From: a phage
Direction: 5' to 3' (one strand)
NCBI GenBank assembly: GCA_012441205.1
Contig: GCA_012441205.1_4705.1
Length of the DNA stretch: 64,000 nt
Positions within the stretch are counted from its first letter, which is position 1; the number at the start of each line of letters is the position of its first letter. The position numbers and the translations under genes were made by a program. Below, one piece after another: positions 1-64,000 of this stretch. The notes beneath the pieces are model-generated. The model was not told the DNA's origin and did no database searches. It saw nothing but the letters and a program-made list of their open reading frames with translations.

Positions 1-231
1 AATCCAAAAACGATTTCAACTGTTCACGGAGTAAGTATACCTCGCTATAATCGCTTCTTGCCGCGGCATACGTGTTTATGGTATCGGTAACCATTCTCCG
101 TGTACGAGGATCGCGTCGTTTCCTCAGATGCAAACAACGGTCTCGAAGGTAATGGCCGATAAGATGGGCAAATCGAAGTCCGTATCCGCTCAGCCTCATG
201 CCGTGCGAGAAGACGTCGATACGAGCTAACT

Positions 232-2238
232 TCATAACGTGATTACATCCTCCGGTTTAGGTTCTTTACGCGGTAAAAGCATGTAGTCGATCGGATGATC
301 TGGCTTCATGGTTGGGATATAACTGTTCGGGTTTTGGAACGCATCCAGTTGCTCTTGGTGAGCGAACTTCATACTCAAGGAGCGCATGTTCATGTTCTTC
401 TTGAAGGTACTGAAGTATCGTGTTGTTCCCTGTTTCGGCATGCGATAATCTTTCGTGTGTGGCGAACGAATCATGCTGGCGTAGAGAATAACATCGAGAT
501 GCGAAAGGTTCATTCGCAGACGCTGGGCACACAGACGATGCCAATAATACAGCACGTTTGCAACTTCTTCCGGCGTTGCTTCGTCTTCCGAAAGGAATCC
601 GGCACTGAAAGAACCTTTCCCGAATTTGAACTCACGTTCGATTTCTTTTGCGTATTCCATCATGTTTTTGTGGATTAACGGCATCTGGAATAACGTACGT
701 GAATTGTCCCAATGTTTCAAGTCGAAAATCACAATCCCGTCAGACGTCACTTCCCAGCTATGGCGTTTTAGATAACGGATAAACGCTTTACTCGGTACAA
801 CAGGACGACCGCAGAAATCGAAATTGACTTTGAGCTTACGATAGCTTTCATCTTTCCTGTCGTAAATCTCCATATCGCAAAGCGTCATGTTAAACAAACG
901 TTGCGGTATCAGCGAACTAATTTCTTCCGCTTCGGCTACGTCGTACAACATGTTCGCAAGACCTAACTTCATCTTAATCAGCACGTGTTTACCTTTCAGC
1001 TCACGTGCGAGTTTGATGTCGTTCATGTTCTGGCTGTAGCGAAGGATATGTTGATATTCCGGTGGGATTGGTGCTGTGGATACCGTTGACGAACCATCGT
1101 GGTGTTTGGTAGAAAGAATGTTCTGCGTTACCTGTTGCGAACAGGTACGCGCTGCGCCATCGCCGACATTATCGGTTAGTGCGAAGTTATGACTTAATTC
1201 ACCGTAACACGTTGTACATACCCCAGCAGGATCGGGATGATGGCAATAGTTAACGGAGCGCATGCGTACCGTCGTACCAATCAATTCTTTCATGTGTGGT
1301 TGTATCGCTACCAACGAACCGTCATCACGAATAATGAATCGACCATGGAAGCCACGCAGGTCGGTCTCATCACGGATTGGCATCGGGATGGTCTCTTTAC
1401 TACCACAATCACCAGGATGAAGTCGTTGTACAACCGCTGTCGCTATCTGAAGTTCACGACCGAAATATTCAGACTTTTTAATCTGCTCTTTGTTGAACAG
1501 CAACGATTTCGCCGCAGAACGACTTTCTTTCAAGCTGTCGGGAAGAGAGATCAAACCAGCTGCGTACGACCGCATTACTGGATCACGGAATATCTCGGAG
1601 TTAATATCAGTCAAGAATCCACGCATCCCAATACACTGTAGCACCTGCCCAATCGAAACGTGTTCGGTTCTTACCGCACGTGCAATAGGGTTTGCATGTA
1701 ACGTTTTATCGGTGCTCAGTACCTTGGTCAGTTTCTTGTATGCGCTTTCGATACCTTCACGGGTGGGTTCCGCTTCGGCGATGATTTTCTTAACTTCGGG
1801 GTGTACAGTAATCTGATAAAAATCATCCGCGCAAATCGTTGTTACGTATTCCTCCAACGCATACGTAAAGAAGTTATACACATTGTTAAACATATCGAAC
1901 AATGCTTTCCAGAGAACCTCACGATTCTCTTGTGGGTAAGCATACATGCATTGACGATACGCGGCGCTTTGCAACGCAACCGATGAACCCGCTGTGAACT
2001 TGCGTTTATCAACCAGGTTCTCTTTTGTCAGTGGTGTCTCAGGATACATGCGATGCACAGACCAGTGCATGTAACTAAAGAAAATGCGTCGCGCACGTAA
2101 TTCATGAACGCCATCGTCCATCTCGATATATACGCGGTCATTAGGCTGTGCCCACTCGAATACCTCATCAACCGGCCAGTGCATAAGCTCGCGTGCCCTC
2201 ACACGACGTTTCGTGGTGGTCGTCTGTGTTGTAGTCAT
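232..2238 (-). CDS. RNA polymerase beta-prime C-terminal-like subunit (split RNAP)
   Basis: 668 aa; ...AGVCTTCYGELSH...GAARTCSQQVTQNILSTKHHDGSS matches the bacterial beta-prime segment CAHCYGRDL...[27 protein letters not shown] RBS upstream. Confidence 0.7.
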   Translation of the reverse strand: MTTTQTTTTKRRVRARELMHWPVDEVFEWAQPNDRVYIEMDDGVHELRARRIFFSYMHWSVHRMYPETPLTKENLVDKRKFTAGSSVALQSAAYRQCMYAYPQENREVLWKALFDMFNNVYNFFTYALEEYVTTICADDFYQITVHPEVKKIIAEAEPTREGIESAYKKLTKVLSTDKTLHANPIARAVRTEHVSIGQVLQCIGMRGFLTDINSEIFRDPVMRSYAAGLISLPDSLKESRSAAKSLLFNKEQIKKSEYFGRELQIATAVVQRLHPGDCGSKETIPMPIRDETDLRGFHGRFIIRDDGSLVAIQPHMKELIGTTVRMRSVNYCHHPDPAGVCTTCYGELSHNFALTDNVGDGAARTCSQQVTQNILSTKHHDGSSTVSTAPIPPEYQHILRYSQNMNDIKLARELKGKHVLIKMKLGLANMLYDVAEAEEISSLIPQRLFNMTLCDMEIYDRKDESYRKLKVNFDFCGRPVVPSKAFIRYLKRHSWEVTSDGIVIFDLKHWDNSRTLFQMPLIHKNMMEYAKEIEREFKFGKGSFSAGFLSEDEATPEEVANVLYYWHRLCAQRLRMNLSHLDVILYASMIRSPHTKDYRMPKQGTTRYFSTFKKNMNMRSLSMKFAHQEQLDAFQNPNSYIPTMKPDHPIDYMLLPRKEPKPEDVITL

Positions 2239-2383
2239 TATTGCTTTCCGATTTAAATGGTTTTATCATACGGTTTACCAAATCCGTTGGACTTTACTAT
2301 CGTTGTGATAGCATCGGGAATCCCTTCCCTTAGGTTATGTAGGTGTTAATATATCTCCACTGCTGACCTTTATGTCGGCAGCA

Positions 2384-2869
2384 TTATCCAGCTTTCTGTT
2401 GTAAAGCGTATGGATCCATAGCGTCAGACATATCCGCAAAAACGGTGAGAATAAACCCCTTTATCTGTCTCACCTCGGTTACACGAAGCCCTTTATCATT
2501 ACGATATACGTTTTCTTCACCGACCAACTTCGGCCTGATAGCATAAACCCCATCAACAAACGGGAATGTCGGATACGGATAAATACCGATACGAATGATG
2601 TTTGGGTGATCGCCTAGAAGGTCACGTCCAAACTTATCGACTCGACCATAAATCGTTCCATCCACACCTTCCACTTCAATGAGATCATTTCGAATATCCT
2701 GAAATAGCTGCTCTAACGTGTCGGCGGGATACGCGTATGCGACGCCTAACGCTGGATCCTCAATGGTTTTGACACTGAATCCGTTAAGCCAAACAATCCG
2801 TTCGTCCGCCCATGTTTCTTCATATACCGTTAATCCATCGCCGTATATGTTGGCGTGTGCTATCTCCAT
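2384..2869 (-). CDS. hypothetical protein
   Basis: 161-aa ORF, GAGGAAA RBS upstream of ATG. Confidence 0.5.
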   Translation of the reverse strand: MEIAHANIYGDGLTVYEETWADERIVWLNGFSVKTIEDPALGVAYAYPADTLEQLFQDIRNDLIEVEGVDGTIYGRVDKFGRDLLGDHPNIIRIGIYPYPTFPFVDGVYAIRPKLVGEENVYRNDKGLRVTEVRQIKGFILTVFADMSDAMDPYALQQKAG

Positions 2870-2983
2870 AATCTCATTTCCTCTTATACGTTAGGATAGA
2901 TGACATGTTGGATATACGTTGCCTTTGCATATATTGCTTTATTTCCGTCAGAAATAACGGAAAATAAAAACAACGACATAGTT

Positions 2984-3013
2984 CCCTCCCACCTCCACAT
3001 GGGAGAGGGAGGG
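2984..3013 (-). terminator. hairpin CCCTCCC/GGGAGGG followed by U-run on minus strand
   Basis: 7-bp GC stem, T-rich tract downstream in transcript sense. Confidence 0.5.
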
Positions 3014-3026
3014 CTATTCGTGTTTA

Positions 3027-3389
3027 TTACTCTATGCTGTCTTCTTCAACACAATCCTCTTCGGAACCGTCGAACGTTTTCTGCACTGCGGTGGTATCCC
3101 AGTTGGCAGCGTAATCAGCCATCGCTTCGCGCAGTGCTTCTTCACCAGCATCACCAGCCAGGTCAAGCACAACCAACCCTTGCGCGACGTTTTGAGCGAC
3201 AGTATCAATAACGGTCGCATCTTCTTCAAAACTACGTACCGGTTCAATGGTGCCTACATCAACAGCATAGTTCGTGGTCGCTGTAAGCACGGCGACTTGT
3301 AGCGCGTCGCTATCTTCATCATGCAATGCTGCTTCAATACCGATTGGACGGGCCAGTTCTTGCAGTGTTAATTTGCGAATTAAGTTCAT
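3027..3389 (-). CDS. hypothetical acidic protein
   Basis: 120-aa ORF, GAGGAAA RBS, followed by hairpin and T-run. Confidence 0.5.
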   Translation of the reverse strand: MNLIRKLTLQELARPIGIEAALHDEDSDALQVAVLTATTNYAVDVGTIEPVRSFEEDATVIDTVAQNVAQGLVVLDLAGDAGEEALREAMADYAANWDTTAVQKTFDGSEEDCVEEDSIE

Positions 3390-3411
3390 TATGTTTTTCC
3401 TCAGGTGAATG

Positions 3412-3762
3412 TTAGCAATCGTTTAAAACTTTTTCGATACGATGGTTGACGAGTTCATTGAACGACTCTTCAACTTGTTCGATAATTTCATCAACGTCGA
3501 TATCTAATTGTTGGGGTTGGATAACATGCTCTTTCATGGTTTCTAGCCAGTATTCGGCTTTAACCATAACGTTAGCTACTTGTTCGACCTGGCTGCGTAT
3601 GTCGACGATCTGGCAGTCAGGATTTTTAATATCGATGATGTGCCCGTGCTGATTGATAAAGCCTAGCTTATTCGACGCCTTTACCGCATCGCGGGCAAGT
3701 TCTTGCAAGATTAAATTATTAACGTAGTTCACTGCTACGGAACGATTTTCGTTATCACTCAT
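3412..3762 (-). CDS. hypothetical protein
   Basis: start moved to internal ATG (MSDNEN...) preceded by AAGAGGA; the longer ORF N-terminus overlaps the upstream hairpin. Confidence 0.45.
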   Translation of the reverse strand: MSDNENRSVAVNYVNNLILQELARDAVKASNKLGFINQHGHIIDIKNPDCQIVDIRSQVEQVANVMVKAEYWLETMKEHVIQPQQLDIDVDEIIEQVEESFNELVNHRIEKVLNDC

Positions 3763-3840
3763 ACCAGGGATCCTCTTTAAGTCATCACATTCTAGTGTTA
3801 AGCAGTTAAAATAAACCGTCCCTTTAATCAGCATAAACAT

Positions 3841-3869
3841 CCTCCTCCCACCACAGGGGCAGGAGGAGG
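3841..3869 (-). terminator. hairpin CCTCCTCC/GGAGGAGG
   Basis: 8-bp stem immediately after gene stop. Confidence 0.45.
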
Positions 3870-3880
3870 CGTAATATGCA

Positions 3881-4291
3881 TCAGAAAGGAGGGCGATCTT
3901 TAAATTCTAGCAACGTGTCTTCGAAGCAAGCGATAAGTTCAGACTGCAATTCGGTACGGCCTTGTTCACCGAAGAGTTCCAGCAACATTAACCCCCGAGC
4001 GGTCTTCGTAGCAACCTCTTCGCAGATGCGGAGATCGCGAACTTCATCATCGCCGACATCTTTACGTAACTGCGCTGCAATGGGCTTAAGATTACCGTTT
4101 TCATCGTGTTCGTCACGAAATGCATCATAAGCCGCATCGATGTTCGCGATCCGTGTCAACCCTTCAGAATCCCGCCAGTCTCGATATAATCCAAGCAGAC
4201 GGTTATGATTCTTCGTTTTGACGTTCGGTGCTGGAAGGTTGCGCAACAGATGTGGTGTAATCATTGCTATCACGCTATCCGAATGATCCAT
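3881..4291 (-). CDS. hypothetical protein
   Basis: 136-aa ORF followed by CCTCCTCC/GGAGGAGG hairpin. Confidence 0.5.
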   Translation of the reverse strand: MDHSDSVIAMITPHLLRNLPAPNVKTKNHNRLLGLYRDWRDSEGLTRIANIDAAYDAFRDEHDENGNLKPIAAQLRKDVGDDEVRDLRICEEVATKTARGLMLLELFGEQGRTELQSELIACFEDTLLEFKDRPPF

Positions 4292-4302
4292 CGTATACCT
4301 CG

Positions 4303-6471
4303 TTAGCTTTCGCAGTCATCTGCGTCGATGATTTGTCCGCCAGCAACGTTCAGTTGATGATACAGAATCCTCAACGCACGGTTGCCGCCAATGGGATACT
4401 TCTCGAAGTTGGTCGCAATAGGAATCGCTGACGGTTTATCGGTCGCATAGATGCTTTCAGTGATGCTATCCACCTGTTTTGGATTGTTCGCATAATCCAT
4501 AAAGACGCTAGCAAACCATCCGCCAGCAAAGGCGGTAACTTCGCGATGTTCAGATTCACCGCAGTAACGAGTTGGTTGCTCTTTACCAGGAGAACTGTAT
4601 TTATCGCTATTACTGAGTTTCGACGGTAATCCATGCGCTTGCAGTTTAGGGATGCCCACCGCTGACCAGTCGTTCGCCGTCTTCTCCAACATCATGATGT
4701 ACGTGTCACCGATCGCAATATCGTTCTTGGTTGTCCGCCATTGCCCAGAACGTCCACGATACCGTACAGGACCTTTCTTCAACGGGAACTCACGAATCAG
4801 ATTCTCCATACGTTCTGAACCTGCTGCGATACTGTCCGTCGGGATATAAACTTCCGTACCGTGGCGCTGTACGTACCGTAAATGATCCCATTTATCCTCA
4901 TCCGTGATACAGTATTTTTCAACAACCTGTTCCACGAACTCAGGACTGACGATATAGTAGTAGCGCATCAGTGTGTTCCAAGCGGTCTCCAGATCGCCTG
5001 CATCCATCACCGGTTTCAGTTCACGCATGATCTGATCACCAACACCGTTGATGTATGGCGCATTAACACGACTTAAACTCATCCTTTTGATTACCGTGCT
5101 ATCGTCGAACATAAAGTCCGCAACGTTACCCCATTGGTCAACCGGCATTTCATCGTCTTCCATGATGTCGGTTACGACGAATTTATCACCCGCCATACCG
5201 GTGAATTTAAACCCGATACCCGGAACAACATCGTACGTGTATGTGATGGTCACACGCCAATCATCGAGATTCTCTTTACGGTAATCGCGGGTCGGTAACA
5301 CATGACGTAGCTGTCCGTTAGGATTGCGGATATCAATACCGTGTTCAGCATCAGCCAGGTTCAACCACCACATCACCGTTTGATGATGACGTATCGGCGT
5401 ACCAACGCGTTCACGTTCGTACTTACGAACAGCATCCTGAATTCGGGTGTAAAGCAAACCAATCGCGTTCTCGTATTTCAGGAATTGACGATACGGAGGA
5501 CGCATCTTCTCTTCCATCATAATCGCACGCTCGCGGGCTTGACGTCCAGAACGACGATGTCGGTCGCTGACAACATCGATATCCGTTACACGCGCATTCG
5601 GTTCCGCGTAAGTGAGATCATCGTAAACATAATCCACACGCTGAAGGTTACACGTCATCATGTCAACAACGCTGAGGATAGGATCGATTTCGCGCGTTGC
5701 TGCAAGTAACCCATCCTTACGAATACGCTCACCGTTCTCGGGTATTGCTTGATATACCTCATCATCACCGTAGAGATTGATTGGGTATCGTGATTTACCT
5801 GATGTGATCGTTCGCTTCTCAATGCCGGTACTGGTGAAATGCTTCAATACACCACGACGGGCAACACCACCATCCTCGATACACTGATAGAAGCTACCGA
5901 AACACACTTTGCAATCGCGACCGTAACCCCACTCGCGCGTTTCTTGATTGATCGCTGGGCTTTCCATCAAACGAGAATACCGCGGTACGATCTGGCCTCG
6001 ACGAAGGGAATGGAACAAGTTGGTTGGTCGAAAACGGAAACCATACTGCTGATGCATGATGTGATGCTCAGGCACTTCAAGCAAGCGTAGCTCGTGACGG
6101 TTACCATCCTCTTGGTTTTCATACAGCACGTAATGCATCGTGTTTGTTTTGATGCTGTTTGCTGTATGTCCTGGTTGAAACCGCGGAATGATATCTATGA
6201 TGCGAGATTCAACTGGAAACTCTACTGACCAAGTGTTCTGTCCGTACTGGTATTCAATCCCCGTCGTTAGTCGGGACGGTTTCGCATCTTTGATAACCAA
6301 CGCTTGGCTAAGATGTCCACCAAACATCGCAGCGCGCTGTGCTGAGTTATAATGCAGTAGCCCGTTAAGTCCAGTCCCTACGCCAGTATACTCCTGTTTA
6401 ATGGGAATGATTTTACCTTCAGCGATTGCCTGCTTCACAGATTCATAAAGAGGTTTTTCTTTATAATGCAT
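4303..6471 (-). CDS. RNA polymerase beta C-terminal-like subunit (split RNAP)
   Basis: AQRAAMFGGHLSQALVIKDAKPSRLTTGIE matches beta ANRALMGANMQRQAVP...KPLVGTGME; GMAGDKFVVTD...EDDEMPVD matches the GDKMAGRHGNKG...EDMPY region; C-terminal RYCGESEHREVTAFAGGW matches RFGEMEVWALEAYGAAY; start set at MHYKEKPL with AGGAAG RBS. Confidence 0.7.
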   Translation of the reverse strand: MHYKEKPLYESVKQAIAEGKIIPIKQEYTGVGTGLNGLLHYNSAQRAAMFGGHLSQALVIKDAKPSRLTTGIEYQYGQNTWSVEFPVESRIIDIIPRFQPGHTANSIKTNTMHYVLYENQEDGNRHELRLLEVPEHHIMHQQYGFRFRPTNLFHSLRRGQIVPRYSRLMESPAINQETREWGYGRDCKVCFGSFYQCIEDGGVARRGVLKHFTSTGIEKRTITSGKSRYPINLYGDDEVYQAIPENGERIRKDGLLAATREIDPILSVVDMMTCNLQRVDYVYDDLTYAEPNARVTDIDVVSDRHRRSGRQARERAIMMEEKMRPPYRQFLKYENAIGLLYTRIQDAVRKYERERVGTPIRHHQTVMWWLNLADAEHGIDIRNPNGQLRHVLPTRDYRKENLDDWRVTITYTYDVVPGIGFKFTGMAGDKFVVTDIMEDDEMPVDQWGNVADFMFDDSTVIKRMSLSRVNAPYINGVGDQIMRELKPVMDAGDLETAWNTLMRYYYIVSPEFVEQVVEKYCITDEDKWDHLRYVQRHGTEVYIPTDSIAAGSERMENLIREFPLKKGPVRYRGRSGQWRTTKNDIAIGDTYIMMLEKTANDWSAVGIPKLQAHGLPSKLSNSDKYSSPGKEQPTRYCGESEHREVTAFAGGWFASVFMDYANNPKQVDSITESIYATDKPSAIPIATNFEKYPIGGNRALRILYHQLNVAGGQIIDADDCES

Positions 6472-6502
6472 AGGACTTCCTATTATCGAATTGAGGTACG
6501 TC

Positions 6503-6856
6503 ATGTCTAACACGCCCCTGAACGACTTTCTTAAGACAAACCCCGATGACCTCATCCACGATCTTGATTTCAGGAACGTTGTTGAGATGCATCTGGAATA
6601 TTTCAAAAATGCCGGACTGGTCTCTACGATAGACATACCACCCGAACGCGCCTACGAATTCGATGGTAACTTTTATGGATTGTGTCGTGTTCTGCTCGGT
6701 GAGGGCAGTGAACCAATGCACTGGATAACCATGAGACTCAATGGTTATCGCGACCCTACGGAATACACCGCCGATGTTCTAACCATGAAGATTGTCGATA
6801 CAAGCGCAATCAACACATTAAAACAGCAGTATCGCACAATCCACTACAGCGCTTAA
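6503..6856 (+). CDS. hypothetical protein
   Basis: plus-strand ORF, ATG 7 nt after GAGG; divergent from the beta-C-like gene. Confidence 0.45.
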   Translation: MSNTPLNDFLKTNPDDLIHDLDFRNVVEMHLEYFKNAGLVSTIDIPPERAYEFDGNFYGLCRVLLGEGSEPMHWITMRLNGYRDPTEYTADVLTMKIVDTSAINTLKQQYRTIHYSA

Positions 6857-6861
6857 GATAA

Positions 6862-6890
6862 CCCTCCCACAGCGTAAAGCGTAGGGAGGG
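6862..6890. terminator. hairpin between convergent genes (CCCTCCC/GGGAGGG)
   Basis: 7-bp stem between plus-gene stop 6856 and minus-gene stop 6922. Confidence 0.45.
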
Positions 6891-6921
6891 CATTTATGCC
6901 GTCGTTCGATGACTTAATACA

Positions 6922-8202
6922 TCAGAAACGATTTACAGTACGTCCTGTCCACGCGCTCAGGATGTTGTTACGTTCCATCTCAGCACGACGACGTAAACCG
7001 TTTGGCGACTGCGGTGCTTGCGGCATCCCCCATCCAGCCGGTTGCATACCCATGCCCGGCCAAGCAGCGTTATTGAACATCGTACCGTTACGTTCCGCAA
7101 CACGGTTCATCAGCGCATCAAACGTGCTATTACCTGCCGGTTGGTTACCGCCGCTTTCCCACTGATTAGGTTGGACAGGTGCGGTTTTACCTAACAGGTT
7201 ATCGATCACACTGCCTGTTGAAGCAGGACGCGGTTGCATACCTTCATGTGCAGCTGCTGATGGATTTGGCTTAACCGTCGGCTGCGGACGACTGTTCAGC
7301 GTTACACCCATGTTGTATTTCGCTGGCGGAATCTGACCACGATGTTGATTGATCGGTTCAAAATCCTCAACCCAGGTAACATCACAGTAGCCGTTCTCTT
7401 TACCGTCGTACTTATCACCAAACAGTTTGATGAGATTGTTCAGCGGTTCCATCAGCTTAGCGAAGCTGTGGATAAGACAATCGAAATACGGAGCATGAGG
7501 ATCGCTTGACCCAGCGTTGTACGTTTCACTTACCTCACCCGCGTGTGGGATAACGTACTCAACCAGGTTTCTCAGCATGTTAAGATCTTTCTTGGAAATC
7601 TCAACACCACACCAGTACGTTTTCTTATCTTTCGTGCTGATATGTTCTTCTTCCATGAACGGGAAAGTAACGACCGCAACACGGGTCATCTTCTTACCCA
7701 TGTAGGTTGCACCAGTACGACGAAGATAAATTTTGGACAGTGTATACGGCGTATCACGTTTCAGCCAAACGGTGACCAGTTTACCCAGGGTCGTTAATGT
7801 TTTATCGCTGGCGTCCGCAAGGATGTTGAAGAACTCTTTTTGCTTCGGTCCGAAACGTTTTGCTTCTTTAGGATTGATTGCGGTTTCAACCATCCAAATC
7901 AGCATGGAGCATAGCGTGGCGTTAAAACGAACAACCATCGCACGACGCAGGAACTGAAGTACTTCCGATTCGCCGTTCATCACGTCTTCACTTAGCGGAT
8001 GGAACAGCACACGTTCAGCCAGCTGATTTCCGGTACGAACTTCAGAAACCGGCATCAGCAACGGCATGCTTTCCACGGTAGCGGCAACTGCAACAACTTT
8101 ACCATCCCCATCCGTAAAACGATATTCTAATTCGTGGGCGTCATTCTCAAAATAGTTAACGCTCTGTAGTGCTTTGCGATAAGCTTCGATAAGCTTCGAC
8201 AT
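6922..8202 (-). CDS. hypothetical protein with Pro/Gly/Gln-rich C-terminal low-complexity region
   Basis: 426-aa ORF. Confidence 0.5.
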   Translation of the reverse strand: MSKLIEAYRKALQSVNYFENDAHELEYRFTDGDGKVVAVAATVESMPLLMPVSEVRTGNQLAERVLFHPLSEDVMNGESEVLQFLRRAMVVRFNATLCSMLIWMVETAINPKEAKRFGPKQKEFFNILADASDKTLTTLGKLVTVWLKRDTPYTLSKIYLRRTGATYMGKKMTRVAVVTFPFMEEEHISTKDKKTYWCGVEISKKDLNMLRNLVEYVIPHAGEVSETYNAGSSDPHAPYFDCLIHSFAKLMEPLNNLIKLFGDKYDGKENGYCDVTWVEDFEPINQHRGQIPPAKYNMGVTLNSRPQPTVKPNPSAAAHEGMQPRPASTGSVIDNLLGKTAPVQPNQWESGGNQPAGNSTFDALMNRVAERNGTMFNNAAWPGMGMQPAGWGMPQAPQSPNGLRRRAEMERNNILSAWTGRTVNRF

Positions 8203-8229
8203 ATTGTATTTCCTTTTCTTTACGTCAAC

Positions 8230-8251
8230 GGTCCCCCTACAACAGGGGACC
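8230..8251 (-). terminator. hairpin GGTCCCC/GGGGACC
   Basis: 7-bp stem in intergenic gap. Confidence 0.4.
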
Positions 8252-8257
8252 TATGGA

Positions 8258-9844
8258 TTAGAAGTTGCCTTTGGTAGTTACCGCATCCACCAGGTTAAAC
8301 AAATCAACACTCAGCTTGTAAACCTCCTGCTGGCTACGGTTGAGCAGCGGGCTGTATGCAGATGGGTTGATGTTCGGCATGGTGTACGGAATCGGTGCGG
8401 AGCCGTCAACGCTGATCTTGAACTGGCTGTCCAGGAACAGGTTAATCGCGCCGCTCACCATAACCGCATTCGGGTTGTTACCCAACATGGAGGGTAGGAT
8501 ATTGGTAATCATGTCAGAACGCATTTGTTCAGCAGCACGGTTACAATCGTATCCTTTAATGAACGGTACAGCGTCGGTAACCGCAACCGCCCACTGACCT
8601 GGCATGATACCGAGTTCTGGGTGACCATGGTTGTCAGCAATGAAACGGAACGACTCCAACATGCGATACGTCATCGCAGCAGGCATCATTGCAGCAAGCG
8701 ATGAGCAATACAGCGTTGGATAATCGATCACGTCCCAGCTCTGGCTGTCGGTAGGCATCCAACCAAACTCGGTGGTTGCTGATGTACCACGACGAGCTTC
8801 CACATACGGGAATAACGTTAAGACGTCACGGATATGTTCACCGAACATCCGTTTCATGTCAGCCCAACTCAGGCTACCGCTGAAAGCGAATCCTTCATCA
8901 CGCATAATCGCACCGAATACCGGATGCGCAACCAGAGGTTCTTCACGAACAGCTTGAGCGGCTTCCACGTAAATATCCTCGTTCTCTGCGCTACCTGGAT
9001 GAGACCCGCTTTCGTACGTCTGACGAATAGCTCCAACATTATCGAAGGCTTTTCTCAGATAGATGGTTGGGATGTTCGTATCAGCACTAGCTGGTTTGAT
9101 TTTCTCTGTTGCGAAACACATAGCTGCTTCCACACCACGGAAAACCGGTTCCGGTTGCGGTGGATAGGATGTACGATGAACCACATCAGCGTAGGCTGGA
9201 TCGAACTGCTGCATCACGTTCTGCATGGCTGGGTCCATGAACTGGTTATCAAAACCACCATTACCTACCCAACGTGCTGTTGATGCATAGGTCAGCGTAT
9301 CCTGAACACGAGTACTGAACTGAACATCACGATTAACAGGGTCGTATGCGCCGGTCAACAGGTTCGTTGCGTCCATCGGGGTTGCACGAACGATTTGCTT
9401 ACCGAACATATCCGTCGTGGTTGTTTCGGTTACCTGGATTACGTTCGTGAAGAAGAACACCAGTTCGTTCGGCAGATCGATAGCACGCGTTGTAAACGCA
9501 TCGAGACTTACAGAATGGTCGGTGTATCCAGAAATGTAATGGACGCGCTTGGTTCCTGGTGCAAGGGCCAAGGATTCTTCTACAGCCATCATGAAATGGA
9601 AACGGCGTGTGCCCCAACCATTCGCAATCTCCGAAACCCCCTCAGGTTCTGCAGACTGCTGCAACAACCCGGTTGCAAGCTTATTGATTGCTGATGGTGT
9701 TGTTGCCGTACCGAACCGCGTCGTGTTAATAAAGTCTTCGATGCTACGCATGCTATCTGCGTGGAATCGTAGCGGACGACGCTGTACGTTGTTGTACGGT
9801 GCGGTTTCAACCATCAGGATTTCACGAACATTCATCGGGATCAT
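8258..9844 (-). CDS. hypothetical protein
   Basis: 528-aa ORF; its start abuts the stop of the upstream gene. Confidence 0.5.
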   Translation of the reverse strand: MIPMNVREILMVETAPYNNVQRRPLRFHADSMRSIEDFINTTRFGTATTPSAINKLATGLLQQSAEPEGVSEIANGWGTRRFHFMMAVEESLALAPGTKRVHYISGYTDHSVSLDAFTTRAIDLPNELVFFFTNVIQVTETTTTDMFGKQIVRATPMDATNLLTGAYDPVNRDVQFSTRVQDTLTYASTARWVGNGGFDNQFMDPAMQNVMQQFDPAYADVVHRTSYPPQPEPVFRGVEAAMCFATEKIKPASADTNIPTIYLRKAFDNVGAIRQTYESGSHPGSAENEDIYVEAAQAVREEPLVAHPVFGAIMRDEGFAFSGSLSWADMKRMFGEHIRDVLTLFPYVEARRGTSATTEFGWMPTDSQSWDVIDYPTLYCSSLAAMMPAAMTYRMLESFRFIADNHGHPELGIMPGQWAVAVTDAVPFIKGYDCNRAAEQMRSDMITNILPSMLGNNPNAVMVSGAINLFLDSQFKISVDGSAPIPYTMPNINPSAYSPLLNRSQQEVYKLSVDLFNLVDAVTTKGNF

Positions 9845-9845
9845 T

Positions 9846-11432
9846 TTATTTTTTTCCTCTTAAATTTACTACGTGTTCATTTAATCGAACAACTAATTGC
9901 ACAAGCTGCTGACGGATATCTGCTGGACAAAGCATCAATCCTTTACGGTCAGCTGGGACTTTCTCAAGGATTTCCGGGCCTGCTGCTGAAACATCCCAAT
10001 CCCATTCACAAAACGCATCGGCCACCATGTTAATACCGACAACCGGTAAAGTTGTACGTTCATCTTCATACATGGCGTGTGGATACAATTTATTGACAGT
10101 AATGATCTCCTGTGGTTTTAATTGGTGGATAATCTGATAAACATCGTCGCGTTTAACCTGGATACCTACGGTAAGCGCTGCCAGTTGAGGAAAACCCCAA
10201 TGGTCTAACAAGCACGCTGCGATGGCTAACGCTTTTGCCTGATGCACGGCTTCAATCGGTGCCAGACTTCTCGCCGGAAGATGGCTATCAAGCAACCATT
10301 GTGCCAGTGCTCGGCATCCGCGGTTGATTGGTTTTAACTCAACGGTGTCATCGTGTTTAGCGTACGTGTATCCATCGTAACGTTTTGCGATACGCGCATA
10401 CATGTCTTCAACTTTACCGTAAGGTGCCGTTTCGTCGACGTCGTGCAACACACGTTCCATCTGGGTAAGATAGGCGATGTCAAGAATGAGTACACGCGGT
10501 GAACGTTTATCTTTCACCATCAACGCATCGATCACGCCTTGACTGTCTTCATCTTGCGCGTTCCCTCGTGGGGTTTTCTCACGAATCGGTCCACTGAAAC
10601 GTCGTTCCGTACAAAGGTTATTCACATAGCTAAAGATTAACGTTACCAGATGCGTACAACTCACTAACACCCCATCTTTAACGACAGGCTGTACGGCTTG
10701 GTCCAAGTCGCGTACGGCGAGACGGCGGACGATGGCTTGTGAACGCAACCAGCCAGGCACTTTCTCCGTCGACATGTAATCCACGGTCATCGACAGCGTG
10801 ATCTTTTTATCACCCGTTTGTGCGCGGATATAGTCTTCCAGTCGGTCGTAAGCGGCGATATCGTGAATGCGTGTTTTATACATCAACGACATAGCCACTT
10901 CTTCTTTACGAACCGTTCCGTACGTTTTCCCTGCGTCAATCAGAAACTCTGCCCAAATCGGCACCATCAGACGGACGTAGATCGCTAACGCCGTTAACTC
11001 AACGTAATCATTTCGTAAATAGGTTTTCTCAGGAATATCATCCTCACCTAATGTTGTTTTCATGTCCGGCGGTAATTTTACCCAACCTGGGGTATTACAC
11101 AACGCCAGAATCTCTTCGTACACAACCGGTTTGTAAATTTCACCAACAGCGCGACTCAACTCCTCCATTTGTTGTTGTGGAGCAATGTAGTTATCCATCG
11201 CTTCACGTGCTTTAACGAACCCTTCGAAGATGTCGTCAATTCGACGTGGGTTCTTTTGTTCTATCCAGGCGAGATACTTGTTAATCTCCCGCATCTGATT
11301 GCTAGCCATATCCCCATCAATCTTGATGTAACCCTGGCCTGAAAATTCCACAGTACGTCCATCACGGTGTTTGATGAGATAGTGATCCAGCTTTTCTTTT
11401 CCTTGCGTCGTAATGACGGGCACTATGTGCAT
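9846..11432 (-). CDS. hypothetical protein (downstream of a TATATTACC promoter-like element)
   Basis: start moved to ATG at 11432 (MHIVPV...) preceded by AAGAGG; the annotated N-terminal extension runs into the structured intergenic region. Confidence 0.5.
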   Translation of the reverse strand: MHIVPVITTQGKEKLDHYLIKHRDGRTVEFSGQGYIKIDGDMASNQMREINKYLAWIEQKNPRRIDDIFEGFVKAREAMDNYIAPQQQMEELSRAVGEIYKPVVYEEILALCNTPGWVKLPPDMKTTLGEDDIPEKTYLRNDYVELTALAIYVRLMVPIWAEFLIDAGKTYGTVRKEEVAMSLMYKTRIHDIAAYDRLEDYIRAQTGDKKITLSMTVDYMSTEKVPGWLRSQAIVRRLAVRDLDQAVQPVVKDGVLVSCTHLVTLIFSYVNNLCTERRFSGPIREKTPRGNAQDEDSQGVIDALMVKDKRSPRVLILDIAYLTQMERVLHDVDETAPYGKVEDMYARIAKRYDGYTYAKHDDTVELKPINRGCRALAQWLLDSHLPARSLAPIEAVHQAKALAIAACLLDHWGFPQLAALTVGIQVKRDDVYQIIHQLKPQEIITVNKLYPHAMYEDERTTLPVVGINMVADAFCEWDWDVSAAGPEILEKVPADRKGLMLCPADIRQQLVQLVVRLNEHVVNLRGKK

Positions 11433-11489
11433 AACAACCTCTTTTCGCGGTTCCCTGTTAAAACGTCTTCTGTGACGTCTACCACAAAG

Positions 11490-11520
11490 GTAATATAAGC
11501 GTGAATAATTTTGGATTCCG
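11490..11520 (-). promoter_or_regulatory. candidate early promoter (minus-strand TATATTACC with A/T-rich upstream)
   Basis: plus-strand ggtaatata at 11489-11497, shared context with three other copies; about 55 nt upstream of the gene start at 11432. Confidence 0.45.
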
Positions 11521-11618
11521 GCTGAGTTATCGCTCAGCATGCAAGGCATCCCGCCGAAGCGAGACACCTTGCACTAACGGAAAATATTCGCGTTACCTTC
11601 TGAATCGAAGACTCAGAA
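11518..11618 (-). terminator. cluster of three stem-loops downstream of the SSB-like gene
   Basis: inverted repeats gctgag/ctcagc, gcaagg/ccttgc, ttctga/tcagaa. Confidence 0.35.
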
Positions 11619-11636
11619 TGCGATGCTAAAGCATGA

Positions 11637-12428
11637 TTAGAACGCTAAGCCATCAAAGGCTACGGACGGATCATCGTCGTCATTTGCGCTTGGCGCATCC
11701 CAACGGGTATCAGGGGCCGCTGAAGCCGAACTTGATGCGTTAGAGTTACCGTTGTACTGGCCGTTACCAGCATTACGGTTACCGCCGCCGTTGTTATTGT
11801 TACGGTTATAGCTATTGTTGCCACCATTACTTACGCTACGGCTTTCACCGTCGAAATTGGTTGCGAGGATGCTCGGCAACACTGCGCGATGAATACGTAC
11901 AAATTCCAACGCACAAAGCGGAGAAACAACCCCGATCTGTAAAGGTTGCCCAGACTCATCAACCAGAGCGTGGAAACGCGGTGGCTTGAATACGAATTGG
12001 ATGTTCGGTTTTTGGTACGCGGTTACAGCGATATATACCGAACCATCATCGTTCTTACCAACCCATGTTGTACTTTCGGTAATCTGTTTCTTCTTACCTG
12101 GATTATTGCGATCGTCGATAACCTTTTCGTTCTTCATCGCAAAACGTTGGCCTGGCTTACCCTTAGCAACCTGCTCGAGGATCGCAAGCAGGTTATAGAA
12201 CGCGTATGAACTCATGCGTGCCCAAATGCTTTCGGCGCGACCCTGCTGGTCTTTACGACCTGTATAAACCGTGATGCGCGGTTGATTCTTAGCAACGCTA
12301 ATTTTCAATGAGGGGATTGAATTACCGCCCTCAACCTTTTCGTCCGCCCACAGTTTCCAGTTGTTGTCGTCATACGCTGTAGGAATAATGTTTCCTTGTG
12401 GTTTACTGCCCGAATTCCAATTGCTCAT
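11637..12428 (-). CDS. hypothetical protein with SSB-like architecture (Gly/Asn-rich linker, acidic C-terminal tip DDDDPSVAFDGLAF)
   Basis: 263-aa ORF; architecture only, no motif proof. Confidence 0.3.
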   Translation of the reverse strand: MSNWNSGSKPQGNIIPTAYDDNNWKLWADEKVEGGNSIPSLKISVAKNQPRITVYTGRKDQQGRAESIWARMSSYAFYNLLAILEQVAKGKPGQRFAMKNEKVIDDRNNPGKKKQITESTTWVGKNDDGSVYIAVTAYQKPNIQFVFKPPRFHALVDESGQPLQIGVVSPLCALEFVRIHRAVLPSILATNFDGESRSVSNGGNNSYNRNNNNGGGNRNAGNGQYNGNSNASSSASAAPDTRWDAPSANDDDDPSVAFDGLAF

Positions 12429-12501
12429 TTTCAGCCTCGTTACGTAGTGTGAATCAATTTCTGGTTCAGATGATAGTCAATATTAGTTAAAAATTACAGC
12501 C

Positions 12502-13299
12502 TCAGCGGAACATGTCCAACAGAAAACGTTTTGCGAAGGGGTCACGTAACTGGTTGACACCAAAGCGTGTACGGTCTTCCGTTGTTAATGGATTCCACTG
12601 ACTCTGTTTCGCAAGATCTAACAGCATCCTTTTTATTTTCACCGGCCCGCTATTGAACTGTACGGCTTGGTCACCGAACGTTCCCAATGTCATCTTTGTA
12701 AATGGAAGGTTCGCAACCTCTGGACGATCCCCACCAGTAAGTTTGGTCGACCACTGATGTTTTCGTTTCAAGGTTCCGGTATGGCTTTCTACCAAAATAA
12801 GTTCACCAAAACCGGTTCTTGCCAACAAGTCAGAAACATAGTGCGTGGTGATATACGATGTCTTGGTTATCGTGGGTAATTTACAATCCATCGATTCGAT
12901 ATTAGGGAGTCGATCTACAGACGCCATCAACCCACGATAAAGTGTAGCGAGTCCTTTTTGTTTTTCGGTGTGTGGCTCCTTATGTATAGCGTGCGGATAA
13001 ACACGCTTTATTGACGCATAGGTTGGCGCATATATCCGCAAACGAATATGGGGAATGAGTTCATTCACCAACTGCCTTAGCTGCAGTAACTCGTTTTGAA
13101 AATCCCCTGTTATCATCGATAACGGTAATTTATGTTGTTCAACGTCTTCAAAGCTTTCAACGAAATTGCGTGCTAAAGTACGCAGGTTGAACAACCAATC
13201 CATCGGTGTTTCTGGCTGTTGCTGTACTGCTGATAGTGTTGCTGACGTCCCTACCGATAAAGGATAATCACCTAACGTGCGGGCGTACATATTGCTCAT
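12502..13299 (-). CDS. hypothetical protein
   Basis: start set at MSNMYA with AAGGAG RBS 9 nt upstream. Confidence 0.45.
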   Translation of the reverse strand: MSNMYARTLGDYPLSVGTSATLSAVQQQPETPMDWLFNLRTLARNFVESFEDVEQHKLPLSMITGDFQNELLQLRQLVNELIPHIRLRIYAPTYASIKRVYPHAIHKEPHTEKQKGLATLYRGLMASVDRLPNIESMDCKLPTITKTSYITTHYVSDLLARTGFGELILVESHTGTLKRKHQWSTKLTGGDRPEVANLPFTKMTLGTFGDQAVQFNSGPVKIKRMLLDLAKQSQWNPLTTEDRTRFGVNQLRDPFAKRFLLDMFR

Positions 13300-13318
13300 A
13301 CCCCACAACTCCTTCTTA

Positions 13319-14461
13319 TCATGGCAACGTATCAAGCCAAGCAGAAACCTTTAAGGCATCAACGTTCGGGTATTTATTACGAATGCGTTCGACCAACAAA
13401 CGCTTAACGTTGTCCTTTGTCAAGTCTCCACCTTTCTCGATAACGTTATTGACAAAACTGTTCTTTAATAGCGACTGGTTGTTCTTGGCGTCCGTTTTAA
13501 TTGACCAAACGAAGCCTGGATACAAAGAAGGGATAGAACGAAACGTTTTCGCCGCATCGTCTTCCTTATCGCAGCGTATTCGGATATGATCACCCTTCTT
13601 CAATGGAGCCAATTCCCGTTCCAACACACGGACAATTTCATCTCCAACAAGACCATGCAGTTTTATCGTCTTGTAGACATCTGCTTTCTTGTTTTCAACA
13701 AATTCCCACTGGTCGTTAAACGTTTCCGTTAACATATAACGGAGATACCCTTTTGGACCTTCTTCACCGTGCGCCAAGCGACCGAACGAACCGCCAACCA
13801 TGATACGTCCTTTCTGGGATTGTAAGTGAATATGTCCGCTCACGATCCATCCCTGGGTCTTCTCCACCATTGCGTTATACGCATCGCTGCTATGAACACA
13901 TGTCGCTTTTAACGCTTCTGGTGGAAGCTGATATTCAAACGCACCGTGCATCAGAATGAAGTCCGGCGATCCCTTCTCATCAATAAGTCGGTTCACGGCT
14001 GACAACGTCACATCCGGGTCGTGGCTGTAGTTATCTGGAAGATAAAGTACTTTTAAACCAAAGTCTTCATCAACCATGCAGAGGTCATCGTAATAACGAA
14101 CTTTCGCTCCTATCTCCATGACCTCGTTCTGTTCAACGAACCACTGACTTTGCTTCTGGTCGTGTAAGTTGGTACCCTCAAGAAAGATCAACGTAATATC
14201 GTGTTTTCTTGCATACCGTAACAACCAGGTACCCCAGGCACGAACAGCAACCACGTCACTCGTCACAAACGTCGTGATACGATCGAAGACATCACCACTG
14301 AACGTAATCACATCAAGCAGCGCAGGATCTTCTTTTGTAATGTAATAACGCAGCTGGCTAATCAGGTTTACTGTCGGTGTTTGACGATGGATAAAGTGAA
14401 TATCCGACAAGTTGATTCCACGTAATACCCCAGGCGTTTTATTTCGACTGAAGTCTCGCAT
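13319..14461 (-). CDS. calcineurin-like metallophosphoesterase, SbcD/Mre11-type nuclease
   Basis: ordered motifs LSDIH, FSGDVFD, GTNLHD, LMHGA, GHIH. Confidence 0.7.
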   Translation of the reverse strand: MRDFSRNKTPGVLRGINLSDIHFIHRQTPTVNLISQLRYYITKEDPALLDVITFSGDVFDRITTFVTSDVVAVRAWGTWLLRYARKHDITLIFLEGTNLHDQKQSQWFVEQNEVMEIGAKVRYYDDLCMVDEDFGLKVLYLPDNYSHDPDVTLSAVNRLIDEKGSPDFILMHGAFEYQLPPEALKATCVHSSDAYNAMVEKTQGWIVSGHIHLQSQKGRIMVGGSFGRLAHGEEGPKGYLRYMLTETFNDQWEFVENKKADVYKTIKLHGLVGDEIVRVLERELAPLKKGDHIRIRCDKEDDAAKTFRSIPSLYPGFVWSIKTDAKNNQSLLKNSFVNNVIEKGGDLTKDNVKRLLVERIRNKYPNVDALKVSAWLDTLP

Positions 14462-15243
14462 CAGAATTCCTCTAAGTTGCTGCTGCTAATAGTCCCCGTC
14501 GTAGACGGCATGTTTCTACTACCCACCGACGCAGTTGTTGAAGAGGTTCTGGCTAGATTCAATCCGTTTAATAACCCACACTCTTTTACCGTACGACGTG
14601 AACCATCACGAACGTCATAAAGAGGTACGTTATAATGGTCAAAAATCCGAAGCCATTGCACGTAATCAGCAACAACATGGTCTTTGCTTTCATTCGGGGC
14701 AAAGCGATCAAGCTGATGGTCGACGTAAGCTTTAGCGCTTTCAGGATTGAAGTTATACTGTCGACGTGCTTTGTCCACCATCGCGAGGAAACATGTATTG
14801 GGGTCACGATTGATGTATGAACGCGTCCGGATAAAGATAGCCGGTACCGTAAACAGAACCTTGTTGTTATTCCCATCAGCAACGATGTTAACCGCACGAT
14901 GCGGTTGGCCTGCTATCTTACACCAATCGTGAACAATGGTGCTATTACTCAGCATCTCCGCGTATTCAGGATCCTGGGAAAACATTCCTGCGAACGGATA
15001 CAAGAAATGTTTAACGAACAGCGATTCAGGCAGGATGTTGGGACGCGTCATCTCCTGTAAACCTTTTCGTAGAAGCTCGCTATTGTCTACCAGCTCCTGC
15101 CACATGTCCGGTCGTGTTTTCGGGATGGACGGATCCTGAGCGCGGCGAATGCGCTCTTCCTCATTTACAACCACTACCCCAGCCGGATACCCCAATAAAT
15201 CCGTTCCTTCGCTAACGTTGCTGTTAGTTTGGCGCGCCTTCAT
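14461..15243 (-). CDS. hypothetical protein
   Basis: 260-aa ORF, stop/start overlap with neighbour. Confidence 0.5.
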   Translation of the reverse strand: MKARQTNSNVSEGTDLLGYPAGVVVVNEEERIRRAQDPSIPKTRPDMWQELVDNSELLRKGLQEMTRPNILPESLFVKHFLYPFAGMFSQDPEYAEMLSNSTIVHDWCKIAGQPHRAVNIVADGNNNKVLFTVPAIFIRTRSYINRDPNTCFLAMVDKARRQYNFNPESAKAYVDHQLDRFAPNESKDHVVADYVQWLRIFDHYNVPLYDVRDGSRRTVKECGLLNGLNLARTSSTTASVGSRNMPSTTGTISSSNLEEF

Positions 15244-15631
15244 TTACTTCCTCCTGCCACTTGATAAAATTACCACGCTCGGATCGCAGAACACCACCCA
15301 GATCGTACGATATACCTTTCTCTGTGACAATCCCCCCAATCTGGAGATCAACACGTTCCGTCGTCGGATCGATATACTTGACACGGACTTTCAATTCCAC
15401 GCGATCGTAATAACGCATTAAATAATCATACAACATCCGGTACGTCGCATCTTCCAATTTGGGTGCGCTATACTGCGACGTTGCAATGAGGTACGGTAGT
15501 GAAACGATGGAACCTTGATAGCAATACGACTGGGAATAATTCGATATTGCGAAATTGGTCATTAACCCATCCAGCTTTTTACCCGACGCGGTTAAAAAGC
15601 TCGACAGTCCCGGTAACGGATTCGATGCCAT
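15224..15631 (-). CDS. hypothetical protein
   Basis: 135-aa ORF. Confidence 0.45.
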   Translation of the reverse strand: MASNPLPGLSSFLTASGKKLDGLMTNFAISNYSQSYCYQGSIVSLPYLIATSQYSAPKLEDATYRMLYDYLMRYYDRVELKVRVKYIDPTTERVDLQIGGIVTEKGISYDLGGVLRSERGNFIKWQEEVNEGAPN

Positions 15632-15644
15632 GAGGAACTCCTCT

Positions 15645-16094
15645 TTAAGCGTAATTCATTCCAACCAATCTATCGTAGTTAGGCATATGCCCTAACTCCA
15701 GTTCGACGGGCATGGATACATTGGTGCGTGGTGCGTAAAATGTTCGCGTATGCATATCGATATACCCACAGTCCAAATAAACAATATCGGACAACTCCGC
15801 TGGATGTTTAGGTGCGGGAATCTTTAAGCGATTGTAACACTCAAGCTGCCACCAGGCATGAAAAAAGTTATTGTAAGCGTACGATTTACTGTTAGCAACT
15901 TTAAGTCCGTAGATCACCCATAACGCCGCCATGAAGTTGGTCGCGTTAATTCGCATCGGTTGTTCATTATTGAGCATGTACGTGTAGGTAAACAACGGTG
16001 TGTTACCATCACCGAAACGTCCGACCAAGGTATTGTTTGTGCGTTCGACCTCAAAGGAAAAATGCTGGCTGCTATTGCCATCAAAATGGATCAT
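15645..16094 (-). CDS. hypothetical protein
   Basis: start moved to MIHFDG preceded by GAGGAG; the longer ORF overlaps a hairpin. Confidence 0.4.
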   Translation of the reverse strand: MIHFDGNSSQHFSFEVERTNNTLVGRFGDGNTPLFTYTYMLNNEQPMRINATNFMAALWVIYGLKVANSKSYAYNNFFHAWWQLECYNRLKIPAPKHPAELSDIVYLDCGYIDMHTRTFYAPRTNVSMPVELELGHMPNYDRLVGMNYA

Positions 16095-16213
16095 TCCGTT
16101 CTCCTCAAGCTTTTTCATTTCATAGAGTGGTGGAAATTCGTAGAAAGTTACAAAAATAAAAAAGAATGGGCAGCCCCTCCCCACCCGAAGGTAGGGAGAG
16201 ACCGCAAATATAC

Positions 16214-16678
16214 TTAAACCAAAGCTGCGATAACGTCGTTAACATTACGGCCTCGCAACTCTGCCGCTAAACGAATAACTTCATCCAGGGAACGGTTTGT
16301 ACGAATCTTGGCCACTTTCCAATTTTCAGGATACTGTTCGAAGTTAAGCAACCAAGTCATTACCTTTGCTTGTTCCATACCGTTGAGTTTGATTGTCGTG
16401 CGCGGATTGGCTTTGAACCACTTCTTGCTCAGCTGCGCCATACGGCGAACAGGGTAAGCGTAAGCGCGAGTCCAGTCTTTGGACAGATTGTCGAGTAATT
16501 CACAGTAGCTGTTGTCGTAGTCTTTGTTGATACGACGTAATAACCAGTTGGCGGTCATCTGATAAAGTTTATCATCTTCACGTAACCGCATACCCGCTAC
16601 TGCTAAATAAATGATAAGACCTGCGCCCAGGATGAGAGACAGGATAAACAGAATTTGGGTTTCTTGTGCTAAAGTCAT
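16214..16678 (-). CDS. hypothetical membrane protein (N-terminal hydrophobic helix)
   Basis: 154 aa, ILFILSLILGAGLIIYLAVAG segment; downstream of a TATATTAC element. Confidence 0.5.
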   Translation of the reverse strand: MTLAQETQILFILSLILGAGLIIYLAVAGMRLREDDKLYQMTANWLLRRINKDYDNSYCELLDNLSKDWTRAYAYPVRRMAQLSKKWFKANPRTTIKLNGMEQAKVMTWLLNFEQYPENWKVAKIRTNRSLDEVIRLAAELRGRNVNDVIAALV

Positions 16679-16771
16679 TTTACTATCCTCGGATTTCGTT
16701 AGGATTTAATTTCCAATATAAGGGCAATGTGATATGCCTTATACAGTCGATTGATGTTGTACATCACTTAA

Positions 16772-16800
16772 GTAATATAGCCGTGAAAAATGTTGGATTA
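16772..16800 (-). promoter_or_regulatory. candidate early promoter (TATATTAC element)
   Basis: plus-strand aagtaatatagccgtgaaaaatgttgg; about 95 nt upstream of the membrane-protein gene. Confidence 0.4.
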
Positions 16801-17595
16801 ACGTGTTCTCCTATCACGATGCGTATACGACTGAAGACCGATGTCCATATGCGGTAACGTCAGCGTCTGCCAGATCTGTCGTGCGTAGCGATCGAGCGTA
16901 TGATCGTCAGTAACACAATCGACGGGTTCGATGAGGTGGGTCGTATACTGGCTTTTCTCAGAGAAAGGTTCGATGTTAGCTGTATCGCCTAATCCGCTTT
17001 TCACGGTGAAGACAAGACGTGTGACGATCATCGCCTTATGCTGCTGTTCATTATAACGAAGGCTGCGGTATACGGCATAGCTTCCTCCTTTTAAGCTTCG
17101 GGTATAACGAAGGTCGGAGGTCGTCTCGGAAATCTGATACAGCATCCAGTCCAACGTATCACGCCAGTACGCATCATCCACATCAGGAACTGTAATACCA
17201 TACCGCGTAGGTAGCAGTTCTAAAAGCAATTTATAAAGTCCGCGACGCAGACCATGCTCTTCTGTTTCCGATAAACCGTTTCCAACGTAACGTGAAATAC
17301 GTGTACGTAAATACGTACGGATGAACATATTCGCCATCAGTGTTTTCACTCTGCTACTGGTATCCTCAAAGCGATCAACGCTGAAACTCGTTTCAATCAG
17401 CCGTCCATTAAAATACAATGCGGCAACATACATCGCGTTATTGCTATCACGTTCAATGTTTAAACGACCGCAGATATTAGCCGCGTCGTTCATGGTAAAT
17501 TCTAATTTATCGTGTTCGATACGATAGATAATATCCTCTTGGGTTGCCAGGCTCGCAATGCGACGGTAGCCCGGAGAAGTACGTTTTACACTCAT
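16798..17595 (-). CDS. hypothetical protein
   Basis: start set at MSVKRT with GAGGA RBS; the first ATG of the longer ORF sits directly after the terminator hairpin. Confidence 0.45.
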   Translation of the reverse strand: MSVKRTSPGYRRIASLATQEDIIYRIEHDKLEFTMNDAANICGRLNIERDSNNAMYVAALYFNGRLIETSFSVDRFEDTSSRVKTLMANMFIRTYLRTRISRYVGNGLSETEEHGLRRGLYKLLLELLPTRYGITVPDVDDAYWRDTLDWMLYQISETTSDLRYTRSLKGGSYAVYRSLRYNEQQHKAMIVTRLVFTVKSGLGDTANIEPFSEKSQYTTHLIEPVDCVTDDHTLDRYARQIWQTLTLPHMDIGLQSYTHRDRRTR

Positions 17596-17634
17596 GATTG
17601 TCCTCGTTTTCAATTTTAAGATTGCATGCGGCAT

Positions 17635-17659
17635 AAACCCTCCCCGCCTTATGCGGGGA
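17635..17659 (-). terminator. hairpin CCCTCCCCG/CGGGGAGGG
   Basis: 9-bp stem followed by UUUAUG. Confidence 0.5.
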
Positions 17660-17677
17660 GGGCAGCCATTAAATGGA

Positions 17678-18316
17678 TTAACCTAATTTACCACCGGCGA
17701 TATTGGTGAAATCTTCGCCATCAGGAACTTGCAGTAGGATACGTGCCATGTCCCAGTTGGTTAATGTAATTGCTTTATCATCGATACTCAGTTCTGGTAG
17801 GTCGAGTTCATGATCATCAAACTCGTAGGAAATACTCCACGTTTCATCTGTTTTAGGATCGGTTATCAACACACCGTCTGTTACACGCATGTAGTCCGGG
17901 TGCAGTTCATTACTGAACGTGCCGAACGGATCGGTGTAACATTCAGCATACCCCTCGATCTGCTGACGCTGTGCCTTCGTACGTAATTCAGGGCACGCCA
18001 TGATCAGTTGTCGAGATATGCCGTTTGCAGCTCGGAAATCCTCCACGGTGTTACATGGCATAACCACATCGTCATGGAAGATGTTCTCCGATTGTCTCAG
18101 CAAAGTCTTACGGAGTTCAGCATAGTTTATCTGATTGAATGCGTCGAACGTTGCTAACGATTCAGCGTAAAAATGCTTTACGTGTTCGCTTGCGCCGCCG
18201 AGGCTATTCATCAGCTTGTGGCCGTACTCCATAAAGCTTTTATCGAGACCGGAGGACATTTCTCCGAACCTCAGTGCACGATAACTGTCTCGTCCACCTG
18301 TAAATATTTGCGCCAT
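17678..18316 (-). CDS. hypothetical protein
   Basis: 212-aa ORF. Confidence 0.5.
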   Translation of the reverse strand: MAQIFTGGRDSYRALRFGEMSSGLDKSFMEYGHKLMNSLGGASEHVKHFYAESLATFDAFNQINYAELRKTLLRQSENIFHDDVVMPCNTVEDFRAANGISRQLIMACPELRTKAQRQQIEGYAECYTDPFGTFSNELHPDYMRVTDGVLITDPKTDETWSISYEFDDHELDLPELSIDDKAITLTNWDMARILLQVPDGEDFTNIAGGKLG

Positions 18317-18331
18317 TACAGGCGTCCTCCT

Positions 18332-18556
18332 TTAGCAATGGTTGTTAGTTGCTTCTATTTCGTCAAGATAAGGTTCTACGTCATCGCCCTCCACGAATTC
18401 GTTGAACCAACAGTCAATAGTGGAAATAACCGGTGACTGGTGTTCACATTTCTTAGATACCTTAAAAGGTACGTTATTATCCATCATACCGAGTTCGGGT
18501 CGAAAACGCCCGAAATGTTTCGCAGTCCAAATGTCTGGGACGATATGGTTGTTCAT
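18332..18556 (-). CDS. beta-prime N-like subunit, exon 3 (MNNHIVP...)
   Basis: MNNHIVP...GMMDNNVP...SPVISTID aligns with beta-prime QMAVHVP...LMMSTNNI...PIIVPSQD directly after DFDGD; in frame with the micro-exon. Confidence 0.55.
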   Translation of the reverse strand: MNNHIVPDIWTAKHFGRFRPELGMMDNNVPFKVSKKCEHQSPVISTIDCWFNEFVEGDDVEPYLDEIEATNNHC

Positions 18557-18916
18557 CAATATCTTCAATACGAATCGCTACTTCGTATCCGCAGCATTAC
18601 CTGCAGCTCCTGGTGTTACCAGGATGTTGAGAGTATATCATGTCCATATTCCAAATGGAACGTAGGACTTCCGCGCTGGATCTCGCTTGAGACCACTTAC
18701 TCGTTGAACGTTCTCCTAAAAGGAGCTTCGCTGCTGATTGGACATTGTTACGTACGGTAGGCGTCCCACTAAAGGGATTTTCATTGAAGCCGCGTACATC
18801 CGTTACCTTGTTTCTACCTTATCGGTTCCTCTTACGAGGCGTAACGGCTTTAGCCTATTCCAGCAATTCACGGAATGCATATTCTCCTTTTCAGGAGATA
18901 AGGCCATGGCTCTGGC
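18557..18916 (-). mobile_element. group I self-splicing intron 2 (ORF-less, about 360 nt; 5' boundary approximate)
   Basis: diverged tandem copy of intron 1 with the same P/Q/R/S order; P7 pairs compensate (GAGUA/UACUC versus GAUCA/UGAUC); 3' end GAAGATATTG| before ATGAAC. Confidence 0.6.
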
Positions 18917-18931
18917 ATCACCGTCAAAGTC
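18917..18931 (-). CDS. beta-prime N-like subunit, 15-nt micro-exon GACTTTGACGGTGAT (DFDGD)
   Basis: joins in frame to exon 1 to rebuild NADFDGD; the 5' splice site of the following intron is not resolved, so the exon could be a few codons longer. Confidence 0.55.
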
Positions 18932-19281
18932 CACGTATCTTCAGTATGAATCGCTACTTCATACCCGCAGCATTACCTGCAGCTCCTGGTGTTACCAGGA
19001 CGGAGAGATCATCTCATCACCCACGAAGGGTGTTCCGCGCTACCCTCAGCGAATTCGAGGGACATGATCGTTGAACCTTCCACCGATGATCGATGGCTAG
19101 GCTGCTGATTGGACATTGTGCGTTGGGGTGGCATCCTGGTTCAGGACTGTCATTGAAGCCTCCCAACATCCACTCACTTATTTCCGCCTCATCGGCTCCC
19201 ACAAGGGCAGAGTGGCTTTAGCCCGTCTCAGCAATTCACGGAATTCAAGCTCTTCCTTTCGGAAGGCAGGGCCTCATTTGA
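18932..19281 (-). mobile_element. group I self-splicing intron 1 (ORF-less, 350 nt)
   Basis: exon ends GCU| with a possible U.G pair in P1 (GCUUC/GAGGC); P-like GAATTGCTG, Q-like AATCAGCAGC, R-like GTTCAACGATCA, S-like GATGATCTC; 3' end GAAGATACGTG| before GAC. Confidence 0.7.
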
Positions 19282-20532
19282 AGCGTTGTATCCCTTAAGG
19301 ATCATCACGCTTAACCCGATGGTGTTATCCTGCGGATCGCGTTTAACCTTGGTGATTTCAAGACATTGGTTACTGCTTCGGTCAAGTGATGGGTTTCGAA
19401 CAAAGCCACACACAATCCCATCGAACGGTGTATCAGCAATAAGCTCATCGTGCAGCTCGCTCATCATTGGATGATAATTACGGACATGTTCCGCAACGAA
19501 CGCACGTGCTGCTCTTGGCGAATAACCACGATGGAATAACTTGGATTGGATATGTTCTTTATTGGTTAAAGTAAATGGTGCGTATGGGAAATGCAGATGA
19601 TAATAACGATGGTTTGCTGTTATCGAACTGATTACGGTACGCGTGGTGAATGGATGTAATGTACCTAATATGTTTTTACGTGTGATACCTTTCTTCTTAC
19701 CAATGAACTCATCGAAAATTGCTGCGTGGTATTGCAGTAGCTTCAATTGTACTTTCGCCATCCAGTTTTCTTTCTTTCTGGCGCTCAAAGGTGTTGTTGG
19801 GTGATAGATACTATTCAACGTACCGATAGCATCGATCGCACCTTCCATTTTGCTATCTGCATAACGACCGGTTGGCGTATTCTCGATAACGAACATCATG
19901 GCCGCAGGAAAGCTGATATACTGACTGAAGAACTTATCACGATGGATACGGATGAATTCTCGTAGCGTGTCAACTTTCTCCGTGTTCTTCGGTCCACGTA
20001 ACGTAGGTCCTTTATACAAGATCTCCATGATGCGATCGAAGTTCTGTATAAAGCTATTTACGCCACGTCGTATCCCGAATACATCGAATTGCTGCTCCAG
20101 ATAGTTCTTGAGTTCGATGGGTCGTTTTACATTTGGACGGTAACTGGCATCAATGAGCCACGTCATCGTTTCAAAGCTTTTGATATTCAACTCGCTTGCC
20201 AGCACGAGATGGACCAACGGGTTAATGAACGCATCAATTCCTTCAGGAACACGCGCCCAAACCGTCGAACGAATCTCTTGTTCTGCTGGATAGGTTACAA
20301 CCGTTTTACAGTTCGGACACACCGTACCGAGCAGCTCACCACGATTGTAGAAACCACAACCACATTGTGGTGTGATATCCAACGTATCGCTGGAGTAAAC
20401 ACGGGTGATAAAACTGTTTAATTTCTTCTTCTCTTCGACGACTTTTGTATCGTAATCATTCAACAAAATCGGCGTGAAAGGAAGTTCTGCGAGCTGTCTA
20501 TCGAAACTCACGATATCGAGCATGATGGCCAT
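19282..20532 (-). CDS. RNA polymerase beta-prime N-terminal-like subunit, exon 1 (ends ...KGYNA)
   Basis: zinc-finger CGCGFYNRGELLGTVCPNCKTVV matches beta-prime [41 protein letters not shown] matches NLLGKRVDYSGRSVI; the ORF runs to GYNA and then reads through into intron sequence. Confidence 0.75.
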
Positions 20533-20564
20533 GGGGTATCTCCTACAAATGAAAAAGAACGTTA

Positions 20565-20588
20565 GGACGTATAAGGGAGGGAGGTTGC
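20565..20588 (-). terminator. hairpin GGGAGGGAGG/CCTCCCTCCC after the chimallin-like gene
   Basis: 10-bp stem, 4-nt loop, then T-run in transcript sense. Confidence 0.55.
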
Positions 20589-20624
20589 CCTCCCTCCCGT
20601 CAGATTACATCGAACGTTCTTCCA

Positions 20625-22520
20625 TTAGAACAGGTTGAATGCCCCACCCATGTTGTTAACGCCAACATTCGGACGATCGCTACGTGCGTAGATGTTACCG
20701 GAGATGTTACCCAGACCACGAGCACGTGCTGCCATGTTACCACGAACAGCGGTACCTGCCAGATGCTGGATGTTCTCAGGACGGATGGTGAAGCCAGCAT
20801 CAGCAGCGGCCTCGATCAGCGCCTGCAGTGCTAACGGATCGAAGTCGTAACGCATTGCCCAGCCGGTTTGTTCCCAGCTACCAGACAGAACACGATCAAT
20901 GATTTCGTGACGAGCGACAACACGCTGAGACATCGTCATATCGGTACGGTCGAAGCTGTCTTCCCAAGCTTCTACGGTATCCGGGTTAGTGATGTTCATC
21001 ATGTACAGATCGTCCATATCACGAATATCGTGACGGTGACCATCCTGGTGGTTATAATGACCCAGCGGGATACGGTTACCGGTAGCGTAGACCAGTGGTG
21101 CGCCGTACTGATATTTCTTGCTGAAGCAACCCAGGGTAGTATCATCGAAGGCACGGAAGAGTGCTTTGTAACCTTCGGAGATTTCCCGGACTTCACCTTC
21201 AACTTTGCCCGTATAGATCTTCTCAGCCGCCGGGATCATACGCAGCAGCCAGCTGTATTCGCCTTCTTCCGGTACGTCGATAGAAATCAGCAGAGACGGA
21301 TACAGTACCTGTTGCAGGAACTTGTAAATCTGCTCGTTGGTTTGAGTAGACAGATCCAGCGGTGCGGTAACTTCCGGATCCAGTACCATCGCCAGAGCAC
21401 CCGGGTTATGCGGACCAATACCACGAGCAGCGTTGCTGATTAAAGACTGTGCCCACGCCATACCGCTGTTCAGCGTAGCGATGGTGCCAATCAGACCCAA
21501 CACGAAAGTGTTCGGCGTGAACGCATCCAGCTCCAGCGGGTAAGCGCTGGTCATCACGTAACGCGGTTGGTATTGTACAGTCGGCGGTACCGGATAACCG
21601 TTAACCAGAACAGGGCCTTGGTTGAAGGTCGGGTTCTGCGGGCTGTAGGTCAGGTCAATGTAACCGGTGGTTGCGACCAGACGCTGCTGACTATCGTAAT
21701 CGCTCATCGCTTGACGGATGCGGTTAGAGATAGTTACAGTGATGTCAGAACGCACAGGGTTACCAACAATATCGCTGTCCTGCATACCGCTGGTGTTGTA
21801 CTGAACGCTGCTGATTGGCTGATCGCTTGCCATCATGCCCAGGTTGAACTGCGGCAGACCCAGTTTATCGCCGAGACGGATTTCGATCGCGGTTTGGATT
21901 GCGTTATCTGCAGCAGACAGCAGGGTGGTTGCCAGATGCGCAGATTCAGCGGTGATTTCATTGGTCACCACAGCCAGACCAGCGATACGAGCAGTACCAT
22001 TAGACTTACCACCGATAGCTGCATACATTGCCGCCATGACTTCGTTGATGAACGTACCGTTCAGGTTATCAACCCAGGTACGCGGCACCAGAATGTTACC
22101 ATGCGGGCCTTGTTCTTCACGACGCGGCAGCGGAGCCAAACCGGCAACCAGTGGAAGCACATAACCGAAGAAGTGGTTATGGTCACCAACTTTTGCACCG
22201 CTCATAACAACCAGGGTCGGATACGGTACACTGTATTGGTTAGGATCGACGGTCACCATGATGAAGTCGTCTTTGAATCCTTTATCTTCCAGTTCTTTTT
22301 CCATCAGACGACGGAGATTCAGTACCTGCTCGGAGCCAGTATTACGGCTAATACGACGGCTCAGTGTACGGTTGATCGTACGCATCGTATGAGTTACTTT
22401 AGGCTGGCCAGCAAAATCTGCAGCGGTTTCCAGCGCCTCATCAGCACGTTGTGCGGTGCGGGTTTCAGCTGCACGAATTTCTACATTATCGTTACCGTTA
22501 TTACGTACGTCTAAGCCCAT
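20625..22520 (-). CDS. abundant early protein, candidate nuclear-shell (chimallin-like) protein
   Basis: 631 aa with flexible N/C tails, strong AAGAGGAA RBS, TATATTACC element about 75 nt upstream, lies directly upstream of the beta-prime-N gene; identity not verified. Confidence 0.35.
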   Translation of the reverse strand: MGLDVRNNGNDNVEIRAAETRTAQRADEALETAADFAGQPKVTHTMRTINRTLSRRISRNTGSEQVLNLRRLMEKELEDKGFKDDFIMVTVDPNQYSVPYPTLVVMSGAKVGDHNHFFGYVLPLVAGLAPLPRREEQGPHGNILVPRTWVDNLNGTFINEVMAAMYAAIGGKSNGTARIAGLAVVTNEITAESAHLATTLLSAADNAIQTAIEIRLGDKLGLPQFNLGMMASDQPISSVQYNTSGMQDSDIVGNPVRSDITVTISNRIRQAMSDYDSQQRLVATTGYIDLTYSPQNPTFNQGPVLVNGYPVPPTVQYQPRYVMTSAYPLELDAFTPNTFVLGLIGTIATLNSGMAWAQSLISNAARGIGPHNPGALAMVLDPEVTAPLDLSTQTNEQIYKFLQQVLYPSLLISIDVPEEGEYSWLLRMIPAAEKIYTGKVEGEVREISEGYKALFRAFDDTTLGCFSKKYQYGAPLVYATGNRIPLGHYNHQDGHRHDIRDMDDLYMMNITNPDTVEAWEDSFDRTDMTMSQRVVARHEIIDRVLSGSWEQTGWAMRYDFDPLALQALIEAAADAGFTIRPENIQHLAGTAVRGNMAARARGLGNISGNIYARSDRPNVGVNNMGGAFNLF

Positions 22521-22592
22521 TTGGGATTCCTCTTTTCTTAAACTTTATTAAATGACGTCATTGAATCAGCTTCTACTCGCTCATTCACCTAG

Positions 22593-22625
22593 GTAATATA
22601 ACCCTGAAATTTTTTTCAATATTGG
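22593..22625 (-). promoter_or_regulatory. candidate early promoter (TATATTACC element) for the chimallin-like gene
   Basis: plus-strand taggtaatataaccctgaaatttttttcaatatt; about 75 nt upstream of the ATG at 22520. Confidence 0.45.
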
Positions 22626-22747
22626 TGTAACCACATTGAACGATATAAACCCCTAGGCGAACGCTGCCGAGAAGCAACATTCTTTCTACATATAATCAGG
22701 ATATGTCTGTAAACTTTTACTTCTCTTATTGAGAGTAATGTCATATC

Positions 22748-22759
22748 CGTTTACCATCT
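22748..22759 (+). promoter_or_regulatory. conserved 12-mer CGTTTACCATCT in 5' leader
   Basis: identical 12-mer 15-16 nt upstream of two unrelated plus-strand genes. Confidence 0.35.
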
Positions 22760-22774
22760 TCTTACGGAGTTCGT

Positions 22775-23869
22775 ATGTTTCGTGTTTTAAATAACCTCCC
22801 GCGAACATCATCGGGTGTGCAACCCGTCCCTCAGAAAGACTATCTAATACGCGAAGTTCAAAGAAACCTACAGACAATCCAGAACCACTATCAAGGTTTT
22901 ACCTTCGCGGTTCAGAGCGATCACATCCTTGCGTTGCTGCTCGCACAGCTCCCTATGAGATACGACATCTCAGTACAAACTTACTACGACATGATTCTCG
23001 ATCTTACTCCAGAATTGGGTAATCGTGTTAAGTTGACAACATCAAGATACGCGGGTAAGTTATTCGACGGTGCTTTCTATCCGGGATTGCACGAAGCTAT
23101 TATCGCAACCGGTGAAAGTCGTCTTATTTCACGTGACGTTCTTGACAACTGGCGTAATTGGTCACCGGTTAGAATCGTGACGCACCCATACTCAAATCTT
23201 CGTTACATTCCTCTTCACCGAAAGCCGGTTGAAGAAGGACGAGGTTTTGCGGTCATTATGGTTGATGTACCTTTATTAGCGCTACAGTATCGAATGTGGT
23301 CTTTGGTCATGGGTCATAACGTCGACGGCAAATGGGTGGTTAAAGAACCGGTTACAAGCTTCCTTGCGAGTTTTCCGTTGGTTAACGCATTATACTCACA
23401 CAACGATGTTGTTATACGCAATCGTTGTTTGTGGGTATCTCCGGCTAAGAATCCACTCAAATCACCAATTTACGTTAACGACCTTGATAACGTATTCAGT
23501 CAAGTCGTTCTGTCCGTACAGCATCATTTATTACGAAGAAGACGAAGCTACACCGACATGCTTAAACAGATACCGAGTTTATACGGGGATCAGTACCAAG
23601 CAACCCGAATGGGTTACACCGTCGATCTTCGGCAAACGCGATGGGCAAGGGATCTGGGTTGTCTGTCATTATGGCAACAACTCGTCACGTTGCAAAACGT
23701 ATCTGAAAGCGTCGGGTTCAGCAGTCAAATCGATAATGACCTGTACCGTGCTGCCGACCGGAGTCTAAAAGAAGGTAACTGGGAGTCCTCTCCGTTACCT
23801 GGCGATTTAAGACGTGAAGTTATCGCACAGGTTGCCGACCTCTTAAAAATTCTTCCCGCTGGTGCATAA
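22775..23869 (+). CDS. hypothetical protein
   Basis: 364-aa plus-strand ORF, ACGGAG RBS, conserved 12-mer in leader. Confidence 0.5.
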   Translation: MFRVLNNLPRTSSGVQPVPQKDYLIREVQRNLQTIQNHYQGFTFAVQSDHILALLLAQLPMRYDISVQTYYDMILDLTPELGNRVKLTTSRYAGKLFDGAFYPGLHEAIIATGESRLISRDVLDNWRNWSPVRIVTHPYSNLRYIPLHRKPVEEGRGFAVIMVDVPLLALQYRMWSLVMGHNVDGKWVVKEPVTSFLASFPLVNALYSHNDVVIRNRCLWVSPAKNPLKSPIYVNDLDNVFSQVVLSVQHHLLRRRRSYTDMLKQIPSLYGDQYQATRMGYTVDLRQTRWARDLGCLSLWQQLVTLQNVSESVGFSSQIDNDLYRAADRSLKEGNWESSPLPGDLRREVIAQVADLLKILPAGA

Positions 23870-23897
23870 TAACCTCCCTCCTCCCTTGCATCCTCCC

Positions 23898-23929
23898 AAC
23901 CCGTAAGGGAAGGGAGGATGGGGTGGTGG
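23898..23929. terminator. hairpin between convergent genes
   Basis: 9-bp stem catcctccc/gggaggatg. Confidence 0.45.
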
Positions 23930-23935
23930 GTTATG

Positions 23936-26089
23936 TTACTCTGCGGTTTCTTGCTTCGGTAAATAACTTGCTGCGATGTCTTGGGCTAACAATGTATTGT
24001 TTTTATTCGAGATGAAAATACCATAACTTTCCATTAACGCGTAATACGAACGCACGAGCGTAGAGATCAATCGACGAATATCCATACCTTGAATAAAGAT
24101 ATCAGGAAGCCCGGAGGCTTCGATCACCGGTAATGGTATCGTTAAGTTGCTTATCGTTTTCTTATCGTTACGTACAATCCAATCACGGAAACGTTGTTGT
24201 AACCCTTTATCCTCCCAGGAATCAATCCAATCGTTAAGAAGCGTTTTGTTCTTCGTCGCCAACGGCACACGAACCCCAACATAGGGTGGTTCCTGGCAAT
24301 GGCCGTACGATTGAGCAAACACCTCTTCCCACATATCGTAAGACTGTTTCGTTACTGCAACATGCGGTTTCACTTTAACACGTGTTAAGAAATCAGGATC
24401 ACCACGTTTCATGGACTCAACGATTTCGTTTTCTAACGAGATAATATCGTCAAGAACCAATCGAATGCTGATCTTCTCGTTACGTAACAGCTTATCCATG
24501 ATACCACACATCATGCGTTCAACACGTTTGACGATCATTTTTGGTGCTGACGCATCGCGCATAACCGGACCTTTCAATTCCAGCTTCGGTGGATTGATGG
24601 GAACCCCTTCACGCATGGTCATGTATCCGTAATAGTTTTTACCCATCGAGGTTAACGACAGAATCAAGAACATATATTCGTTCTTCATTTCCATTACGTA
24701 CATATGCTCTTTCGCTACACCGATATTACCAGAACACATCGCCATCAGATGAACCGTAATCTGCGTAACCAGATAGATAAGCGTATTTGCTAAGCGCGTC
24801 GAAATTGGATTGATCTCCATATTTCCAAATCGCCACTGAACCCACTCCTGGCAGGTAAACACCGTCGAGTCGGTATCAGACAACACACCCACTTCACGGA
24901 TTGCTGACGGAAAAGCATAAACACCGGCCGGTTGGTTCTCGGTACGCCATAACGCCTTAATTAAATCAGCGTAGCTTTGGATGCGTTGCAACATTAATTT
25001 TGTCGTTGCTGCAGTAAGACGATAACCAAGTTCATTTCCTTTTTCCAGAGCTACGTAAATCGCTTCCCCGTTCAAGAACTCCGTGCATTGTGCCGTAATC
25101 CAAGCGACCGTGTTGTTATCCATGGAAGCAATAATGGCTTTAGCCTCTTCCATCGTTTCAACAGGTTCGGATGCCAGCTCGCATAACGAATCAAGAAAAT
25201 CTCGAACAAATTCAGGATTAAGCTCACGTAACGAGTACAGGTTATTGCTATACATGTAGCAGGCGCGTTCCAGTGGGGTTAAACCGGTAATTAACTCCCG
25301 GATAGTCAGTTCTTTCTCTGGGTCGAAAGTATACCGATGCAAGCATTTCGATACGTTAGCCCAAACCTCTTCCGGCGTAGGGTAATGTAGTTTGTATTTT
25401 ACCATTACCTGTTCAATGGCTTTACGATCGCTGTTGCGGACAATACTCACGATGTTTTCAATTGCGATATCACAATCGTAATAATGGAAATTGCCCGCAA
25501 GGAAGCGTTCGTTGTTCGCATTGGCTGAACCTGAAGCACAGCGACACGTTGTCGTTAAACTTGGATGCGCAATTGGATTATAAAAAGGGTTAAACTTGGA
25601 CGCCTGGGTTCCTGACAAACTGTTGTTATCTAACTTGGTGTTGGTTTGTCGTTTATCGTGTAACTCAGCTTCATCTTTACGTCCGTGTGCTTGCGCTATC
25701 GACATTTGTTTCTTTTGTTTCTTACGCAACTTACCGTTTTCAACCGCAAAGTCGCTTAGCACACTGGAACGTGTTTCACGTGGATAACAGTTAGCCCACA
25801 CCGGCGTGATAATTAAATTATTTTCTTTAATATCATTGAAGTATTGGCTGAACATGATGACTTCTTTTTCTCGATTTCCTTCGGTGCGCTGTGTTAATAC
25901 AAGGCAGTCGGGATCAACCATCCCGTATTTTCCACCAGGACGAACCGTATCAAGGACAAACTGCAACGCTTCCTGCTGTGATATCCCACGCATGCGCATT
26001 AAGAACAGGGTATAATCCTGTACCGCTTCTTTGGTCATATCCAACGTACGGCCATATCCGTTTTCATCGTAAAAGAACGGATTTTCCAT
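23936..26089 (-). CDS. large hypothetical protein with polymerase palm-like motifs (SDTDS then KNYYGY)
   Basis: 717 aa; DTDS and a K-x-Y motif about 80 aa later resemble family-B DNA polymerase motif C and KxY; motif A not clearly found. Confidence 0.3.
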   Translation of the reverse strand: MENPFFYDENGYGRTLDMTKEAVQDYTLFLMRMRGISQQEALQFVLDTVRPGGKYGMVDPDCLVLTQRTEGNREKEVIMFSQYFNDIKENNLIITPVWANCYPRETRSSVLSDFAVENGKLRKKQKKQMSIAQAHGRKDEAELHDKRQTNTKLDNNSLSGTQASKFNPFYNPIAHPSLTTTCRCASGSANANNERFLAGNFHYYDCDIAIENIVSIVRNSDRKAIEQVMVKYKLHYPTPEEVWANVSKCLHRYTFDPEKELTIRELITGLTPLERACYMYSNNLYSLRELNPEFVRDFLDSLCELASEPVETMEEAKAIIASMDNNTVAWITAQCTEFLNGEAIYVALEKGNELGYRLTAATTKLMLQRIQSYADLIKALWRTENQPAGVYAFPSAIREVGVLSDTDSTVFTCQEWVQWRFGNMEINPISTRLANTLIYLVTQITVHLMAMCSGNIGVAKEHMYVMEMKNEYMFLILSLTSMGKNYYGYMTMREGVPINPPKLELKGPVMRDASAPKMIVKRVERMMCGIMDKLLRNEKISIRLVLDDIISLENEIVESMKRGDPDFLTRVKVKPHVAVTKQSYDMWEEVFAQSYGHCQEPPYVGVRVPLATKNKTLLNDWIDSWEDKGLQQRFRDWIVRNDKKTISNLTIPLPVIEASGLPDIFIQGMDIRRLISTLVRSYYALMESYGIFISNKNNTLLAQDIAASYLPKQETAE

Positions 26090-26164
26090 AAATCCTCCAA
26101 AAGTTATTTAGTCTGTCTACATCATCTCGTATATCTGTTAAAAAAGAAGGACGGCATAAAAAAG

Positions 26165-26192
26165 AACCGATCCAGCCGAAGCCAGATCGGTT
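26165..26192 (-). terminator. hairpin aaccgatc/gatcggtt followed by U-run
   Basis: 8-bp stem, TTCTTTTTTAT downstream in minus sense. Confidence 0.45.
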
Positions 26193-26388
26193 AAAAAGGA
26201 TAATAACTGACAGAAAGATATCGATGATGTTCGTGAAACAAGATCTTCTCTCGTGTACAATGATGCTAGATCAGAGGGAGGTTGTAACACGAGAGGTGGT
26301 CCGCCAAAGAAGGAATAAAAAACACGAACCTATCTTATTTCACTGATGGCACTAACCACTCAAAATATATAGTACCGTATGTAAAAGT

Positions 26389-26802
26389 TTACTGATTAAT
26401 CAAGTCGTTAGCAACAATCTTGGTGTAACCCGCCTGATTAAGAATTTGATTAATTTTCGTCACGTCGGTCGCATCCTCAATAACGATGCTGGGTTTATAG
26501 ATCAGCGTCTTGGTAACGACGATTGTACTCTCCTTAATCCAAGGAATCCCTAGAATCACATACTCACCATCGGCTGTAATGACCTCGACGTAATTGTATT
26601 TCGTCGGATCGTTCGGTACACTAGACGGGAGCCGGGAATAAATCTGTTGGTGAATGGCGTCTACATCACGACCGTTACGTACAGCTGTGCGATAATTGTA
26701 CACAGCGCTAATTTCTACTCCGTTGAAGTTAACCCCAAGTTCTGGGGCGTACACATCAAAACTCACAACAGAGCCAATCTTTTCTAAATCAGAAGCTGGC
26801 AT
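26389..26802 (-). CDS. hypothetical protein
   Basis: 137-aa ORF. Confidence 0.45.
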   Translation of the reverse strand: MPASDLEKIGSVVSFDVYAPELGVNFNGVEISAVYNYRTAVRNGRDVDAIHQQIYSRLPSSVPNDPTKYNYVEVITADGEYVILGIPWIKESTIVVTKTLIYKPSIVIEDATDVTKINQILNQAGYTKIVANDLINQ

Positions 26803-27334
26803 AATAGCATCCTTTATTTAAAATGTATTCATATCCGAAAGTCGTCGCTGACCAGACCCGGATAGATGATAGTGTTCCGCCACGATAAAACGTTTTTGTG
26901 AATTCCATATCCTGGACAACACGATAATAAACACGTCCGATAATACGCACGATAAGGTTTCGTGATAACGATCTCTCCTCGCAGTATTCATCGATAAAGT
27001 CATCGTCGATATCCGATAAGACAACATCCGCAATTTCTTGCAGTAGATTCCTCATCAGCATCTGCCTTCCTTCGGTACCCCACCCAGACAAACAGTAATC
27101 GTCTTCTGCCTGACTATAGATGTCGTTAACCGCCTGTTCGAGCAGTTGCTCAAGATAGTAGTCATCGCGTTTTATAACGTGGCGACGGCGCTCAGTGGCG
27201 TATTTTTCCATCCTGTGTTTCTCTTGTTCGGCGTATGTATTAACGACGCCACAGTCTTTTCTGGATCGTCCCACAATGCGCGACGAAAACTGGATACTAC
27301 CATAACGGTAGGATAGATTTGTACAACCTCCCAT
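26789..27334 (-). CDS. hypothetical protein (start uncertain; overlaps next ORF in another frame)
   Basis: 181-aa ORF overlapping 27172..27660. Confidence 0.3.
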   Translation of the reverse strand: MGGCTNLSYRYGSIQFSSRIVGRSRKDCGVVNTYAEQEKHRMEKYATERRRHVIKRDDYYLEQLLEQAVNDIYSQAEDDYCLSGWGTEGRQMLMRNLLQEIADVVLSDIDDDFIDEYCEERSLSRNLIVRIIGRVYYRVVQDMEFTKTFYRGGTLSSIRVWSATTFGYEYILNKGCYYASF

Positions 27335-27660
27335 CCGTAACGATGTGCGTTAGTCGTACGTCCGACATTGAACAGACATAACTGATTTAAGAAACAGAGC
27401 TGCATCTTCGTAAACAACACCATATCTTCACGTTTAACGTATCCGAGGATATATGCATTCTCGAACGCCTCGCGTGACAAGACGGGACGATTAAGATACC
27501 GTAACGCTAATACCAACAACGTTGTTATGCGCAACGGATCTTCTGGGTCATTCATGGTGCTCAGCTCTGCTTGTAACCAGTCAGGGATAGTAACCGTCAG
27601 ACGATAGGTATCTGTTCCACGATCAACCACATTCAATGTTGAAAAAGGCAACATATCCAT
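27172..27660 (-). CDS. hypothetical protein
   Basis: 162-aa ORF. Confidence 0.4.
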   Translation of the reverse strand: MDMLPFSTLNVVDRGTDTYRLTVTIPDWLQAELSTMNDPEDPLRITTLLVLALRYLNRPVLSREAFENAYILGYVKREDMVLFTKMQLCFLNQLCLFNVGRTTNAHRYGWEVVQIYPTVMVVSSFRRALWDDPEKTVASLIHTPNKRNTGWKNTPLSAVATL

Positions 27661-28117
27661 GAATTCCTTCTAGCTCGAGGTTGTTCTCGCCGGTCTTCGG
27701 TAATAACCCACTGGCCGTTAACATCTGTGTCATCGAGTAGTCAAAGCACGGGAATATCAGGTTAACGGTTTCCTGGATCGCGTCAACATAACTATAAATG
27801 GCTTCATAATACTCACCGTCATGATCTACGCTAACCAGTTCCTGACACAGTTCTTCGCTTATCATTTCATATACCGGCGGATACCACGATTGAAATGGTC
27901 GCTGCATACGTAACGACCAATACTCGTACGTCGTATACTGAAGCACGTCGTAAGCCGATACGTTAATGCGGTCGAAGAAAGCATACTTGTCCATATGCTG
28001 ATACAACATCGCCAGCACGGTTTCCAAGCACACCGATATCCGCACGCCGTCATCTTTCCCGTTAAGAAAATTAGGTTTCTGCCGATAACGCACAAATGCC
28101 GACGGCTTTGATTGCAT
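27623..28117 (-). CDS. hypothetical protein
   Basis: start set at MQSKPS where ATG overlaps the upstream stop (TAATG). Confidence 0.4.
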   Translation of the reverse strand: MQSKPSAFVRYRQKPNFLNGKDDGVRISVCLETVLAMLYQHMDKYAFFDRINVSAYDVLQYTTYEYWSLRMQRPFQSWYPPVYEMISEELCQELVSVDHDGEYYEAIYSYVDAIQETVNLIFPCFDYSMTQMLTASGLLPKTGENNLELEGIHGYVAFFNIECG

Positions 28118-28800
28118 TATTCCACCACCAACCATAACGTCATACTCGTATCTAACGTAAAATTGAAATGCCACCAATCTTCTACACGTGGAATCCACGT
28201 ACGAAGGATTTGGTTAACTTCGCTTCGCATCACCGATAAACGACAACGAAAATCGAACTTCTCATCATGACCGTAGTCTTCATGCATGAAAACTTCATCC
28301 AAAACGAACTCAAGTTGCATGTCGACATCACGACCAGAGATATTCCGTTTGTACAGATACAGTTCAATCGTGTCGTAAAGCAACGTATGAATATCATAAT
28401 TTCCGTTCGGTGAGAAATAAGGTAATCGCTCATCGAGCATCGAAAACAGATATTCACTGTAGTTTAATAACGGGATGATGTACCGACGTCCGGTCTGTGG
28501 TGCGCGAATATGTATCGAAACCTGACTTGGACGCGGAATAGCCGACGGCTTAGAATCGTCTCTCTGAAATTGCTCTAAAGATCGCAACAAAGGTGGCCGC
28601 ATTGTAACTCTCCAACGCCCAATTGTAAGGCCCTTCCAACATGTGTTCCCATACGTGAATAAACTCGCTACCGAAGACAGGCTCCAGCGCCATGGTGAGA
28701 TTCGTAAGTTCTGACGCGGCCGCATGGTAAGCATCAACATGTCTTTCCATTGACGGATCGTCTTCATTGAAAATACGTTCTGTGTCGCCAGCCCGCTCAA
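28117..28800 (-). CDS. hypothetical protein (N-terminal extent uncertain)
   Basis: 227-aa ORF; N-terminal part overlaps 28550..29179 in another frame. Confidence 0.35.
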   Translation of the reverse strand: MSGLATQNVFSMKTIRQWKDMLMLTMRPRQNLRISPWRWSLSSVASLFTYGNTCWKGLTIGRWRVTMRPPLLRSLEQFQRDDSKPSAIPRPSQVSIHIRAPQTGRRYIIPLLNYSEYLFSMLDERLPYFSPNGNYDIHTLLYDTIELYLYKRNISGRDVDMQLEFVLDEVFMHEDYGHDEKFDFRCRLSVMRSEVNQILRTWIPRVEDWWHFNFTLDTSMTLWLVVE

Positions 28801-29179
28801 TAAGTTCGGTAATGAGATCTGTCCATGTCTCGTGACACGTCATCATTTCCTGTTCTCGACTTAGTATGCCGATGTCTGCGTGGACGCTGGACTCGAACCG
28901 GTCTAAAAGGACCCGAAGAACGTGCACCTTGTCGATGTATTTCACCGTTATCCAAGAAAGCGGTTGCCACCGACTCAGCATCCATCCGGTACTCGGGAAC
29001 CCCAAACTCATATAGTACGGGTTGCACCGGACCGAAGACGGAGCGACGTTGTTTAAATCGTTCCTTAAGGGCAAGGCCTTGTTTAATATAAACGGGTTCA
29101 TTGGCGAGTTGTTCCGCTTTTCGTTTTGCGTGAGCCAATCGAAGTTCTTCCAATTGCCCAAGCCATTCAAATTGTTCAT
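28550..29179 (-). CDS. hypothetical protein (frame conflict with neighbours)
   Basis: 209-aa ORF with protein-like C-terminal half. Confidence 0.3.
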   Translation of the reverse strand: MNNLNGLGNWKNFDWLTQNEKRNNSPMNPFILNKALPLRNDLNNVAPSSVRCNPYYMSLGFPSTGWMLSRWQPLSWITVKYIDKVHVLRVLLDRFESSVHADIGILSREQEMMTCHETWTDLITELIERAGDTERIFNEDDPSMERHVDAYHAAASELTNLTMALEPVFGSEFIHVWEHMLEGPYNWALESYNAATFVAIFRAISERRF

Positions 29180-29774
29180 CTGTTAGCTCCTGGGGACGTT
29201 CAACAATCGCGCCAGACGGGCAGATATTGATCGTAATGTTAATTGACGGCATCGCCATCACTCGAGGATTACTATTACGTACGCGGACAACGTGTTCGGT
29301 TGCTGATTTACGATCGACGCAATACTCTGTTTCTTGGAACTCAAATGCTTTTAACGGTGTTGGTTTTGTTTGACGTTTAGGAACGCGGCCAAGATCGACA
29401 ATATAGGCATAATCGCACACACGTTCTATTCCGTAAATACGGTTATCCGACCAGTTCTTACCAAACAGCTTATTGTGGTGATAAGACAGATATTCGGTTA
29501 CCATACCCTGGACAACATCGAAGTCTTCTCGAAATTCAGGTTGGTACCAAATCGGACCGAGAATATCTGCGAACGATTCATGACGATATCGAGGATCATG
29601 TCGAGTCCAGGTCATTCTCTGATTAAGATCGAAATCCACCAACAACTCGGTTAATTGCAATTTTTCCTTCGGAGAAAGCTGGCGTTGATGATGCAAACTC
29701 AGGCAATCGATAAGCGGTAATGAAACCCACGATGCTAATGTGTACAAATCGATCCTGGCTAATCTCTTGGTCAT
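28797..29774 (-). CDS. hypothetical protein (3' end uncertain)
   Basis: 325-aa ORF; Arg-rich tail looks non-coding. Confidence 0.4.
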   Translation of the reverse strand: MTKRLARIDLYTLASWVSLPLIDCLSLHHQRQLSPKEKLQLTELLVDFDLNQRMTWTRHDPRYRHESFADILGPIWYQPEFREDFDVVQGMVTEYLSYHHNKLFGKNWSDNRIYGIERVCDYAYIVDLGRVPKRQTKPTPLKAFEFQETEYCVDRKSATEHVVRVRNSNPRVMAMPSINITINICPSGAIVERPQELTDEQFEWLGQLEELRLAHAKRKAEQLANEPVYIKQGLALKERFKQRRSVFGPVQPVLYEFGVPEYRMDAESVATAFLDNGEIHRQGARSSGPFRPVRVQRPRRHRHTKSRTGNDDVSRDMDRSHYRTY

Positions 29775-29865
29775 ACTCTTTTCCTAAGTCCCCATTGTTT
29801 ATACACACGATATCTGGGAATAGTTAAAATATACGGCGTAAAACGAAGCAGGAGAGTTTCTGACG

Positions 29866-30186
29866 TCATTTTCTCCCTCTTCGAATACCACCGATACCTC
29901 TTTCGTCTAAGACGTCCCAGGCACGCTTTATTTCATCCTCTGTTGCTCTGGTATCTGGAGGGACAACCATAACACAGTCGTGGAATGGCCAATGTGTAGG
30001 TCTGGGGTTAGCGAACAAATCATCCCATTCAAATGTCCATTCTTTCTTTGAGCGGTTGTAGTAGAACGTAAGATACGTATTGGTGTATGCTAGATAACCG
30101 TGCATAACCTCAATATTCTTACGATCCAGCCGTTCCTGATTCCAATCGTTAAACCGCTTTCTTATTTTCTCCCACCATTTTCCCAT
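29866..30186 (-). CDS. hypothetical protein
   Basis: 106-aa ORF, AGGAGAAAGC RBS, follows a UUCG-loop terminator. Confidence 0.5.
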   Translation of the reverse strand: MGKWWEKIRKRFNDWNQERLDRKNIEVMHGYLAYTNTYLTFYYNRSKKEWTFEWDDLFANPRPTHWPFHDCVMVVPPDTRATEDEIKRAWDVLDERGIGGIRRGRK

Positions 30187-30209
30187 GCTTTCTCCTACAC
30201 GGCATAAAA

Positions 30210-30229
30210 GCCTGCCCCGAAGGACAGGC
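30210..30229 (-). terminator. hairpin with UUCG tetraloop followed by UUUUAU
   Basis: 8-bp stem GCCTGTCC/GGGCAGGC in transcript sense. Confidence 0.5.
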
Positions 30230-30239
30230 TCGATAGAAC

Positions 30240-30440
30240 TTAACGACCATCCAATTTCAATGAAGGATGGTTGACGATATGTGCGTGTTTTGCTGGGTCA
30301 TATAGCTGATATGGAAAATAGCCATGCCATTGACGGCCTTGGCATTTCGTACACAGGAACTGACCAACACCTTGTCGATTCTCGTAAGCGAGTTCGGTAC
30401 TATCAACATGACCGCAACGTTCGCAGATAAACAGCGACAT
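30240..30440 (-). CDS. small zinc-ribbon protein
   Basis: 66 aa with CxxC...CxxC (CERCGH...CTKCQG). Confidence 0.5.
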   Translation of the reverse strand: MSLFICERCGHVDSTELAYENRQGVGQFLCTKCQGRQWHGYFPYQLYDPAKHAHIVNHPSLKLDGR

Positions 30441-30477
30441 AGCGCATCCCCATTCACTTGAACCTTTTGGTTCGGCA

Positions 30478-31458
30478 TTAGAAAAGCAAGAAACCGCTAT
30501 TCTTCGCTTCCGCTACAGTTTCGTCACCAACTTTCGGCGCTTGTTGACGTGCGTTACGATGTTCGATGTAACGTTTCGCTTCGTCCGCGATCTGTTTGAT
30601 AATACCCCCTAAACGATCGGTACTTAAAACAAACGACGTCGCTTCACGAATTGGGCTGCTTTCAGGCACAAAACCATCGCAGCTGTAAATAGCGCTAACG
30701 CCCATGACTTTTGTCGCGTCTTTCGGATAAAGCGTACAGAAAGCAATCGGGCTATCGTTCTCTTTCGTCCAATCGTATCCCATGAACGTATTCAGTTCGG
30801 TGATCGTTGGTTCCAAACCGGTAACACGTGGATGGTTTAAGAAGTTTTCCAGGTCGGCGCTGTCAAGACGACGGTTCTCGCCAGAAAACAGAACACAAAG
30901 CTGGCTAATAACAACCTGCACGTCCAGGTTGACATCCTGCTCCGATTTCCCATTTTCGCCATTCATGTGATAGCTAACAATCACTGGACGTTTCAACCCT
31001 TCTGCAGCCGCCATCAGTCCTTTGAAGGTGCGATCGGCGTTGATCGTTTGACGCTCGTCATCGAACGAGGCAACGATGCAACACACCACACGTTCACCAC
31101 GTTCCAGCAGGTTAGCAACCAACGCAGGACCTGCAACAGAACCTGAACCACCGCTCAGACTAAAGACCACGATATTAAATTTACCTGGCGTATGCTTATT
31201 CAGAATACCCGGGATTTGTGAACAGATCAGTTCAGCGTTCTCATCACGCTTCTTACCAGAACCGTCTAACTCACGACCGGCTACATCTTTAAAGATGTAA
31301 ATATGATCGTCACCCAGTGTGCTATCGCGTAGGTTAGCGCGGCTGGTATCGACATACGTCATGCTGTGTAATCCTTTCGCGACTTCGCCTTCAAATGCTG
31401 AGCCGATTTCGCCACCACAACCACCGACAGCCCAAATATGTACTTGGTTCTCTTGCAT
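30478..31458 (-). CDS. phuZ: tubulin/FtsZ-like GTPase, PhuZ-like
   Basis: N-terminal IWAVGGCGGEIG (T1 loop-like) and FSLSGGSGSVAG (tubulin signature GGGTGSG-like); 326 aa. Confidence 0.65.
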   Translation of the reverse strand: MQENQVHIWAVGGCGGEIGSAFEGEVAKGLHSMTYVDTSRANLRDSTLGDDHIYIFKDVAGRELDGSGKKRDENAELICSQIPGILNKHTPGKFNIVVFSLSGGSGSVAGPALVANLLERGERVVCCIVASFDDERQTINADRTFKGLMAAAEGLKRPVIVSYHMNGENGKSEQDVNLDVQVVISQLCVLFSGENRRLDSADLENFLNHPRVTGLEPTITELNTFMGYDWTKENDSPIAFCTLYPKDATKVMGVSAIYSCDGFVPESSPIREATSFVLSTDRLGGIIKQIADEAKRYIEHRNARQQAPKVGDETVAEAKNSGFLLF

Positions 31459-31522
31459 GTGAACTCCTAACTTAATATGTATTTAACGTACAATGAATCT
31501 TTCTTTGCTAAAGGGGTGACCC

Positions 31523-32365
31523 ATGGGTGCTATTGACTACAGTGTAGATCGTATCTGTCGTACAATACCGGCAGATATCCTACAGTATTGCTATATCGAT
31601 CGTTACGACTGGCGTAATCGCTATCCTCGTTCCGTAGAAGACATCATTACCGATTGGGTAATCCGTAAACGGGTTATCGGCGACATCGATATCTACGGGG
31701 GACTACAAACCGTTATTCCCCTTGATGATGCAGGTGTCACAATCGAAGAAGTCACCATTAACTGTTATGTTTTCCACATTCCGTTGGAAGCCACACAGGG
31801 ACGTTATATCACGTCCGCATTATCCATTATTTCAGGGAGCGTGAACAACTACGGAATAAACTATAACGGGCAATGGGGCGCTTTCAACCAAACCCAATTT
31901 CAACGTCAGCTTTGTGGGTGGAACCCCGCAAGCAACACGTTACAGCAAGGGATGAACGCGTTCGGTCCCATGAACGTTCTTAGTACAGCCAACGTTGATA
32001 TCATCGCCCCTAACACCATCATGGTGAACAACGTCACGCCTGTACAATTTCCCCTGAGCCTACGCTGTTTCCTTGCCCACGATCCGGAACTTACCAACCT
32101 CAGCATGGAGGTTTGGAACGACTTCTACAAACTCTGTTTATACGCCACGCAAAGTGACATCTACAACAGAACCGTTATCCGTCTCGATAGAGGTGTTACA
32201 GCACAAGGACAAGAAGTCGGTGCATTCAAGGAATACATCGATCGCTTTGCTGATGCTGAAAACACATATCAGGAATTCCTGAACGAAACGTGGGCTGGCG
32301 TTGCTGCCTGGAACGATCCACAAACTAAACGTCGCGCCATTCGACTACAAACCGGTTACTTCTGA
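31523..32365 (+). CDS. hypothetical protein
   Basis: 280-aa plus-strand ORF, AAAGGGGTG RBS. Confidence 0.5.
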   Translation: MGAIDYSVDRICRTIPADILQYCYIDRYDWRNRYPRSVEDIITDWVIRKRVIGDIDIYGGLQTVIPLDDAGVTIEEVTINCYVFHIPLEATQGRYITSALSIISGSVNNYGINYNGQWGAFNQTQFQRQLCGWNPASNTLQQGMNAFGPMNVLSTANVDIIAPNTIMVNNVTPVQFPLSLRCFLAHDPELTNLSMEVWNDFYKLCLYATQSDIYNRTVIRLDRGVTAQGQEVGAFKEYIDRFADAENTYQEFLNETWAGVAAWNDPQTKRRAIRLQTGYF

Positions 32366-32892
32366 TTAACGACAGCTTCCTCCCTCGGTGTTTTCGAGGG
32401 AGGTATTTGCCGTTTAAACACTTTCAGCACGTTCGCAAATTCAGCGGCAATAATACAGGCCGAGGTTGATAGCTTATTACTGAAAATGAGATCGTCCGGT
32501 AAACAATCGAACTGAATACCGTATTGCGTCTTTGTCTCATCAACGATCAATGACGGTGTCGATCTTGTCTTCGCGATGTCGGTGATATACAAACGTAGAA
32601 ATAATTCACCGTCTTCGCTATCCATAAAACGATAGGCGTTACCAGAAAACGCAACACATGGCGTAACGATAAATTGAACACGATCGTCGGTCGGATGGAT
32701 ATTTAACCAACGTTCGATATCATTACTACTCACATTTCGCATATTTACTACGGTAAAAGCAAATAGCGTATCGTGATGTTTGGAATAATGCAGCACGTAC
32801 GCCGCACCTTTCTTTCTGTGAATCCCTTCAATGTATTCTATTGTCGTATAGCCGGATTTATATAGCTTTACTTGCGGTTTATCACTCATCAT
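32356..32892 (-). CDS. hypothetical protein
   Basis: start set at ATGATG overlapping the upstream stop (ATGA), GGAAGGG RBS. Confidence 0.45.
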   Translation of the reverse strand: MMSDKPQVKLYKSGYTTIEYIEGIHRKKGAAYVLHYSKHHDTLFAFTVVNMRNVSSNDIERWLNIHPTDDRVQFIVTPCVAFSGNAYRFMDSEDGELFLRLYITDIAKTRSTPSLIVDETKTQYGIQFDCLPDDLIFSNKLSTSACIIAAEFANVLKVFKRQIPPSKTPREEAVVNQK

Positions 32893-33188
32893 AACAACCC
32901 TTCCCGTTTCATCGCAGCACGCATACTTGCGTAAAGCGCATTCTTCATCGCACCTGGACGCAACGGATAACAAATCTCATATCGACGTCCTTGTTTTACA
33001 GCAATTTTCCTTCCATTCAGAAACAACGTGCCATTATCCAGCAACAACTCACCTTGTAGTACCATGAGTCCTGCTTTAACATGACGTCCTTCTTCTTTCG
33101 TTAAGACCTTATAGCCGTGTTTATCCAATAACCACAATTCGTAGATACCATGCGCAGCCTTCGGCATTACTTTCTTCTTCGTCGTCAT
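32889..33188 (-). CDS. hypothetical protein
   Basis: 99-aa basic ORF. Confidence 0.45.
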   Translation of the reverse strand: MTTKKKVMPKAAHGIYELWLLDKHGYKVLTKEEGRHVKAGLMVLQGELLLDNGTLFLNGRKIAVKQGRRYEICYPLRPGAMKNALYASMRAAMKREGLL

Positions 33189-33200
33189 GGAAGATCCTCC

Positions 33201-33575
33201 TTAAACTCCTTGTCGGATCATCACCAACCGGAGCATGTTGTATTCCAATGTAGCGCTTTCTAATTCGAATTCATATCGATACCAGAAATTCGGCTCTAAT
33301 TGACCTACAACACATTTACGAACATCTGTCTGCACCTTCCTCGACAACACCTGTAACAGTTGTGTTATCTCCGGCTTGAAGTAATGCGCCAAACCTAACT
33401 GATCAGAATAAAACAGGCCACAATCAAAGATGGCCTGTAAAATAACATATTCAACCATCAGGTGACGCGCATCGGGGTCAGGGAATGGCGAACGTAAAGC
33501 GAGATCTAACACATCGACGATTGGGCCGACATAAATGGCGGCACGGTACTCACGAATAACACTGATGTTATCCAT
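33201..33575 (-). CDS. hypothetical protein
   Basis: 124-aa ORF. Confidence 0.45.
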   Translation of the reverse strand: MDNISVIREYRAAIYVGPIVDVLDLALRSPFPDPDARHLMVEYVILQAIFDCGLFYSDQLGLAHYFKPEITQLLQVLSRKVQTDVRKCVVGQLEPNFWYRYEFELESATLEYNMLRLVMIRQGV

Positions 33576-33588
33576 GATAACCTATTCG

Positions 33589-34413
33589 TTAACTATCGCT
33601 TTCTGACGTATCGACGTAGTTGAAAATACGATCCCGTAAACACTCGTAACGAGGCAACGCGCTAAGAATGATCATCTTCAACTGCATCGCGATCGATACA
33701 CGTTCTTCATTCGATGCATCGTCTCCCCATTTACCCGGCTTAACCTGAATGGGTTCGTGCGGATCCTGCGGGAATATAAAACTTAACAACAGATAATCTG
33801 TGCGGAACTCCCACACTTCTCGACCGTCGTTATCGGTTTCCTTACGCAACGTGAAGAGTTGACGTTCGGTGGTTGGATCCAACATCAGCGGTCGGCCACG
33901 AACAATCTCCAGTTTACGTGGGCTGACGAACGTCGTACGTTCAGGAAGGTATTTTTCAACATCATCCGTATCCAACAAGAACAAAATGATGTCGTCGAAA
34001 TACTTCGGTGCGTACGTGTGTATCGGTTCACCGTCGCTATACGAAGAGATCTCTTGAAGTATTGGTGTCTTACACGAAAAGTTCTGGCATGAGCCGCGGG
34101 TGATCGGTAAGGTGGTCCATTGATGTTCTGTAGACAATTCAACAGGCACTAACGGATAGTCATCAATGAAAACCACACACGTTGTACTAATGGGTATTCT
34201 TCCATCATTACCGGGTTCAAAAACCAAACGTATCTTACCGGTAATCAACGCCATCTCATCTGGCATTAAATGGCTTGCTGAACGGGCAAGTCTGAAACCG
34301 CTCGCCTGTTTATAAGGTTCGGGTTTATAGCCACGGACAATAAGAGACACATCCGCAAGTTCAACGCTCACGAATGCATCTTTGATGTCTTCATTGTTCG
34401 TCGTTAACGTCAT
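33589..34413 (-). CDS. hypothetical protein
   Basis: 274-aa ORF. Confidence 0.5.
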   Translation of the reverse strand: MTLTTNNEDIKDAFVSVELADVSLIVRGYKPEPYKQASGFRLARSASHLMPDEMALITGKIRLVFEPGNDGRIPISTTCVVFIDDYPLVPVELSTEHQWTTLPITRGSCQNFSCKTPILQEISSYSDGEPIHTYAPKYFDDIILFLLDTDDVEKYLPERTTFVSPRKLEIVRGRPLMLDPTTERQLFTLRKETDNDGREVWEFRTDYLLLSFIFPQDPHEPIQVKPGKWGDDASNEERVSIAMQLKMIILSALPRYECLRDRIFNYVDTSESDS

Positions 34414-35428
34414 TGTTCATTTTCTCCATTGCAACGAATCGTTCAAGCTCGCGTAATAAACGCTCTTTTAACGCAGGATCAACTTCCGGAGCATGTTTAT
34501 CACGATACCACTCTGTCCCGTTGTATTGCAGGCTAACATGCCATGTTCCTAACGGGCTTTCCTCTGCAGCGGCGATGAAATTCTTAACGCCGGTTTTGGT
34601 AGGATACTCCATGATAGGAATAGCCTGCTTCAGATCCATTACGGTAAGATCCTGGAAGTTATAATCCAGGAGCGTTAATGCACGTTTGTCGCGTAACAGT
34701 AACCCGCAATCCAAGATAGTGAAATCGATACCCCAAAATTGTAGCTTACCGCCCGTACTGATAGGAATATGACCGCGATAAACCGCGAGATAAATCTCAC
34801 CTTTATCGGTTTCTTTATTGTATCCTGCGATGAATGCTGCGGTAATTAACGGCTGATCGCCTTTCGCAAAGAAAACAGGATGCGTACGATAAAGCCAATC
34901 ATTACGGATTAAATCGGATACCTGACCTAAACGTGCCGTGGGCACCATTGTCGATCCTAAGTCACTATTACTAACTTCGAATTGGTAATATTCAAACAGA
35001 ACACCGTCGACTTCTTCTTTAGCGTATGGTTCACGATCCGGATTAGCGAGTATATAACGCAACTTATTATCGATTTCGGCTACGCGTTCCTCATGGGTAT
35101 CCATAAGGCTAGTGACGACGAAAGCAGCCAGATTACGTACGCTAAGGAACACGTCGTCTTTCTCCTGGTCGCTTAGTCCTTCTTCATCTGCTAGCGTTGT
35201 CCAATGCAGTGGTCCCTCCACCATTTTCAACCATTTGTCTTCACGCTCTGGGTAAACAAAGGGCTTGTGTACAGGAACGCTGGTATGCTGCACACGCAAT
35301 AGTAACGAACAAGGGGATTGCATTATCGACTCCCATGGCACTATACCACTCGTGACAGCGATGACGTGACGATTAAGAACAAGAGAAGCTGAATAAGTAA
35401 TGTTATCTAATCCTGGTAATTGATCCAT
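34391..35428 (-). CDS. hypothetical protein
   Basis: 345-aa ORF, first gene after the AT-rich intergenic region. Confidence 0.5.
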   Translation of the reverse strand: MDQLPGLDNITYSASLVLNRHVIAVTSGIVPWESIMQSPCSLLLRVQHTSVPVHKPFVYPEREDKWLKMVEGPLHWTTLADEEGLSDQEKDDVFLSVRNLAAFVVTSLMDTHEERVAEIDNKLRYILANPDREPYAKEEVDGVLFEYYQFEVSNSDLGSTMVPTARLGQVSDLIRNDWLYRTHPVFFAKGDQPLITAAFIAGYNKETDKGEIYLAVYRGHIPISTGGKLQFWGIDFTILDCGLLLRDKRALTLLDYNFQDLTVMDLKQAIPIMEYPTKTGVKNFIAAAEESPLGTWHVSLQYNGTEWYRDKHAPEVDPALKERLLRELERFVAMEKMNNDVNDEQ

Positions 35429-35683
35429 GATAGAAATCCTTAGTATGTTTGATATGTTGTTTAATTAACATATTAAGTTTAAAAGAGGTTATGTTTTACG
35501 TATTGTTAATAACGTATTCTTATCTCTATTAAGTTATGTTCTATCTAAAGATAGTAAACAGATATAATGCTCCCCACCTCCCCATTCTCCCAAGTAATAC
35601 TGGCCTACCGGCCCTCTCCTTTTTAAGGGAGAGAGTAAGCATTCAGTATTGCTCAAATGAATAAGCAAAACAGTATAAACTTA

Positions 35684-35707
35684 CCGTCTCGAGTTATCTC
35701 GAGACGG
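35684..35707 (-). terminator. hairpin CCGTCTCGAG/CTCGAGACGG
   Basis: 10-bp perfect stem followed by a U-rich tract. Confidence 0.5.
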
Positions 35708-35736
35708 CGTAGTAGTATCTGTTTATCTCTTTTATG

Positions 35737-36090
35737 CTAACAGCCTATTTCTGCATGAACCTTTAACGATTCGAATACATCTTGCTTCTTTATCATCGTC
35801 TTGTATAAACGTGATTGAGCAATGATCTTTATCCATTGTTGTGGATCGCGTAAATTCACATTTTCAAAACGGGGTGGGGTATTATCTCCGTCGAGTCGGA
35901 TATACCCTAAGAGCAATCCTTCATGGTCTCCTCGACGGATTTCGATATGCGGTTTGAGGAAGACATGATTGTCTGGTGGATACCAGCTTACGGTGTAGTA
36001 ATGGTTTCCTGAAACAACGAATTCGTGAACGGCTTTTGTCTCATCGTCAATGACCGCATTTACGCTGGGAATCATTAATTTTTGAAGCAT
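35737..36090 (-). CDS. hypothetical protein
   Basis: 117-aa ORF followed by a 10-bp-stem terminator. Confidence 0.45.
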   Translation of the reverse strand: MLQKLMIPSVNAVIDDETKAVHEFVVSGNHYYTVSWYPPDNHVFLKPHIEIRRGDHEGLLLGYIRLDGDNTPPRFENVNLRDPQQWIKIIAQSRLYKTMIKKQDVFESLKVHAEIGC

Positions 36091-36674
36091 GGGACATAAA
36101 CCTCCATCAACATCGCATAAAGCGCACCAAGCCCATGCAGGACTTGGTTAGGTGCAAAGGTCGGAGTGTAGCATACTTGTTCGGTTGGTGCTTGTTGACG
36201 TAAGTCTAACGGATCTCCGTTGATAAGCATCTGCAGGAGATCAGCATCATCTTGCAATGTGTCTTCATCGATATACGCATCAACACAAAGCAGTCGGTGT
36301 AACTGTTCTGGTTTAATTGAAATACCTACAACCATGCAGTTGTTGTAGGTGGCGTTGTCCAGAAAGAAGTGAATGACGCCCGCTTGAGGATCGCCACCGT
36401 AGTGGAGCCAACGCGTAAAACCAGCCGACATCATCCATAGCGGGTTGTGTTGTAACGCACTGACGACGCGGGTCTCGAAATCCAAACCAAACTTCTGGAA
36501 GATTGCGCCCATCTGGAAACGATCTTCATCGAGACGGTAACGGAATATACAGGCATCCGATCCCGTTGAGTTATCATACACCGAAAGATACCCACGATGG
36601 ATTTCCACGGTAACATTGTTGTCGTCAAGCGTGGCGCTCGCAACGCCGTTAGAAAAGGTTGGAACAAAGCTCAT
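36075..36674 (-). CDS. hypothetical protein
   Basis: 199-aa ORF, overlapping starts/stops with neighbours. Confidence 0.5.
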   Translation of the reverse strand: MSFVPTFSNGVASATLDDNNVTVEIHRGYLSVYDNSTGSDACIFRYRLDEDRFQMGAIFQKFGLDFETRVVSALQHNPLWMMSAGFTRWLHYGGDPQAGVIHFFLDNATYNNCMVVGISIKPEQLHRLLCVDAYIDEDTLQDDADLLQMLINGDPLDLRQQAPTEQVCYTPTFAPNQVLHGLGALYAMLMEVYVPCFKN

Positions 36675-37222
36675 CTTGTAATCCTTAATTTACCTGAATG
36701 AATTATCGTTGATGGGTCCACGACGCGACCGTATTTCGCGTTACGTAATACACGATGCCCAAAGAAGTCAGCGGTTTCCAAAACAACCGTGTAACAACCC
36801 AGCTGATGTTGATGTCCCCAAAACCGTTCAATGGGAATCCAGCAGGGCGACATGCCTTTGTGTCGCCAATCCGTAACACAGCCGAATTCAGCAAACTGTT
36901 CAGTAAACCACTCGTCAATGTCGGTATCCGTAAAGAGAAACACGTGGTTTTTAACCAGATAAGCGAACCCAGGATAAAAAAGCTGAGGGTCATCTGGGTC
37001 ACGGAGATAAACACGAAGTTTGTCTAGCGTACCCTCGACAACGATTGTATCGGGTAATCCTGGCGGCGTGAACCGAAGTTGGAAGTTATCCTCGTTTGCC
37101 GAGGCGTTAACCAAATACCCCAGTTGAAGGGGTCGATGCAATTCGAAAAGGTTAAACGTTAATGCATATTCGATATACTCTAATCCTATATTCATGTCTG
37201 ACCTATGTGGTATGGACGGCAT
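36671..37222 (-). CDS. hypothetical protein
   Basis: 183-aa ORF. Confidence 0.5.
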   Translation of the reverse strand: MPSIPHRSDMNIGLEYIEYALTFNLFELHRPLQLGYLVNASANEDNFQLRFTPPGLPDTIVVEGTLDKLRVYLRDPDDPQLFYPGFAYLVKNHVFLFTDTDIDEWFTEQFAEFGCVTDWRHKGMSPCWIPIERFWGHQHQLGCYTVVLETADFFGHRVLRNAKYGRVVDPSTIIHSGKLRITR

Positions 37223-37307
37223 TGCATTGCCTTCCGCGAGTGTAATCAGGAAGGTAATGTAGGTTTATTTTAATCTCCATTTCGCGATGATATGACAGTC
37301 TTTATTA

Positions 37308-37319
37308 CGTTTACCATCT
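37308..37319 (+). promoter_or_regulatory. conserved 12-mer CGTTTACCATCT in 5' leader
   Basis: second copy, same spacing to ATG. Confidence 0.35.
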
Positions 37320-37333
37320 GAGGGAGCATGCTC

Positions 37334-38572
37334 ATGTCTTCTATTTTACAGGTGTTTAATGCGCATGCGGAAGGCATTGACATCGACGAGTATTTTGTTA
37401 ATCAGGTTATCCGTTACGCGACACGCTTCCGTACGCAAGACCAAGAACACATGCGTTTTTTCGGTGGGGTTCTGTTAGGTGTACAGAAAATCCGATTCAC
37501 AACAAGACATAACGATACATGGTTTTCCGACGTCTTGATGATGGATGAAGAAAGCTTACGGCGCGATTTGAGTAAACTACCCTTCTACAATACGCAGACC
37601 AACCGTGTTGCCTCAAACGCCTTTAACCTAAGTTGCTGTTGGTTGCTTTATGCGATCTTCCACAGCAAACAAATCAAAAAAGAAAAGGTTCGTGAAGCCG
37701 GGATGCTTGCAGCAATGCAAGTCCTCCATTATAAATTCATTTGCGGTCTGGTAGCACGACGTTATCCTTATAACGCCGATCCGGCTATCGCCATTAAGGC
37801 GTACGATGAGTTAACCCTCAAATCAGGCATCAAGCGCATGAATAGCTGGAATGAGTACATCGACGAACGCTGTAACGCCATCATTGCGCGCAATAGCACG
37901 CATTTCAGTCGCTGGTCAACCCTGGAACCAGATAGTGTCGCCGAACGTTTTGTGCGTGATGTGAATACCGGAATCCGTAAGGTTATCAACCGTATCACCG
38001 ATACGTACTATGCGATGTATGAAGAGGGTAAGAAGATAGGCACGTCCTCTCAAACTGTAGAATTAGACGACGGCCTCGCTGTTCGCGATATCAAACGCAA
38101 CGAAACCACTTATCGTCAATATCTGTTCGAAATCGCTTATGACCGAACAAGTTTCGTTAAACGTGAACTCATGGTCGTCATCCTCGACGTGCATCATACT
38201 ACCAATCTTTTATCCCTTGAGCGAGCGTTAAGCTATATCAGCGCTAACGTAGAACGACCGACAAGAGACGGAAAACAGGTCTCTCAGATGTTGCGGCTTG
38301 TAATGGAGCATGCTATCGAGTATATCATCTTGAATAAGGTCGATATGCGCGATCTTACGTTCTTATTCTACATGCGTAACGTGTACACGTCCAACCGTAC
38401 CAGCAACCCGAAACTGTTAGAACTGCGTAAACTTGGCTCTGAAGTCATTAAGAAAGCAACCAACGCGAGAAACGACGCTGAAGCTGCAGCGACACGTACC
38501 GGTGTCTTTCTGTATATCCTGCTTCGTGTGTTTAGCCGTAACTATTACGTTCGACGTGCGATGTCACGTTAA
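37334..38572 (+). CDS. hypothetical protein
   Basis: plus-strand ORF; ATG at 37334 is 7 nt after GAGGGAGC; conserved 12-mer in leader. Confidence 0.5.
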   Translation: MSSILQVFNAHAEGIDIDEYFVNQVIRYATRFRTQDQEHMRFFGGVLLGVQKIRFTTRHNDTWFSDVLMMDEESLRRDLSKLPFYNTQTNRVASNAFNLSCCWLLYAIFHSKQIKKEKVREAGMLAAMQVLHYKFICGLVARRYPYNADPAIAIKAYDELTLKSGIKRMNSWNEYIDERCNAIIARNSTHFSRWSTLEPDSVAERFVRDVNTGIRKVINRITDTYYAMYEEGKKIGTSSQTVELDDGLAVRDIKRNETTYRQYLFEIAYDRTSFVKRELMVVILDVHHTTNLLSLERALSYISANVERPTRDGKQVSQMLRLVMEHAIEYIILNKVDMRDLTFLFYMRNVYTSNRTSNPKLLELRKLGSEVIKKATNARNDAEAAATRTGVFLYILLRVFSRNYYVRRAMSR

Positions 38573-38720
38573 CAATGTAACGGTAAAACTTTACTGACGT
38601 TGGTTATTATTTGAAGCATAGGGCTTCACCCAGGAGTACCATCCCTTTAAGTCGTTTGTCCTCTCCTGGTTAACTGTCGTTCTCTCACAGTGCTCGACAG
38701 ACCAAAAATGCTCAGGCCTC

Positions 38721-38757
38721 ATAGCCTCCTCTGGGAATGGAACCCAGAGGAGGACTA
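38721..38757. terminator. hairpin between convergent genes (cctcctctggg/cccagaggagg)
   Basis: 11-bp stem. Confidence 0.45.
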
Positions 38758-38765
38758 TGTTTGCC

Positions 38766-39074
38766 TTAAAATTCAACGCGACCTTTTGTCGTAAACAATA
38801 CACCTCTTTGCCAACAGAAAAGATCCTCCGATTGAGCGCAAACACGAATACCCGCATCGAATAGATGTTTTGTTCTAGCGCTTAAACAATCAGGATCTTC
38901 TACATACAACAGAAGACGTTGGCATTTATTTTGAATGCGTTCGACAAGGATGTTCTTATCGCTTAAAATAAAATGCGCGTTATCTGTTAAGTTATCGTCG
39001 GTTTCCAGCTGCTTGACAAGTTTGATTAAAATACGTAATTGCTCAAGTGTGTCATGATCAAGTGAATCACCCAT
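38766..39074 (-). CDS. hypothetical protein
   Basis: start set at MGDSLD with GAGG RBS. Confidence 0.4.
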   Translation of the reverse strand: MGDSLDHDTLEQLRILIKLVKQLETDDNLTDNAHFILSDKNILVERIQNKCQRLLLYVEDPDCLSARTKHLFDAGIRVCAQSEDLFCWQRGVLFTTKGRVEF

Positions 39075-39159
39075 GGCGTACCTCAACGTTATACGTCGTT
39101 TGTATTATAATACGCTATCGTCTCCCCGCCAGTATTAACGGGGAGTCTGCAGACTACTC

Positions 39160-41391
39160 TTAGAAAAAACCGCCCGGGCGGTATTGGCCCATCGTCATCC
39201 ACGCATTACGAGAAATATTCCGTTCATTCGAAGAGCGGCTTATTTGACGATAAGTATTCGCTCGTTCCTCCCTTGCTTTCGTGATCATCGCATCAATAGA
39301 AACAGCCGCTGAATCCTCCCCACGTATTTTTCCTTTATACGTAAGAAGCTCTGCCTCCAATCGATCCAAGATAAGGCCGTTGGTTTCGGTCTTAAGCAAC
39401 TCATAGATTTCAGCAACGCGTTGACGTAGCTTCGCCTGCTGTTGGTTAAGATACGCTTCATACGGATCGATTTCACCCGTTACAGATGCTGGTAAACGAC
39501 TCATGACTTTAAGTGGATCGATACCGTAATGGATCTGTTTCTTAGCACGCTTGATGAACCACATCGCTAACATCCATGCGAACGTCATGTCATCGTGCAT
39601 TCCATCCTGGTGATCGACACGCCCATCTTTGATAACCAATCCGAGGATCTCGGAACACAGCATCTTGTCACGTAACTGCCCGCGGGTTTCTACAATACCT
39701 TCCATCAAGATGTCGGAATACAACTCCATACGTTTGCGCGCATCCGTTGTGAAGCCTAAATGCCGTTTACGTTGAGCATACCAACTTTCATCACGCATGC
39801 TCAATGGTAATTTCAGGTCTTCGAACATCGCTGGATTATCAGCATGCCTGTCTACAATCGTGTTGTATACGCGTTTGAACACGTCGATGCCCGCTTGCCG
39901 CAAGAACTCTTCAATTGCGTCTAACAGCATGATTGCACTGCTTTTACGTTCAGGAATCAACGTAACGTTCTTAAAACGCATCATGAAGTTGGCCATCCAA
40001 CGAGCAAAAGAAAGCAGACTCAGTTTATTAAAACGTCCTGTCGCAACAACTTCTGCTGTTTCTACATCCACCATCACCAAACCGATAGCGTCACGACCTA
40101 TTGCATCGCTGGTGTCTAAACCAGCAACCACCTTATTGTTCTGCATGTATGTCTCGATTTTACCTCGAGGTATATACCAGTTAATGCAGTAGCCTTCAGG
40201 TGAGATCTCGATATGGTCGATTTCACGTTGTCCCGCCATGATCATCTCAACCATCTCAGCGGTTAACGGGCTTTCTGCTGAACCGTTGGTCCAGATGTTC
40301 ATGTAGTCGCGGTCTTTCTGAAGTTTATCACCTTCCGTTTCGTTCATGGTTTTTGCTAACCATTCATCACTGAAGCCCAGCTGAGCGTGGTTCCATTGTG
40401 CCCCGATCCTGACGGTTGCTTTGCTGAGCTCGCACGGCACGTTGTTCAATACCGTCTGATGCAGATGCTTTTCATTACGGCAGTCAAAGAAACTTTCAGA
40501 GAACGGCGCTGAACGCATGAAAACTTCATAAGCCCATTTGCCTTCGCGTTTATCCAATTCACCTGCTGTTGTCGTATAGATGATACTCGTCAGGTCGCCG
40601 TTGCTTAATGCTTCATCGCGTGCCGCACCCATCGCACCGATACCAGCAGGAACAATGATTTCGATGTATTTCGTAAACGCGGTTTCGTCGCTATGGAATA
40701 GCGGGGTTGTTAGACCACGGCCGATGTTTGTTGCTTGTTTCTTATCCGAACGTGGAATCTTTACCGATAACTTGTTCTTGAAACGTGTGTAGGTTACGTT
40801 CTCTTTGTTCGATGAATCACGGCTATCCAGCGTCCAGAGATACGCAGGCAGCAGATCACGTATACTACGCACATCTTCTACTGTTTTCGTACGGGCATCA
40901 CCGTCTTTTGTTAACTGAATAACCTCGGTGTTTCGACTACGAACATAGGTTAGATAGCAGAACAATCCTAACATGGTCATGGATTTACCCGTCTGACGTA
41001 TCTGTATCTGATACCAGTTCGTTCGGGTAAATATTCCCCAGAGCATCGGAATGTTACCGCGGTTAGCACGGAATGAAATTTTGTTATCACCCGCTTTAGC
41101 CGGAACACGCATCACTTCACGGAAGAAGTACCATGGATTAAGATAGCATTCCGCACTGATCATCTGAATCTGTTCTGACGTCAAATTCGGTGCATGAGGA
41201 TCAACACCAATCAATCTTGGGTTTAATAACGCCATGAAAAACGCAGAGTTTCGGACACCGAATTCACGACGATACAAGATCGCTAAATCACGCCAACTTG
41301 TGTTTGTTGTTTCCCAGTGTGGAACAGCCTGAGGAAAATAATCCCAATCTTCCTCAAACAGGATGATTTTCTTCGGATCGACAATCGACAT
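39160..41391 (-). CDS. terminase large subunit (ATPase plus nuclease)
   Basis: 743 aa; Walker A-like IRQTGKSM near the N-terminus and a C-terminal acidic nuclease-like HQDGMHDDMTFAWMLAMW; GGAGGA RBS. Confidence 0.55.
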   Translation of the reverse strand: MSIVDPKKIILFEEDWDYFPQAVPHWETTNTSWRDLAILYRREFGVRNSAFFMALLNPRLIGVDPHAPNLTSEQIQMISAECYLNPWYFFREVMRVPAKAGDNKISFRANRGNIPMLWGIFTRTNWYQIQIRQTGKSMTMLGLFCYLTYVRSRNTEVIQLTKDGDARTKTVEDVRSIRDLLPAYLWTLDSRDSSNKENVTYTRFKNKLSVKIPRSDKKQATNIGRGLTTPLFHSDETAFTKYIEIIVPAGIGAMGAARDEALSNGDLTSIIYTTTAGELDKREGKWAYEVFMRSAPFSESFFDCRNEKHLHQTVLNNVPCELSKATVRIGAQWNHAQLGFSDEWLAKTMNETEGDKLQKDRDYMNIWTNGSAESPLTAEMVEMIMAGQREIDHIEISPEGYCINWYIPRGKIETYMQNNKVVAGLDTSDAIGRDAIGLVMVDVETAEVVATGRFNKLSLLSFARWMANFMMRFKNVTLIPERKSSAIMLLDAIEEFLRQAGIDVFKRVYNTIVDRHADNPAMFEDLKLPLSMRDESWYAQRKRHLGFTTDARKRMELYSDILMEGIVETRGQLRDKMLCSEILGLVIKDGRVDHQDGMHDDMTFAWMLAMWFIKRAKKQIHYGIDPLKVMSRLPASVTGEIDPYEAYLNQQQAKLRQRVAEIYELLKTETNGLILDRLEAELLTYKGKIRGEDSAAVSIDAMITKAREERANTYRQISRSSNERNISRNAWMTMGQYRPGGFF

Positions 41392-41399
41392 ATAAACTC

Positions 41400-41426
41400 C
41401 TCCGATGGAGGGTGCCGAGCACCCTC
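41400..41426 (-). terminator. hairpin immediately upstream of the terminase RBS
   Basis: 12-bp stem gatggagggtgc/gcaccctccatc, then GGAGGA and ATG. Confidence 0.45.
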
Positions 41427-41441
41427 CATCGTTGTATTACC

Positions 41442-43181
41442 TTATGCGACTTTACTAATAACGACTGCTGTGATACCGAGATGTAGGTCGACGCCATTCT
41501 GTACTTTAATCCAGCGGATATACAGGTTAGCGTTATCCTGTCCCGTACCACCTGGGACGTTATTGTTCCTATTCCATTGCGAGATTTCGAAACGTTTCTG
41601 CACGTTAGGACCAACCATGATTTCAAAGTGGGTCGGTTCTGGTGCTTTCGATTCCGTTTTCTCAAGATAGAGCGGATGTGTCGCGTAGTAAAGTTGGTTC
41701 AACCATTCACCCAGATCTGAGTGTTTGTTCGTCAAGTCAACATACGCGTTACCAGCAACATCGTAAGTAAACAACGCTTTCGTGTTACGACCGTACACAT
41801 CCGTTGTCGTCGGCGTTGTTTGCGAGCTGAACGTTACTGTCCAGTAATCACCGGATGTTGCCGAACCTGCTTGCAATAGCGTCATTCGAATAGTCTGCGT
41901 ATGACGTACGCGTTTGTAAACGGTAGGATCGACTTCATCTAACCAGATGTTGTACGCAAATTCCTGAGGTTGTCCGTATTTCTTCGGATTAAACTCAGGG
42001 CTGTTCAGCGCCAATTGTACTTTATCGGTTACGTTGTAGTAACGTTCACGGTCGACGTTGTACAACCAGAACACCAGCTCGTATCCCACAGCATCAGATA
42101 CCCATTGCGGATAGCAGAACAGTTTAACACTGTAAGCCCCTTTCGCTTCTTTAGAAACGACGGTATAAGGCACACTGATGTGTTTCACCGCTCCTGGTAA
42201 CGCGTAGGATGTGTCCTCATCGTCGTCCAGGTAGTAGTGTAACGCCAGCGGATGTTTGCTGTTGATGACCTGGGACGTGAAGACGTTAAGGCCGTCCAAC
42301 ACAACCTTGTTACCAGTAACCGGCCAATGTTTAATGGAACCATCACTGTAAGTGACTTCAGCCTGAAGGTCGACGGAATCCAGGTTGACGTTGATCGGTA
42401 ACTCAAGCAGTTTGGTATCGCTGCTGCTCAGCCACGTTGATTTCAGTCGTACCCCGTCTTCCAGAATATATTTAATACCCTGGTCTGGGGTGCGTACATA
42501 GTCAGTGATACGAACGATCATGCGTTTCATGGATAGCGGCTGCGGACCGTCACCATAACCTACTACCATCACCTGCTCAAAATCTTCGACAGGCTTAATG
42601 CAGTAACCTTCACGAGGTGCCCAGATAGCTTTATTCGTTCCGTCTTTGTAAGCGATAAGCTGACACGGAATGAAATCGCTGATCTTATTCCCGCTGTTGT
42701 CATACATCGCACTGATGATTTCGCCTTTGGCGCTGATATCAGAACCGCGGAACACTGCGATACGTCGAATATCCGAGCCATGCAGATGGAAACGACGATC
42801 GATGTTCATTGTAGCAGGGATCGTGTTCGTATTAATCAATACACGCCATGTATCGTACGACCACGTCGGGTCAATACCTTCAAAGGTTGTCGTCCCATCG
42901 CCCTGACCATCGAACGGAGCAGACAGCTGACCGATAAGTTTAAGGGTACTTAGTTTTGTGCGATCGTCTACGGCGATAACACGGTACACCGCATTCGTAT
43001 CCCAGTCTTCAACTTTATCGTCCACGTTGGGGACGTAAAGTTTCCAGTCTTCTTCAACGCCATTATAGATCTCTTTATACGCATAGGTGGTATAGCGTCT
43101 GTCGAGATCCTGAATAGCGAGTTTATCCGGATGCTGTTGTGCATAAAGCACCGGATTGGTAATCTCTCTTCCCATTATCAC
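41442..43181 (-). CDS. hypothetical protein, possibly virion-associated
   Basis: 579-aa ORF upstream of the terminase gene. Confidence 0.45.
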   Translation of the reverse strand: MIMGREITNPVLYAQQHPDKLAIQDLDRRYTTYAYKEIYNGVEEDWKLYVPNVDDKVEDWDTNAVYRVIAVDDRTKLSTLKLIGQLSAPFDGQGDGTTTFEGIDPTWSYDTWRVLINTNTIPATMNIDRRFHLHGSDIRRIAVFRGSDISAKGEIISAMYDNSGNKISDFIPCQLIAYKDGTNKAIWAPREGYCIKPVEDFEQVMVVGYGDGPQPLSMKRMIVRITDYVRTPDQGIKYILEDGVRLKSTWLSSSDTKLLELPINVNLDSVDLQAEVTYSDGSIKHWPVTGNKVVLDGLNVFTSQVINSKHPLALHYYLDDDEDTSYALPGAVKHISVPYTVVSKEAKGAYSVKLFCYPQWVSDAVGYELVFWLYNVDRERYYNVTDKVQLALNSPEFNPKKYGQPQEFAYNIWLDEVDPTVYKRVRHTQTIRMTLLQAGSATSGDYWTVTFSSQTTPTTTDVYGRNTKALFTYDVAGNAYVDLTNKHSDLGEWLNQLYYATHPLYLEKTESKAPEPTHFEIMVGPNVQKRFEISQWNRNNNVPGGTGQDNANLYIRWIKVQNGVDLHLGITAVVISKVA

Positions 43182-45772
43182 TCACCTTTGATTGTGTAAA
43201 ACTTCGTGAAGTCCACGCGATCTTTCAAGAACTCACGACTGACGCGTTCTAAGAACCGCAGTTGTTTAACCGTAACTTCAAGCGGCGTCCAACTGTCGTG
43301 TGGATGAATAGAGACCATCCGCCAATCGTAATTACGTAACGCAGGATCGTAGTCATAGAACCATTTATACGGCTCCATGAAATCCATCAGTTTAACGTCC
43401 TGCATATCAGGATCGGGATCGATAACACCATTGATAAGATCGTACGTTACCGCCATCAACGTTGGGCTGATAAGCTGGTATTTGTTTTCAATCGTTACCG
43501 GCGTATCGTACTTCACACGAGGGAAATACAAGGACATATAGTCTTCAACGCGTTTATCGGTTTCAAGACTTTTGTCGCGTAGATAATACGTGTCTGTGTT
43601 CACGAGACCACGGATAGGGGCAATAACATGGTAAATCGCATAAGGCACCCCATCGTTGACTTTGATGTCGGCAGGGTATTGCGTGTCCTCTGCGGTAACC
43701 ACTTCGCTACGATCGTAAATACGTCCACCAACCACAATACGAACAACATGGTCGTCACGAACATTAAACACGTCGTCGTAAGAAAGCTGATTATGCATCG
43801 TCCAACCGGTATCGTAAACGGTTTCACCGGTTAAGTCCGTACGTGGAAAACCAGTACATCTCACGGTAACCGTGTGCGTGTTCCCTTCACTGAAATACCG
43901 TTTCGCGTTGATCATGATCGTTGGCCATTTTACGATATAATCGATATCGCGTACCAAGCTGTAGCTTTTGGTTGCTCGCTCGTCACCTAACCATACTTCG
44001 ATTTGACCAGGTTCGAAAGGCAGCGGATATTCAACATCAATACCCGTCGTAACATCCAACCATACGGTGTGGTTACGATGTTGTATTGTGGTCTTATACG
44101 CTAAGAAGTAGGTGTCGAACAATACTAAACCGGTTTGCTTTCTTCCATCCAACGACCATTTTATTACCCCGTTCTCTTCCGTTACCACAGAAGCATCGTC
44201 GGTAACATCCTTCCATGTGTTCGCGACAGGTTGTCCGTTACGAAGATTTACGCTATAACAGCGGTAACTCGCCCATTCACGGATTGGGACGTCGGCAACA
44301 CCCATCACGTAATCAAGCGTTCTCCCACCAACACCCGATCGACCCTCAACATAGGACGTGGTTTCATATTGCGGATAAAAATGTCGGCCTGCCGGATGTT
44401 GCGTGATACCCAATAATAGACCGTCACTGTCGTACTCAAAGAACGTCGCATTTGCACGTAAACCCCATGGTACTTCAGCGGTAGGGGTACCCATATCGTC
44501 AGTAACGCGTTGTGGACTATCTGCAACCAGTTTTGCCATCGCGTTATACCCGTAAGCGGAGGTCACCATGTCGATCGTGATATTGCTTTCCTTATTACGC
44601 ATGATGCGTGTATAATCACTGGCTTCAAGCGTGCGTGCAAAGAACTCGGGTATATTAGCGTTCTGTTCTAACATCGCACCGACGATGACGTCGTCTGGAA
44701 GTTTATACAGTTCGTGGATGCGGTTATGTTCGAAGGTTAACTGCGTTTTCAAACCGCTATCACGGACAACCACTTCCAGGGTTAAATCACGAAGCGATTC
44801 TGCTCCATCAACCCGTTCAACGAAGTAGCTGACATAATCAACAGGAATCCCGTAATCACGATGCGTGAGCATGCGGATACTATTTTCCTGGTTGGTATGG
44901 TAATAACGTCCTTTTCCGTTAGGCCCTTTCACGTAGATATCAACGTCATCACGATACCGGATTTTAGTATCCGCTTCATCTTTCGGCGGATGAATAAGAT
45001 ACTTCACTTTTTTGTCCAGATCGCCGTTGTACGTTTTAAGATCTTCTACACGGAAGCTGTACCGATGAACAACGGTACCGTCATAGACGACCTGAATGCT
45101 ATCACCGATCTTAAAACTTGTCGGCGGAATGTCTTCAACCGCTTCACCATTGATACTGCAGTGCGTCCAGCCGATACCGGTTTCCTGAATCTTTTTACGC
45201 CAGGCGTATAGCTGACGCTGCCACTGTAGAACCTGTGTCGAGCTGGTTACAATCCCCCCAAGGACATGCACTTCACGCCCCGTCGGTTTCGTGTATGACG
45301 GATAGCCTTCTGCGAAGTCGGCGTTGAGATAGGTGCGCCAGTAATAATCACCAACGCCAAGGTCAGCGATATTCGGTTGGTCGAGCACACAGACCAGCAT
45401 CGTTTCGTTTTCCAGATTACCCGTCCACGTTAATGTCAACGGGAATTCTTTACCGTCCTCGGTATAGATATTGTAATACGATCCCTTCACCTCACAGAAC
45501 TTGCTGAGTTCTCGCCACCACAACCGACCCGCCCCGACATTAAAATCCTCCCCCATATGTCGTCCAATAACAAACACATGGAACGTATTGGTATCATCAG
45601 GAAGATTGAATGTACGATGCCAAGCCGTAAAGTTTTTTACTGCGCCGGTCTTTCCGGTAATACGACGCATCTTGATACGATGCTGGTTGTCCATTAATGG
45701 ACGGCAGTTCACATTCAGCGCAGCATGATTTATCAAGTATTGCGCTGTAGGATTAGAAGCGTTCAACACCAC
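43178..45772 (-). CDS. large hypothetical protein, possibly structural
   Basis: 864-aa ORF, ATGA overlap with downstream gene. Confidence 0.45.
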   Translation of the reverse strand: MVLNASNPTAQYLINHAALNVNCRPLMDNQHRIKMRRITGKTGAVKNFTAWHRTFNLPDDTNTFHVFVIGRHMGEDFNVGAGRLWWRELSKFCEVKGSYYNIYTEDGKEFPLTLTWTGNLENETMLVCVLDQPNIADLGVGDYYWRTYLNADFAEGYPSYTKPTGREVHVLGGIVTSSTQVLQWQRQLYAWRKKIQETGIGWTHCSINGEAVEDIPPTSFKIGDSIQVVYDGTVVHRYSFRVEDLKTYNGDLDKKVKYLIHPPKDEADTKIRYRDDVDIYVKGPNGKGRYYHTNQENSIRMLTHRDYGIPVDYVSYFVERVDGAESLRDLTLEVVVRDSGLKTQLTFEHNRIHELYKLPDDVIVGAMLEQNANIPEFFARTLEASDYTRIMRNKESNITIDMVTSAYGYNAMAKLVADSPQRVTDDMGTPTAEVPWGLRANATFFEYDSDGLLLGITQHPAGRHFYPQYETTSYVEGRSGVGGRTLDYVMGVADVPIREWASYRCYSVNLRNGQPVANTWKDVTDDASVVTEENGVIKWSLDGRKQTGLVLFDTYFLAYKTTIQHRNHTVWLDVTTGIDVEYPLPFEPGQIEVWLGDERATKSYSLVRDIDYIVKWPTIMINAKRYFSEGNTHTVTVRCTGFPRTDLTGETVYDTGWTMHNQLSYDDVFNVRDDHVVRIVVGGRIYDRSEVVTAEDTQYPADIKVNDGVPYAIYHVIAPIRGLVNTDTYYLRDKSLETDKRVEDYMSLYFPRVKYDTPVTIENKYQLISPTLMAVTYDLINGVIDPDPDMQDVKLMDFMEPYKWFYDYDPALRNYDWRMVSIHPHDSWTPLEVTVKQLRFLERVSREFLKDRVDFTKFYTIKGE

Positions 45773-46700
45773 GGCATGCCTCCAGGAGGTATTTCATGTT
45801 GGCTTGGAAATCATTGACGTCACGCGCCATACGACGCTGATCCGCCATGAGACGAGCCAACACGGTATCACGGTAACCACGATCGTGGTCAGCAGCAGAG
45901 CATAAAAGAATAAATGTTGGTGGATGCTCTAAAGCAATCCCAGCAACTTCTTTACTATAACCCCCAACCCAGCTGTAAGCGGTGATTTCAAACAACAACG
46001 CTTGGGTTAACGTGTTCAAACGGGGACTAATATTACTTTCTTTTAATGCTGTTACGAAAGCTGCCATGTTAGGGATATAACCCAGGTTTTCGGTTACGAT
46101 ACCGATGCTCGCAAAATCGTAACGAAGCGTTGTCTGGATGGTGCGCACCATAGTTAGTCTTTCATTATTTGTAAGGCTATCTTTAAACAGGCAAAGATAA
46201 TACCATGCTGTTATGATGGCAACATCACGACGTTGTTGAAGGTCCAGCCCTAAACGTTGTGTGATTTGTCCGCTAATCCAATCACAAAAGACACGCATCG
46301 GGATAGGGCCAAGACGTTCAAAAGGACGTGTGCCCAAGGATTCCCATCCTACCTGAAGATACGCACGTGATTGAAGAAAGTTATATTCACGTTCGTTAAC
46401 AACGGTAGTACGCGATCCTGGGCGTGAAGTATCTGTTGGGGTGCGCGCGTAAGCGCGTTGGTCGATAACAACGCGCTGTCCGTCCATCACTGTTTTAATG
46501 ACCAACGGATGACCAAAAGAAGGGATATCGTCCAACGTATTTTTGTTGCCGATGACTTCGAGAACGGGAGTGTTTACGCCACTTTCTTCACCGGGTGCAC
46601 TTAACAATCCGCCGACGTAAGCAACTTCGATAGCGGTTCGGATACGGTCAATGCCTTTTAGTTTTGTTCCAACAGTTGTGTCGTAAGGAGAGATGAACAT
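45753..46700 (-). CDS. hypothetical protein
   Basis: 315-aa ORF divergent from the sheath gene. Confidence 0.5.
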   Translation of the reverse strand: MFISPYDTTVGTKLKGIDRIRTAIEVAYVGGLLSAPGEESGVNTPVLEVIGNKNTLDDIPSFGHPLVIKTVMDGQRVVIDQRAYARTPTDTSRPGSRTTVVNEREYNFLQSRAYLQVGWESLGTRPFERLGPIPMRVFCDWISGQITQRLGLDLQQRRDVAIITAWYYLCLFKDSLTNNERLTMVRTIQTTLRYDFASIGIVTENLGYIPNMAAFVTALKESNISPRLNTLTQALLFEITAYSWVGGYSKEVAGIALEHPPTFILLCSAADHDRGYRDTVLARLMADQRRMARDVNDFQANMKYLLEACRGVERF

Positions 46701-46843
46701 ATGTAATTCCTTTATTACGGCATATAAGAAAACGGGTTAAGCACACAGATTTACGCATAATTGTAATATTTTACGTTATGCCTATGACATTGTGTCACGT
46801 GTGCAATTATGTCATACAATTTCCTTAAATTAAGGAGAGTTCC

Positions 46844-48916
46844 ATGAGGCTTAAGAATAGCACGCCTCGCGCGATTTTTACGGGCTTTAAAGAGGGTCTT
46901 ACCACGGATCCGGTTACAGCCCCAGAGATCACGCCCATTCACCTCCCGTATGTTTTCATTCAGGGTGGTCGTGGTAAAGAGGACACCTTGCTGTTAACAG
47001 GGGACGCCCTGTCTACAGTCTACGGTGAAGATATGCTGAACTACCGCAGTAAGTACGCTTCTCCAGCAACACTGATTGCTCGCCAGGCGGCTTCTACAGG
47101 TAGCGCGATCTTCACAAAACGTTTGGTTGCGCCGGATGCAACGGCAGCACGCATCCGTATCGGTGTTGAAGTGGTCGCCGATAAACTGGTCGTTTACCAG
47201 CGTAACGCTGACGGGTCCTTTATGAAGGACACCGACGGCAACAAAATCCCTGACGGCGATAAAACCGTTGACGGGGTGAAAATGCGTTGGATTGTTAACC
47301 ACGACAAAGATGCCGTAGCGCCTAACGCCTTCGGTAAAGATGAAGTGGTTATCGGACAAATGACCGCAGCTGATGGTACCCAGAGCAACTACTATCCTAT
47401 TCTGGATGGAATGGTGAGCTGGCGTGGTGCTGAAGGGGACAACATCGGCTTACGTCTGGAAGCACCGACCGCGCTGAGCAGCAACCCTACCCGTACCGAT
47501 ATCATCGAACGTATCGGTGCTTTCCTGTACCGCATTCAGTTCGTGGAACGTAAGTCTTCACGAACTGCGCCGACGGTCATTCGTACGATCAGCGGTATGG
47601 AACAAGAAACCTTCGCGTTGCAGGAAGGTGTTATCCAGCCTGATGACGAAACCGATCTGTCCTTCGGTAAAGTGGTCGTTGATGCCTACGAGTATAATGA
47701 AACGGGTAACACCCCGATCTTTGCTCCGATGGATCAGATGCATCTTTATCAGAAGAACATCGATGAAGTCGTCAAGAAGCTGTACGAATCTGAAAGCAAA
47801 GTTAACAAAGATCTGTTAACCGACGTTGAATTCGTCGAAGGTCAGATGAACATCTTCACCGGTGTCGATTACAACGGCATCCCGTATCAAACCATCGAAG
47901 TTCTCGATGCGGATCAGGGCGGCGTCATCTTTGATGGTACCAGCACCTTCTACGCAATTGATGGTAGCGACGGTGACGTCGACTGGGATACCTTCGACGC
48001 GTTAGCGAAACAGCAGTTCGAATCGTTCGGCAGAATGGGCGAAGATCTGGAAGACATGGCTTTCTATCCGTTCTCCATCGTGTATGATATTGGTTACAAA
48101 GTCGACACGAAGAAAGCGATGGCAAACGTCTTGTCTCTGCGTCCGGATGTCATGATCATTGCGTCAACCCATACCTGGAAGGGTGTGGAACTGAATGTCG
48201 ATGAAGAAAGCTCCATGGGCGCGATGCTGCGTAACTACTATCGTCTGCATCCAGAAAGCGTGCTTTACAATACCCCAGCTTGCCGTGCTGCGGTATTCAT
48301 GCAATACGGTGAAAGCATCGAAGCGCCAAGCCTGGGTAAAGTTCCGTTGACGCTGGAAGTTGCTAATAAACTTGCAACTTACATGGGTGCTTCGGATGGT
48401 GTTATCCGCGGTACCCGCATCGATAACAACCCTGGTAACGTTGTCACAACGATGCGTAAAATCAACAAGACGTATCGTAACGCAACGGTCCGCGATCGTG
48501 ATTGGGAAAACGGCTTGAACTATGTTCAGACCTACAACCGTAATTCCAACTTCTTCCCGGCTTGGGGCACGATCTACAATAACGACCGTTCGGTATGGCG
48601 TTCGTTGATCAACGTGATCATCGGTTGCGATCTGACTCGCGTGTGCTATCGTCTCTGGGCAGAAACCACCGGTACTACAGGAATGGATGAAACCCTGTTC
48701 CTGAAACTGATGGGCGAACGCTTCCTGGAATACACCACGGGCCGTTACAACGACCATGTGACTGTTAAGGGACGTTTCTACCTGGATAAAGAAGACGGTT
48801 ACAACGGCTTCAGCTATCACGGCGATATCAGCCTGATCGGCGATCCAGGCATGACCGTGGGTACGTTTACCATCACCGGGCTGCGTCGTAACACCGAAGC
48901 AGCAGAAGCGGCGTAA
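46844..48916 (+). CDS. tail sheath protein (phiKZ-like, about 690 aa)
   Basis: size, high-expression codon style, strong AAGGAGAG RBS, followed by tube-sized gene; assignment by size and context rather than motif. Confidence 0.55.
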   Translation: MRLKNSTPRAIFTGFKEGLTTDPVTAPEITPIHLPYVFIQGGRGKEDTLLLTGDALSTVYGEDMLNYRSKYASPATLIARQAASTGSAIFTKRLVAPDATAARIRIGVEVVADKLVVYQRNADGSFMKDTDGNKIPDGDKTVDGVKMRWIVNHDKDAVAPNAFGKDEVVIGQMTAADGTQSNYYPILDGMVSWRGAEGDNIGLRLEAPTALSSNPTRTDIIERIGAFLYRIQFVERKSSRTAPTVIRTISGMEQETFALQEGVIQPDDETDLSFGKVVVDAYEYNETGNTPIFAPMDQMHLYQKNIDEVVKKLYESESKVNKDLLTDVEFVEGQMNIFTGVDYNGIPYQTIEVLDADQGGVIFDGTSTFYAIDGSDGDVDWDTFDALAKQQFESFGRMGEDLEDMAFYPFSIVYDIGYKVDTKKAMANVLSLRPDVMIIASTHTWKGVELNVDEESSMGAMLRNYYRLHPESVLYNTPACRAAVFMQYGESIEAPSLGKVPLTLEVANKLATYMGASDGVIRGTRIDNNPGNVVTTMRKINKTYRNATVRDRDWENGLNYVQTYNRNSNFFPAWGTIYNNDRSVWRSLINVIIGCDLTRVCYRLWAETTGTTGMDETLFLKLMGERFLEYTTGRYNDHVTVKGRFYLDKEDGYNGFSYHGDISLIGDPGMTVGTFTITGLRRNTEAAEAA

Positions 48917-48931
48917 TGAGAGGAGTCCATA

Positions 48932-49822
48932 ATGCGTCCTGATAATACCCTACTCGGTGAACAGGGTGTTGGTGCTCTTAGCAACGCGGCTATGGTCGAT
49001 ATTCGTGCAGGTGCCCAAAACGGGTACATCAGCAATATCGGTACGTACGTTGCTAACGCCAACTACATTCCGAACCAAATGTTCTGTCTCCTGCTGGAGG
49101 CACCACGTGGTTTCAACTATCTACCTAACCCGGATGTACAGATTGGTTATCTGAAGGCGTTGGTAGAAGAAGTTGCGCATTCGATTACCGGTCTGCAACG
49201 CGGATTGGAAGTTGAATTCGTTAGCGTCCCGGTTTCTGGTTCCGGTGAAATCCAGGAAGAAGTCTCTGACGTTAAACGTCCTCGCTCTAACCCGACTTTC
49301 GGGATCTATGAGAAAGAAGGTCGTTCCGTTAGTTACTTCCTGGAACAATGGATCACGTATCTGTTGATGGATCCGGATGCCAAATACCCGATGTTGTCGT
49401 CTATCGTATCCACTGGTGGTCCAACCGACCTGCTGGCGGATTATCGTAGCGCAACAATGCTGTTCGTTGAGCCAGACCGCCAACACAAAAAAGTGGTTAA
49501 CGCCTGGCTGTGCACGAACATGATGCCTCACGGTACCGGTGACTGGACATCACGTCGTAACAAGAACGATGCGCCAAACGTGGTAGAATTGAGCATTCAG
49601 TTCACAGCGTTAACACAGACCAACTACGGCGTGCGTGCTTTTGCACAACGTCTGCTGGATAAGATGAACCTGCTCAAAGTGAACCCGGATTTCCGTCCGG
49701 CTTATCTGAGCGACATCGATCCGGCTGTGGCAGCGCAGAAGGTTGGCTACACCTTCGACTTTGATAACAACGATACCTTTGAGGTACCGAATACTTATCA
49801 AAACGTAACACCTCGCGTGTAA
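48932..49822 (+). CDS. tail tube protein
   Basis: 296-aa ORF immediately after the sheath gene, GAGAGGAG RBS, strong terminator after it. Confidence 0.5.
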   Translation: MRPDNTLLGEQGVGALSNAAMVDIRAGAQNGYISNIGTYVANANYIPNQMFCLLLEAPRGFNYLPNPDVQIGYLKALVEEVAHSITGLQRGLEVEFVSVPVSGSGEIQEEVSDVKRPRSNPTFGIYEKEGRSVSYFLEQWITYLLMDPDAKYPMLSSIVSTGGPTDLLADYRSATMLFVEPDRQHKKVVNAWLCTNMMPHGTGDWTSRRNKNDAPNVVELSIQFTALTQTNYGVRAFAQRLLDKMNLLKVNPDFRPAYLSDIDPAVAAQKVGYTFDFDNNDTFEVPNTYQNVTPRV

Positions 49823-49847
49823 CGTAAAAAAAAAGCATATTAACCTC

Positions 49848-49884
49848 CCTTCCTTCCCCGGCCTTGACGGCTAGGGAAGGAAGG
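49848..49884. terminator. bidirectional terminator after the tube gene
   Basis: 11-bp stem ccttccttccc/gggaaggaagg flanked by an A-run on one side and a T-rich tract on the other. Confidence 0.55.
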
Positions 49885-49896
49885 TTTATGGTTTAT

Positions 49897-50436
49897 TTAC
49901 TGTTTGTTCGTGGCTTCACGAATGAAAATGACATCAGGATATTCTTGAGATTCAATGAATTCAGGATTACGATAACGACGAATATGACGCATCGTTGTAC
50001 AAGCAAGTTTGTAAAGATGTTCCTCCTCACGTTGTGTTAATAACATCAGTTGCGCGTCTGGAATCACGAATGGGAGTCTTTCATTCACGTATTCCCGAAG
50101 GTCATCGAGATCATCGTGATGAATGCCCTCTGAGAGCTTATATAACGCTTCCAGCAATTCTAATCCACCGAACTGGTAACTTCCTATTGTCGTCTTAAAC
50201 AATGCGCCAGAACGCGTGGTGGATGCTCTATCGGCGACATCGTATTGTTCTAACATATATCCGTAGACCATGCTACGTCGATCCAGTGTATCCGTAACGA
50301 GATTACGCCACCGTTCCAGTCTTTCGAGCGCTTTGTCGATAGAGTAAACGATCATGCCATGTTCATCCAACTCTTCCGCAATACCCAATAGTTCATTGTT
50401 GTTAGGTTTTGCTGCACCGATAAGAAAAACACTCAT
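49897..50436 (-). CDS. hypothetical protein
   Basis: 179-aa ORF. Confidence 0.5.
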   Translation of the reverse strand: MSVFLIGAAKPNNNELLGIAEELDEHGMIVYSIDKALERLERWRNLVTDTLDRRSMVYGYMLEQYDVADRASTTRSGALFKTTIGSYQFGGLELLEALYKLSEGIHHDDLDDLREYVNERLPFVIPDAQLMLLTQREEEHLYKLACTTMRHIRRYRNPEFIESQEYPDVIFIREATNKQ

Positions 50437-50897
50437 TACTCAAACTCCTTATTCCAAAACTCGATTAATGAATCGAGCTGTTCCTTACTGGTTATCTCAC
50501 CTCCCCTAACAAAATGAAATCGTTCTTGAATGGCGATCTTTTCAAGGATATCGGTAAGCAAATGACGGTGACAGAAATTTCCTGCAGGACAATAACACCC
50601 TAACACCACAACCGGATGGGAGAATAAAGCCAACCATTCCGGTGTATGATCAACAAAGCTTTTGCGCATAAGCGCGTAGTAGCCTATGGTATATTCATCC
50701 TCGGTTAACGTTTTTGATTTGATTCCTGTAACAAGTTCCCATGAAGGTGCGAAGAGTGGGTTACCTGTTTTCACCGTCGTGTCCAGTAGAAACGCTCGTG
50801 TGTCTGAAAGCCAACGATATTTGGCTAATTGAAGGGTGTATAAAAACACAGCGCTAACCCCAAAGGATAAAAAATAAAACCTTGACATAACCACCAC
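50436..50897 (-). CDS. hypothetical protein with CYCPAGNFCHRH motif (DUF488-like)
   Basis: 153-aa ORF; motif resemblance only. Confidence 0.4.
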   Translation of the reverse strand: MVVMSRFYFLSFGVSAVFLYTLQLAKYRWLSDTRAFLLDTTVKTGNPLFAPSWELVTGIKSKTLTEDEYTIGYYALMRKSFVDHTPEWLALFSHPVVVLGCYCPAGNFCHRHLLTDILEKIAIQERFHFVRGGEITSKEQLDSLIEFWNKEFE

Positions 50898-50953
50898 CGC
50901 AACCCCATACAGGGCTACGGTGGGGTCATACAGAGAGACGTGTTAAGTTACAA

Positions 50954-51433
50954 TCAGTCTTTCAGCAGCTCAGCTGCATACGCACTGATGTTGTCGCGAA
51001 TATGCTTAACCTGAGTTGTTGGGAAAGATTTCTTATACGCGGTGGTCAGGCGTCCGTAAACCTGTTTCTTCTCGTTAGAGCCGAAACCAACTTCAGCGCT
51101 ACGTTGAACCGTTGCGGACACAACGTCTTTGCCCAGCGGCAGGGTTACAGAAACAACGTCAACCTGCTTGTTATCCGCCATGAACTGCGCGCCAACGCGA
51201 CCTACCGCCAGACCATGAGCCAGACCGATATCGGTGGTCAGTTTCTGTGCTTTTTCCAGGATTTCTTTTTCTTCCGGCGTTACCAGAGTACCCAGGAAAT
51301 CACTGCCTAACTTCTGGCTACCAGATTCGTCCAGTTTAATACCAGCGGCGATTTTATCAGAAAGAGCCTGAACTTCCGGACGTACGTTAGAAGTGGTTTC
51401 AGTCGCTACGGTGGTTTCTACAGCTTCAGACAT
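50954..51433 (-). CDS. hypothetical protein downstream of a TATATTACC element
   Basis: 159-aa ORF, high-expression codon style. Confidence 0.5.
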   Translation of the reverse strand: MSEAVETTVATETTSNVRPEVQALSDKIAAGIKLDESGSQKLGSDFLGTLVTPEEKEILEKAQKLTTDIGLAHGLAVGRVGAQFMADNKQVDVVSVTLPLGKDVVSATVQRSAEVGFGSNEKKQVYGRLTTAYKKSFPTTQVKHIRDNISAYAAELLKD

Positions 51434-51556
51434 GTTAATACTCCAATTAGTTTTTTCGATCGATCAAAAGGATAAAATCAGAAGATTCTTTCTTCATAGG
51501 GAAAACACAAGTCGGTTAAGGTTTACTTCTTAAACTCCTTGCGTTCTATCAGTTAG

Positions 51557-51590
51557 GTAATATAGACCTCAACTTTTTTCCAATAATGCT
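51557..51590 (-). promoter_or_regulatory. candidate early promoter (TATATTACC element)
   Basis: plus-strand ttaggtaatatagacctcaacttttttccaataat; about 125 nt upstream of the start at 51433. Confidence 0.45.
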
Positions 51591-52369
51591 GCAACGTTCC
51601 GCGCGAAACGAATTACCTTGTAATTGCGGGTCTGTTTGATATCTTCTTCCCCATCACTGTCACCTTCAGACGGATCTTCCCACATGAAGTCTTGTTCGTC
51701 CGCTTTCTGTAAGTAGCGGTATAACTGCACCATGCTGCGTGCGGTCGGAGAGATAGCGCGAAGCTCATCCAATTCTTCATCCGTGAGCAGAACATGCGGT
51801 GAACGCAGTGGTTCCATTGTTGTATTACACAACAGACGAATCAGCAGATCGACGCACGGAATAACCGAACCTGGTGAGGCGATTTCTGGGTGTAATGTAT
51901 AACCCCAATATACGGTGTTAAAATACGTCAAAACAGCAGGTAGTGACGGATGTTCCATCGCACGGCCAATTTGCTGTCTTACGATAGATGCACGATCGTT
52001 CAATACATCGAAAGTAATCTGCTGCGGTTCCATAACCGCAAGTGAAATACCGTATGCGTCAGCCACACCCAGGATTTCATGAAGGGCCGAACGTTCTTCT
52101 TCGGTGGATATTGTCCCGATTGCCTTACGCCCTGCAAGGTCAATCAGCATCGGTGAAACAGCTTCTTTAACCGCATTAAAAGAAGCCTGGTAAGCGTGTT
52201 TGTGAATATACAGTGTCCACGCTAATGCGCGCTCAGCCGCATGAAGCAGATCGACATAAGACAGTTCTTGATGGCATGGGCCATACACACTCACAGCAAG
52301 CTTGGTGGCTTTCTCAGAGGCTTGCATAATAACATCTGGTGATTTAGGCATATCGCGTTCTTCTTGCAT
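51569..52369 (-). CDS. hypothetical protein
   Basis: 266-aa ORF. Confidence 0.5.
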   Translation of the reverse strand: MQEERDMPKSPDVIMQASEKATKLAVSVYGPCHQELSYVDLLHAAERALAWTLYIHKHAYQASFNAVKEAVSPMLIDLAGRKAIGTISTEEERSALHEILGVADAYGISLAVMEPQQITFDVLNDRASIVRQQIGRAMEHPSLPAVLTYFNTVYWGYTLHPEIASPGSVIPCVDLLIRLLCNTTMEPLRSPHVLLTDEELDELRAISPTARSMVQLYRYLQKADEQDFMWEDPSEGDSDGEEDIKQTRNYKVIRFARNVAALLEKS

Positions 52370-52471
52370 CTTTTAAATTCCTACTTAACAATAAAGTTCA
52401 TATACGGCGTATGTATCCGTAGAATAATGGGTTCTGGTAAGATCTTACATCAAAATGACGGCATAAAAAGT

Positions 52472-52499
52472 ACCTCCTTACCCACATGGGTAAGGAGGT
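52472..52499 (-). terminator. hairpin acctccttaccc/gggtaaggaggt
   Basis: 12-bp stem, 4-nt loop. Confidence 0.5.
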
Positions 52500-52651
52500 T
52501 CGTCCATCACGACGAAAGGACGTTATGTGACGCGGTGTCCATAACGGCCCTGGTAGCAGGCATCAAAGATAACAAAAAGGATGTAAGTTGAGCTAAACCA
52601 CCTAAATACGGTAACGATTACTTCCGTACACAATATAACGCAACATCTTTT

Positions 52652-53461
52652 TTACCAATGATTAAAGCTGCCCGCTTTAACGACATCACAACGTAGGTGG
52701 TTACGTAACTGATCCAGGAAGACAACCGGACTGTCGCCAGACAACATAGCCAGCGCGTGTTGGCCACCGGAACGAACAACAAGCTCATCGACCATTGGTG
52801 CTGTAATCGGGAGATCATACGCATCCATGATTGCTTTGGCTTCCTGTTCTACGTCTTTCTGGAACCCTTCCATCGTCGGAGAGTCATATTTGGTTGCAAA
52901 CTCGATCCCAGGCAAGTTAACGTAATCGTAAGTCATGACACGGGTCATAACACGACGGCGCTCACGTTGCCAGATCTGAGGATCGGTTAACGCGCGAACC
53001 GAAAAACACACGTTCACCAACGGCGTTTCAAAATCTTTACGTAATGGATCACCGTACGGCCCGCAAGGAATAACATCCCCCATCACCATCACGACAGGAC
53101 GACCACGACGATCGCGTCCCGCTTCTTCTAACCAAATCTTAGAAAAGCAATGGCTTACCTTCGTTTCTTCGATTCGTAACGCTCGCTGCAAAAAGCTGGT
53201 TGCATCCTGACCGATCTCTGGTTTAGGGTGACCGTATTCACCTTTCAACGAACGATTGCGTGCGTTTGTTTGCAGTAAGCTGTTTTCCAGAAACAGCGGT
53301 TTCGAACGCTCAAGTTCGTAATATTCTTCGGTATTGTTAAAACAGTTAAATCCGCCGATAACACAGGTGTAGGCACCGTCAGCATTAGGACGGATAATAC
53401 CTTTCTTATTCACACCAAGATAACTGGTGCAAACAAGATTACTAATTGGTGGTTGCATCAT
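52652..53461 (-). CDS. hypothetical protein
   Basis: 269-aa ORF. Confidence 0.5.
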   Translation of the reverse strand: MMQPPISNLVCTSYLGVNKKGIIRPNADGAYTCVIGGFNCFNNTEEYYELERSKPLFLENSLLQTNARNRSLKGEYGHPKPEIGQDATSFLQRALRIEETKVSHCFSKIWLEEAGRDRRGRPVVMVMGDVIPCGPYGDPLRKDFETPLVNVCFSVRALTDPQIWQRERRRVMTRVMTYDYVNLPGIEFATKYDSPTMEGFQKDVEQEAKAIMDAYDLPITAPMVDELVVRSGGQHALAMLSGDSPVVFLDQLRNHLRCDVVKAGSFNHW

Positions 53462-53539
53462 AACCCCTTTATAAGCAACTGAATGAAAAAAGCGTTACAT
53501 TCCCGCTTTTACGTCAGAAGGTGACGCGTAAGCGTTATA

Positions 53540-54271
53540 TCACCATTCATACGATCCGGCGCACTGATGCCCCAACAGTACCAACGCGTCGTCTTTGGCA
53601 GCTAGGTATTTCTCTAACGTTATCCGTGAAACAGACACATTAGAGAAATCCATCACACCTAAGCGATGATCGTAATGGTTAATTTGCATCCGGTAATAAC
53701 CTTTCTTTACCACCAGAAACTCGCCTTGACGCAACCATAGCGGAACGTTATCAACCTCCGCATGGATATAAAACACCGGACATTCTGTCGTAACGGAGTT
53801 TTCCTTCCCATCGCTATCTGTAATCTTCCCTTTGGGAACAGCCGCGATAAAACATTCTCCGATACGCTCGGTTTGATACCCGTTTGGATAGCGCGGATCG
53901 TGAAATAACCAGTGCTCATCGCTAATATCAACATCGGATAATAACGTACGATGTGGACGTAAGGCGATATCAAACGGAACACGATAAATAACGTACCCGC
54001 CTAACCAATGGGCTAAGTGACCGCCAGAAAAATACTGCTTGATTGCGGTACTGTAACCGTATATACAACCCATCAAACTGCTGGACACACAGATCCTTGG
54101 AAACGACCCGTCTTCCATACGCAAGGTACGTTGAGGGATACGTGGCATCATCGTTTTCAGTTCGGTATCGGTGCTAATATGCAATAAACCGAAAGGAAGC
54201 GTTTTGCTCGGCACCCACACACAACGTTCCATAATCGCTCTTGGGACAATAGTCTCGATAGACGATAACAT
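53540..54271 (-). CDS. hypothetical protein
   Basis: 243-aa ORF in a tightly coupled operon. Confidence 0.5.
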   Translation of the reverse strand: MLSSIETIVPRAIMERCVWVPSKTLPFGLLHISTDTELKTMMPRIPQRTLRMEDGSFPRICVSSSLMGCIYGYSTAIKQYFSGGHLAHWLGGYVIYRVPFDIALRPHRTLLSDVDISDEHWLFHDPRYPNGYQTERIGECFIAAVPKGKITDSDGKENSVTTECPVFYIHAEVDNVPLWLRQGEFLVVKKGYYRMQINHYDHRLGVMDFSNVSVSRITLEKYLAAKDDALVLLGHQCAGSYEW

Positions 54272-54272
54272 A

Positions 54273-54983
54273 TCACCCCCTCAGAATCGCTTCTGTTTCG
54301 CTGATCGTATCCGCAGGATAAACCAAACTACTATCGATTGCGTTATTCACGTAACCACCCATTAAGTTGGTGATGGTGTTTGTACCACTATCGATAATGT
54401 TTCGTAATCCGATATCGATGGCTTTTAACGTGCTGCGTTCCTCATCCGAAAGCAAACGCCATGCTCGACGACGATCGTTGGGGTCACGTGTGGTGATAGA
54501 AGCCAGAACAGAATAGATGCTGCTATCCGCATTCAGTTTAACGCCTGCCAATTTCGCTGACGTGTAGAGCAGCTGATATTTTTCTTTCTCAGTGTACCAC
54601 CATGGCACTTTACCGAGCGTATAGATCTCGTTATACATCAGCCATGGGAAAGAGTTTCGCATCACGACATCGGTTGACACCAACACCGTGTCACCGGGAA
54701 GAAACACAAACTCATAAAACGGCTGGCCATCCATGGTAATTTCACGGATGTCAGACGGGTCGATATGGAGCTGGGTCAATGCGTGGCTGACACCATACTG
54801 ACCATCGGGAAGAATAATCGGGCAGCACGCACAAACCCGGTTCTCACTCCCGATGATAGATAAACCCAATCCCTCGTAACGGACGGGTGTCAGAATCGAA
54901 CACCCGCCACGAGTAACAACAGATTTATCTTCTTGTATGTCCCAGTCCGCAAGCACCGCAGCACCGTTGCGGACAAGCGCCAT
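54273..54983 (-). CDS. hypothetical protein
   Basis: 236-aa ORF. Confidence 0.5.
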   Translation of the reverse strand: MALVRNGAAVLADWDIQEDKSVVTRGGCSILTPVRYEGLGLSIIGSENRVCACCPIILPDGQYGVSHALTQLHIDPSDIREITMDGQPFYEFVFLPGDTVLVSTDVVMRNSFPWLMYNEIYTLGKVPWWYTEKEKYQLLYTSAKLAGVKLNADSSIYSVLASITTRDPNDRRRAWRLLSDEERSTLKAIDIGLRNIIDSGTNTITNLMGGYVNNAIDSSLVYPADTISETEAILRG

Positions 54984-56507
54984 TTACACCTCGCTAATCT
55001 GGATAACGTAAAGCTGCTGGGCCACGTAATCGGTGGTCAGATGCATCGTTGCGATGGTCGCTGCTTCGAACACCGTGAGTTCAGGACGTTCACGCATAAT
55101 CAAATCGATCTCATCGATGAGACGGTTAACGCCTTGAGCGTCTTCGTGATGCATGGTTTTCACGTACAGCGTACGGAAATACTGCTGGAAGTTAGCTACG
55201 TCGGTATCGGTAAGGGTAGCAACTTCACCACGTACGATTTCCATAACCTTCTTACGGGTATCTTCATCGAGGTCCACTGTAATCAGGTCAGCAAATACGC
55301 CCTGCAATGCCAACGCGTATGCACGTAAGCGGTTTGCGGCCTGCTGACTGGCTTTCATGTTGATGTAGTTACGGTAATGCTGCATGAAGCCTGCACCGTT
55401 AGCCAACAGCTCATCTTTACTGATGAGTTCACGTTCTAACAGGACAGCTGCGGTCAGTGCTTCCGGCGAACCACCTTCTTGCAGATAACCCATGTAGACA
55501 TCTGCGTTAACGAAAATCGTCATCGTTGACGCATCTTCAGCACGTTGAATCTGAGAAGCCGACGGTGCAGAAAGAATCAGCTCACCACGCTCCATACGCA
55601 GGATACGATCACGACCGACGCGGGCCATCCCGTTGATCGCCGCAGCGCGAGCTTGTTGCATTTTAGCGCGGTAGTTTTCAAGCATCATGTCGTTGCCGTC
55701 CTGGATATCTTCCAGCAGGTTAACGGCCCACATATAGCAGAGGAATGCAGGAGTTGCCGCAGCGCGGGAACCGTGGAATGCAACGTTATCGCTATCCGGA
55801 TATGTAATCAGATAAGCGGTGTTGTTCGAAGAAGGAGCGGAACCACGGAAGAAATAGTTGTAGATGTCTTCCAGTGCCTGATCGCTCATCCCTTCCGTTG
55901 CTTGCTGTACAAAACGATCCAGGTTTTCATTACCGGTATACAGCAACGTACGCAGCTTATCACCGGTGATAAACGCAAGCTTTCCGGTTGGAGTGAAATC
56001 GTTATTAATCGAAATCAAGCCATTGAGGTCATAATCGCTAACTAAGGCCTGGTACTCTTCGGAGTTATAAAACTCAGGATAGTAACTCAGACTTACTGTC
56101 GGGATCAGTTTCGGTGCCAGGATGATCGAATCGATGCGTTTTTCCAGTTCCGGGTACAGCGCACGGCATTTCGGCAGGATGGTATTACGCGCCAACTCTT
56201 TGGCATACACCACTTTTTCCACCACGTCTTGAACTGCGGTCTGTAAAACTTCATCGTGGATATAAACCTCGCGTTCGCTGGCAGGTGCTACAACGCCATC
56301 TTCGGTTTCATCAAGTGTTTCAGCAACAACCATACGTTCAGCACTAAGCTGCACCAACGCATCCGCGTCTTCCGGCGGCTGGTTCCAGTGCATGGTTTCA
56401 CAAACCGCGGCTAACGGCGTGCCCGGAATGGCTGCGACGATTTGGTTACGTTTGATAAACCCTTCGACAATAGGCTCAACAGCATAAACGGTTTTATTGG
56501 TGATCAT
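54984..56507 (-). CDS. hypothetical protein
   Basis: 507-aa ORF. Confidence 0.5.
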   Translation of the reverse strand: MITNKTVYAVEPIVEGFIKRNQIVAAIPGTPLAAVCETMHWNQPPEDADALVQLSAERMVVAETLDETEDGVVAPASEREVYIHDEVLQTAVQDVVEKVVYAKELARNTILPKCRALYPELEKRIDSIILAPKLIPTVSLSYYPEFYNSEEYQALVSDYDLNGLISINNDFTPTGKLAFITGDKLRTLLYTGNENLDRFVQQATEGMSDQALEDIYNYFFRGSAPSSNNTAYLITYPDSDNVAFHGSRAAATPAFLCYMWAVNLLEDIQDGNDMMLENYRAKMQQARAAAINGMARVGRDRILRMERGELILSAPSASQIQRAEDASTMTIFVNADVYMGYLQEGGSPEALTAAVLLERELISKDELLANGAGFMQHYRNYINMKASQQAANRLRAYALALQGVFADLITVDLDEDTRKKVMEIVRGEVATLTDTDVANFQQYFRTLYVKTMHHEDAQGVNRLIDEIDLIMRERPELTVFEAATIATMHLTTDYVAQQLYVIQISEV

Positions 56508-56740
56508 TACTGCGCTCCCTCCAACGCATTACTACCTACGGGTTCTTTGGTTTCCAGACGGCTGTTTAAGCGCGCAGCAACCGCATCTTCCAATCCCAAC
56601 GGCATAACCTTTTTGTTCACGTCAGGATCGGCGGCATCATTACCAACGGTTTGACGTACGACCTCAGCAACCAACGTTACCGCGTTCGTCAGCGCAACAA
56701 AGCTCGCTGCCCGAGCCGTGTTAAGTTGTTCTTGGTTCAT
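56507..56740 (-). CDS. hypothetical small protein
   Basis: 77-aa ORF, first gene of the operon, downstream of a 20-bp palindrome. Confidence 0.4.
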   Translation of the reverse strand: MNQEQLNTARAASFVALTNAVTLVAEVVRQTVGNDAADPDVNKKVMPLGLEDAVAARLNSRLETKEPVGSNALEGAQ

Positions 56741-56771
56741 TCACTTTTCCTTTTAATGTCAGAGCATCGCA

Positions 56772-56791
56772 TTCTTGACGTACGTCAAGAA
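56772..56791. promoter_or_regulatory. 20-bp perfect palindrome TTCTTGACGTACGTCAAGAA
   Basis: exact inverted repeat between a terminator and the first gene of the 53.5-56.7 kb operon. Confidence 0.4.
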
Positions 56792-56815
56792 GGTACTGCG
56801 TTCAGCGAAATAAAC

Positions 56816-56841
56816 GAGCAGGGGCATGAAGCCCCCTGCTC
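56816..56841 (-). terminator. hairpin after the beta-N-like gene
   Basis: 10-bp stem gagcaggggc/gccccctgctc followed by GUUUAUUUCG. Confidence 0.5.
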
Positions 56842-59800
56842 TTATTTGGCGTCGTTAAAATAAATATCAACAGCTCGTTCCGTTGCGTAGAGGAGACCAA
56901 GATTCACAGTCCCAACCACTTCCGGTGAACCGATGATACGGTTAGCGATACTGGTGCCACTGAAGATAGCATCAAGGGTGTGCCCGTCTTCGGTTTTGTT
57001 CACACCATGACCCACGGAAGAGACAACGGATTTCGCTTGAGCTGCGAAGGTACCTTTATCGCCCATCCCCGCACCAAGGTCGTAACGCATGAAAATACGG
57101 ATTGCGATCTGGTTCTCGCCTAACGGATTACCGTCTATTCTCACGTTACTGTTATTGATACGCCCCGTAGTTGCTTCGTTGAGTTTCAGTTCCTTAACGC
57201 GTTTAGCTCGCGCTTTATCTGCATCACCGACGAGCGCCGCCATGGTTTCACTCATATCCTCAATCTGAGCGCGGTACAGCACATCGATCTGTACAACTTC
57301 ACCATGAACGTCAGCACGTGGGTTATACTGACTCATACGACGTAATGCTTCAACGGCTTCCTGACTCTCATCACTCAGATCGGTCGCAATCGGTTCTTCC
57401 AGTGTTGCAAGGATCGTTCGTGGTTCAACATGATCGCCGATTTTCACGAGACCACGAATGTTGAGATGGGCGTCAACGATGAGCGTACGGCTCTTAATCG
57501 ATGGTGTTACGAGACGATCGGCAAGATTGTCGAAGATATACGAACTGTCCTCGTGAGTCTCTGGAATATCCAGAATACCGACAAGAGACAGAACACCTGC
57601 GCGCCAAACAACCTGACCTGGGTTCCACCAATCGCGTTTAAAATAAAGACGATGGAAGACCACCACATCCTGATCCTTAACGCGATCCCCGACTTTATAA
57701 TCGGTAATGAGATCGTGAGGATAATACTTACCTGGTCCTTTCCCGATTATCGTACCGAGCTGGAAAACCTCTTCCCCTAACTCTGGATCGTCGTATTGTA
57801 TCGTCAGCGCAGTTTTGGTGACCTTCTTAACAACACCGTCACCTTGGGCGGCAGCTGCAAAGAGTTTACCAACACGATGCGCGATGACAGTCTCACCGCC
57901 GGTGCGCCACGGTTGTACATCGTAACCCTCAGCGGCAATCATGCGGTTGTGTTGGATCCCGACGAAGACCAGACGTTTTCCATCATCACGGTCTACAGCC
58001 GGAACAGCTAACGCTGACGTACTCATTACCGATGAGATGCCGTCTGTCTTTTCATCGAATGGTCGTGTTTCACCATACACCGACACGATATTAGCATTAG
58101 GTGCAAGGTAAGCAGAGATACCCACATCCCCACTATCTTTCGTACCCTCTGACACAATACCAACATCGGACTTGTCGTATTCACGATCACGTGCGCGTCG
58201 AAGCGATGTCTTTGAACGACCCCCGATACCGGTCATCGTTGCTTCTTCACCCTGCTTGATATCCAGCATCGGGTTGGTTTCATCGATCACGATGGACGCG
58301 CTGTCGTCGAGAATTTGGTTCCAGACACTTACCGGACTGATTGAGATTTTCTGGCGGTTTCCTTGACTGCTGTTCTCATTCTGACGAATAGCGCCAACCA
58401 GATCCTTATACACCAATTCAGCGAACTTATCGTACGTTTTAAAACGTTGGTAGTTCACATCGTTCGTGTTAGGTGCCCAATCATCCAGAAGCAGTTCAAC
58501 AGCACGCAGTAACAACATGGCGAAATCGGTAGGTTCTCCCATGTTCTGTAGCAACGTACGGCTTACCGGATCAACGAAAAGACGCTCCATGAGTTCAAGT
58601 TCGCGTAAATGGCGAACCTTAAGTCCGGCACCATCGACAACGTTAAAATAGATATCTCGATTGTCGAAAGCACCGCGAGCGTAACCGATGTAGTTACGGT
58701 ACTCGTTAAATCCGCCCAGCAACAACGTCGTCATGCGATCGTCTTTACTGAAGATCAAACTTTCGTCATCAAAGCTCACCGCGAATTCATCGGGTGCTAG
58801 ACCCATACGAGAACCGCGAGGTACCGTACGATAGTTCGCTTTAAGATGTTCTAATAACGGGGTAAGTCCACCCAGATAACTTAGAACAACACCAACCGGA
58901 ATACGTACACCCATGAATTCAAGATCGGCGGCTTCGATCGGCATCTTAGCCGCATTGATACCGAAGAAATCAGGGAACGTCCCTACAGGTGTTGGTGTTT
59001 GTCCTGACTGACAGATATAGAGCTGATTGCGTTTATCGATTGCTAAGAATTCACCCAGCGTGTTACGCGCAAACGTCAGGAGCCCTTCGGCTAACTGTTC
59101 GTTGAACCGATCTTCCCCGATGAACTCCGGTAGCGTTTTTATATCGAGACGTATATCCCAATCAGCAAATTGGATTTGGGTATAGTTGCGTGCAAGCACA
59201 GCGAAGTAATACGGGACTTTGACGGCCGGATCAAAGACGTTACCACGTTTTAACGTGGTTAAGGGTGAGGACTTATCGTAATACATCGCTGTAAGTTGGC
59301 GTGTTAACCAACGACCGGCGTTATTAACGACACGCTCTGAACGTTTAACAAACACCTTACCGTAGGCGGTACTCAACGCAACTTCGGATGATGATACCTT
59401 TCTAATAGGTTTATCAACACGTTGTTTACGCATCCGGTATTTGATGCCGTTAACGACATAAATGCCGTCCTTACGAACCTTCGGCAACATCACCGGGAAC
59501 GTGGTTGGGACACCGCCTACAGGGGCCAGTTTAATCGTGATGACTTGATAATCCCCCATCACGTCAACAACATCTTCAACTTTATATCCCGTGACAGGGT
59601 AACCTGCCTGTTGTACGGCAACAACAGCGGCTGCGATGTCCTTTTGCATCACGTGTTCAACGTAATGTTTATCCCACACCGCAAGCGTCGATTTACATAG
59701 GCTCTTATCGACGATAACATCCGCTTCCGGCATAACCTTTGCTGGCGCTAATTTCGCGGCTTTTGGTTTAACTTCAACATACTCAGCAAGTGTTAATCCA

Positions 59801-61188
59801 GAACCGTCGGGTGCTTCGATTTCATGGATGGCGTCAGCATTACGCATCGCTGCTTTATATTGGACGCCGCTTAACTGACCCGCATCAGCCAGATCGCTCG
59901 CGCGTACCAACACCGCATCCGATAACGACTGAATATATTCACCGTGCGTTTTTGGTAACGTTGCCGCGTCAAAGACATCAACCTTTTCTTCTTCGGTATC
60001 GTCGGTAACGACTTCGAAGAGATCGTCGGTAATGTCCTGATCTTCATCAGGTTGAAAATCCGGCTGTACTTCTACCCCGGGTACTTCACGGACATCTTCG
60101 AACGAGCGTTCTACAATGGCGTTCCACGCATCAGCGTCATCGTCTTCATCCGACCCACCAACCAACTCCGCTTCTAACTCATCGGAATCAAGAACAGTGG
60201 CCAGATCCTCACCGTTAGGAAGCACGACGTCGCGATCATCGTACTCTGCATCCGGGCTGTCCGCAAGAATATCTCGCTCTTGACGAAGAACCTGTTCCTC
60301 TTCTTGTTTCTGTTCTTCTTCATTCGCGCTCTGCGACCATAGACGTGTTACCGCCATCATCCAACGACGCTGGAAGGTTTCGAGTGTCGTTTTATCGAGT
60401 TCTTCCCCTTCCTTTACAAGCCCGGTACGCCATTCTTCCAACAGGCCGAGATTCAGCGTAAAGAAGTACACACCGTCTGTAAATACAACGTTAAGCTTAT
60501 CCAGCGTGGCTCTGTCTAACGAAGCCATTGTGCTGTTCTCACGATCGGTTCCCAACCAGCGGAAGAAGTCAAAGAACGACAGCTCCTCCGGCGTGGCGAA
60601 ATTCATGAGGTTGTTACGGGTCGGTGCCTGTTGCGTGGTACGCATCAACGAAATCTTCGGCAATGTTGACGGTATACGGAACAACAAAAAGTGTTGGCGA
60701 TCGCTTTGCTGCGCGATTTCGTTGGCTTTCGACCAAATTGTTTTACGTACGTTGAACCATTCATCATACCAACGGGTGAGCGTTGGACGATAGATGTACA
60801 TGTGGTTAAGATGTGCGTAGTTAGCAACGATCTGAGCGTTGATGTTTTTCTCCACCGTACTTAGATCGGTAACCAAACGAAAACGACGATGTGACGCACG
60901 ATAATCCAATTTCGCTCGTGGGAGCTGGAATCGCTGATCACGTCGAGGTGCACCCTGTTTGGTTGCGAGATCATCAGCAAACGAAATCCATAGTTGAGCA
61001 CTTTCTTTACTCAACATGTATTCGTTTTCTGGAGGACCTATCAATGAAGGATCCGTTGCGGTGTAATGATAGACAGCATAACGTGGCAGCTGCAATAGCT
61101 GCACTAAACGTAATCTCGGTGACAATAGCTCTTGGTATCGTCTGACGCCAAACTGTCGGTAGTAATCAAGGTATTTAAGTTTTGCCAT
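56842..61188 (-). CDS. RNA polymerase beta N-terminal-like subunit with about 500-aa acidic N-terminal extension
   Basis: [14 protein letters not shown]...AGRWL matches beta [20 protein letters not shown]...RGSWL; [32 protein letters not shown] matches [43 protein letters not shown] matches LIPFLEHDDANRAL; ends after a GDK...GHTLDAIFS segment matching GDKMAGRHGNKG...GTPVDIVLNP. Confidence 0.65.
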   Translation of the reverse strand: [1448 protein letters not shown]

Positions 61189-61191
61189 GGG

Positions 61192-61371
61192 TTAGGCTCC
61201 ACGAGGTCCCGTTAAGTTGCGTAATAGGAACGCAACCGTATCGTAACCAATATCGATGTTGAATTTATTTTTACCACTTACCCAGAAAGCTCGCTTCTTG
61301 TGCGAGTTGGTAATTTCGTCAATAGCTTCCATGGAATAAAGAACGTTAACCGAGACCGTATCACCGTCGAA
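61192..61371 (-). CDS. second beta-prime N-like subunit, exon 2 (FDGDTVSVNV...)
   Basis: in-frame continuation after the intron; FDGD-TVSVNVLYSMEA matches FDGD-QMAVHVPLTLEA; stop lies 3 nt before the beta-N-like start. Confidence 0.55.
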   Translation of the reverse strand, partial: FDGDTVSVNVLYSMEAIDEITNSHKKRAFWVSGKNKFNIDIGYDTVAFLLRNLTGPRGA

Positions 61372-63353
61372 CCTTATCTTCGCCTCAGGTCGCTACGCTG
61401 AGACCGCCTGCATGGATACGTACATCACAGGCTGCTTGCACTTTCATGCAAGAGGAGACTATATCAAACCGGCAGCACAACCTGCTACGGTAACCTACAC
61501 TTCGAAGACGCTCGTCCTCTACAGGGTGGTAAATCCCTTAGTCGTTGAACCTGCGTTGTTTCCCATTCTTGCAAACAAGAATGCCGTATTGCTACGCAAC
61601 AACCAGGCTGCTGATTGCCCATTGTTTCGCACCTTAGCACCGCTTACGCGGCTTTTCTTTCAGCCTAAGCCTCTTACGGAGTTAGTGCATCTCAACTGTT
61701 GTTTCTGCCTTTCGGCACCTCATGGGTCGTTGAGCTTTAGGGGTTCCCAGCAATTCGTAGGTTTTTCAAGCACTCCCTTTCGGGAATACCGGACTCATTA
61801 TTAGCTTATTTATTCAAGTATCTGAAATCCCACTTATCTTTACGTCGTTTATCGCACTTAATGTCAGGATGATTAACACGATGCCTAATAGTTGTTGCCG
61901 ATAGCTGGCTGAGATTCTCAGCAGATCGTGCGCCAAGAACAACGAGTTTTGTGTCGTCTGGACGCGTAACTTCTACTGCCCGATAATGCTTACGTAACAC
62001 ATCACGCCAATATTCACGACGTTCTGGTTCAGCATACTCAAGCATGTAACCGTTAACATCTACTAAACCGTAGCTTTCGTTTAATCGAGAGGTAGCGGCT
62101 GGTTTACTAATACCGATTGCTTTAGCCGCATCGACCACGGTTTTATACGGGGTCTCATTACCGTCTCTATCTACAACCACAATGAAATCTGGACGTGAAT
62201 CGAGTAGCTGCTGTCTGCGTTCGACGGCTTGTTGATGAAGCACCATGTTAACGTGTTCGAACCCGTAACCTTCTGGGCCACGCCATCCTGGATTGTTGTT
62301 CGCTCGATAAAGTATCGTCGATGATTTCACTCCAGTCTGACGCGATGCCTCGTTTGCGCTATGAACAACCGTGGTAGAGCCATCAGGATGATATATCCGT
62401 ATCTGGTTCATTATACCGGAACCAATGAAGTTACCATCGGCTGATTTAATGTCCGGCCATGGTTGCGGGTCATCTTTGAATTTAACCACCCAGCGGTTGT
62501 TAAACAGCTTAACTTTTCGAACATGTTTGCCTAATGTCGTATCCGTAACACCTGCGACCACTGACGCTTGTGTAATGCTCAGGTACTCAGTAACGGTATC
62601 GTTCCAAGTATCCCAGAGCAGAACCGGTTTATTGTCGTCACGTAAACCATGTTCGATAGCATGCAGGACATTACGACTTCTGGTTGCCCATTCCAGATTG
62701 TCAAGAGAATAGTTCCACTTATCAGCATCAAGATGATTAACGTCCATCTTATCGACATTAGCCGGATATTCCCGCCACGCCAACATCAAGCAGCGATGTA
62801 AAACCTTAGTTCTCGTTGTATCTCGACAATCGTGACGTAGACTAATGAATACGTAGTTATCCTTTTTCGGATACGATCTGCATTCCTGTCCATCCTTGCG
62901 GGAGATAACTCGCCCTTTCTCATTTATCAGATAACGAGTATGTCCAGGAATAACACGATAACCAGGGTACTTAGCGATCTCATAAGCAGGCTCGAAACGA
63001 TAGGATAAGTTATCAACATCCCAATTAGATTCGTCGCCGTCAACAAACATCGCTTTGACGTACTTCTGTGTTTCAATATCAACCAGGATGTTTTTGTGTG
63101 CGATACAAATCAATGCTGGGATATTGAATTCGCGACCAGCTAAAGTAACAGTGTCGCCGTTTCTCGGTATCGCGACGTGGGTATCACGATACCGTAAGTT
63201 TCCATAGCCGTCTATTTCAATCCAGCTCAGAAACGGAATAGATATAAATTCTTTTTCAGATACTCGCCATTTAAACATATTAACACCTATTAAATAGGAA
63301 ACATCATATTAATAGGTTTAAAAGTTAAAAATGACAGAAAATGGCTAAATTGA
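61372..63353 (-). mobile_element. group I intron 3 (about 1.98 kb) carrying an HNH endonuclease ORF
   Basis: 5' end GAU|UCAAUUUAG... with a 6-bp P1 candidate (GAUUCA/UGAGUC) that includes U.G at the splice site; core after the ORF has P GAATTGCTGGG, Q AATCAGCAGC, R GTTCAACGACTA, S GATATAGTCTCC with P7 GACUA/UAGUC; GNRA-loop P9-like hairpin; 3' end GAAGATAAGG| before TTC. Confidence 0.65.
61806..63278 (-). CDS. HNH homing endonuclease (intron-encoded)
   Basis: VNHLDADKWNYSLDNLEWATRSRNVLHA is a classic HNH motif; own AGGTG RBS; lies between the intron 5' splice site and the ribozyme core. Confidence 0.7.
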   Translation of the reverse strand: MFKWRVSEKEFISIPFLSWIEIDGYGNLRYRDTHVAIPRNGDTVTLAGREFNIPALICIAHKNILVDIETQKYVKAMFVDGDESNWDVDNLSYRFEPAYEIAKYPGYRVIPGHTRYLINEKGRVISRKDGQECRSYPKKDNYVFISLRHDCRDTTRTKVLHRCLMLAWREYPANVDKMDVNHLDADKWNYSLDNLEWATRSRNVLHAIEHGLRDDNKPVLLWDTWNDTVTEYLSITQASVVAGVTDTTLGKHVRKVKLFNNRWVVKFKDDPQPWPDIKSADGNFIGSGIMNQIRIYHPDGSTTVVHSANEASRQTGVKSSTILYRANNNPGWRGPEGYGFEHVNMVLHQQAVERRQQLLDSRPDFIVVVDRDGNETPYKTVVDAAKAIGISKPAATSRLNESYGLVDVNGYMLEYAEPERREYWRDVLRKHYRAVEVTRPDDTKLVVLGARSAENLSQLSATTIRHRVNHPDIKCDKRRKDKWDFRYLNK

Positions 63354-63983
63354 ATCACCACCAAGTCCGGCGAGGTATGGCGCAGGGACAATAGTCGTTT
63401 CTACGAACGAAGCATTAGGTAACCAGTCGGGGTATTCCCATGCGATAAATCGTTCATCCGTTATTGGTTCCCAGTTACTATCCAGTTCGGTTTTCGGTTT
63501 TGCGGCGACGGTTGTACGTGCGTAACAGGTTAACGGGATAACGGATTGCATACCTGATACCGGATAACGTGTTACCATCGCAGCCAGGTTATTCCAGTAC
63601 TTATATCCGGCAATATAGATAAGCTCGGTGTAAGTAATGGGGTGAACATCCGCGCCAGGTTTATTCAACATCTCCGGGGGTAATTCACTCATGTCACGGA
63701 ATAACCGAAACGAATCGTTGTTCACATAGACGAGGCAAAGATATCGTCCATTGACCATGATAGGCTCGTTACGCACGCCAGGATCGCTTAAGGTGTTCAG
63801 TAAACGTTCTATTCCGTCCCATGTTGTAAAGTCATCGATGGTGTCTGGATCAAGCGTGACGCGCTCACGTTCCATCGTTTCGGTATCAATAAGTTCAACT
63901 TCTGTAACATCACGGACAAATATTTCCTGCAAAATACCGGTACGTAACGCATGTTGCGTTACTGGGAGAGCGGCTTTACTCAT
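63354..63983 (-). CDS. second beta-prime N-like subunit, exon 1 (ends ...YLAGLGGD; 5' end may be incomplete)
   Basis: TRYPVSGMQSVIPL matches beta-prime RVDYSGRSVITVGP; the terminal D supplies the first Asp of DFDGD; the last two codons and stop of the raw ORF are intronic. Confidence 0.5.
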
Positions 63984-64000
63984 CTGGTATAACCCTAACT

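Follow-up and report, generated by a model that had tools for sequence, protein, structure and literature searches.

The window, a 64,000-nucleotide stretch of phage DNA, is almost certainly a segment of a Goslarvirus genome, belonging to a Chimalliviridae jumbo phage that infects enterobacteria. With the same near-certainty, its 631-aa gene is chmA, its 326-aa gene is phuZ, and the RNA polymerase (RNAP) gene next to chmA is the non-virion RNAP (nvRNAP) beta-prime-N gene, split into three exons. The window is collinear with Escherichia phage vB_EcoM_Goslar (NC_048170, 149,294-214,444) at ~97% nucleotide identity, with one indel block. Since a chimallin and a PhuZ tubulin are both present, the two sequence-based identifications uphold the original prediction of a nucleus-forming phage, and no result ran counter to them. 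The Chimalliviridae context comprises nvRNAP subunits resembling gp55, gp68, gp71/73 and gp74, together with the divergent DNA polymerase, ChmC and gp63/gp64 homologues. The analysis established sequence identity and family membership, the order of the genes, the presence of the motifs and the boundaries of the introns. The chmA and phuZ identifications are already known biology and leave no room for novelty; the introns may be a new observation.

The chimallin gene

The chmA gene and its upstream signals are as follows.

20625..22520, minus strand: chmA, chimallin, the major phage-nucleus shell protein, 631 aa (Pfam PF25677, PHROG 4795, PDB 7SQT)
22528..22532, minus strand: chmA ribosome-binding site GAGGA, Shine-Dalgarno-like, 7 nt before the ATG (read from the sequence)
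22586..22618, minus strand: early-promoter-like element (GAAAAAAATTTCAGGGT TATATTAC CTAGGTG) upstream of chmA, a putative promoter by motif likeness

The 631-aa protein matched Pfam PF25677 at 92.3 bits (cutoff 27; E=2.7e-26; residues 21-595 of 631) and PHROG 4795 'nuclear shell protein' at 4.9e-52 (residues 19-629). The cryo-EM structure of Goslar chimallin, PDB 7SQT, aligned over residues 1-631 with E=0, and 8FNE, 7SQQ and 8IGG aligned over residues 62 to ~600 with phmmer E values of 2.6e-10 to 6.5e-21. The profile check proposed for the chimallin and PhuZ families thereby bore out both assignments: Pfam and PHROGs agreed on the 631-aa protein, and the 326-aa protein matched PHROG 4733 'tubulin PhuZ' (3.2e-68, residues 1-323). 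The strong ribosome-binding site noted before the 631-aa frame was found as GAGGA, 7 nt 5' of the ATG. The predicted position directly upstream of the beta-prime-N gene also held, with 92 nt separating the chmA stop from the ATG of a 434-aa RNAP frame.

Goslar ChmA (Goslar_00189 / HOV27_gp246, gp189; PDB 7SQT, 7SQU, 7SQV) likewise has 631 aa, of which 623 (98.7%) are identical in the window protein, and in both genomes the gene is flanked on one side by nvRNAP beta-prime-N and on the other by a 364-aa plus-strand gene. The eight substitutions, given as Goslar to window, are Y76E, T80K, R81G, F88M, A90T, Y455F, V461T and L474A; they fall only within 76-90 and 455-474, so that the Goslar sequence is kept throughout residues 1-75 and 475-631. 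Among Goslarviruses, the 76-90 block varies as a common two-allele haplotype. The protomer-linking segments NTS, CTS1 and CTS2 have the same sequence as in the Goslar protein where resolved (PMC9365700), and the Goslar shell structure and tails were worked out experimentally (PMC9365700). Goslar ChmA assembles into a DNA-enclosing shell (PMC9365700, PMC10541120), and at 98.7% identity the window protein would be expected to do the same.

The chimallins of 201phi2-1 (gp105), PhiPA3 (gp53) and phiKZ (gp54) (PDB 7SQQ, 8FNE, 8IGG) share family and fold with the window protein, and share with the Goslar type the tail-mediated square lattice and the order chmA then nvRNAP beta-prime-N. However, their identity to the Goslar type is only ~19% (PMC9365700), and CTS2 is shorter in the Goslar-type chimallin than in those of the Pseudomonas phages.

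The PhuZ tubulin gene

The second gene and its ribosome-binding site lie at the other end of the span that had been singled out.

30478..31458, minus strand: phuZ, phage tubulin, 326 aa (PHROG 4733; PDB 9PM9, 3ZBP)
31464..31468, minus strand: phuZ ribosome-binding site AGGAG, 5 nt before the ATG (read from the sequence)

Among solved structures, the 326-aa protein matched 9PM9 (1.6e-219), phiKZ gp39 (3ZBP, 8.7e-29) and 201phi2-1 PhuZ (3R4V, 5.8e-15), and these matches to PhuZ tubulins support its predicted tubulin identity at the sequence level. The generic Pfam Tubulin model PF00091 scored 29.6 bits (cutoff 33; E=1.1e-6), a significant match that stays under the cutoff, as PhuZ proteins are divergent and can be expected to do. 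The tubulin/FtsZ GTP-binding loops that had been pointed out were located as GGCGGEIG (residues 12-19) and SGGSGS (102-107), and the T7-region catalytic aspartate D202 is kept within RLDSADLENFL.

Goslar PhuZ (Goslar_00201 / HOV27_gp234; PDB 9PM9, 9PMK; 326 aa) is identical at 324 of 326 residues (99.4%); D202, the GTP-binding loops and the C-terminal tail are conserved, and the differences, Goslar to window, are A59V and E229D. The gene differs from that of Goslar by 2 aa against 22 nt, and chmA by 8 aa against 52 nt; this paucity of amino acid changes indicates purifying selection. Goslar PhuZ forms a vortex, and its GTPase-dead mutant D202A halts nucleus rotation (PMC9891218). By extension, the window PhuZ would form GTP-dependent filaments around the phage nucleus (PMC9891218). 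The PhuZ proteins of 201phi2-1 (gp59) and phiKZ (gp39), at ~27% identity, have the tubulin fold, GTP-dependent filaments and nucleus rotation in common with the Goslar type. In contrast, the bipolar spindle built by Pseudomonas-phage PhuZ also serves to centre the nucleus, while the vortex built by the Goslar type does not position it (PMC9891218, PMC12908238).

Gene neighbourhood

The original prediction treated positions 20625-31458 as a phage-nucleus module, but chmA and phuZ lie 8 kb apart and the span is not a functional module. The intervening DNA contains about nine orphan open reading frames and the 364-aa plus-strand gene, as well as a divergent family B DNA polymerase with its SH3DP partner. 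The conserved cluster defined in the literature consists of the DNA polymerase, ChmA, nvRNAP, ChmC and the gp63/gp64 homologues; in the window it extends away from phuZ, to about position 232.

23936..26089, minus strand: divergent family B DNA polymerase (Pfam PF20286, 8.6e-204)
26389..26802, minus strand: SH3-fold protein associated with phage DNA polymerases (Pfam PF20287, 1.3e-36)
11637..12428, minus strand: chmC homologue (Goslar gp176, nucleus-associated RNA-binding protein), by coordinate mapping to HOV27_gp176 / YP_009820861
9846..11432, minus strand: nvRNAP subunit, phiKZ gp68-like (PDB 7OGP_B, 6.4e-28), with a TATATTAC motif just upstream at 11490-11497
8258..9844, minus strand: homologue of the PhiPA3 gp63 shell-associated protein (Goslar gp174), mapped to YP_009820859
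6922..8202, minus strand: homologue of the PhiPA3 gp64 shell-associated protein (Goslar gp173), mapped to YP_009820858
4303..6636, minus strand: nvRNAP beta subunit, phiKZ gp71/73-like (PDB 7OGP_C, 1e-85)
232..2238, minus strand: nvRNAP beta-prime C-terminal subunit, phiKZ gp74-like (PDB 7OGP_D, 1.3e-86)
31523..32365, plus strand: portal-associated virion protein, 280 aa (Goslar gp233, phiKZ gp42-like, DUF7484; PDB 11ed_U, 9xpe)

The chmC homologue matched PHROG 3284 at 1.6e-36, and Goslar gp176 has been identified as a ChmC homologue (PMC10643120; bioRxiv 10.1101/2023.09.22.559000). YP_009820859 and YP_009820858 are the published gp63 and gp64 homologues, respectively (PMC10643120). The virion RNAP (vRNAP) genes were placed at ~57-64 kb of the window by collinearity with Goslar gp205-207. 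The portal-associated gene adjoins phuZ and is not a nucleus gene; its product matched 11ed_U, 'Portal Assembly Protein gp233', at 8.3e-196 and 9xpe (PHIKZ042) at 3.4e-24.

Promoter-like elements

The element that had been noted upstream of the 631-aa frame is real: TATATTACC occurs at 22592-22600 on the minus strand, 71 nt upstream of the chmA ATG, and its three exact copies in the window (0.47 expected) represent an enrichment reached by 1 of 100 shuffles. All four TATATTAC sites in the window are intergenic and on the minus strand, and they share the flanks A-rich..TT(C/G)A(C/G)G..TATATTAC(C/T)T..GTG. Published early-promoter consensus sequences are TATATTAC for phiKZ and TTTRARR_BTATATTACDWHDGTG for 201phi2-1 (PMC7058600 Table 2). 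By analogy with these two phages, the TATATTAC motif is a putative early promoter; no transcription-start map for Goslar was found in the literature. Sigma-70-like promoter matches in the window were at chance level (23 found, 25 expected), which fits host-independent transcription.

In Goslar, ChmA is essential and early transcription, including that of chmA, is driven by the vRNAP (PMC10541120). The description of the chmA neighbour as an early RNAP gene is a misnomer, as phiKZ gp55, its best structural relative, belongs to the non-virion and not to the virion RNAP: the 434-aa frame (19228-20532, minus strand) matched PDB 7OGP_A at 1.4e-60 over query residues 21-418. The nvRNAP transcribes late and probably middle genes, whereas it is the virion-packaged RNAP that acts on early genes (PMC7598289, PMC10541120). 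At most, the beta-prime-N gene is itself expressed early.

Introns in the nvRNAP beta-prime-N gene

The assignment of the chmA neighbour to the beta-prime-N subunit stood, but the 434-aa frame is not the full gene: it is exon 1 read through into an intron.

19282..20532, minus strand: nvRNAP beta-prime-N (phiKZ gp55-like) exon 1, ending ...GYNA (7OGP_A; boundary from intron-minus alleles)
18932..19281, minus strand: intron alpha, ORF-less, group I-like, 350 nt, at site S2 between Ala and Asp of NA/DFDGD
18914..18931, minus strand: mini-exon of 18 nt, GACTTTGACGGTGATGCC, encoding DFDGDA with the catalytic Mg-binding aspartates (allele comparison)
18557..18913, minus strand: intron beta, ORF-less, group I-like, 357 nt, at site S4 after DGDA
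18332..18556, minus strand: nvRNAP beta-prime-N exon 3 (MNNHIVPD...), a separate hypothetical gene, gp185, in the Goslar annotation

Adding exon 3 raised the 7OGP_A match to 1.1e-74 (residues 21-476), and the spliced product aligned gap-free to phiKZ gp55/56.1 through NADFDGD. The same subunit in phiKZ is the gp55/gp56.1 protein (PDB 7OGP chain A), where the catalytic NADFDGD lies close to the C-terminus. That chain is named as a PHIKZ055-PHIKZ056.1 fusion, which suggests that the phiKZ gene may likewise be interrupted; the window gene differs in having an 18-nt exon between two ORF-less introns.

In a 1.3-kb search, Rfam RF00028 matched alpha at 30.1 bits (E=1.9e-5) and beta at 30.4 bits (E=1.5e-5) over the full model length, both scores being below the RF00028 gathering score of 50. 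The two introns are 65% identical. Alpha has a U at -1, the end of the 5' exon, and a G at its 3' end; beta also has the terminal G, but its 5' exon ends in C (GCC/A) where a U is usual, against GCT/T in every other beta allele. RNAalifold on a small alignment (two alpha and four beta sequences) gave 97 pairs, 30 of them changed on both sides and 51 invariant, and this covariation supports a putatively conserved secondary structure.

Fourteen near-identical Goslar-like genomes have four insertion sites, S1-S4, within 34 nt, in seven occupancy combinations and with four intron classes, alpha, beta, gamma and delta, of which the last two each occur both with and without HNH. One of the 14 genomes carries three introns separated by two 13-nt exons. 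The first intron of the Goslar gene is a different one, with an HNH gene inside, and lies 5 nt further downstream. S2 is unoccupied in L009 and Goslar, S4 in L006 and L009, and unoccupied alleles exist in sister genomes for every site. Removing the introns in silico gave the identical GLSVMILKGYNADFDGDAMNNHI in all seven configurations. These comparisons argue that beta-prime-N is probably assembled from three exons by splicing.

We consider the chances evenly balanced that the NADFDGD segment of nvRNAP beta-prime-N is a hotspot of group I intron turnover in Goslarviruses. The synonymous codons of the flanking exon vary with the intron class, each class having a set of its own, a pattern that suggests repeated homing or co-conversion. 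Intron-mediated competition has reportedly been demonstrated for PhiPA3 gp210, and introns may possibly mediate competition between co-infecting Goslarviruses in the same way. No report of an intron hotspot in this Goslarvirus gene was found in the searchable literature. Multi-intron phage genes known elsewhere include Twort orf142, with three group I introns (Landthaler & Shub 1999, cited in PMC11878797), and the DNA polymerase and terminase genes of Bastillevirinae. In comparison, Goslarviruses pack four sites into 34 nt of one catalytic motif, leaving exons of 13-26 nt, and vary through seven occupancy combinations among near-identical genomes.

Alternative readings

There is a vanishingly small probability that the 631-aa protein belongs to the virion, as a capsid or other structural protein, and not to the nuclear shell. 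Such a fold, named in advance as the outcome that would speak against chimallin, was absent from its PDB sequence matches; all four (7SQT, 8FNE, 7SQQ, 8IGG) are chimallins, and the Pfam and PHROG matches are chimallin-specific. Near-identity to 7SQT refutes the capsid reading, and structural hints came only from neighbours, namely a weak match of the 364-aa plus-strand frame to PHROG 14481 'virion structural protein' (4.8e-11) and the 280-aa portal-associated frame. It is slightly less improbable, though still very unlikely, that the 326-aa tubulin is of the TubZ or FtsZ type and serves plasmid or prophage segregation or interference with host division, and not nucleus rotation. Its generic tubulin/FtsZ GTPase domain (PF00091) would suit such a role, as would the dispensability of PhuZ in some chimalliviruses (PMC11724907, PMC12768965). 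Against this, no TubZ or FtsZ occurs among the PDB matches at E<=0.001, every one of which is a phage PhuZ protein (Goslar, phiKZ gp39, 201phi2-1), the PHROG 4733 match is full-length, and the protein is 99.4% identical to one whose D202A mutant stops rotation of the Goslar nucleus (PMC9891218).

Just as unlikely is an inactive remnant, either a degraded prophage or an assembly artefact in a bacterial genome, in which the nucleus system is not expressed. Assemblies of E. coli O157, Salmonella and Shigella do include the exact ChmA and PhuZ sequences, each entered as 'hypothetical protein'. However, those records are contigs of ~235-260 kb, as large as a whole Goslarvirus genome, they fit the published class of lytic phages within bacterial assemblies (237 Goslarvirus genomes, PMC12768965), and complete RefSeq E. 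coli genomes gave no match. The beta-prime-N frame also looks truncated at 434 aa, but this appearance is due to the introns, whose removal restores NADFDGD; all tested frames are intact and change is mostly synonymous.

Implications

For this nucleus-forming Goslarvirus, expression timing, shell assembly and the filament vortex are carried over from experiments with Goslar. By this analogy, chmA would be transcribed early by the injected virion RNAP from its TATATTAC-type promoter and translated in the cytoplasm. ChmA would self-assemble into a flexible square lattice, linked by its N-terminal segment within tetramers and by two C-terminal segments between tetramers, and this lattice would enclose the replicating phage DNA and shut out ribosomes and host nucleases. 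PhuZ, as a GTP-dependent tubulin with D202 driving GTP hydrolysis, would form dynamic filaments in a vortex around the nucleus and rotate it, as in Goslar. The nvRNAP beta-prime-like N-terminal subunit, encoded directly downstream of chmA and built from three exons after removal of two group I-like introns, would act inside the nucleus on middle and late genes.

For chmA and phuZ little is at stake, as their products are ~99% identical to Goslar proteins with published structures, localisation and knockdown phenotypes. The value lies in annotation: NCBI entries named 'hypothetical protein [Escherichia coli O157 / Salmonella]' with the same sequences can confidently be renamed, and the frames of 434 and 78 aa should be merged into a single spliced nvRNAP subunit. 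If confirmed, the introns would provide a natural population series for several mobile introns sharing one catalytic motif and a system for studying how ribozymes cope with exons as short as 13-18 nt. They would also help to show whether competition between nucleus-forming phages that circulate together is shaped by intron endonucleases.

Chimallin and PhuZ of a Goslar-type phage

The original prediction placed a chimallin-like candidate and a PhuZ-like tubulin within 20625-31458. Both open reading frames were present with exactly the predicted coordinates, each preceded by a plausible Shine-Dalgarno sequence, as had been proposed for the 631-aa gene.

20625-22520, minus strand: chmA, nuclear-shell protein (chimallin), 631 aa; GAGGA 7 nt before ATG
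30478-31458, minus strand: phuZ, phage tubulin, 326 aa; AGGAG 5 nt before ATG

The 631-aa protein is chimallin (ChmA). It scored 92.3 bits against Pfam PF25677 (Chimallin_Phikzvirus, cutoff 27) and matched PHROG 4795 'nuclear shell protein' (4.9e-52). In the PDB, Goslar chimallin (7SQT) matched end to end (E=0), and the remoter matches were the chimallins of PhiPA3, 201phi2-1 and phiKZ, with no others. The 326-aa protein is PhuZ, covered over its full length by PHROG 4733 'tubulin PhuZ' (3.2e-68) and matching the solved Goslar PhuZ (9PM9, 1.6e-219), phiKZ gp39 (8.7e-29) and 201phi2-1 PhuZ (~6e-15). Its score against the generic Pfam Tubulin model (29.6 bits) was slightly below the cutoff of 33, which is unsurprising because this clade is divergent. 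The PDB and profile matches thus addressed both outcomes that would speak against the assignments: the 631-aa protein matched chimallins only, rather than a capsid or other structural fold, and the 326-aa protein matched solved PhuZ tubulins rather than lacking a tubulin fold.

Escherichia phage vB_EcoM_Goslar was the sole megablast match of chmA (97.3% identity) and phuZ (97.8%) among 50,697 phage records, and its orthologues carry the RefSeq labels 'nuclear shell protein' and 'tubulin PhuZ'. By BLAST, Goslar 149,294-214,444 was collinear with the whole window at ~97%, with one break at 18906-19282, directly downstream of the RNAP gene. ChmA differed from that of Goslar by 8 residues and 52 nucleotides. 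All eight residue changes lie within residues 76-90 and 455-474, so residues 1-75 and the C-terminal tail are the same as in Goslar. Laughlin et al. showed that N-terminal and C-terminal segments join chimallin protomers into tetramers and tetramers into a lattice (PMC9365700), and these linking segments of Goslar ChmA fall in stretches identical in the window. Goslar ChmA is essential: on knockdown, infection does not proceed beyond the early infection vesicle, which is membrane-bound (PMC10541120). For PhuZ, A59V and E229D were the sole differences; D202, whose change to alanine in Goslar PhuZ abolishes the vortex and nucleus rotation (PMC9891218), is kept.

Among 15 cluster members, ChmA varied at residues 76-90 and 436-474 (window about 21100-22295), position 474 having four states (A, L, S, Q). 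Residues 76/80/81/88/90 formed two linked haplotypes, E-K-G-M-T (7 of 15, the window included) and Y-T-Q/R-F-A (8 of 15), with no obvious tie to the assembly tails in these members.

NCBI already contains identical ChmA and PhuZ under the name 'hypothetical protein' in assemblies of E. coli O157, Shigella and Salmonella serovars; the contigs measure ~235-260 kb. They represent complete Goslarvirus genomes that were assembled together with bacterial isolates and wrongly assigned to the host, and are part of the 237 Goslarvirus genomes recently described from bacterial isolate assemblies (PMC12768965). Complete RefSeq E. coli genomes gave no megablast match to the intron region described below, indicating that finished genomes do not harbour the phage. 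The chmA/phuZ result is already known, the two genes being new alleles for Goslar proteins that have been characterised by experiment. The overall reading of a nucleus-forming phage with chimallin and PhuZ is supported, with corrections to the RNAP and the module.

Gene neighbourhood

The gene beside chmA had been taken for an early RNAP gene. Among solved structures it is closest to phiKZ gp55, which is the N-terminal beta-prime subunit of the non-virion RNAP (nvRNAP; 7OGP chain A, 1.4e-60). The nvRNAP works inside the nucleus, where it transcribes late genes and probably middle ones, and the virion-packaged RNAP (vRNAP) transcribes early genes (PMC7598289, PMC10541120).

Nor does 20625-31458 form one module. 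The stretch separating chmA from phuZ contains a 364-aa plus-strand gene (no match in the PDB sequence search), a divergent family B DNA polymerase (PF20286, 8.6e-204), a terminator-like hairpin, SH3DP (an SH3-fold protein associated with phage DNA polymerases; PF20287 and PHROG 3235, unknown function) and about nine orphan ORFs. On this gene content and the intervening hairpin, a contiguous operon-like unit was rejected. Six of the eight ORFs scanned between SH3DP and phuZ had no Pfam or PHROG match; the exceptions were SH3DP, a 106-aa ORF that matched an unknown-function PHROG and the 66-aa ORF described below. Terminator predictions in the window were at chance level overall, with a single strong hairpin at 26165-26192 (minus strand), between the genes for SH3DP and the DNA polymerase. 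The plus-strand gene adjoining phuZ encodes a portal-associated virion protein (PDB 11ed_U 'gp233'), a name revealing that the Goslar virion-structure preprint uses RefSeq numbering. Directly downstream of phuZ, 30240-30440 (minus strand) encodes a 66-aa CxxC...CxxC protein with a weak, sub-threshold Zn-ribbon (Elf1-like) Pfam match (E=9e-4, 19.7 bits, cutoff 29.8).

The conserved cluster of the literature comprises DNA polymerase, ChmA, nvRNAP subunits, ChmC and the gp63/gp64 shell-associated proteins (bioRxiv 10.1101/2023.09.22.559000; PMC10643120). Here it extends from chmA away from phuZ:

18332-20532, minus strand: beta-prime-N
11637-12428: ChmC (no match in the PDB sequence search)
9846-11432: gp68-like nvRNAP subunit
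8258-9844: gp63-like
6922-8202: gp64-like
4303-6636, minus strand: nvRNAP beta
232-2238: nvRNAP beta-prime-C

The nvRNAP beta ORF has a possible start 55 codons upstream of the one annotated in Goslar (777 versus 722 aa); its match to phiKZ gp71 starts at residue 88.

A candidate early promoter

The element predicted upstream of chmA was located on the coding strand at 22592-22600, 71 nt from the start, as TATATTACC, of which the window holds three exact copies against 0.47 expected. TATATTAC occurs four times (at 11497, 16779, 22600 and 51564), always intergenic and on the minus strand, the coding strand at each place, with common flanks, A-rich..TT(C/G)A(C/G)G..TATATTAC(C/T)T..GTG.

11490-11497, minus strand: just upstream of the phiKZ gp68-like nvRNAP subunit
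16772-16779, minus strand: precedes a small hypothetical gene
22593-22600, minus strand: precedes chmA
51557-51564, minus strand: precedes a small hypothetical gene (for this site and 16772-16779, Goslar gp182 / gp214)

The extended motif is very similar to the early-promoter consensus sequences published for phiKZ (TATATTAC) and 201phi2-1 (TTTRARR_BTATATTACDWHDGTG) (PMC7058600 Table 2), and virion RNAPs of the phiKZ-like group read AT-rich early promoters centred near -10 (PMC7598289). Goslar chmA mRNA is a product of the injected virion RNAP in the early infection vesicle (PMC10541120). The likeness suggests that the motif is a candidate early promoter; no transcription-start map for Goslar was found in the literature. 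Sigma-70-like promoter matches in the window were at chance (23 found, 25 expected).

A split beta-prime-N gene

The 434-aa ORF of beta-prime-N stops 18 codons past ...GYNA, at the point where the rest of the universal NADFDGD motif would be expected. Rfam gave two full-length, sub-threshold group I intron matches in the gene (30 bits each, E about 1e-5), and the following structure was read from the sequence, all on the minus strand:

Exon 1: ends ...TAC AAC GCT
18932-19281: intron alpha, 350 nt, ORF-less, group I-like
Mini-exon: 18 nt, GACTTTGACGGTGATGCC, encodes DFDGDA
18557-18913: intron beta, 357 nt, ORF-less, group I-like
Exon 3: begins ATGAACAAC..., separate gene gp185 in the Goslar annotation

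The predicted spliced junctions are ...TACAACGCT/GACTTTGACGGTGATGCC/ATGAACAAC. A model with a 15-nt exon (NADFDGD-MNNH) was dropped, since only the 18-nt version agrees with every sister allele and is gapless against phiKZ gp55. The 497-aa product spliced in silico aligned without gaps to phiKZ gp55/56.1 through NADFDGDAMNNHIVPDIW (phiKZ: NADFDGDQLNLTLMPDVY), and the E-value against 7OGP chain A improved from 1.4e-60 for the 434-aa ORF to 1.1e-74.

A third group I intron (61435-61821, minus strand; 57.8 bits, Rfam gathering score 50) is the counterpart of Goslar ncRNA gs002. It lies between two vRNAP-region ORFs (Goslar gp206 and gp207), so the vRNAP gene also appears split.

Intron occupancy in Goslar-like genomes

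The locus was compared with ten public contigs whose ChmA is identical to the window's, Goslar (167,622-170,910) and two IMG/VR contigs, and proved to vary strongly among them at this single place. The IMG/VR scan yielded only three further loci, one of which (L015) is Goslar itself and was not counted twice; L005 was excluded for an assembly gap. Goslar-like genomes (n=14) showed seven occupancy combinations of four insertion sites, all in a 34-nt stretch of the sequence that encodes NADFDGD; one gene carried at most three introns, and exons were as short as 13 nt.

Insertion sites in beta-prime-N (slash, point of insertion)
S1: GGN T/AT, within Tyr codon; occupied by delta
S2: GCN/GAY, between Ala and Asp; occupied by alpha
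S3: GAY TT/Y, within Phe codon; occupied by gamma
S4: GAY GCN/ATG, after DGDA; occupied by beta

Intron combinations (L numbers, compared public loci)
alpha only: L006, L010, L013
alpha + beta: window, L014, L016
gamma + beta: L007, L008
gamma(HNH) + beta: Goslar
delta(HNH) only: L009
delta(HNH) + beta: L012
delta + gamma + beta: L011, L017 (three introns, two 13-nt exons between)

Some gamma and some delta introns carry an HNH endonuclease gene and others do not; the two HNH proteins are Goslar gp186 and the product of a 323-aa ORF in L009 and L012. Among the compared genomes, no fully intron-less allele was found, and alpha never accompanied gamma or delta. The beta intron of L012 carries a 36-nt extra insertion in one peripheral hairpin (391 versus 355 nt; locus about 10,700-11,000) and had no Rfam match at E<=0.01.

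Each intron boundary is backed by an unoccupied sister allele, and in silico removal of the introns gave the same peptide, GLSVMILKGYNADFDGDAMNNHI, in all seven configurations. U is the last base of every 5' exon and G the last base of every intron, the sole exception being the window-type beta (also in L014 and L016), which is preceded by C (GCC/A, 18914-18916 / 18913); its predicted P1 helix is still paired (GCCA/UGGC). The first ~35 nt of this beta are unlike all other beta alleles, and overall it is 84% identical to Goslar beta. An RNAalifold consensus of the alpha and beta sequences, a small alignment, contained 97 pairs, and in 30 of these both partners had changed in a compensatory way.

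Across the 36 exon nucleotides flanking the insertion sites, the window and Goslar differed at nine synonymous positions, 25% compared with ~3% genome-wide. In the flanking exon the choice of synonymous codons is specific to each intron class (window 18900-19300, Goslar 168,150-169,700).

Codons for LKGYNA by intron class
alpha: CTT AAG GGA TAC AAC GCT
gamma: CTC AAA GGT TAT AAT GCC
delta: TTG AAA GGG TAT AAT GCA

This tract looks like the pattern that would be expected from co-conversion with incoming introns or from selection for endonuclease resistance.

Several introns in one phage gene are already known from Twort orf142 and from Bastillevirinae polymerase genes (PMC11878797). In a chimallivirus, the endonuclease of an intron in an RNAP gene has been shown to mediate competition between phages (PMC11620839). 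Our literature searches found no description of the beta-prime-N hotspot, and we put the chances that it is both real and undescribed at about even. It is the only part of this analysis that might be new and, if true, would be of moderate interest.

Follow-up and report, generated by a model that had tools for sequence, protein, structure and literature searches.

The analysed window, a 64-kb stretch of phage DNA, carries on its minus strand an intact open reading frame (ORF) that starts with ATG, has a GGAGG ribosome-binding site 5 nt 5' of this codon and shows no intein signature (Table 1). On its sequence we assign the ORF to DNAP-C, the C-terminal subunit of the split family-B DNA polymerase of chimalliviruses. 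The genes found around it, namely chimallin (the nuclear shell protein), a piece of the beta' subunit of the multisubunit phage RNA polymerase (RNAP) and the tubulin PhuZ, are hallmark genes of nucleus-forming jumbo phages (Chimalliviridae); upstream of DNAP-C lies the SH3-fold gene SH3DP.

Table 1. Coordinates of the DNAP-C gene, its motifs and predicted domains, and neighbouring features in the 64-kb window
Feature	Residues	Position	Strand	Basis or remark
RNAP beta' piece, multisubunit phage RNA polymerase		19228-20532	-	
Chimallin		20625-22520		
DNAP-C gene	717 aa	23936..26089	-	PF20286; orthology to Goslar gp244 and PhiKZ gp50
Thumb (predicted)	~511-717	23939..24559	-	AF2 secondary structure; ~330 residues aligned to known polymerases
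Palm core, motif C and KxY (predicted)	401-510	24560..24889	-	Conservation; PhiKZ and RB69 alignments
KxY (K484-N-Y486)	484-486	24632-24640	-	
Motif C (DTDS)	405-408	24866-24877	-	
Palm insertion, second DNAP-C segment, all-helical (predicted)	~198-400	24890..25498	-	PhiKZ gp50 221-419
Fingers helices and next palm helix, with motif B (predicted)	~105-197	25499..25777	-	Invariant columns, profile match, model
Motif B (KLDNNSLSG)	152-160	25610-25636	-	
Palm insertion, first DNAP-C segment (predicted)	1-89	25823..26089	-	PhiKZ gp50 residues 1-98
Terminator-like hairpin, 12-bp stem then T run		26165..26192	-	Between SH3DP and DNAP-C
SH3DP, SH3-fold	137 aa	26389..26802	-	PF20287, E 1.3e-36; orthologue of Goslar gp243 and PhiKZ gp49
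PhuZ tubulin		30478-31458		

Comparison with Escherichia phage vB_EcoM_Goslar gives 97% nucleotide identity over the DNAP-C gene and a similar value, about 97%, for almost all of the 64 kb, the window corresponding to about 149-214 kb of Goslar (genes gp165 to gp205). The phage of the window is a Goslar-like nucleus-forming jumbo phage of E. coli, a chimallivirus; Goslar and the IMG/VR contig 3300045988_173921 are each about 97.7% identical to the window over the aligned stretch. The counterpart of DNAP-C in Goslar, gp244 (YP_009820875.1, annotated 'DNA polymerase'), likewise has 717 residues and is 99.4% identical, with four substitutions (M79K, K378M, L380F and I429V), none of them at a motif, beyond which no difference in the polymerase was found between the window and Goslar. 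Its partners in that phage are gp68 (DNAP-N) and gp190 (Rhc). Goslar also shares the neighbours of the window, with SH3DP, a gp245-like gene, chimallin and the RNAP beta' piece.

Apart from the nucleotide divergence of about 3%, the two phages differ in the adjoining RNAP beta' gene, which has an intron and an HNH gene in Goslar and neither in the window. There, the gene is uninterrupted (region 18560-19282 and 19228-20532, minus strand) and its product ends in LKGYNASNEALPSERKSLNSVNC followed by the stop codon. Goslar gp247 is broken at that point by a group I intron of about 1.5 kb with the HNH endonuclease gp186, absent from the window, and in a third Goslar-like contig about 815 nt are inserted there. 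Just downstream of the gene in the window, at 18560-18905, the exon-2 end is repeated in degenerate form with about 340 nt of its 3' flank, 70% identical to 18936-19273; this duplication looks like the scar of an intron loss or an allele replacement. Another group I intron (Rfam RF00028, 57.8 bits) is located at 61435-61821 on the minus strand, between the ORFs 56842-61188 (a 1448-aa RNAP subunit) and 61806-63278 (490 aa, with HNH_3 and NUMOD1), an arrangement annotated likewise in Goslar (gs002, gp206). From 61473 to 64000 the window is only 86% identical to Goslar, compared to about 97% elsewhere. An 864-aa protein (43178-45772, minus strand) has a full-length match to DUF7193 (1013 bits); its Goslar counterpart gp220 is a hypothetical protein weakly similar to a putative virion structural protein.

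The family membership of DNAP-C is given by the Pfam profile PF20286, 'Divergent Family B DNA polymerase' (divDNApol), which it matches with an E-value of 8.6e-204 and 679.1 bits against a gathering cut-off of 25.7. The match extends over residues 9-705 of the 717 and over positions 3-704 of the 705 in the profile, so that the whole family domain is covered. The protein also matches PHROG 2927, 'DNA polymerase'. All 116 homologues found in the database have 687-796 residues and contain PF20286 alone or, sometimes, together with PF00136.

Analysis of conservation in an alignment of 68 sequences, 24-64% identical to the DNAP-C query, revealed the signature residues of a family-B polymerase. The sequence-only reading had singled out VGVLSDTDST (residues 400-409) and KNYYGY (residues 484-489), about 80 residues apart, as motif C and the KxY motif of such enzymes. 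This is borne out by the alignment: D405, T406, D407, S408, K484 and Y486 are all invariant, the distance from D405 to K484 is 79 residues where family-B polymerases have the primer-terminus KxY some 80-85 residues past motif C, and D407 aligns with the catalytic D426 of PhiKZ. In the AlphaFold2 (AF2) model described below, short strands flank D405-S408, as in the metal-binding DTD(S) hairpin of the palm. Motif B, which that reading had not listed, is clear at residues 152-160, where it corresponds to KxxxNSxYG with the Tyr replaced by Ser; its K152, N156 and G160 are invariant, as are the basic triphosphate-binding residues R122 and K126. A further short stretch, MKNE, is found at residues 468-471 within the palm core.

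Two elements of a complete replicase are missing from the chain, as had been remarked before. The homologue alignment contains no conserved Asp N-terminal to motif B that could stand for motif A (DxxSLYPS). The only DxD before motif B, in the 'VDPD' at residues 58-61, was considered for this role and rejected, its D59 varying among homologues. Similarly, neither a 3'-5' exonuclease motif nor a Pfam exonuclease domain was detected in DNAP-C, and none of the 116 homologues has an exonuclease domain.

A single-sequence phmmer search of the PDB sequences with DNAP-C returned zero matches, and a profile built from the 68-sequence alignment was needed. With this profile, the best 60 matches are all DNA polymerases and fall in two separate regions of DNAP-C. 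Profile positions 115-188 align with residues 627-697 of a poxvirus polymerase (E 1.5e-5), which places motif B opposite the KIxNSxYG of that enzyme (KIvaNSvYG), and positions 480-533 align with residues 706-759 of RB69 gp43 (E 2e-5); polymerases delta, zeta and alpha and archaeal PolB come next.

The AF2 model computed from the alignment displays high confidence, with a mean pLDDT of 91.1 and a pTM of 0.87, and predicts a fingers, palm and thumb fold. The best 50 Foldseek matches in the PDB are family-B polymerases (RB69 gp43, T4 gp43, the ASFV polymerase and Pol alpha) with probabilities of 0.77-1.00. The TM-scores stay around 0.2, a low value as expected for a multidomain protein in which insertions take up over half of the chain and the domains are placed differently; about 330 residues can be aligned with the polymerases of RB69 and HSV and with Pol alpha and Pol delta. 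The profile search and the structure prediction, both proposed with the original reading, thus gave polymerase matches and a polymerase fold; neither of the outcomes named in advance as counting against it, no polymerase match or a different fold, was obtained.

Domain limits were transferred from the cryo-EM structure of PhiKZ gp50 (PMC13648687) through the collinear alignment. In the AF2 model, the first segment of the palm insertion comprises helices at 18-49 and a hairpin at 61-79, and the fingers region is predicted as two long helices, 110-134 and 138-161. The 245 residues that separate K152 from D405 accommodate the second segment of the large palm insertion, modelled as helices between 206 and 395 with pLDDT mostly above 90. 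The thumb surface is where the clamp domain of Rhc binds in both Goslar and PhiKZ (PMC13648698, PMC13648687).

The elements absent from DNAP-C were found on the partner of its Goslar orthologue. In the Goslar genome, gp68 occupies 79690-81186 and, as its second exon, 82949-83203; about 93 kb separate it from gp244, and its spliced translation has 583 residues. It contains Exo I (FDIET at 154), Exo II (NIAFD at 254), Exo III (YNLWD at 389) and motif A (D501-ISSSYPN), matches PHROG 3011 'DNA polymerase' and gives a weak match to PF03104 (E 0.011); when the PDB was searched with the DNAP-N sequence alone, the only match was to an intein (E 0.5) and spurious. By tblastn, DNAP-N homologues occur in 291 phage records, mostly of Pseudomonas, Erwinia, Salmonella, Vibrio, Serratia and Aeromonas phages. 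The DNAP-C chain is therefore part of a PolB and incomplete alone, and the split falls inside the palm, after motif A, rather than at the boundary between exonuclease and polymerase. This position of the split explains why motif C and KxY had been seen without motif A, and it refines the earlier proposal of a polymerase part of a split replicase, which is otherwise supported. The separate exonuclease gene expected with that proposal exists in Goslar as gp68 and is absent from the window, in which tblastn with Goslar DNAP-N gave nothing at E <1. Rhc was not found within the 64 kb either. A 507-aa ORF of fitting size (54984-56507) was considered for Rhc and discarded, as it has no Pfam match and corresponds to the hypothetical protein gp209 of Goslar. 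Given the 97% identity to Goslar, we infer that the phage of the window possesses both DNAP-N and Rhc, outside the sequenced stretch analysed here.

The Goslar gp68 gene is itself interrupted, two codons before motif A, by an intron with the homing endonuclease gp69: exon 1 runs to residue 499 (...FVAD) and D501-ISSSYPN opens exon 2. The insertion point falls where the gene is most conserved, as is typical of homing sites. Owing to this interruption, the RefSeq CDS of gp68 is truncated (PMC13648698).

We consider it very probable, at roughly 0.95, that DNAP-C is one of two polypeptides that together form the replicative family-B polymerase and share its active site, with Rhc as a third protein; none of our findings speaks against this. 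DNAP-C would supply the fingers (R122, K126 and motif B K152/N156), the motif-C aspartates D405 and D407, the primer-contacting KxY (K484, Y486) and the thumb, and it would hold two segments of the large helical palm insertion, which has three. The partner DNAP-N would contribute the N-terminal domain, the 3'-5' exonuclease, the other catalytic aspartate, in motif A, and the remaining insertion segment. As motif A and motif C sit on separate subunits, the two-metal polymerase active site would be assembled from two chains. Rhc, composed of an RNase HI domain and a clamp-derived domain (gp190 in Goslar), would bind the DNAP-C thumb and the exiting duplex and stimulate synthesis. The present analysis itself establishes the family membership and the fold, identifies the motifs with their conservation, and locates motif A and the exonuclease in the Goslar partner instead of in this chain. 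What is said of the heterodimer, its catalytic activity, its essentiality and the part played by Rhc is taken from the literature, the biochemistry from two preprints not yet peer reviewed.

In PhiKZ, gp82 and gp50 interdigitate in a stable 1:1 complex of B-family architecture, determined by cryo-EM at 2.1 Å (Basu et al., bioRxiv Oct 2026, PMC13648687). The PhiKZ polymerase is split within the palm insertion, its active site combines D562 of DNAP-N with D426 of DNAP-C, and the complex has polymerase and exonuclease activities, while Rhc, with its RNase HI and clamp-derived domains, attaches to the thumb as well as to the exiting duplex and enhances synthesis (PMC13648687). In Goslar, gp68 and gp244 co-purify, and DNA replication is abolished when either is knocked down (Rani et al., bioRxiv Oct 2026, PMC13648698); an ipTM of 0.89 is reported for the Goslar proteins by the same authors (PMC13648698). 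The Goslar Rhc, gp190, uses its clamp domain to bind DNAP-C and moves the activity of the enzyme away from exonuclease and towards primer extension (PMC13648698). Template-directed synthesis has been reported for Goslar gp68 and gp244, with or without Rhc, and for PhiKZ gp82 and gp50 (PMC13648698, PMC13648687). Antisense knock-down of PhiKZ gp50, gp82 and gp155 lowers plaque formation (PMC12571901), and the orthologue of phage RAY has been found in the phage nucleus (10.1101/2023.02.24.529968).

These data also bear on three other explanations of the protein. If the short motifs were present by chance in an unrelated protein, KxY would be the weak point, since it is expected about 1.9 times at the composition of DNAP-C; it is meaningless on its own and derives its weight only from conservation. 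The expectation for DTDS is 0.007, and the full-length family HMM match, the conservation, the fold searches and the orthology to a characterised enzyme exclude chance. That DNAP-C is a decayed, inactive polymerase remnant with a structural role could be argued from the lack of motif A and exonuclease in the ORF, from its very low identity to canonical PolB and from the empty single-sequence PDB search. Such decay is exceedingly improbable for an intact ORF with a good ribosome-binding site in which none of the catalytic and dNTP-binding residues varies among the 68 aligned sequences, and whose PhiKZ and Goslar orthologues are required for plaque formation and replication (PMC12571901, PMC13648698).

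A self-sufficient, exonuclease-less polymerase acting alone, for example as a primase-polymerase, was an idea floated by Iyer et al. in 2021, as these phages have no recognisable primase (PMC7824862). No primase is known in this phage family to date (PMC7824862, PMC13648687), and DNAP-C does possess fingers, motif C, KxY and a thumb. However, it has no conserved motif-A Asp before motif B, so the two-metal site could not be completed without a partner. In fact, the interdigitated PhiKZ heterodimer is stable, a D562A mutant of its DNAP-N is polymerase-dead, in effect showing DNAP-C by itself to be inactive in primer extension (PMC13648687), and knock-down of Goslar DNAP-N alone abolishes replication (PMC13648698), which makes independent action of DNAP-C very unlikely. 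The two-chain polymerase is accordingly the reading that we retain, and it concerns an enzyme that is already known: it has been described, and characterised experimentally in Goslar, a phage about 97% identical to that of the window.

Among more distant relatives, PhiKZ gp50 is 32% identical to DNAP-C and collinear with it over the full length, with matching motifs and palm insertion and an SH3DP gene upstream; PhiKZ differs in host genus, and gp50 is 14 residues longer. The catalytic activity of Rhc is dispensable in PhiKZ and only partly so in Goslar (PMC13648698). The protein of the window is a full-length member of the 'group 1 jumbo phage' clade of divergent PolB, PF20286 (Iyer et al. 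2021, PMC7824862). Its long helical insert ahead of the DxD hairpin, its lack of a fused exonuclease and the SH3-fold gene upstream agree with the description of that clade, whose signature according to the same authors is the 'unusually long multi-helical insert' (PMC7824862). They placed the whole palm on the DNAP-C-type protein and suggested that the exonuclease only associates with it (PMC7824862), whereas the later structure puts motif A on the other chain, in agreement with the homologue alignment.

Compared to the canonical family-B replicase, RB69/T4 gp43, the differences are large. RB69 gp43 is a single chain of 903 residues with exonuclease and motif A fused and without the palm insertion, whereas the present enzyme consists of two chains and carries about 290 residues of insertion in DNAP-C. 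RB69 relies on the ring sliding clamp gp45 and a clamp loader, in contrast to the monomeric, clamp-derived Rhc of the DNAP-C system. Other family-B polymerases are naturally split, such as archaeal PolB of Methanothermobacter and intein-split genes, in which the core is divided between two genes; their split point and lineage differ from those of DNAP-C.

The gene next to DNAP-C, SH3DP, belongs to a Pfam family named 'SH3 fold domain associated with phage DNA polymerases' and has 42% identity to PhiKZ gp49. We surveyed synteny in 80 related IMG/VR loci, whose polymerases are 30-99% identical. Of the 75 loci that extend far enough upstream, SH3DP lies directly upstream of DNAP-C on the same strand in 74, and within 1.6 kb in all 75. 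A gp245-like gene on the opposite strand is found downstream in 65 of 71 (on the same strand in one more), and chimallin further downstream in 50 of 64. The gene order in PhiKZ is alike (gp49-gp50-gp52-gp54-gp55). Between DNAP-C and chimallin, the window has a 364-aa gene (22775-23869, plus strand), the one that holds this place in the 65 of 71 loci; it matches PHROG 3938 and, more weakly, a 'virion structural protein' PHROG; by position only, it corresponds to PhiKZ gp52, annotated 'structural head protein'.

Between SH3DP and DNAP-C stands the strong terminator-like hairpin, for which the Goslar annotation has a 'putative transcriptional terminator' at the matching place. The two genes need not be co-transcribed. 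Knock-down of PhiKZ gp49 in the antisense screen causes a strong plaque defect (PMC12571901), and the main text of neither 2026 preprint mentions SH3DP (PMC13648698, PMC13648687). We treat SH3DP as an associated gene of DNAP-C, not as a shown polymerase subunit. Tentatively, and with the odds against it, it could be a fourth replisome component acting in initiation or priming, template handling or nuclear import of the polymerase; priming is considered here because these phages have no known primase.

The features of the enzyme have already been described, through comparative genomics in 2021, a Pfam family, and cryo-EM and Goslar genetics in 2026. The copy in the window adds another near-identical allele and no new biology beyond the published description; the polymerase itself leaves no room for novelty, and SH3DP is the one loose end at the locus after that work. 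What the case mainly shows is that the right idea could be recovered by sequence alone from two short motifs. The enzyme is nonetheless a notable one: two gene products share the active site of this replicative B-family polymerase, which works inside a phage-built nucleus, has its palm enclosed by a unique insertion, and is served, in place of a ring clamp, by a monomeric clamp relic that is fused to RNase H.

Follow-up and report, generated by a model that had tools for sequence, protein, structure and literature searches.

Modular anatomy of the N-terminal extension in a predicted virion RNA polymerase beta-N subunit of a Goslar-type chimallivirus

The beta-N gene and its surroundings

The window analysed in this work is a 64,000-nucleotide stretch of phage DNA, in which the ORF list gives a single unbroken reading frame at 56842..61188 of the minus strand. 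Judged from its sequence, the product is beta-N, one of the five subunits that make up the virion RNA polymerase (vRNAP) of a Goslar-type chimallivirus. The features of the locus, all on the minus strand, are the following:

61192..61371 (-), beta'-N exon 2, FDGDTVSVNVLYS...PRGA then stop (frame translation, alignment, PHROG 2986)
61197..61200 (-), GGAG Shine-Dalgarno-like motif, 8 nt upstream of the ATG (read from the sequence)
56842..61188 (-), beta-N gene, complete ORF of 1448 aa plus stop, orthologue of Goslar gp207 and phiKZ gp178 (ORF list)
60334..61188 (-), N-terminal domain (NTD), aa 1-285, basic, with a predicted alpha/beta fold, restricted to vRNAP beta
59932..60333 (-), acidic linker, aa 286-419 (composition, AF2, 91 homologues)
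59659..59931 (-), conserved helices, aa 420-510, joining the linker to the beta1 domain (conservation, AF2)
56845..59658 (-), beta core, aa 511-1448, from the beta1 domain onwards (matches to Thermus beta)
56816..56841 (-), intrinsic-terminator-like hairpin with a 9 bp stem, 7 G-C pairs and a T-rich tail (terminator scan)

The gene is 96.1% identical in nucleotide sequence to that of Goslar gp207 over 100% of its length, and the first 560 residues of the two proteins are 99.3% identical. The PHROG 3148 profile ('RNA polymerase beta subunit') was matched with E=0 over aa 4-1443, corresponding to profile positions 2-1420 of 1424. Besides Goslar gp207 and phiKZ gp178, the orthologues are SPN3US gp241, 201phi2-1 gp273/274 and RAY gp164; full-length amino acid identity to the phiKZ, RAY, SPN3US-like, RP12 and VP4B orthologues is 26-33%, and the length class of the family is 1401-1527 aa. 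These matches, together with the collinear alignment to bacterial beta described below, agree with the preliminary description of the protein as beta-N-like. A scan of the whole protein against Pfam yielded no family at E<=1, and phmmer against PDB sequences returned a single match at chance level. Goslar gp207 was detected by mass spectrometry of virions with 47 peptides and 46.6% coverage (bioRxiv 10.64898/2026.04.21.720040). The protein is thus an ordinary member of a known family, and its N-terminal feature is likewise known already.

The gene order beta'-N, beta-N, phiKZ gp177-like, gp176-like (beta'-C) and prohead protease is conserved, with the prohead protease gene about 3.4 kb downstream of the beta-N gene; the neighbouring genes match PHROGs 2986, 3841, 2926 and 3014. 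The beta'-N gene lies immediately upstream, in the same order as annotated in Goslar, in the phiKZ-like phage fnug and in 201phi2-1, and its TAA precedes the beta-N ATG by 3 nt. Exon 2 of beta'-N aligns to the uninterrupted phiKZ gp180 and RAY gp163, and occupies positions 485-538 of the PHROG 2986 profile, continuing the 276-484 covered by exon 1. A group I intron, which itself harbours a gene for an HNH endonuclease, interrupts the beta'-N gene within its catalytic DFDGD motif. Group I introns were also found in the beta-N gene of several relatives (201phi2-1, BUCT660, MIZ-Pa99 and the metagenomic L011), but there is none in the beta-N gene studied here. At the other end of the gene, the terminator-like hairpin directly follows the stop codon, and the Goslar annotation lists this element as a terminator.

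A long N-terminal extension could in principle be an annotation artefact, the real start being close to where beta homology begins and the ~500 codons before it not belonging to the protein. Several lines of evidence speak against this. The Shine-Dalgarno-like motif and an in-frame TAA, the latter two codons before M1, both lie just upstream of the annotated start, and homologues align from residue 1, as does PHROG 3148 from aa 4. Comparison with Goslar showed 46 synonymous and 4 nonsynonymous codon differences in aa 1-510, and the SPN3US orthologue, reported to be unprocessed, is listed among the virion proteins with the whole of its predicted 159 kDa (PMC5694885). Nothing was found in favour of a spurious upstream start, the one finding that the preliminary description named as fatal to its view; the start is genuine, and the probability of the artefact is practically negligible.

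Basic domain, acidic linker and beta core

All matches to Thermus beta are collinear. Thermus residues 118-140 align to profile positions 558-580 (read off as aa 568-590 of the phage protein), 395-464 to 959-1027, and 535-656 to 1040-1165 (E 7.5e-11). The fork-loop region (ETNPML..) is at aa 970, and the GDKGTF sequence at aa 1376 of 1448 is aligned with Thermus 821-880. The protein ends shortly after this GDK(M/G) motif, leaving the remainder to a separate beta-C subunit. By eye, beta-like sequence begins near aa 510-540, in line with the proposed onset of homology near residue 540. An hhalign comparison of the family profile with an E. coli beta N-terminal sequence matched only the fork-loop region and did not place the start of homology. 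The surplus over bacterial beta amounts to about 450-500 N-terminal residues; the absence of a bacterial counterpart for this part, claimed before, was corroborated by the ~450 surplus residues in the collinear Thermus alignment.

The extension is modular, consisting of a basic folded domain, a mostly disordered acidic linker and conserved helices. It had been described as a roughly 500-residue acidic extension; its length was confirmed, but only aa ~286-419 are acidic, whereas aa 1-285 are basic (pI 9.6). The linker contains 48 D/E in 134 residues (36%), with a net charge of -40 and a pI of 4.05. This acidity is above chance (binomial tail 1e-11 relative to the rest of the protein), and 2000 shuffles reached at most 39 D/E against the 48 observed in aa 286-419. 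The Glu/Asp-rich runs quoted earlier were found at aa 290, 347 (DEDDDADAW) and 396 (DDTEEE). The composition of aa 421-560 is unremarkable.

A first AF2 run with 5 sequences gave a pLDDT of 54.5 and was replaced by a run with 91 sequences, in which the mean pLDDT was 83.4 and that of the NTD about 95. A long predicted helix (266-309) closes the NTD and takes in the first ~24 residues of the linker. For aa 310-415 the pLDDT was 37-64, so that disorder is predicted from about aa 310. Structure prediction thus supported disorder only beyond that point of the linker, whereas the NTD was confidently modelled as folded. Conservation resumes at aa ~421, and the segment aa 420-510 (pLDDT about 81-96; helices 422-435, 441-451 and 502-528), although conserved, is still without a bacterial counterpart.

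Distribution and structural relatives of the N-terminal domain

Three homologue searches (with the full-length protein, an alignment of aa 1-620 and an NTD alignment) gave only 5 proteins in total, perhaps because acidic low-complexity words swamped the word index, and a HMMER scan of representatives was used instead. The NTD alone was found in 977 protein clusters, and in every one of the best 150 of these it was located at residue 1. By tblastn, 247 phage records matched beta-N, mostly as two pieces skipping the linker. Among 91 homologues the linker varies in length (67-227 aa), D+E content (17-42%) and net charge (-11 to -57), and it is acidic in all 91 although its sequence conservation is low; the median net charge of the NTD is +9. 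These comparisons with related phages show that the extension is a feature of the whole family and not a peculiarity of this phage. Across the whole gene 157 synonymous and 7 nonsynonymous codon changes separate the phage from Goslar (23 and 1, respectively, in the NTD), which indicates purifying selection on beta-N.

No paralogue of the NTD was found among all 336 ORFs of the window. Short NTD-only proteins were considered as free-standing domains, and this was rejected for the one tested (P0012), which is cut by the contig end; one example of a ~600-aa class (P0005) proved to be exon 1 of an intron-split gene. Across roughly a thousand protein clusters, the NTD is restricted to vRNAP beta.

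A Foldseek search against the PDB found nothing at E<=1e-3, and no sequence or fold relative of aa 1-500 was found in the PDB. The fold matches in BFVD were all to proteins of jumbo phages that agree in length and architecture, and those bearing a name, including one from Bacillus phage PBS1, are RNA polymerase subunits. The NTD is without a convincing structural relative outside vRNAP beta, and the fold searches yielded no functional clue to it. In the phiKZ nvRNAP entries 8que, 9rjs and 7ogr the matches were confined to chain E and spanned 76-86 columns; judging from the match to beta1, this chain is presumably the beta-N-like subunit. The possibility that the NTD is a fused gp68- or sigma-like subunit is not supported, since among the matches listed there was no sigma or gp68 chain; as a caveat, parts of gp68 are not confidently modelled in the published structure.

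In domain order (NTD, acidic linker, beta core ending after GDK) and neighbourhood the protein corresponds to the vRNAP beta-N of phiKZ-like phages and Chimalliviridae in general, from which nothing essential distinguishes it, the beta-N gene here being uninterrupted.

Possible roles of the extension in the virion polymerase

The preliminary description offered two functions for the extension, a DNA mimic or a packaging/targeting module. Packaging/targeting is the leading hypothesis, published earlier for SPN3US gp241, where a ~400-residue non-beta N-terminal domain was noted and suggested to direct vRNAP, once assembled, into the prohead (PMC5105663). Virions of the SPN3US mutant 241(am11) were reported to be without all five vRNAP subunits, and capsid assembly is disrupted when the gene for phiKZ gp178 is nicked (PMC11620839). 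We infer an assembly role for the N-terminal module mainly from such published work on orthologues, and assign a probability of roughly 0.55 to the reading that the protein is a vRNAP beta-N whose vRNAP-specific N-terminal module acts in virion assembly and not in catalysis. The enzyme is packed into the capsid, injected with the DNA and transcribes the early genes; the ~500 N-terminal residues are an addition specific to vRNAP that precedes the beta1 domain. In the envisaged mechanism, the module would tether the polymerase, pre-assembled in the cytoplasm, to the prohead interior, and the acidic linker would be a flexible spacer that repels DNA; in some lineages it would also be where the prohead protease cuts off the NTD. 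That the NTD itself mediates incorporation into the head is a proposal in every phage.

The packaging/targeting role is indirectly supported by 201phi2-1, whose beta orthologue loses a 275-residue N-terminal propeptide by a cut at TFE-275 (PMC5694885), which makes the NTD dispensable after assembly in that phage. Long propeptides also occur on giant-phage portal and internal head proteins. Unlike 201phi2-1, SPN3US leaves its beta-N orthologue uncut and keeps the NTD in mature virions, as phiKZ gp178 probably does (PMC5694885); a role after injection is therefore possible. The NTD studied here is homologous to the 201phi2-1 propeptide and of similar size. Candidate protease-type motifs were seen here at the domain boundary: in a 12-sequence alignment TLE268-270 is aligned with TFE-275, and ANE288-290 comes after it. 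Motifs of the (S/A/G/T)-X-E type are frequent in acidic sequence. The position of TLE268-270 is a poorly conserved, variable insertion, present in 3 and absent from 88 of the 91 homologues, and a conserved 201phi2-1 cleavage motif was therefore rejected.

Alternatively, the extension could regulate DNA binding, the linker being a nucleic-acid mimic that fills the DNA channel and prevents activity both in the producing cell and inside the capsid packed with DNA. The NTD would then bind DNA or supply the kind of promoter specificity for which the non-virion enzyme has the sigma-like gp68. Such a role would fit the linker's net charge of -40 over 134 residues, the retention of acidity but not of sequence among the homologues, the basic NTD, and the composition of vRNAP, which is built of five beta/beta' fragments and has no gp68-like fifth subunit (PMC5105663, PMC8287921). 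However, in 201phi2-1 the first 275 residues have already been removed when the enzyme comes into use (PMC5694885), thus the NTD is not an obligatory promoter-recognition module. Acidity by itself is typical of many disordered spacers, and the net charge is the whole support for the DNA-mimic idea. We regard a regulatory role as unlikely.

A role in ejection or early infection, with NTD and linker acting after assembly, appears similarly improbable. The extension might be a leading, easily unfolded end that threads the large subunit through the tail tube, or an element for refolding or anchoring, by which the polymerase would stay close to the injected DNA inside the early-infection vesicle. 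Retention of the NTD in mature SPN3US virions (PMC5694885), the need of vRNAP to pass the narrow tail tube and then reassemble (PMC5105663), the co-localization of injected vRNAP with injected DNA (PMC10612078) and the conservation of a long disordered segment are consistent with it. On the other hand, 201phi2-1 virions are infectious without the first 275 residues (PMC5694885), the extension showed no motif for membrane binding or translocation, and the computed results fit an assembly role equally well. A dual-purpose switch, quite unlikely in our estimate, would combine an NTD that nucleates or anchors vRNAP on the prohead core during morphogenesis with a linker that fills the DNA channel as an intramolecular DNA mimic, the enzyme staying silent until it is released by ejection or proteolysis; anchoring on the prohead core could explain why damage to phiKZ gp178 derails capsid assembly.

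Analogous elements are known from other systems. Region 1.1 of sigma70 is a small folded helical domain, an acidic N-terminal DNA mimic in the RNAP channel. Like the beta-N linker, it is an acidic N-terminal element on a component of a multisubunit RNAP, but it belongs to sigma and not to beta, and no sequence or fold similarity was found between the two. In the vRNAP of coliphage N4, non-polymerase regions flanking the catalytic part serve encapsidation and injection. This enzyme of about 3500 aa is a single subunit with a T7-like core, whereas beta-N belongs to a multisubunit beta/beta' enzyme, and fold searches including PDB and BFVD detected no homology of the NTD to it. The N4 enzyme has been described as virion-packaged and injected, with large non-polymerase regions around the catalytic part (PMC13434306). 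The capsid targeting sequence (CTS) of T4 internal proteins and Alt resembles the beta-N module in its proposed role, both being N-terminal elements that would lead a passenger protein into the prohead and that the prohead protease may cut away (PMC5694885). However, the CTS is an unstructured element of 10-20 residues, whereas the beta-N element, to which it has no sequence relationship, comprises a 285-residue folded domain and a 130-residue linker and would carry in a pre-assembled five-subunit enzyme. With a predicted 285-aa fold at a pLDDT of about 95, the NTD is not a T4-type CTS, and the analogy is functional only.

The feature described here is no new kind of element, since both it and the targeting hypothesis have been published for SPN3US, 201phi2-1 and phiKZ; what is added is a sharper anatomy, the confinement of the NTD to vRNAP beta and a confident structure model without PDB relatives. 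How a ~400-kDa multisubunit polymerase enters the capsid, travels down a narrow tail and resumes work in the host is a question for the nucleus-forming jumbo phages, and the vRNAP-specific N-terminal module of beta-N is an obvious candidate for the handle used in loading. The domain boundaries found here offer clean construct limits for deletion and fusion tests.

Identity and limits of the beta-N gene

The gene at 56842..61188 on the minus strand consists of a single uninterrupted frame of 1448 aa. Over its whole length the DNA is 96.1% identical to gp207 of Escherichia phage Goslar, whose five virion RNA polymerase (vRNAP) subunits (gp78, gp196, gp205, gp207 and gp210) were all detected in virions, gp207 with 47 peptides and 46.6% coverage (bioRxiv 10.64898/2026.04.21.720040). 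The orthologues phiKZ gp178 (1451 aa in its counterpart from the phiKZ-like phage fnug), 201phi2-1 gp273/274, RAY gp164 and SPN3US-type gp241 all lie immediately 3' of the beta'-N gene. In the three phages for which the retrieved sequence extends far enough (Goslar, fnug and 201phi2-1), beta-N is followed by a gp177-like gene, beta'-C (gp176-like) and the prohead protease. Eight orthologues were combined into a profile, which matched Thermus RNAP beta collinearly, with a numbering offset of about 450 residues:

Collinear matches between the beta-N profile and Thermus beta
Profile 558-580: Thermus beta 118-140
Profile 959-1027: Thermus beta 395-464
Profile 1040-1165: Thermus beta 535-656 (E 7.5e-11)
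Profile 1347-1404: Thermus beta 821-880

These matches confirm the beta-N-like identity proposed in the preliminary description, and the onset of beta-like sequence, judged by eye at about aa 510-540, agrees with its placement near residue 540. The chain stops a short way past the GDK motif (aa 1376), which leaves the remainder of beta to a separate beta-C subunit. The protein qualifies for the jumbo-phage vRNAP beta-N family by every testable membership criterion, and its near-identical counterpart comes from a phage that has been sequenced and characterised by proteomics.

The start codon is real. An in-frame TAA two codons 5' of the ATG at 61188 means that the frame cannot be longer, and a Shine-Dalgarno-like GGAG lies 8 nt 5' of the ATG. 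Alignments with divergent orthologues run from residue 1, the match to PHROG 3148 (the beta-N family) spans aa 4-1443, and a profile of the N-terminal domain (NTD, aa 1-285) only matched at residues 1 to ~285 of the proteins found. Between this gene and Goslar there are 157 synonymous and only 7 nonsynonymous codon differences, distributed as 23/1 in the NTD, 11/3 in the acidic linker and 12/0 in aa 420-510. A spurious start, with the true one near the beta homology, is refuted by these observations and retains practically no probability.

Features downstream of beta-N
56816..56841: strong hairpin with a T-rich tail, directly after the beta-N stop; annotated as a terminator in Goslar
54273..54983, minus strand: candidate beta'-C, the fifth vRNAP subunit (Goslar gp210 counterpart, phiKZ gp176-like; PHROG 2926), 1.9 kb downstream
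52652..53461, minus strand: prohead maturation protease (PHROG 3014), 3.4 kb downstream

The last two genes share the strand of beta-N, in agreement with the syntenic block of head genes known from SPN3US, phiKZ and 201phi2-1.

Anatomy and distribution of the N-terminal extension

Two alignments, one with 12 homologues and one with 91, and an AlphaFold2 model based on the larger of them (mean pLDDT 83.4) point to the same three parts:

aa 1-285: NTD, an alpha/beta domain and then a long helix (266-309); pLDDT ~95
aa ~286-419: acidic linker, its first ~24 residues extending helix 266-309
aa 420-510: conserved helices leading into the beta1 strands; pLDDT ~81-96

The preliminary description spoke of an acidic extension of roughly 500 residues. 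The size is about right, but the acidity is local, occupying about a quarter of the extension (aa 286-419), and aa 1-285 is basic; the three acidic strings quoted there are present at aa 290, 347 and 396. Structure prediction, suggested there as a check, gave low pLDDT (37-64) for aa 310-415, where column conservation is also low, whereas the NTD is predicted to be folded. Near-invariant NTD residues include P24, P35, H41, G79, P81, Y133, W144, N146, R164, P173 and P177. This domain has a pI of 9.6, and most homologues likewise have a net basic NTD (net charge 0 to +21, median +9).

The linker contains 48 D/E in 134 residues (36%; pI 4.05, net charge -40), an enrichment with a binomial tail of 1e-11; the top 134-residue window in 2000 shuffles had 39. 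The composition of aa 421-560 is unremarkable. Across homologues the linker varies from 67 to 227 residues, yet every one of the 91 has an acidic linker (D+E 17-42%, net charge -11 to -57, median -22). Conservation of charge without conservation of sequence argues for selection on a physical property.

With aa 1-560 as query, tblastn found 247 jumbo-phage records, mostly as two pieces skipping the linker. The NTD-only profile matched 977 clusters (50% identity) among 1.84 billion proteins, 522 of them at E<=1e-30. In the best 150 of the 977 the NTD was at the N-terminus of proteins of ~1400-1490, 1030-1115 or 540-640 aa. The shorter matches examined proved to be fragments or first exons of intron-split genes rather than free-standing NTD proteins. 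No NTD paralogue was found elsewhere within the window. Foldseek gave no PDB match at E<=1e-3, and its best-ranking alignments covered just the beta1 end (phiKZ nvRNAP chain 8que_E, 76 columns; E. coli beta, 68 columns). In a viral structure library all 12 significant matches were jumbo-phage proteins of the same length and architecture, presumably vRNAP beta; the named entries, Bacillus phage PBS1 included, were RNA polymerase subunits. These results show that the module is old, that it is restricted to beta subunits of the virion type and that it has no recognisable relative.

The preliminary description had raised the possibility of a DNA mimic. In this reading the linker would mimic DNA intramolecularly and the basic NTD would bind DNA or the promoter; the conserved linker charge and a vRNAP lacking a sigma-like subunit would fit. 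However, 201phi2-1 drops the NTD before use and a sigma-like fold was not found, neither sigma factors nor gp68, the sigma-like protein of phiKZ's non-virion enzyme, being among the listed matches to the module; we consider this reading unlikely.

The split beta'-N gene and introns in relatives

Upstream of beta-N, the beta'-N gene (Goslar gp205) is split by a group I intron of 1982 nt:

63354 to beyond 64000, minus strand: exon 1, ending ...APYLAGLGGD, last base T
61372..63353, minus strand: group I intron, 1982 nt
61806..63278, minus strand: HNH homing-endonuclease ORF, 490 aa (PHROG 59, E 1.5e-28), in the 5' part of the intron
61435..61821, minus strand: ribozyme core (Rfam RF00028, 57.8 bits)
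61192..61371, minus strand: exon 2, beginning FDGDTVSVNVLYS (FDGDTVSV)

The split falls exactly inside the catalytic DFDGD motif, and the last intron base is G. The spliced frame is continuous, and the exons match PHROG 2986 (the beta'-N family) at consecutive positions 276-484 and 485-538. The HNH ORF shares its final 16 nt with the beginning of the ribozyme core; its Goslar counterpart is gp206, whose annotation notes similarity to phiKZ ORF179. Annotated Goslar gp205 (8307..9815 of a locus from NC_048170) comprises exon 1 only and extends beyond the 5' splice site to a stop within the intron (...GGDQGKANKMPVFWQI, then stop), so the annotated protein is without the DFDGD catalytic aspartates; the exon 2 sequence exists in Goslar from about position 11818 of the same locus.

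Exon 2 and beta-N share a reading frame, with TAA CCC alone between them (61189..61194, minus strand). Because the two frames differ in fnug, this is probably incidental tight coupling, not programmed readthrough.

Beta-N itself is intron-free in the window, and relatives have introns at conserved motifs. In a metagenomic contig (L011, 553..4649) encoding P0005, an NTD-bearing protein of the ~600-aa class, beta-N is broken within the RMRKQR / PI(R/V)KV motif (window aa ~590) by an interruption containing a DUF723 ORF and a group I intron (RF00028, 36.7 bits, under the gathering score). About one third of the best 150 of the 977 NTD matches are 540-640 aa long, a class that, from the one example examined (P0005), may reflect a common intron insertion site.

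A possible role in head assembly

An amber mutation in SPN3US gp241 leaves all five vRNAP subunits absent from virions, and Thomas et al. 2016 (PMC5105663) hypothesised that the ~400-residue non-beta N-terminal domain of gp241 directs the vRNAP, once assembled, into the head. In phiKZ, capsid assembly is disrupted when the gene for gp178 is nicked (Birkholz et al. 2024, PMC11620839). Processing at TFE-275 removes an N-terminal propeptide from the orthologue in 201phi2-1; SPN3US gp241 is unprocessed and phiKZ gp178 probably likewise (Ali et al. 2017, PMC5694885). In the window protein a candidate motif, TLE268-270, lines up with the site cut in 201phi2-1, and ANE288-290 comes next; 88 of the 91 homologues lack this inserted stretch.

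This published work on orthologues, taken with the anatomy, somewhat favours an assembly module (probability about 0.55), an assignment drawn from the literature rather than from our computations. The NTD would dock the polymerase in the prohead, and the acidic linker would serve as a flexible, DNA-repelling tether and, in lineages trimming the NTD, as an accessible prohead-protease site. A role of the extension during ejection, in refolding or in keeping the polymerase with the injected DNA would be compatible with a domain kept in SPN3US virions but is hard to reconcile with 201phi2-1, and appears doubtful. As an assembly module the extension would be functionally similar to the capsid-targeting sequence of T4 and to the accessory regions of N4's virion polymerase, without belonging with either.

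Earlier publications already cover the N-terminal domain foreign to beta, the possibility that it is removed as a propeptide, and the hypothesis of head targeting. A 2026 review still describes vRNAP only by subunit composition (PMC13282480), and no vRNAP structure was found in our searches. The present analysis adds the three-part anatomy, shows how widely the family occurs and that linker charge is conserved, and supplies a confident model.

Follow-up and report, generated by a model that had tools for sequence, protein, structure and literature searches.

A predicted group I intron with an HNH endonuclease gene inside the DFDGD coding sequence of virion RNA polymerase beta-prime in a Goslar-like jumbo phage

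The closest described systems are found in the phages phiKZ, Goslar, PhiPA3 and SPO1 (I-HmuI). PMC10914365 and PMC11512511 cite Mesyanzhinov 2002 and Ceyssens 2014 for the prediction, in the phiKZ gene gp180, of an intron with the HNH gene gp179. The gp180 protein is reported to be packaged in the virion (PMC10612078). gp179 has been described as a homing endonuclease encoded by the intron; its gene can be removed, and orf179 deletion mutants are viable (PMC12676376). An ONT-cappable-seq study of phiKZ gave no evidence of splicing for the homologous introns under the conditions of that study (PMC10914365). In PhiPA3, the intron endonuclease gp210 acts in phage competition (Birkholz et al. 2024, Science; PMC11620839).

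The GenBank record of Goslar (NC_048170, MK327938) has a locus of gp205, gp206 and an ncRNA termed "Intron_gpI", which is the same element at the same place as the one described here. Goslar gp205 and gp207 have been detected as virion RNA polymerase (RNAP) subunits, gp205 by mass spectrometry (bioRxiv 10.64898/2026.04.21.720040). The first-pass annotation of the present DNA had missed both this existing flag and the homology to the phiKZ gp180/gp179 intron.

The window (the whole stretch of phage DNA analysed, 64,000 nucleotides) displays a virion RNAP beta-prime gene on its minus strand in the order exon 1, group I intron, exon 2, with the intron inside the Asp-Phe-Asp-Gly-Asp motif. Coordinates are shown in Table 1. 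The element is proposed to be a mobile group I intron between codons 1 and 2 of the DFDGD metal-binding motif of the virion RNAP beta-prime N gene (probability about 0.9). It is a further case of something already known, being the counterpart of the long-predicted phiKZ intron and of the intron already flagged in the Goslar record.

Table 1. Features of the intron-containing locus, in window coordinates, listed in the direction of transcription.
Feature	Position	Strand	Remarks
Exon 1, 3' part	63354..64000	(-)	647 of 1467 nt within the window; ends GGTGGTGAT (..GLGGD); ortholog of phiKZ gp180 and Goslar gp205
Group I intron (predicted)	61372..63353	(-)	1982 nt; 5' splice site after U63354; 3' terminal omega-G is 61372
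P1 5' strand	63351..63356	(-)	exon GAU and intron UCA, with U63354 at the splice site; register tested in eight related introns
Intron-leader hairpin	63286..63316	(-)	fold z-score -3.3; stem kept in Goslar, loop differs
Putative intron-encoded HNH endonuclease gene	61806..63278	(-)	490 aa; in the P1 loop
Ribozyme core by Rfam	61435..61821	(-)	RF00028, full model 1-253, 57.8 bits, E = 4.7e-12
P1 3' strand, internal guide sequence	61792..61797	(-)	UGA-G-UC; directly 5' of P2
P2 hairpin	61770..61789	(-)	GUAUUCCC GAAA GGGAGUGC; 7 of 9 pairs changed on both sides in the seven-intron alignment
P3	61762..61757 and 61498..61493	(-)	core helix
P4-P6	within 61435..61821	(-)	P5 and P6 extended
P7	61543..61539 and 61461..61457	(-)	pseudoknot with P3
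P8	61491..61468	(-)	core helix
P9	61452..61435	(-)	core helix
3' peripheral hairpins (P9.1/P9.2-like) and terminal G	61372..61434	(-)	helices 9-11 covary
Exon 2	61192..61371	(-)	starts TTCGACGGTGAT; FDGDTVSV...GPRGA; 59 codons and TAA
Next operon gene, virion RNAP beta-like subunit	56842..61188	(-)	1448 aa; ortholog of phiKZ gp178 and Goslar gp207; PHROG 3148; annotations of Goslar, PhiPA3 and phiKZ

Exon 1 ends in ...YLAGLGGD, with GGTGAT as its last two codons (last base 63354), and beyond this point the frame continues TCA ATT TAG. The intron ends in ...AGATAAGG. Joining ...GGTGAT to TTCGACGGTGAT therefore gives ...GLGGD-FDGDTVSV. The full exon 1 is present in a public Logan contig (SRR5814921_166), which is 100% identical over 6001 nt; it has 1467 nt or 489 codons, so that the 212-aa open reading frame given in the first-pass annotation is an artefact of the window edge, where the frame is still open at base 64000. 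Likewise, the 46-codon downstream open reading frame of that annotation is merely the ATG-delimited portion of the 59-codon exon 2. The full-length spliced protein is predicted to have 548 aa, and the peptide across its junction reads ...YLAGLGGDFDGDTVSVNVLYSMEAIDEITNSHK.

The spliced product aligns free of gaps with the uninterrupted proteins KTN4_220 and PhiPA3 gp212 and those of SA002, pEa54 and CR5. In 246 of 285 phage records at least 80% of the spliced query is covered in one place, as a single piece for nearly all matches listed. The junction GAU/...G/UUC (slashes mark splice or insertion sites), which was proposed earlier as rebuilding D-FDGD, agrees with these homologs and with a 99%-identical intron-less allele (see below). 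The comparison supports a junction that would restore the protein exactly upon the predicted splicing.

In jumbo phages the division of RNAP subunits among several polypeptides is natural (PMC7598289), and the locus might be read in the same manner, i.e. without splicing, as a permanently split gene whose open reading frames, ending ..GLGGDSI and starting at ATG 61332, encode separate polypeptides that assemble. The Goslar record has this form, since gp205 ends there inside the intron, no joined CDS is given and exon 2 is left unannotated; the lack of spliced reads for the phiKZ homolog in one study (PMC10914365) points in the same direction. The break would, however, hit the metal-binding loop with a loss of the first 13 codons of exon 2, ATG 61332 has no preceding Shine-Dalgarno sequence, and the same protein is encoded uninterrupted in close relatives. 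Moreover, the intervening RNA is a covarying group I ribozyme above threshold (see below), with the -1 U and the terminal G exactly at the in-frame positions. A permanently split gene is thus very improbable, and the interruption is treated below as a spliced intron.

The identity of the host gene was assessed with a family profile, which was needed because a single-sequence PDB search gave no match and Pfam detected an RNA polymerase domain neither in the two beta-prime-like proteins nor in the protein of 1448 aa. The gene product matches PHROG 2986 (5.4e-80) in one stretch reaching the end of the profile. Against the PDB, the family profile matches the AR9 beta-prime (7e-15) and bacterial beta-prime (~1e-6) with the LagLggDfDGD loop aligned, which bears out the earlier description of the gene as beta-prime-N-like.

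In the identical Logan contig the gene is flanked by a divergent 2252-aa gene upstream and the 1448-aa gene downstream. This gene order (divergent giant tail/lysozyme gene, gp180-like gene, gp178-like gene) is common to Goslar, phiKZ, PhiPA3, KTN4, SA002 and CR5. Homology and gene order identify the host gene as the ortholog of that for phiKZ gp180, i.e. for the virion RNAP beta-prime N-terminal subunit. Purifying selection on both exons is strong (omega 0.02). A scan of the locus for promoters and terminators gave sites no more numerous than in shuffled sequence.

RF00028 is the sole Rfam family that reaches its gathering score (50 for this family) within the 64-kb window. The first-pass annotation gave its four core elements correctly (P at 61756..61746, Q at 61616..61607, R at 61550..61539 and S at 61465..61454), and the group I intron of about 2 kb that it described holds up on both Rfam score and covariation. 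RNAalifold applied to seven related introns gives 55 pairs, 32 of them with compensatory changes. In the named structure including P7, 90.7% of the cells of the seven-intron alignment are paired, as against 30–44% when the partners are slid, and 31 of the 56 pairs show changes on both sides; none of 500 shuffles reached the observed pairing value. One P7 position is CG, UA, GC or AU across the seven introns, and the last column of the alignment is an invariant G (G61372 in the window).

Two hairpins between P7 and the 3' strand of P3 (GGG..CCC and GAGGAC..GUCUUC), seen by inspection and in the fold of an ORF-less relative, are candidates for P7.1/P7.2. Group I introns of subgroup IA2, which have P7.1/P7.2 hairpins, are typical of phages. 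The 3' arm of the leader hairpin overlaps AGGUG (63288..63284), the Shine-Dalgarno sequence of the HNH open reading frame. The Rfam match and the covariation support the assignment of the interruption as a group I intron, predicted to be self-splicing.

The P1 helix was placed by its register in related introns. In 8 of 8 introns tested, the partner of the -1 nucleotide is a G located 4–5 nt upstream of P2, and the guide covaries with the exon: the guide column in relatives reads GUC(C), GGC or GAGUC and matches their exons GAU or GGAU, GCU, and GACUU. G61794 is the wobble partner of U63354 in the window, in the same register as in the seven relatives. Goslar displays a compensatory change in P1, from U-A to C-G at intron position +1. 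The exon part of P1 is just 3 bp (GAU with GUC), and a search for a P10 in this intron gave none that is convincing.

The minimum-free-energy fold of a natural ORF-less relative reproduces P2–P9 but not P1, and the exon is paired elsewhere; P1 is missing because the P3/P7 pseudoknot cannot be modelled by that fold. Two other placements were rejected. A local P1 between exon GGUGAU and leader GUCAUU (63335..63330) is ruled out by Goslar, which has GGCAAA there, and is also contradicted by the ORF-less relatives and the register test, which put the guide just 5' of P2. The P1/P2 assignment of Rfam at 61821..61790 is not the true P1, as 1.5 kb separate it from the splice site.

A P1 with three exon pairs and no clear P10, together with an Rfam score only ~8 bits over threshold, could also be expected of a decayed relic that is unable to splice, in which case this copy of the polymerase gene would be a pseudogene. 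The ribozyme core, however, is 95.4% identical to that of Goslar while synonymous sites near the core differ by 16–72%. In addition, all helices pair in the window intron's own sequence, and the low omega of both exons is not that of a pseudogene. Goslar, which has the same element, is a viable phage with gp205 in its virions, and no second gp180-like gene was seen in its five-subunit set. A relic is therefore scarcely credible, and a functional ribozyme remains the preferred reading.

The open reading frame within the intron matches Pfam HNH_3 with 35.9 bits (5.7e-9; cut-off 24.8 bits) and PHROG HNH families, including PHROG 59 (1.5e-28). A match of 18.6 bits to the DNA-binding module NUMOD1 is below the Pfam cut-off of 22.8. 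Alignment with I-HmuI (1U3E) shows that the DH..N..N catalytic residues are kept (..VNHLD..DNLEW..RN..). The open reading frame is intact and under purifying selection relative to Goslar (dN/dS 0.11, dS ~0.8). Thus the complete HNH gene noted earlier ahead of the core is upheld. The 490-aa product is a putative I-HmuI-like HNH endonuclease with a predicted activity and target, and it is probably a nickase, since I-HmuI-type enzymes are of this kind.

The overall nt identity between the window element and that of Goslar is 87.5%, and exon 2 is 99.4% identical. In Goslar the P8 loop is 49 nt longer, the intron leader is different, and the exon-1 frame enters the intron by 14 codons, as compared with 2 in the window. 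The HNH gene is only 82% identical to its Goslar counterpart, and its middle third is highly diverged.

Three allelic states are found among Goslar-like phages. The intron with its open reading frame is present in the window and in Goslar, whereas the Goslar-like contig IMG/VR L016 has a 510-nt intron without an open reading frame, and the Goslar-like metagenome contig IMG/VR L014 has no intron at the site (..GGTGGGGACTTTGATGGTGAT..) with 99% aa identity. L014 differs at four synonymous positions around the insertion site and for this reason might not be a substrate of the endonuclease. The phikzvirus show the same range: an HNH intron in phiKZ, an ORF-less intron in OMKO1 and none in KTN4.

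The ORF-less introns in L016 and OMKO1 show that the open reading frame is dispensable and repeatedly lost. The ribozyme may therefore still splice while the HNH protein no longer promotes homing, being instead an anti-competitor weapon, serving another role or being on its way to loss. The viability of the orf179 deletion mutants, the changed site in L014 and the finding that PhiPA3 gp210 works by interference and not by efficient homing (PMC11620839) are in keeping with this. Against it, the HNH open reading frame is intact in the window and Goslar and under purifying selection, its catalytic residues are retained, and three allelic states among close relatives are what an ongoing homing cycle predicts. 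Loss of homing is accordingly regarded as unlikely, though it deserves to be kept in mind, and mobility is retained in the proposed mechanism.

In this mechanism, transcription of the operon would run through the intron and the ribozyme would fold. P1 would form over a long range, exon GAU plus intron UCA pairing with the UGAGUC that is found 1.56 kb further downstream, immediately 5' of P2, and therefore the HNH gene lies within the P1 loop. Guanosine would attack after U63354 and the exons would be ligated after G61372, resulting in a single mRNA for the 548-aa subunit with the GLGGDFDGDT loop intact. The HNH protein would be translated from its own start codon. In a mixed infection it may cut those alleles of related phages that lack the intron, at GGNGAY/TTYGAYGGTGAT or close to it, and the intron would then be copied into the target (homing), or the polymerase gene of the competitor would be damaged, as shown for PhiPA3 gp210. 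Splicing, the activity and target of the endonuclease and any effect on fitness are all inferred here.

A related arrangement is found in the paralogous gene for the non-virion beta-prime N-terminal subunit. Its first intron is at A/D, so that the contrast with D/F drawn in the first-pass annotation is right for this intron, but a second intron 18 nt later, which would create an 18-nt micro-exon within 20532..18332, had been overlooked. The second intron is placed at DFDGDA/MNNH; DFDGD/MNNH and DFDGDA/NNH were rejected in its favour on the basis of homolog length, the P1 register and the identical products obtained from three different intron configurations.

In four Goslar-like genomes, five insertion sites are located within ~30 nt of equivalent coding sequence: GAU/UUC in the virion gene and GGGU/AU, GCU/GAC, GAYUU/C and GCY/AUG in the non-virion gene. 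There are up to three introns per gene with 13-nt micro-exons between them, and one splice site is stably kept as C-G and not as the canonical U-G. This cluster of introns in the paralog is more unusual than the intron of the virion gene. A literature search found nothing on the introns of Goslar, nor on micro-exons that separate group I introns in phages. In both RNAPs, the sequence coding for the catalytic NADFDGD loop may represent a shared landing pad for one radiating group I lineage that is retargeted by changes in a guide of 3–5 nt; the HNH intron, as the member with an endonuclease, could then drive or police traffic between the paralogs and between co-infecting phages. This proposal is tentative and is given a little less than an even chance.

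The annotation of the Goslar-type virion RNAP beta-prime subunit can be corrected to a predicted 548-aa spliced protein. The open reading frame in the databases (491–502 aa) is without most of the catalytic Asp triad and without the 59 C-terminal residues, with consequences for structural models and for mass-spectrometry searches on Goslar virions. Work on the E. coli jumbo-phage model also gains a natural parallel to PhiPA3 gp210. Since the intron encodes a predicted HNH enzyme and alleles that lack the intron or its open reading frame occur in nature, homing versus interference in the phage nucleus becomes testable in E. coli. The polymerase active-site codons in these phages appear saturated with predicted self-splicing introns, which is of interest for intron evolution beyond this single finding.

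Comparison with I-HmuI (PDB 1U3E) shows a similar HNH catalytic domain (E = 6.7e-4, window protein residues 114–214 with I-HmuI residues 11–107) and a weak second stretch in the C-terminal helix-turn-helix region (I-HmuI residues 120–156). I-HmuI has 174 aa, as against 490 aa in the window protein. The I-HmuI intron, in the SPO1 DNA polymerase gene, is likewise of group I, occurs in a phage and interrupts the active-site region of a polymerase, but the host gene is different. Nicking activity is known for I-HmuI and is presumed for the window protein.

The phiKZ gp180/gp179 element has the same host gene and the identical insertion site (..GxD/FDGDTVS), and the phiKZ intron at D/FDGD has an Rfam score of 92 bits. 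Its HNH open reading frame likewise lies downstream of the 5' splice site and upstream of P2, the guide column is the same (GUCC in phiKZ, GUC in the window), and the relatives of both phages display the same three allelic states. gp179 and the window HNH protein have 32% identity over 228 aa (E = 2e-32). The two differ in that the ribozyme cores are only ~52% identical, the P5 and P6 extensions are larger in the window, the window HNH protein is 133 aa longer than gp179, and the hosts are not the same, the window being from a Goslar-like E. coli phage and phiKZ from Pseudomonas.

PhiPA3 gp210 likewise is the HNH endonuclease of a group I intron that interrupts a virion RNAP gene in a nucleus-forming jumbo phage. 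That intron splits the neighbouring gene (gp211/209, the phiKZ gp178 homolog), which is unsplit in the window, and the function of gp210 has been shown experimentally, whereas that of the window element is predicted from sequence. By analogy, gp210 is likely to be the model for the biological role of the window element, i.e. competition between co-infecting phages.

The intron splits the virion gene into two exons that would join in frame. Exon 1 ends in ...YLAGLGGD (GGTGGTGAT), and the same frame continues through TCA ATT to a TAG stop; the intron closes with ...AGATAAGG, and exon 2 then opens in frame with TTCGACGGTGAT, i.e. FDGDTVSV.... This anatomy, including the HNH open reading frame, is as the first-pass annotation described it. 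The two ORF sizes given there need correction: the "212-aa ORF" is truncated where the window stops, its frame being open at base 64000, and the "46-codon ORF" is merely the ATG-delimited piece of the longer exon 2 (see table).

The missing 5′ part is supplied by the Logan assembly contig SRR5814921_166, which is 100% identical to the window over a 6001-nt overlap and places the true start of the gene 820 nt beyond the window end (64000). Exon 1 there has 1467 nt (489 codons), thus the spliced protein has 548 aa. One practical result is a corrected gene model, in which the DFDGD loop of the 548-aa protein is intact. In a DNA search of the phage collection, the only match to the region was Escherichia phage Goslar (87.5% identity), a jumbo phage that forms a nucleus.

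Coordinates of features in the window
Feature	Position	Strand	Remarks
Virion gene, exon 1	final base 63354	-	
Virion gene, intron	63353..61372	-	1982 nt, terminal G = 61372
Virion gene, exon 2	61371..61192	-	59 codons, TAA 61194..61192
HNH ORF	63278..61806	-	490 aa
Leader hairpin	63284-63316	-	CCUAUUAA...UUAAUAGG
P1, 5′ strand	63356..63351	-	GAU/UCA
P1, guide strand	61797..61792	-	UGAGUC
Rfam group I match	61821..61435	-	57.8 bits, E = 4.7e-12
Core element P	61756..61746	-	
Core element Q	61616..61607	-	
Core element R	61550..61539	-	
Core element S	61465..61454	-	
Non-virion beta-prime N-terminal gene	20532..18332	-	group I introns 1 and 2 in tandem, both ORF-less
Non-virion intron 1	19281..18932	-	350 nt, at NA/D (GCU/GAC), no ORF
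Micro-exon	between introns 1 and 2	-	18 nt, GACTTTGACGGTGATGCC = DFDGDA
Non-virion intron 2	18913..18557	-	357 nt, no ORF

The Rfam group I intron model scores above its gathering score of 50, and it is the sole Rfam family at or above gathering score within the 64-kb window. The four core elements quoted earlier are exact. The ribozyme and the HNH ORF are not chance occurrences.

Seven introns were aligned: those of the window, Goslar, phiKZ and OMKO1 at the same site, and three from the non-virion polymerase gene. RNAalifold gives 55 pairs, with compensatory changes in 32. A structure with named helices, including the P7 pseudoknot, was then compared with controls in which partners were slid by 1–3 columns. 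In the named structure 90.7% of cells are paired, vs. 30%–44% in the slid controls; changes on both sides occur in 31 of 56 pairs, and none of 500 shuffles attained the observed values. One P7 position reads C-G, U-A, G-C and A-U among the seven introns. Between window and Goslar the core is 95.4% identical, with adjacent synonymous differences of 16%–72%. The P8 loop has 49 extra nt in the Goslar copy (~8560–8610 of that sequence), absent between 61476 and 61477 of the window; the long form is also seen in the ORF-less copy described below.

In all eight introns tested for P1 register, the best helix sets the −1 nucleotide opposite a G that lies 4–5 nt upstream of P2 (guide GUC or GUCC with exon GAU or GGAU, GGC with GCU, GAGUC with GACUU). 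The strands of the window P1 are 1564 nt apart, around the ORF, and the HNH gene thus lies within the P1 loop. Goslar shows a compensatory change at the first intron base: the U-A pair of the window is C-G there. There are two weak points: the exon part of P1 is just 3 bp, and a search for P10 in the window intron found no convincing candidate. A local P1 (GGUGAU with GUCAUU, 63335..63330) was dropped, as this pairing is not kept in Goslar.

The proposed GAU/...G/UUC junction is supported by protein alignment. The spliced products of the window and Goslar (..GLGGD/FDGDT..) align without gaps to the uninterrupted proteins of KTN4, PhiPA3, SA002, pEa_SNUABM_54 and CR5. In addition, a Goslar-like 237.5-kb contig (L014, IMG/VR UViG_3300011560_000001) encodes the same 154 residues with 99% identity and without the intron; its DNA at the site (~3770–3800) reads ..GGTGGGGAC TTTGATGGTGAT... 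The junction position is ambiguous by one T because intron and exon 2 both begin with T; the position used here is the sole choice that gives an intron terminal G and fits the P1 register. A third allele is found in L016 (IMG/VR UViG_3300045988_173921), where the same intron is 510 nt long (Rfam 64.9 bits) and a short hairpin replaces the ORF. Thus there is an E. coli jumbo-phage system with natural intron-plus, ORF-less and intron-less alleles, in which homing vs. interference is testable.

At the insertion site L014 (GGTGGGGAC/TTTGATGGTGAT) and the window (GGTGGTGAT/TTCGACGGTGAT) show four synonymous differences within 12 nt, and L014 has GAC where GAU is required for the splice-site U. These differences could represent co-conversion tracts or a cleavage-resistant target. 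Both L014 and L016 also display (1237–1342, minus strand) Rfam ribosomal S15 leader matches of 28–32 bits, below the gathering score of 39.5. These lie in the gene for the giant tail/lysozyme protein, upstream of the polymerase operon, and are probably due to chance.

The HNH assignment of the ORF holds: Pfam HNH_3 scores 35.9 bits (cut-off 24.8) and PHROG HNH families are also matched. The protein resembles I-HmuI (1U3E; E = 6.7e-4), the HNH-type homing nickase from the intron in the SPO1 DNA polymerase gene, and keeps the catalytic His/Asn. With phiKZ gp179 it shares 32% identity across 228 aa (E = 2e-32). The HNH protein of the Goslar non-virion-gene intron is a more distant relative. Between window and Goslar the HNH gene has a dN/dS of 0.11 (dS about 0.8), which points to a gene kept functional. 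Its middle third (62440–63070, codons ~71–280) shows a synonymous difference of 0.58–0.72, vs. 0.16–0.32 in the flanking polymerase genes and 0.025 in exon 2; the two phages hardly differ in exon 2 and the ribozyme. This mosaic divergence suggests that a more distant copy has recombined into the element. The Shine-Dalgarno sequence of the HNH ORF, AGGUG, overlaps with the leader hairpin, which is kept in Goslar with another loop. A hairpin restrains translation of the endonuclease I-TevI in the T4 td intron, and by analogy the leader hairpin may do so here.

The interrupted gene had been called "beta-prime-N-like", and this is right in view of PHROG, homolog annotations, profile matches and Goslar virion data. 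PHROG 2986 aligns to the spliced product without a break, up to the end of the profile (5.4e-80). A tblastn search with the 154-aa junction-spanning query matched 285 phage records; 246 of these cover at least 80% of the query in one place, and nearly all listed rows are single pieces. Annotated homologs (phiKZ gp180, PhiPA3 gp212, KTN4_220) are virion RNA polymerase N-terminal beta-prime-like subunits, and a 1448-aa gp178 homolog starts 4 nt past exon 2. Pfam and a single-sequence PDB search gave nothing for the product. A profile of six family members matched the beta-prime chain of phage AR9 (7e-15) and, at about 1e-6, bacterial beta-prime, with LagLggDfDGDtvs opposite LSALSGDYDGDVLN. Mass spectrometry of Goslar virions detected gp205 and gp207, which are counted among the five virion RNA polymerase subunits of this phage (bioRxiv 10.64898/2026.04.21.720040). 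Both the initial observation and its interpretation are supported.

The introns of the non-virion gene are the window's more unusual feature. The A/D insertion noted there earlier is present; a second intron beyond the micro-exon had been missed. The two introns score about 30 bits each in Rfam, thus below the gathering threshold. The doubly spliced product gives single tblastn pieces in uninterrupted homologs, which are of equal length across this region. The −1 base of intron 2 (18913/18914) is C (codon GCC), forming C-G with the guide in place of the almost invariant U-G wobble; the Goslar codon at this position is GCU. The independent IMG/VR contig L052 has the same two-intron arrangement (97.7% identity) and also the C, which is thus stably maintained.

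In Goslar (NC_048170; 1825–3632 of the extracted locus) the first intron lies within a Phe codon (GACUU/C) and carries the HNH gene gp186 downstream of the core; beyond it lie a micro-exon of 13 nt and another intron. Close relatives therefore differ in intron site and content. The Goslar-like contig L053 (IMGVR_UViG_3300045988_173921, 1882–3003) contains in this gene group I introns of 365, 376 and 355 nt, all three ORF-less, set apart by two 13-nt micro-exons, ATAATGCAGATTT and CGACGGTGACGCT. The predicted spliced product, ..GYNADFDGDAMNNHIVPD.., is identical in all three configurations. The phiKZ virion-site intron shows 55%–58% identity to the non-virion-gene introns (66%–71% in the 3′ tail) and slightly less (51%–53%) to the Goslar-type intron that occupies the same site. 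These sequence comparisons suggest that a single intron lineage moves between sites and between paralogs; a literature search found no description of such movement.

Introns in chimallivirus polymerase genes are already known. The phiKZ introns and endonucleases gp56, gp72 and gp179 were predicted in 2002, and later papers identify the intron-split polymerase genes as gp55 and gp180 (PMC10914365, PMC11512511). ONT-cappable-seq gave no evidence of splicing for the phiKZ introns (PMC10914365), a caveat for the window intron. The gp179 protein is an "intron-encoded homing endonuclease" and is deletable (PMC12676376). Beyond phiKZ, the gp210 intron of PhiPA3, which lies in the adjacent gene of gp178 type, has a demonstrated role in phage-phage competition (PMC11620839). 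The Goslar GenBank record labels the locus "Intron_gpI", without a joined CDS or exon 2.

The phiKZ arrangement is as in the window: PHIKZ180 ends ..APLGAD plus stop and is followed by PHIKZ179 (HNH), a group I core (Rfam 92 bits) and exon 2 (FDGDTVSFNAVY), with the identical D/FDGD insertion site. Among other Phikzvirus members, the OMKO1 version is 481 nt long and retains remnants of the ORF; KTN4 lacks the intron and codes exactly for the spliced phiKZ sequence. Judged by sequence, the window intron is what the gp180/gp179 intron of phiKZ corresponds to in the Goslar lineage.
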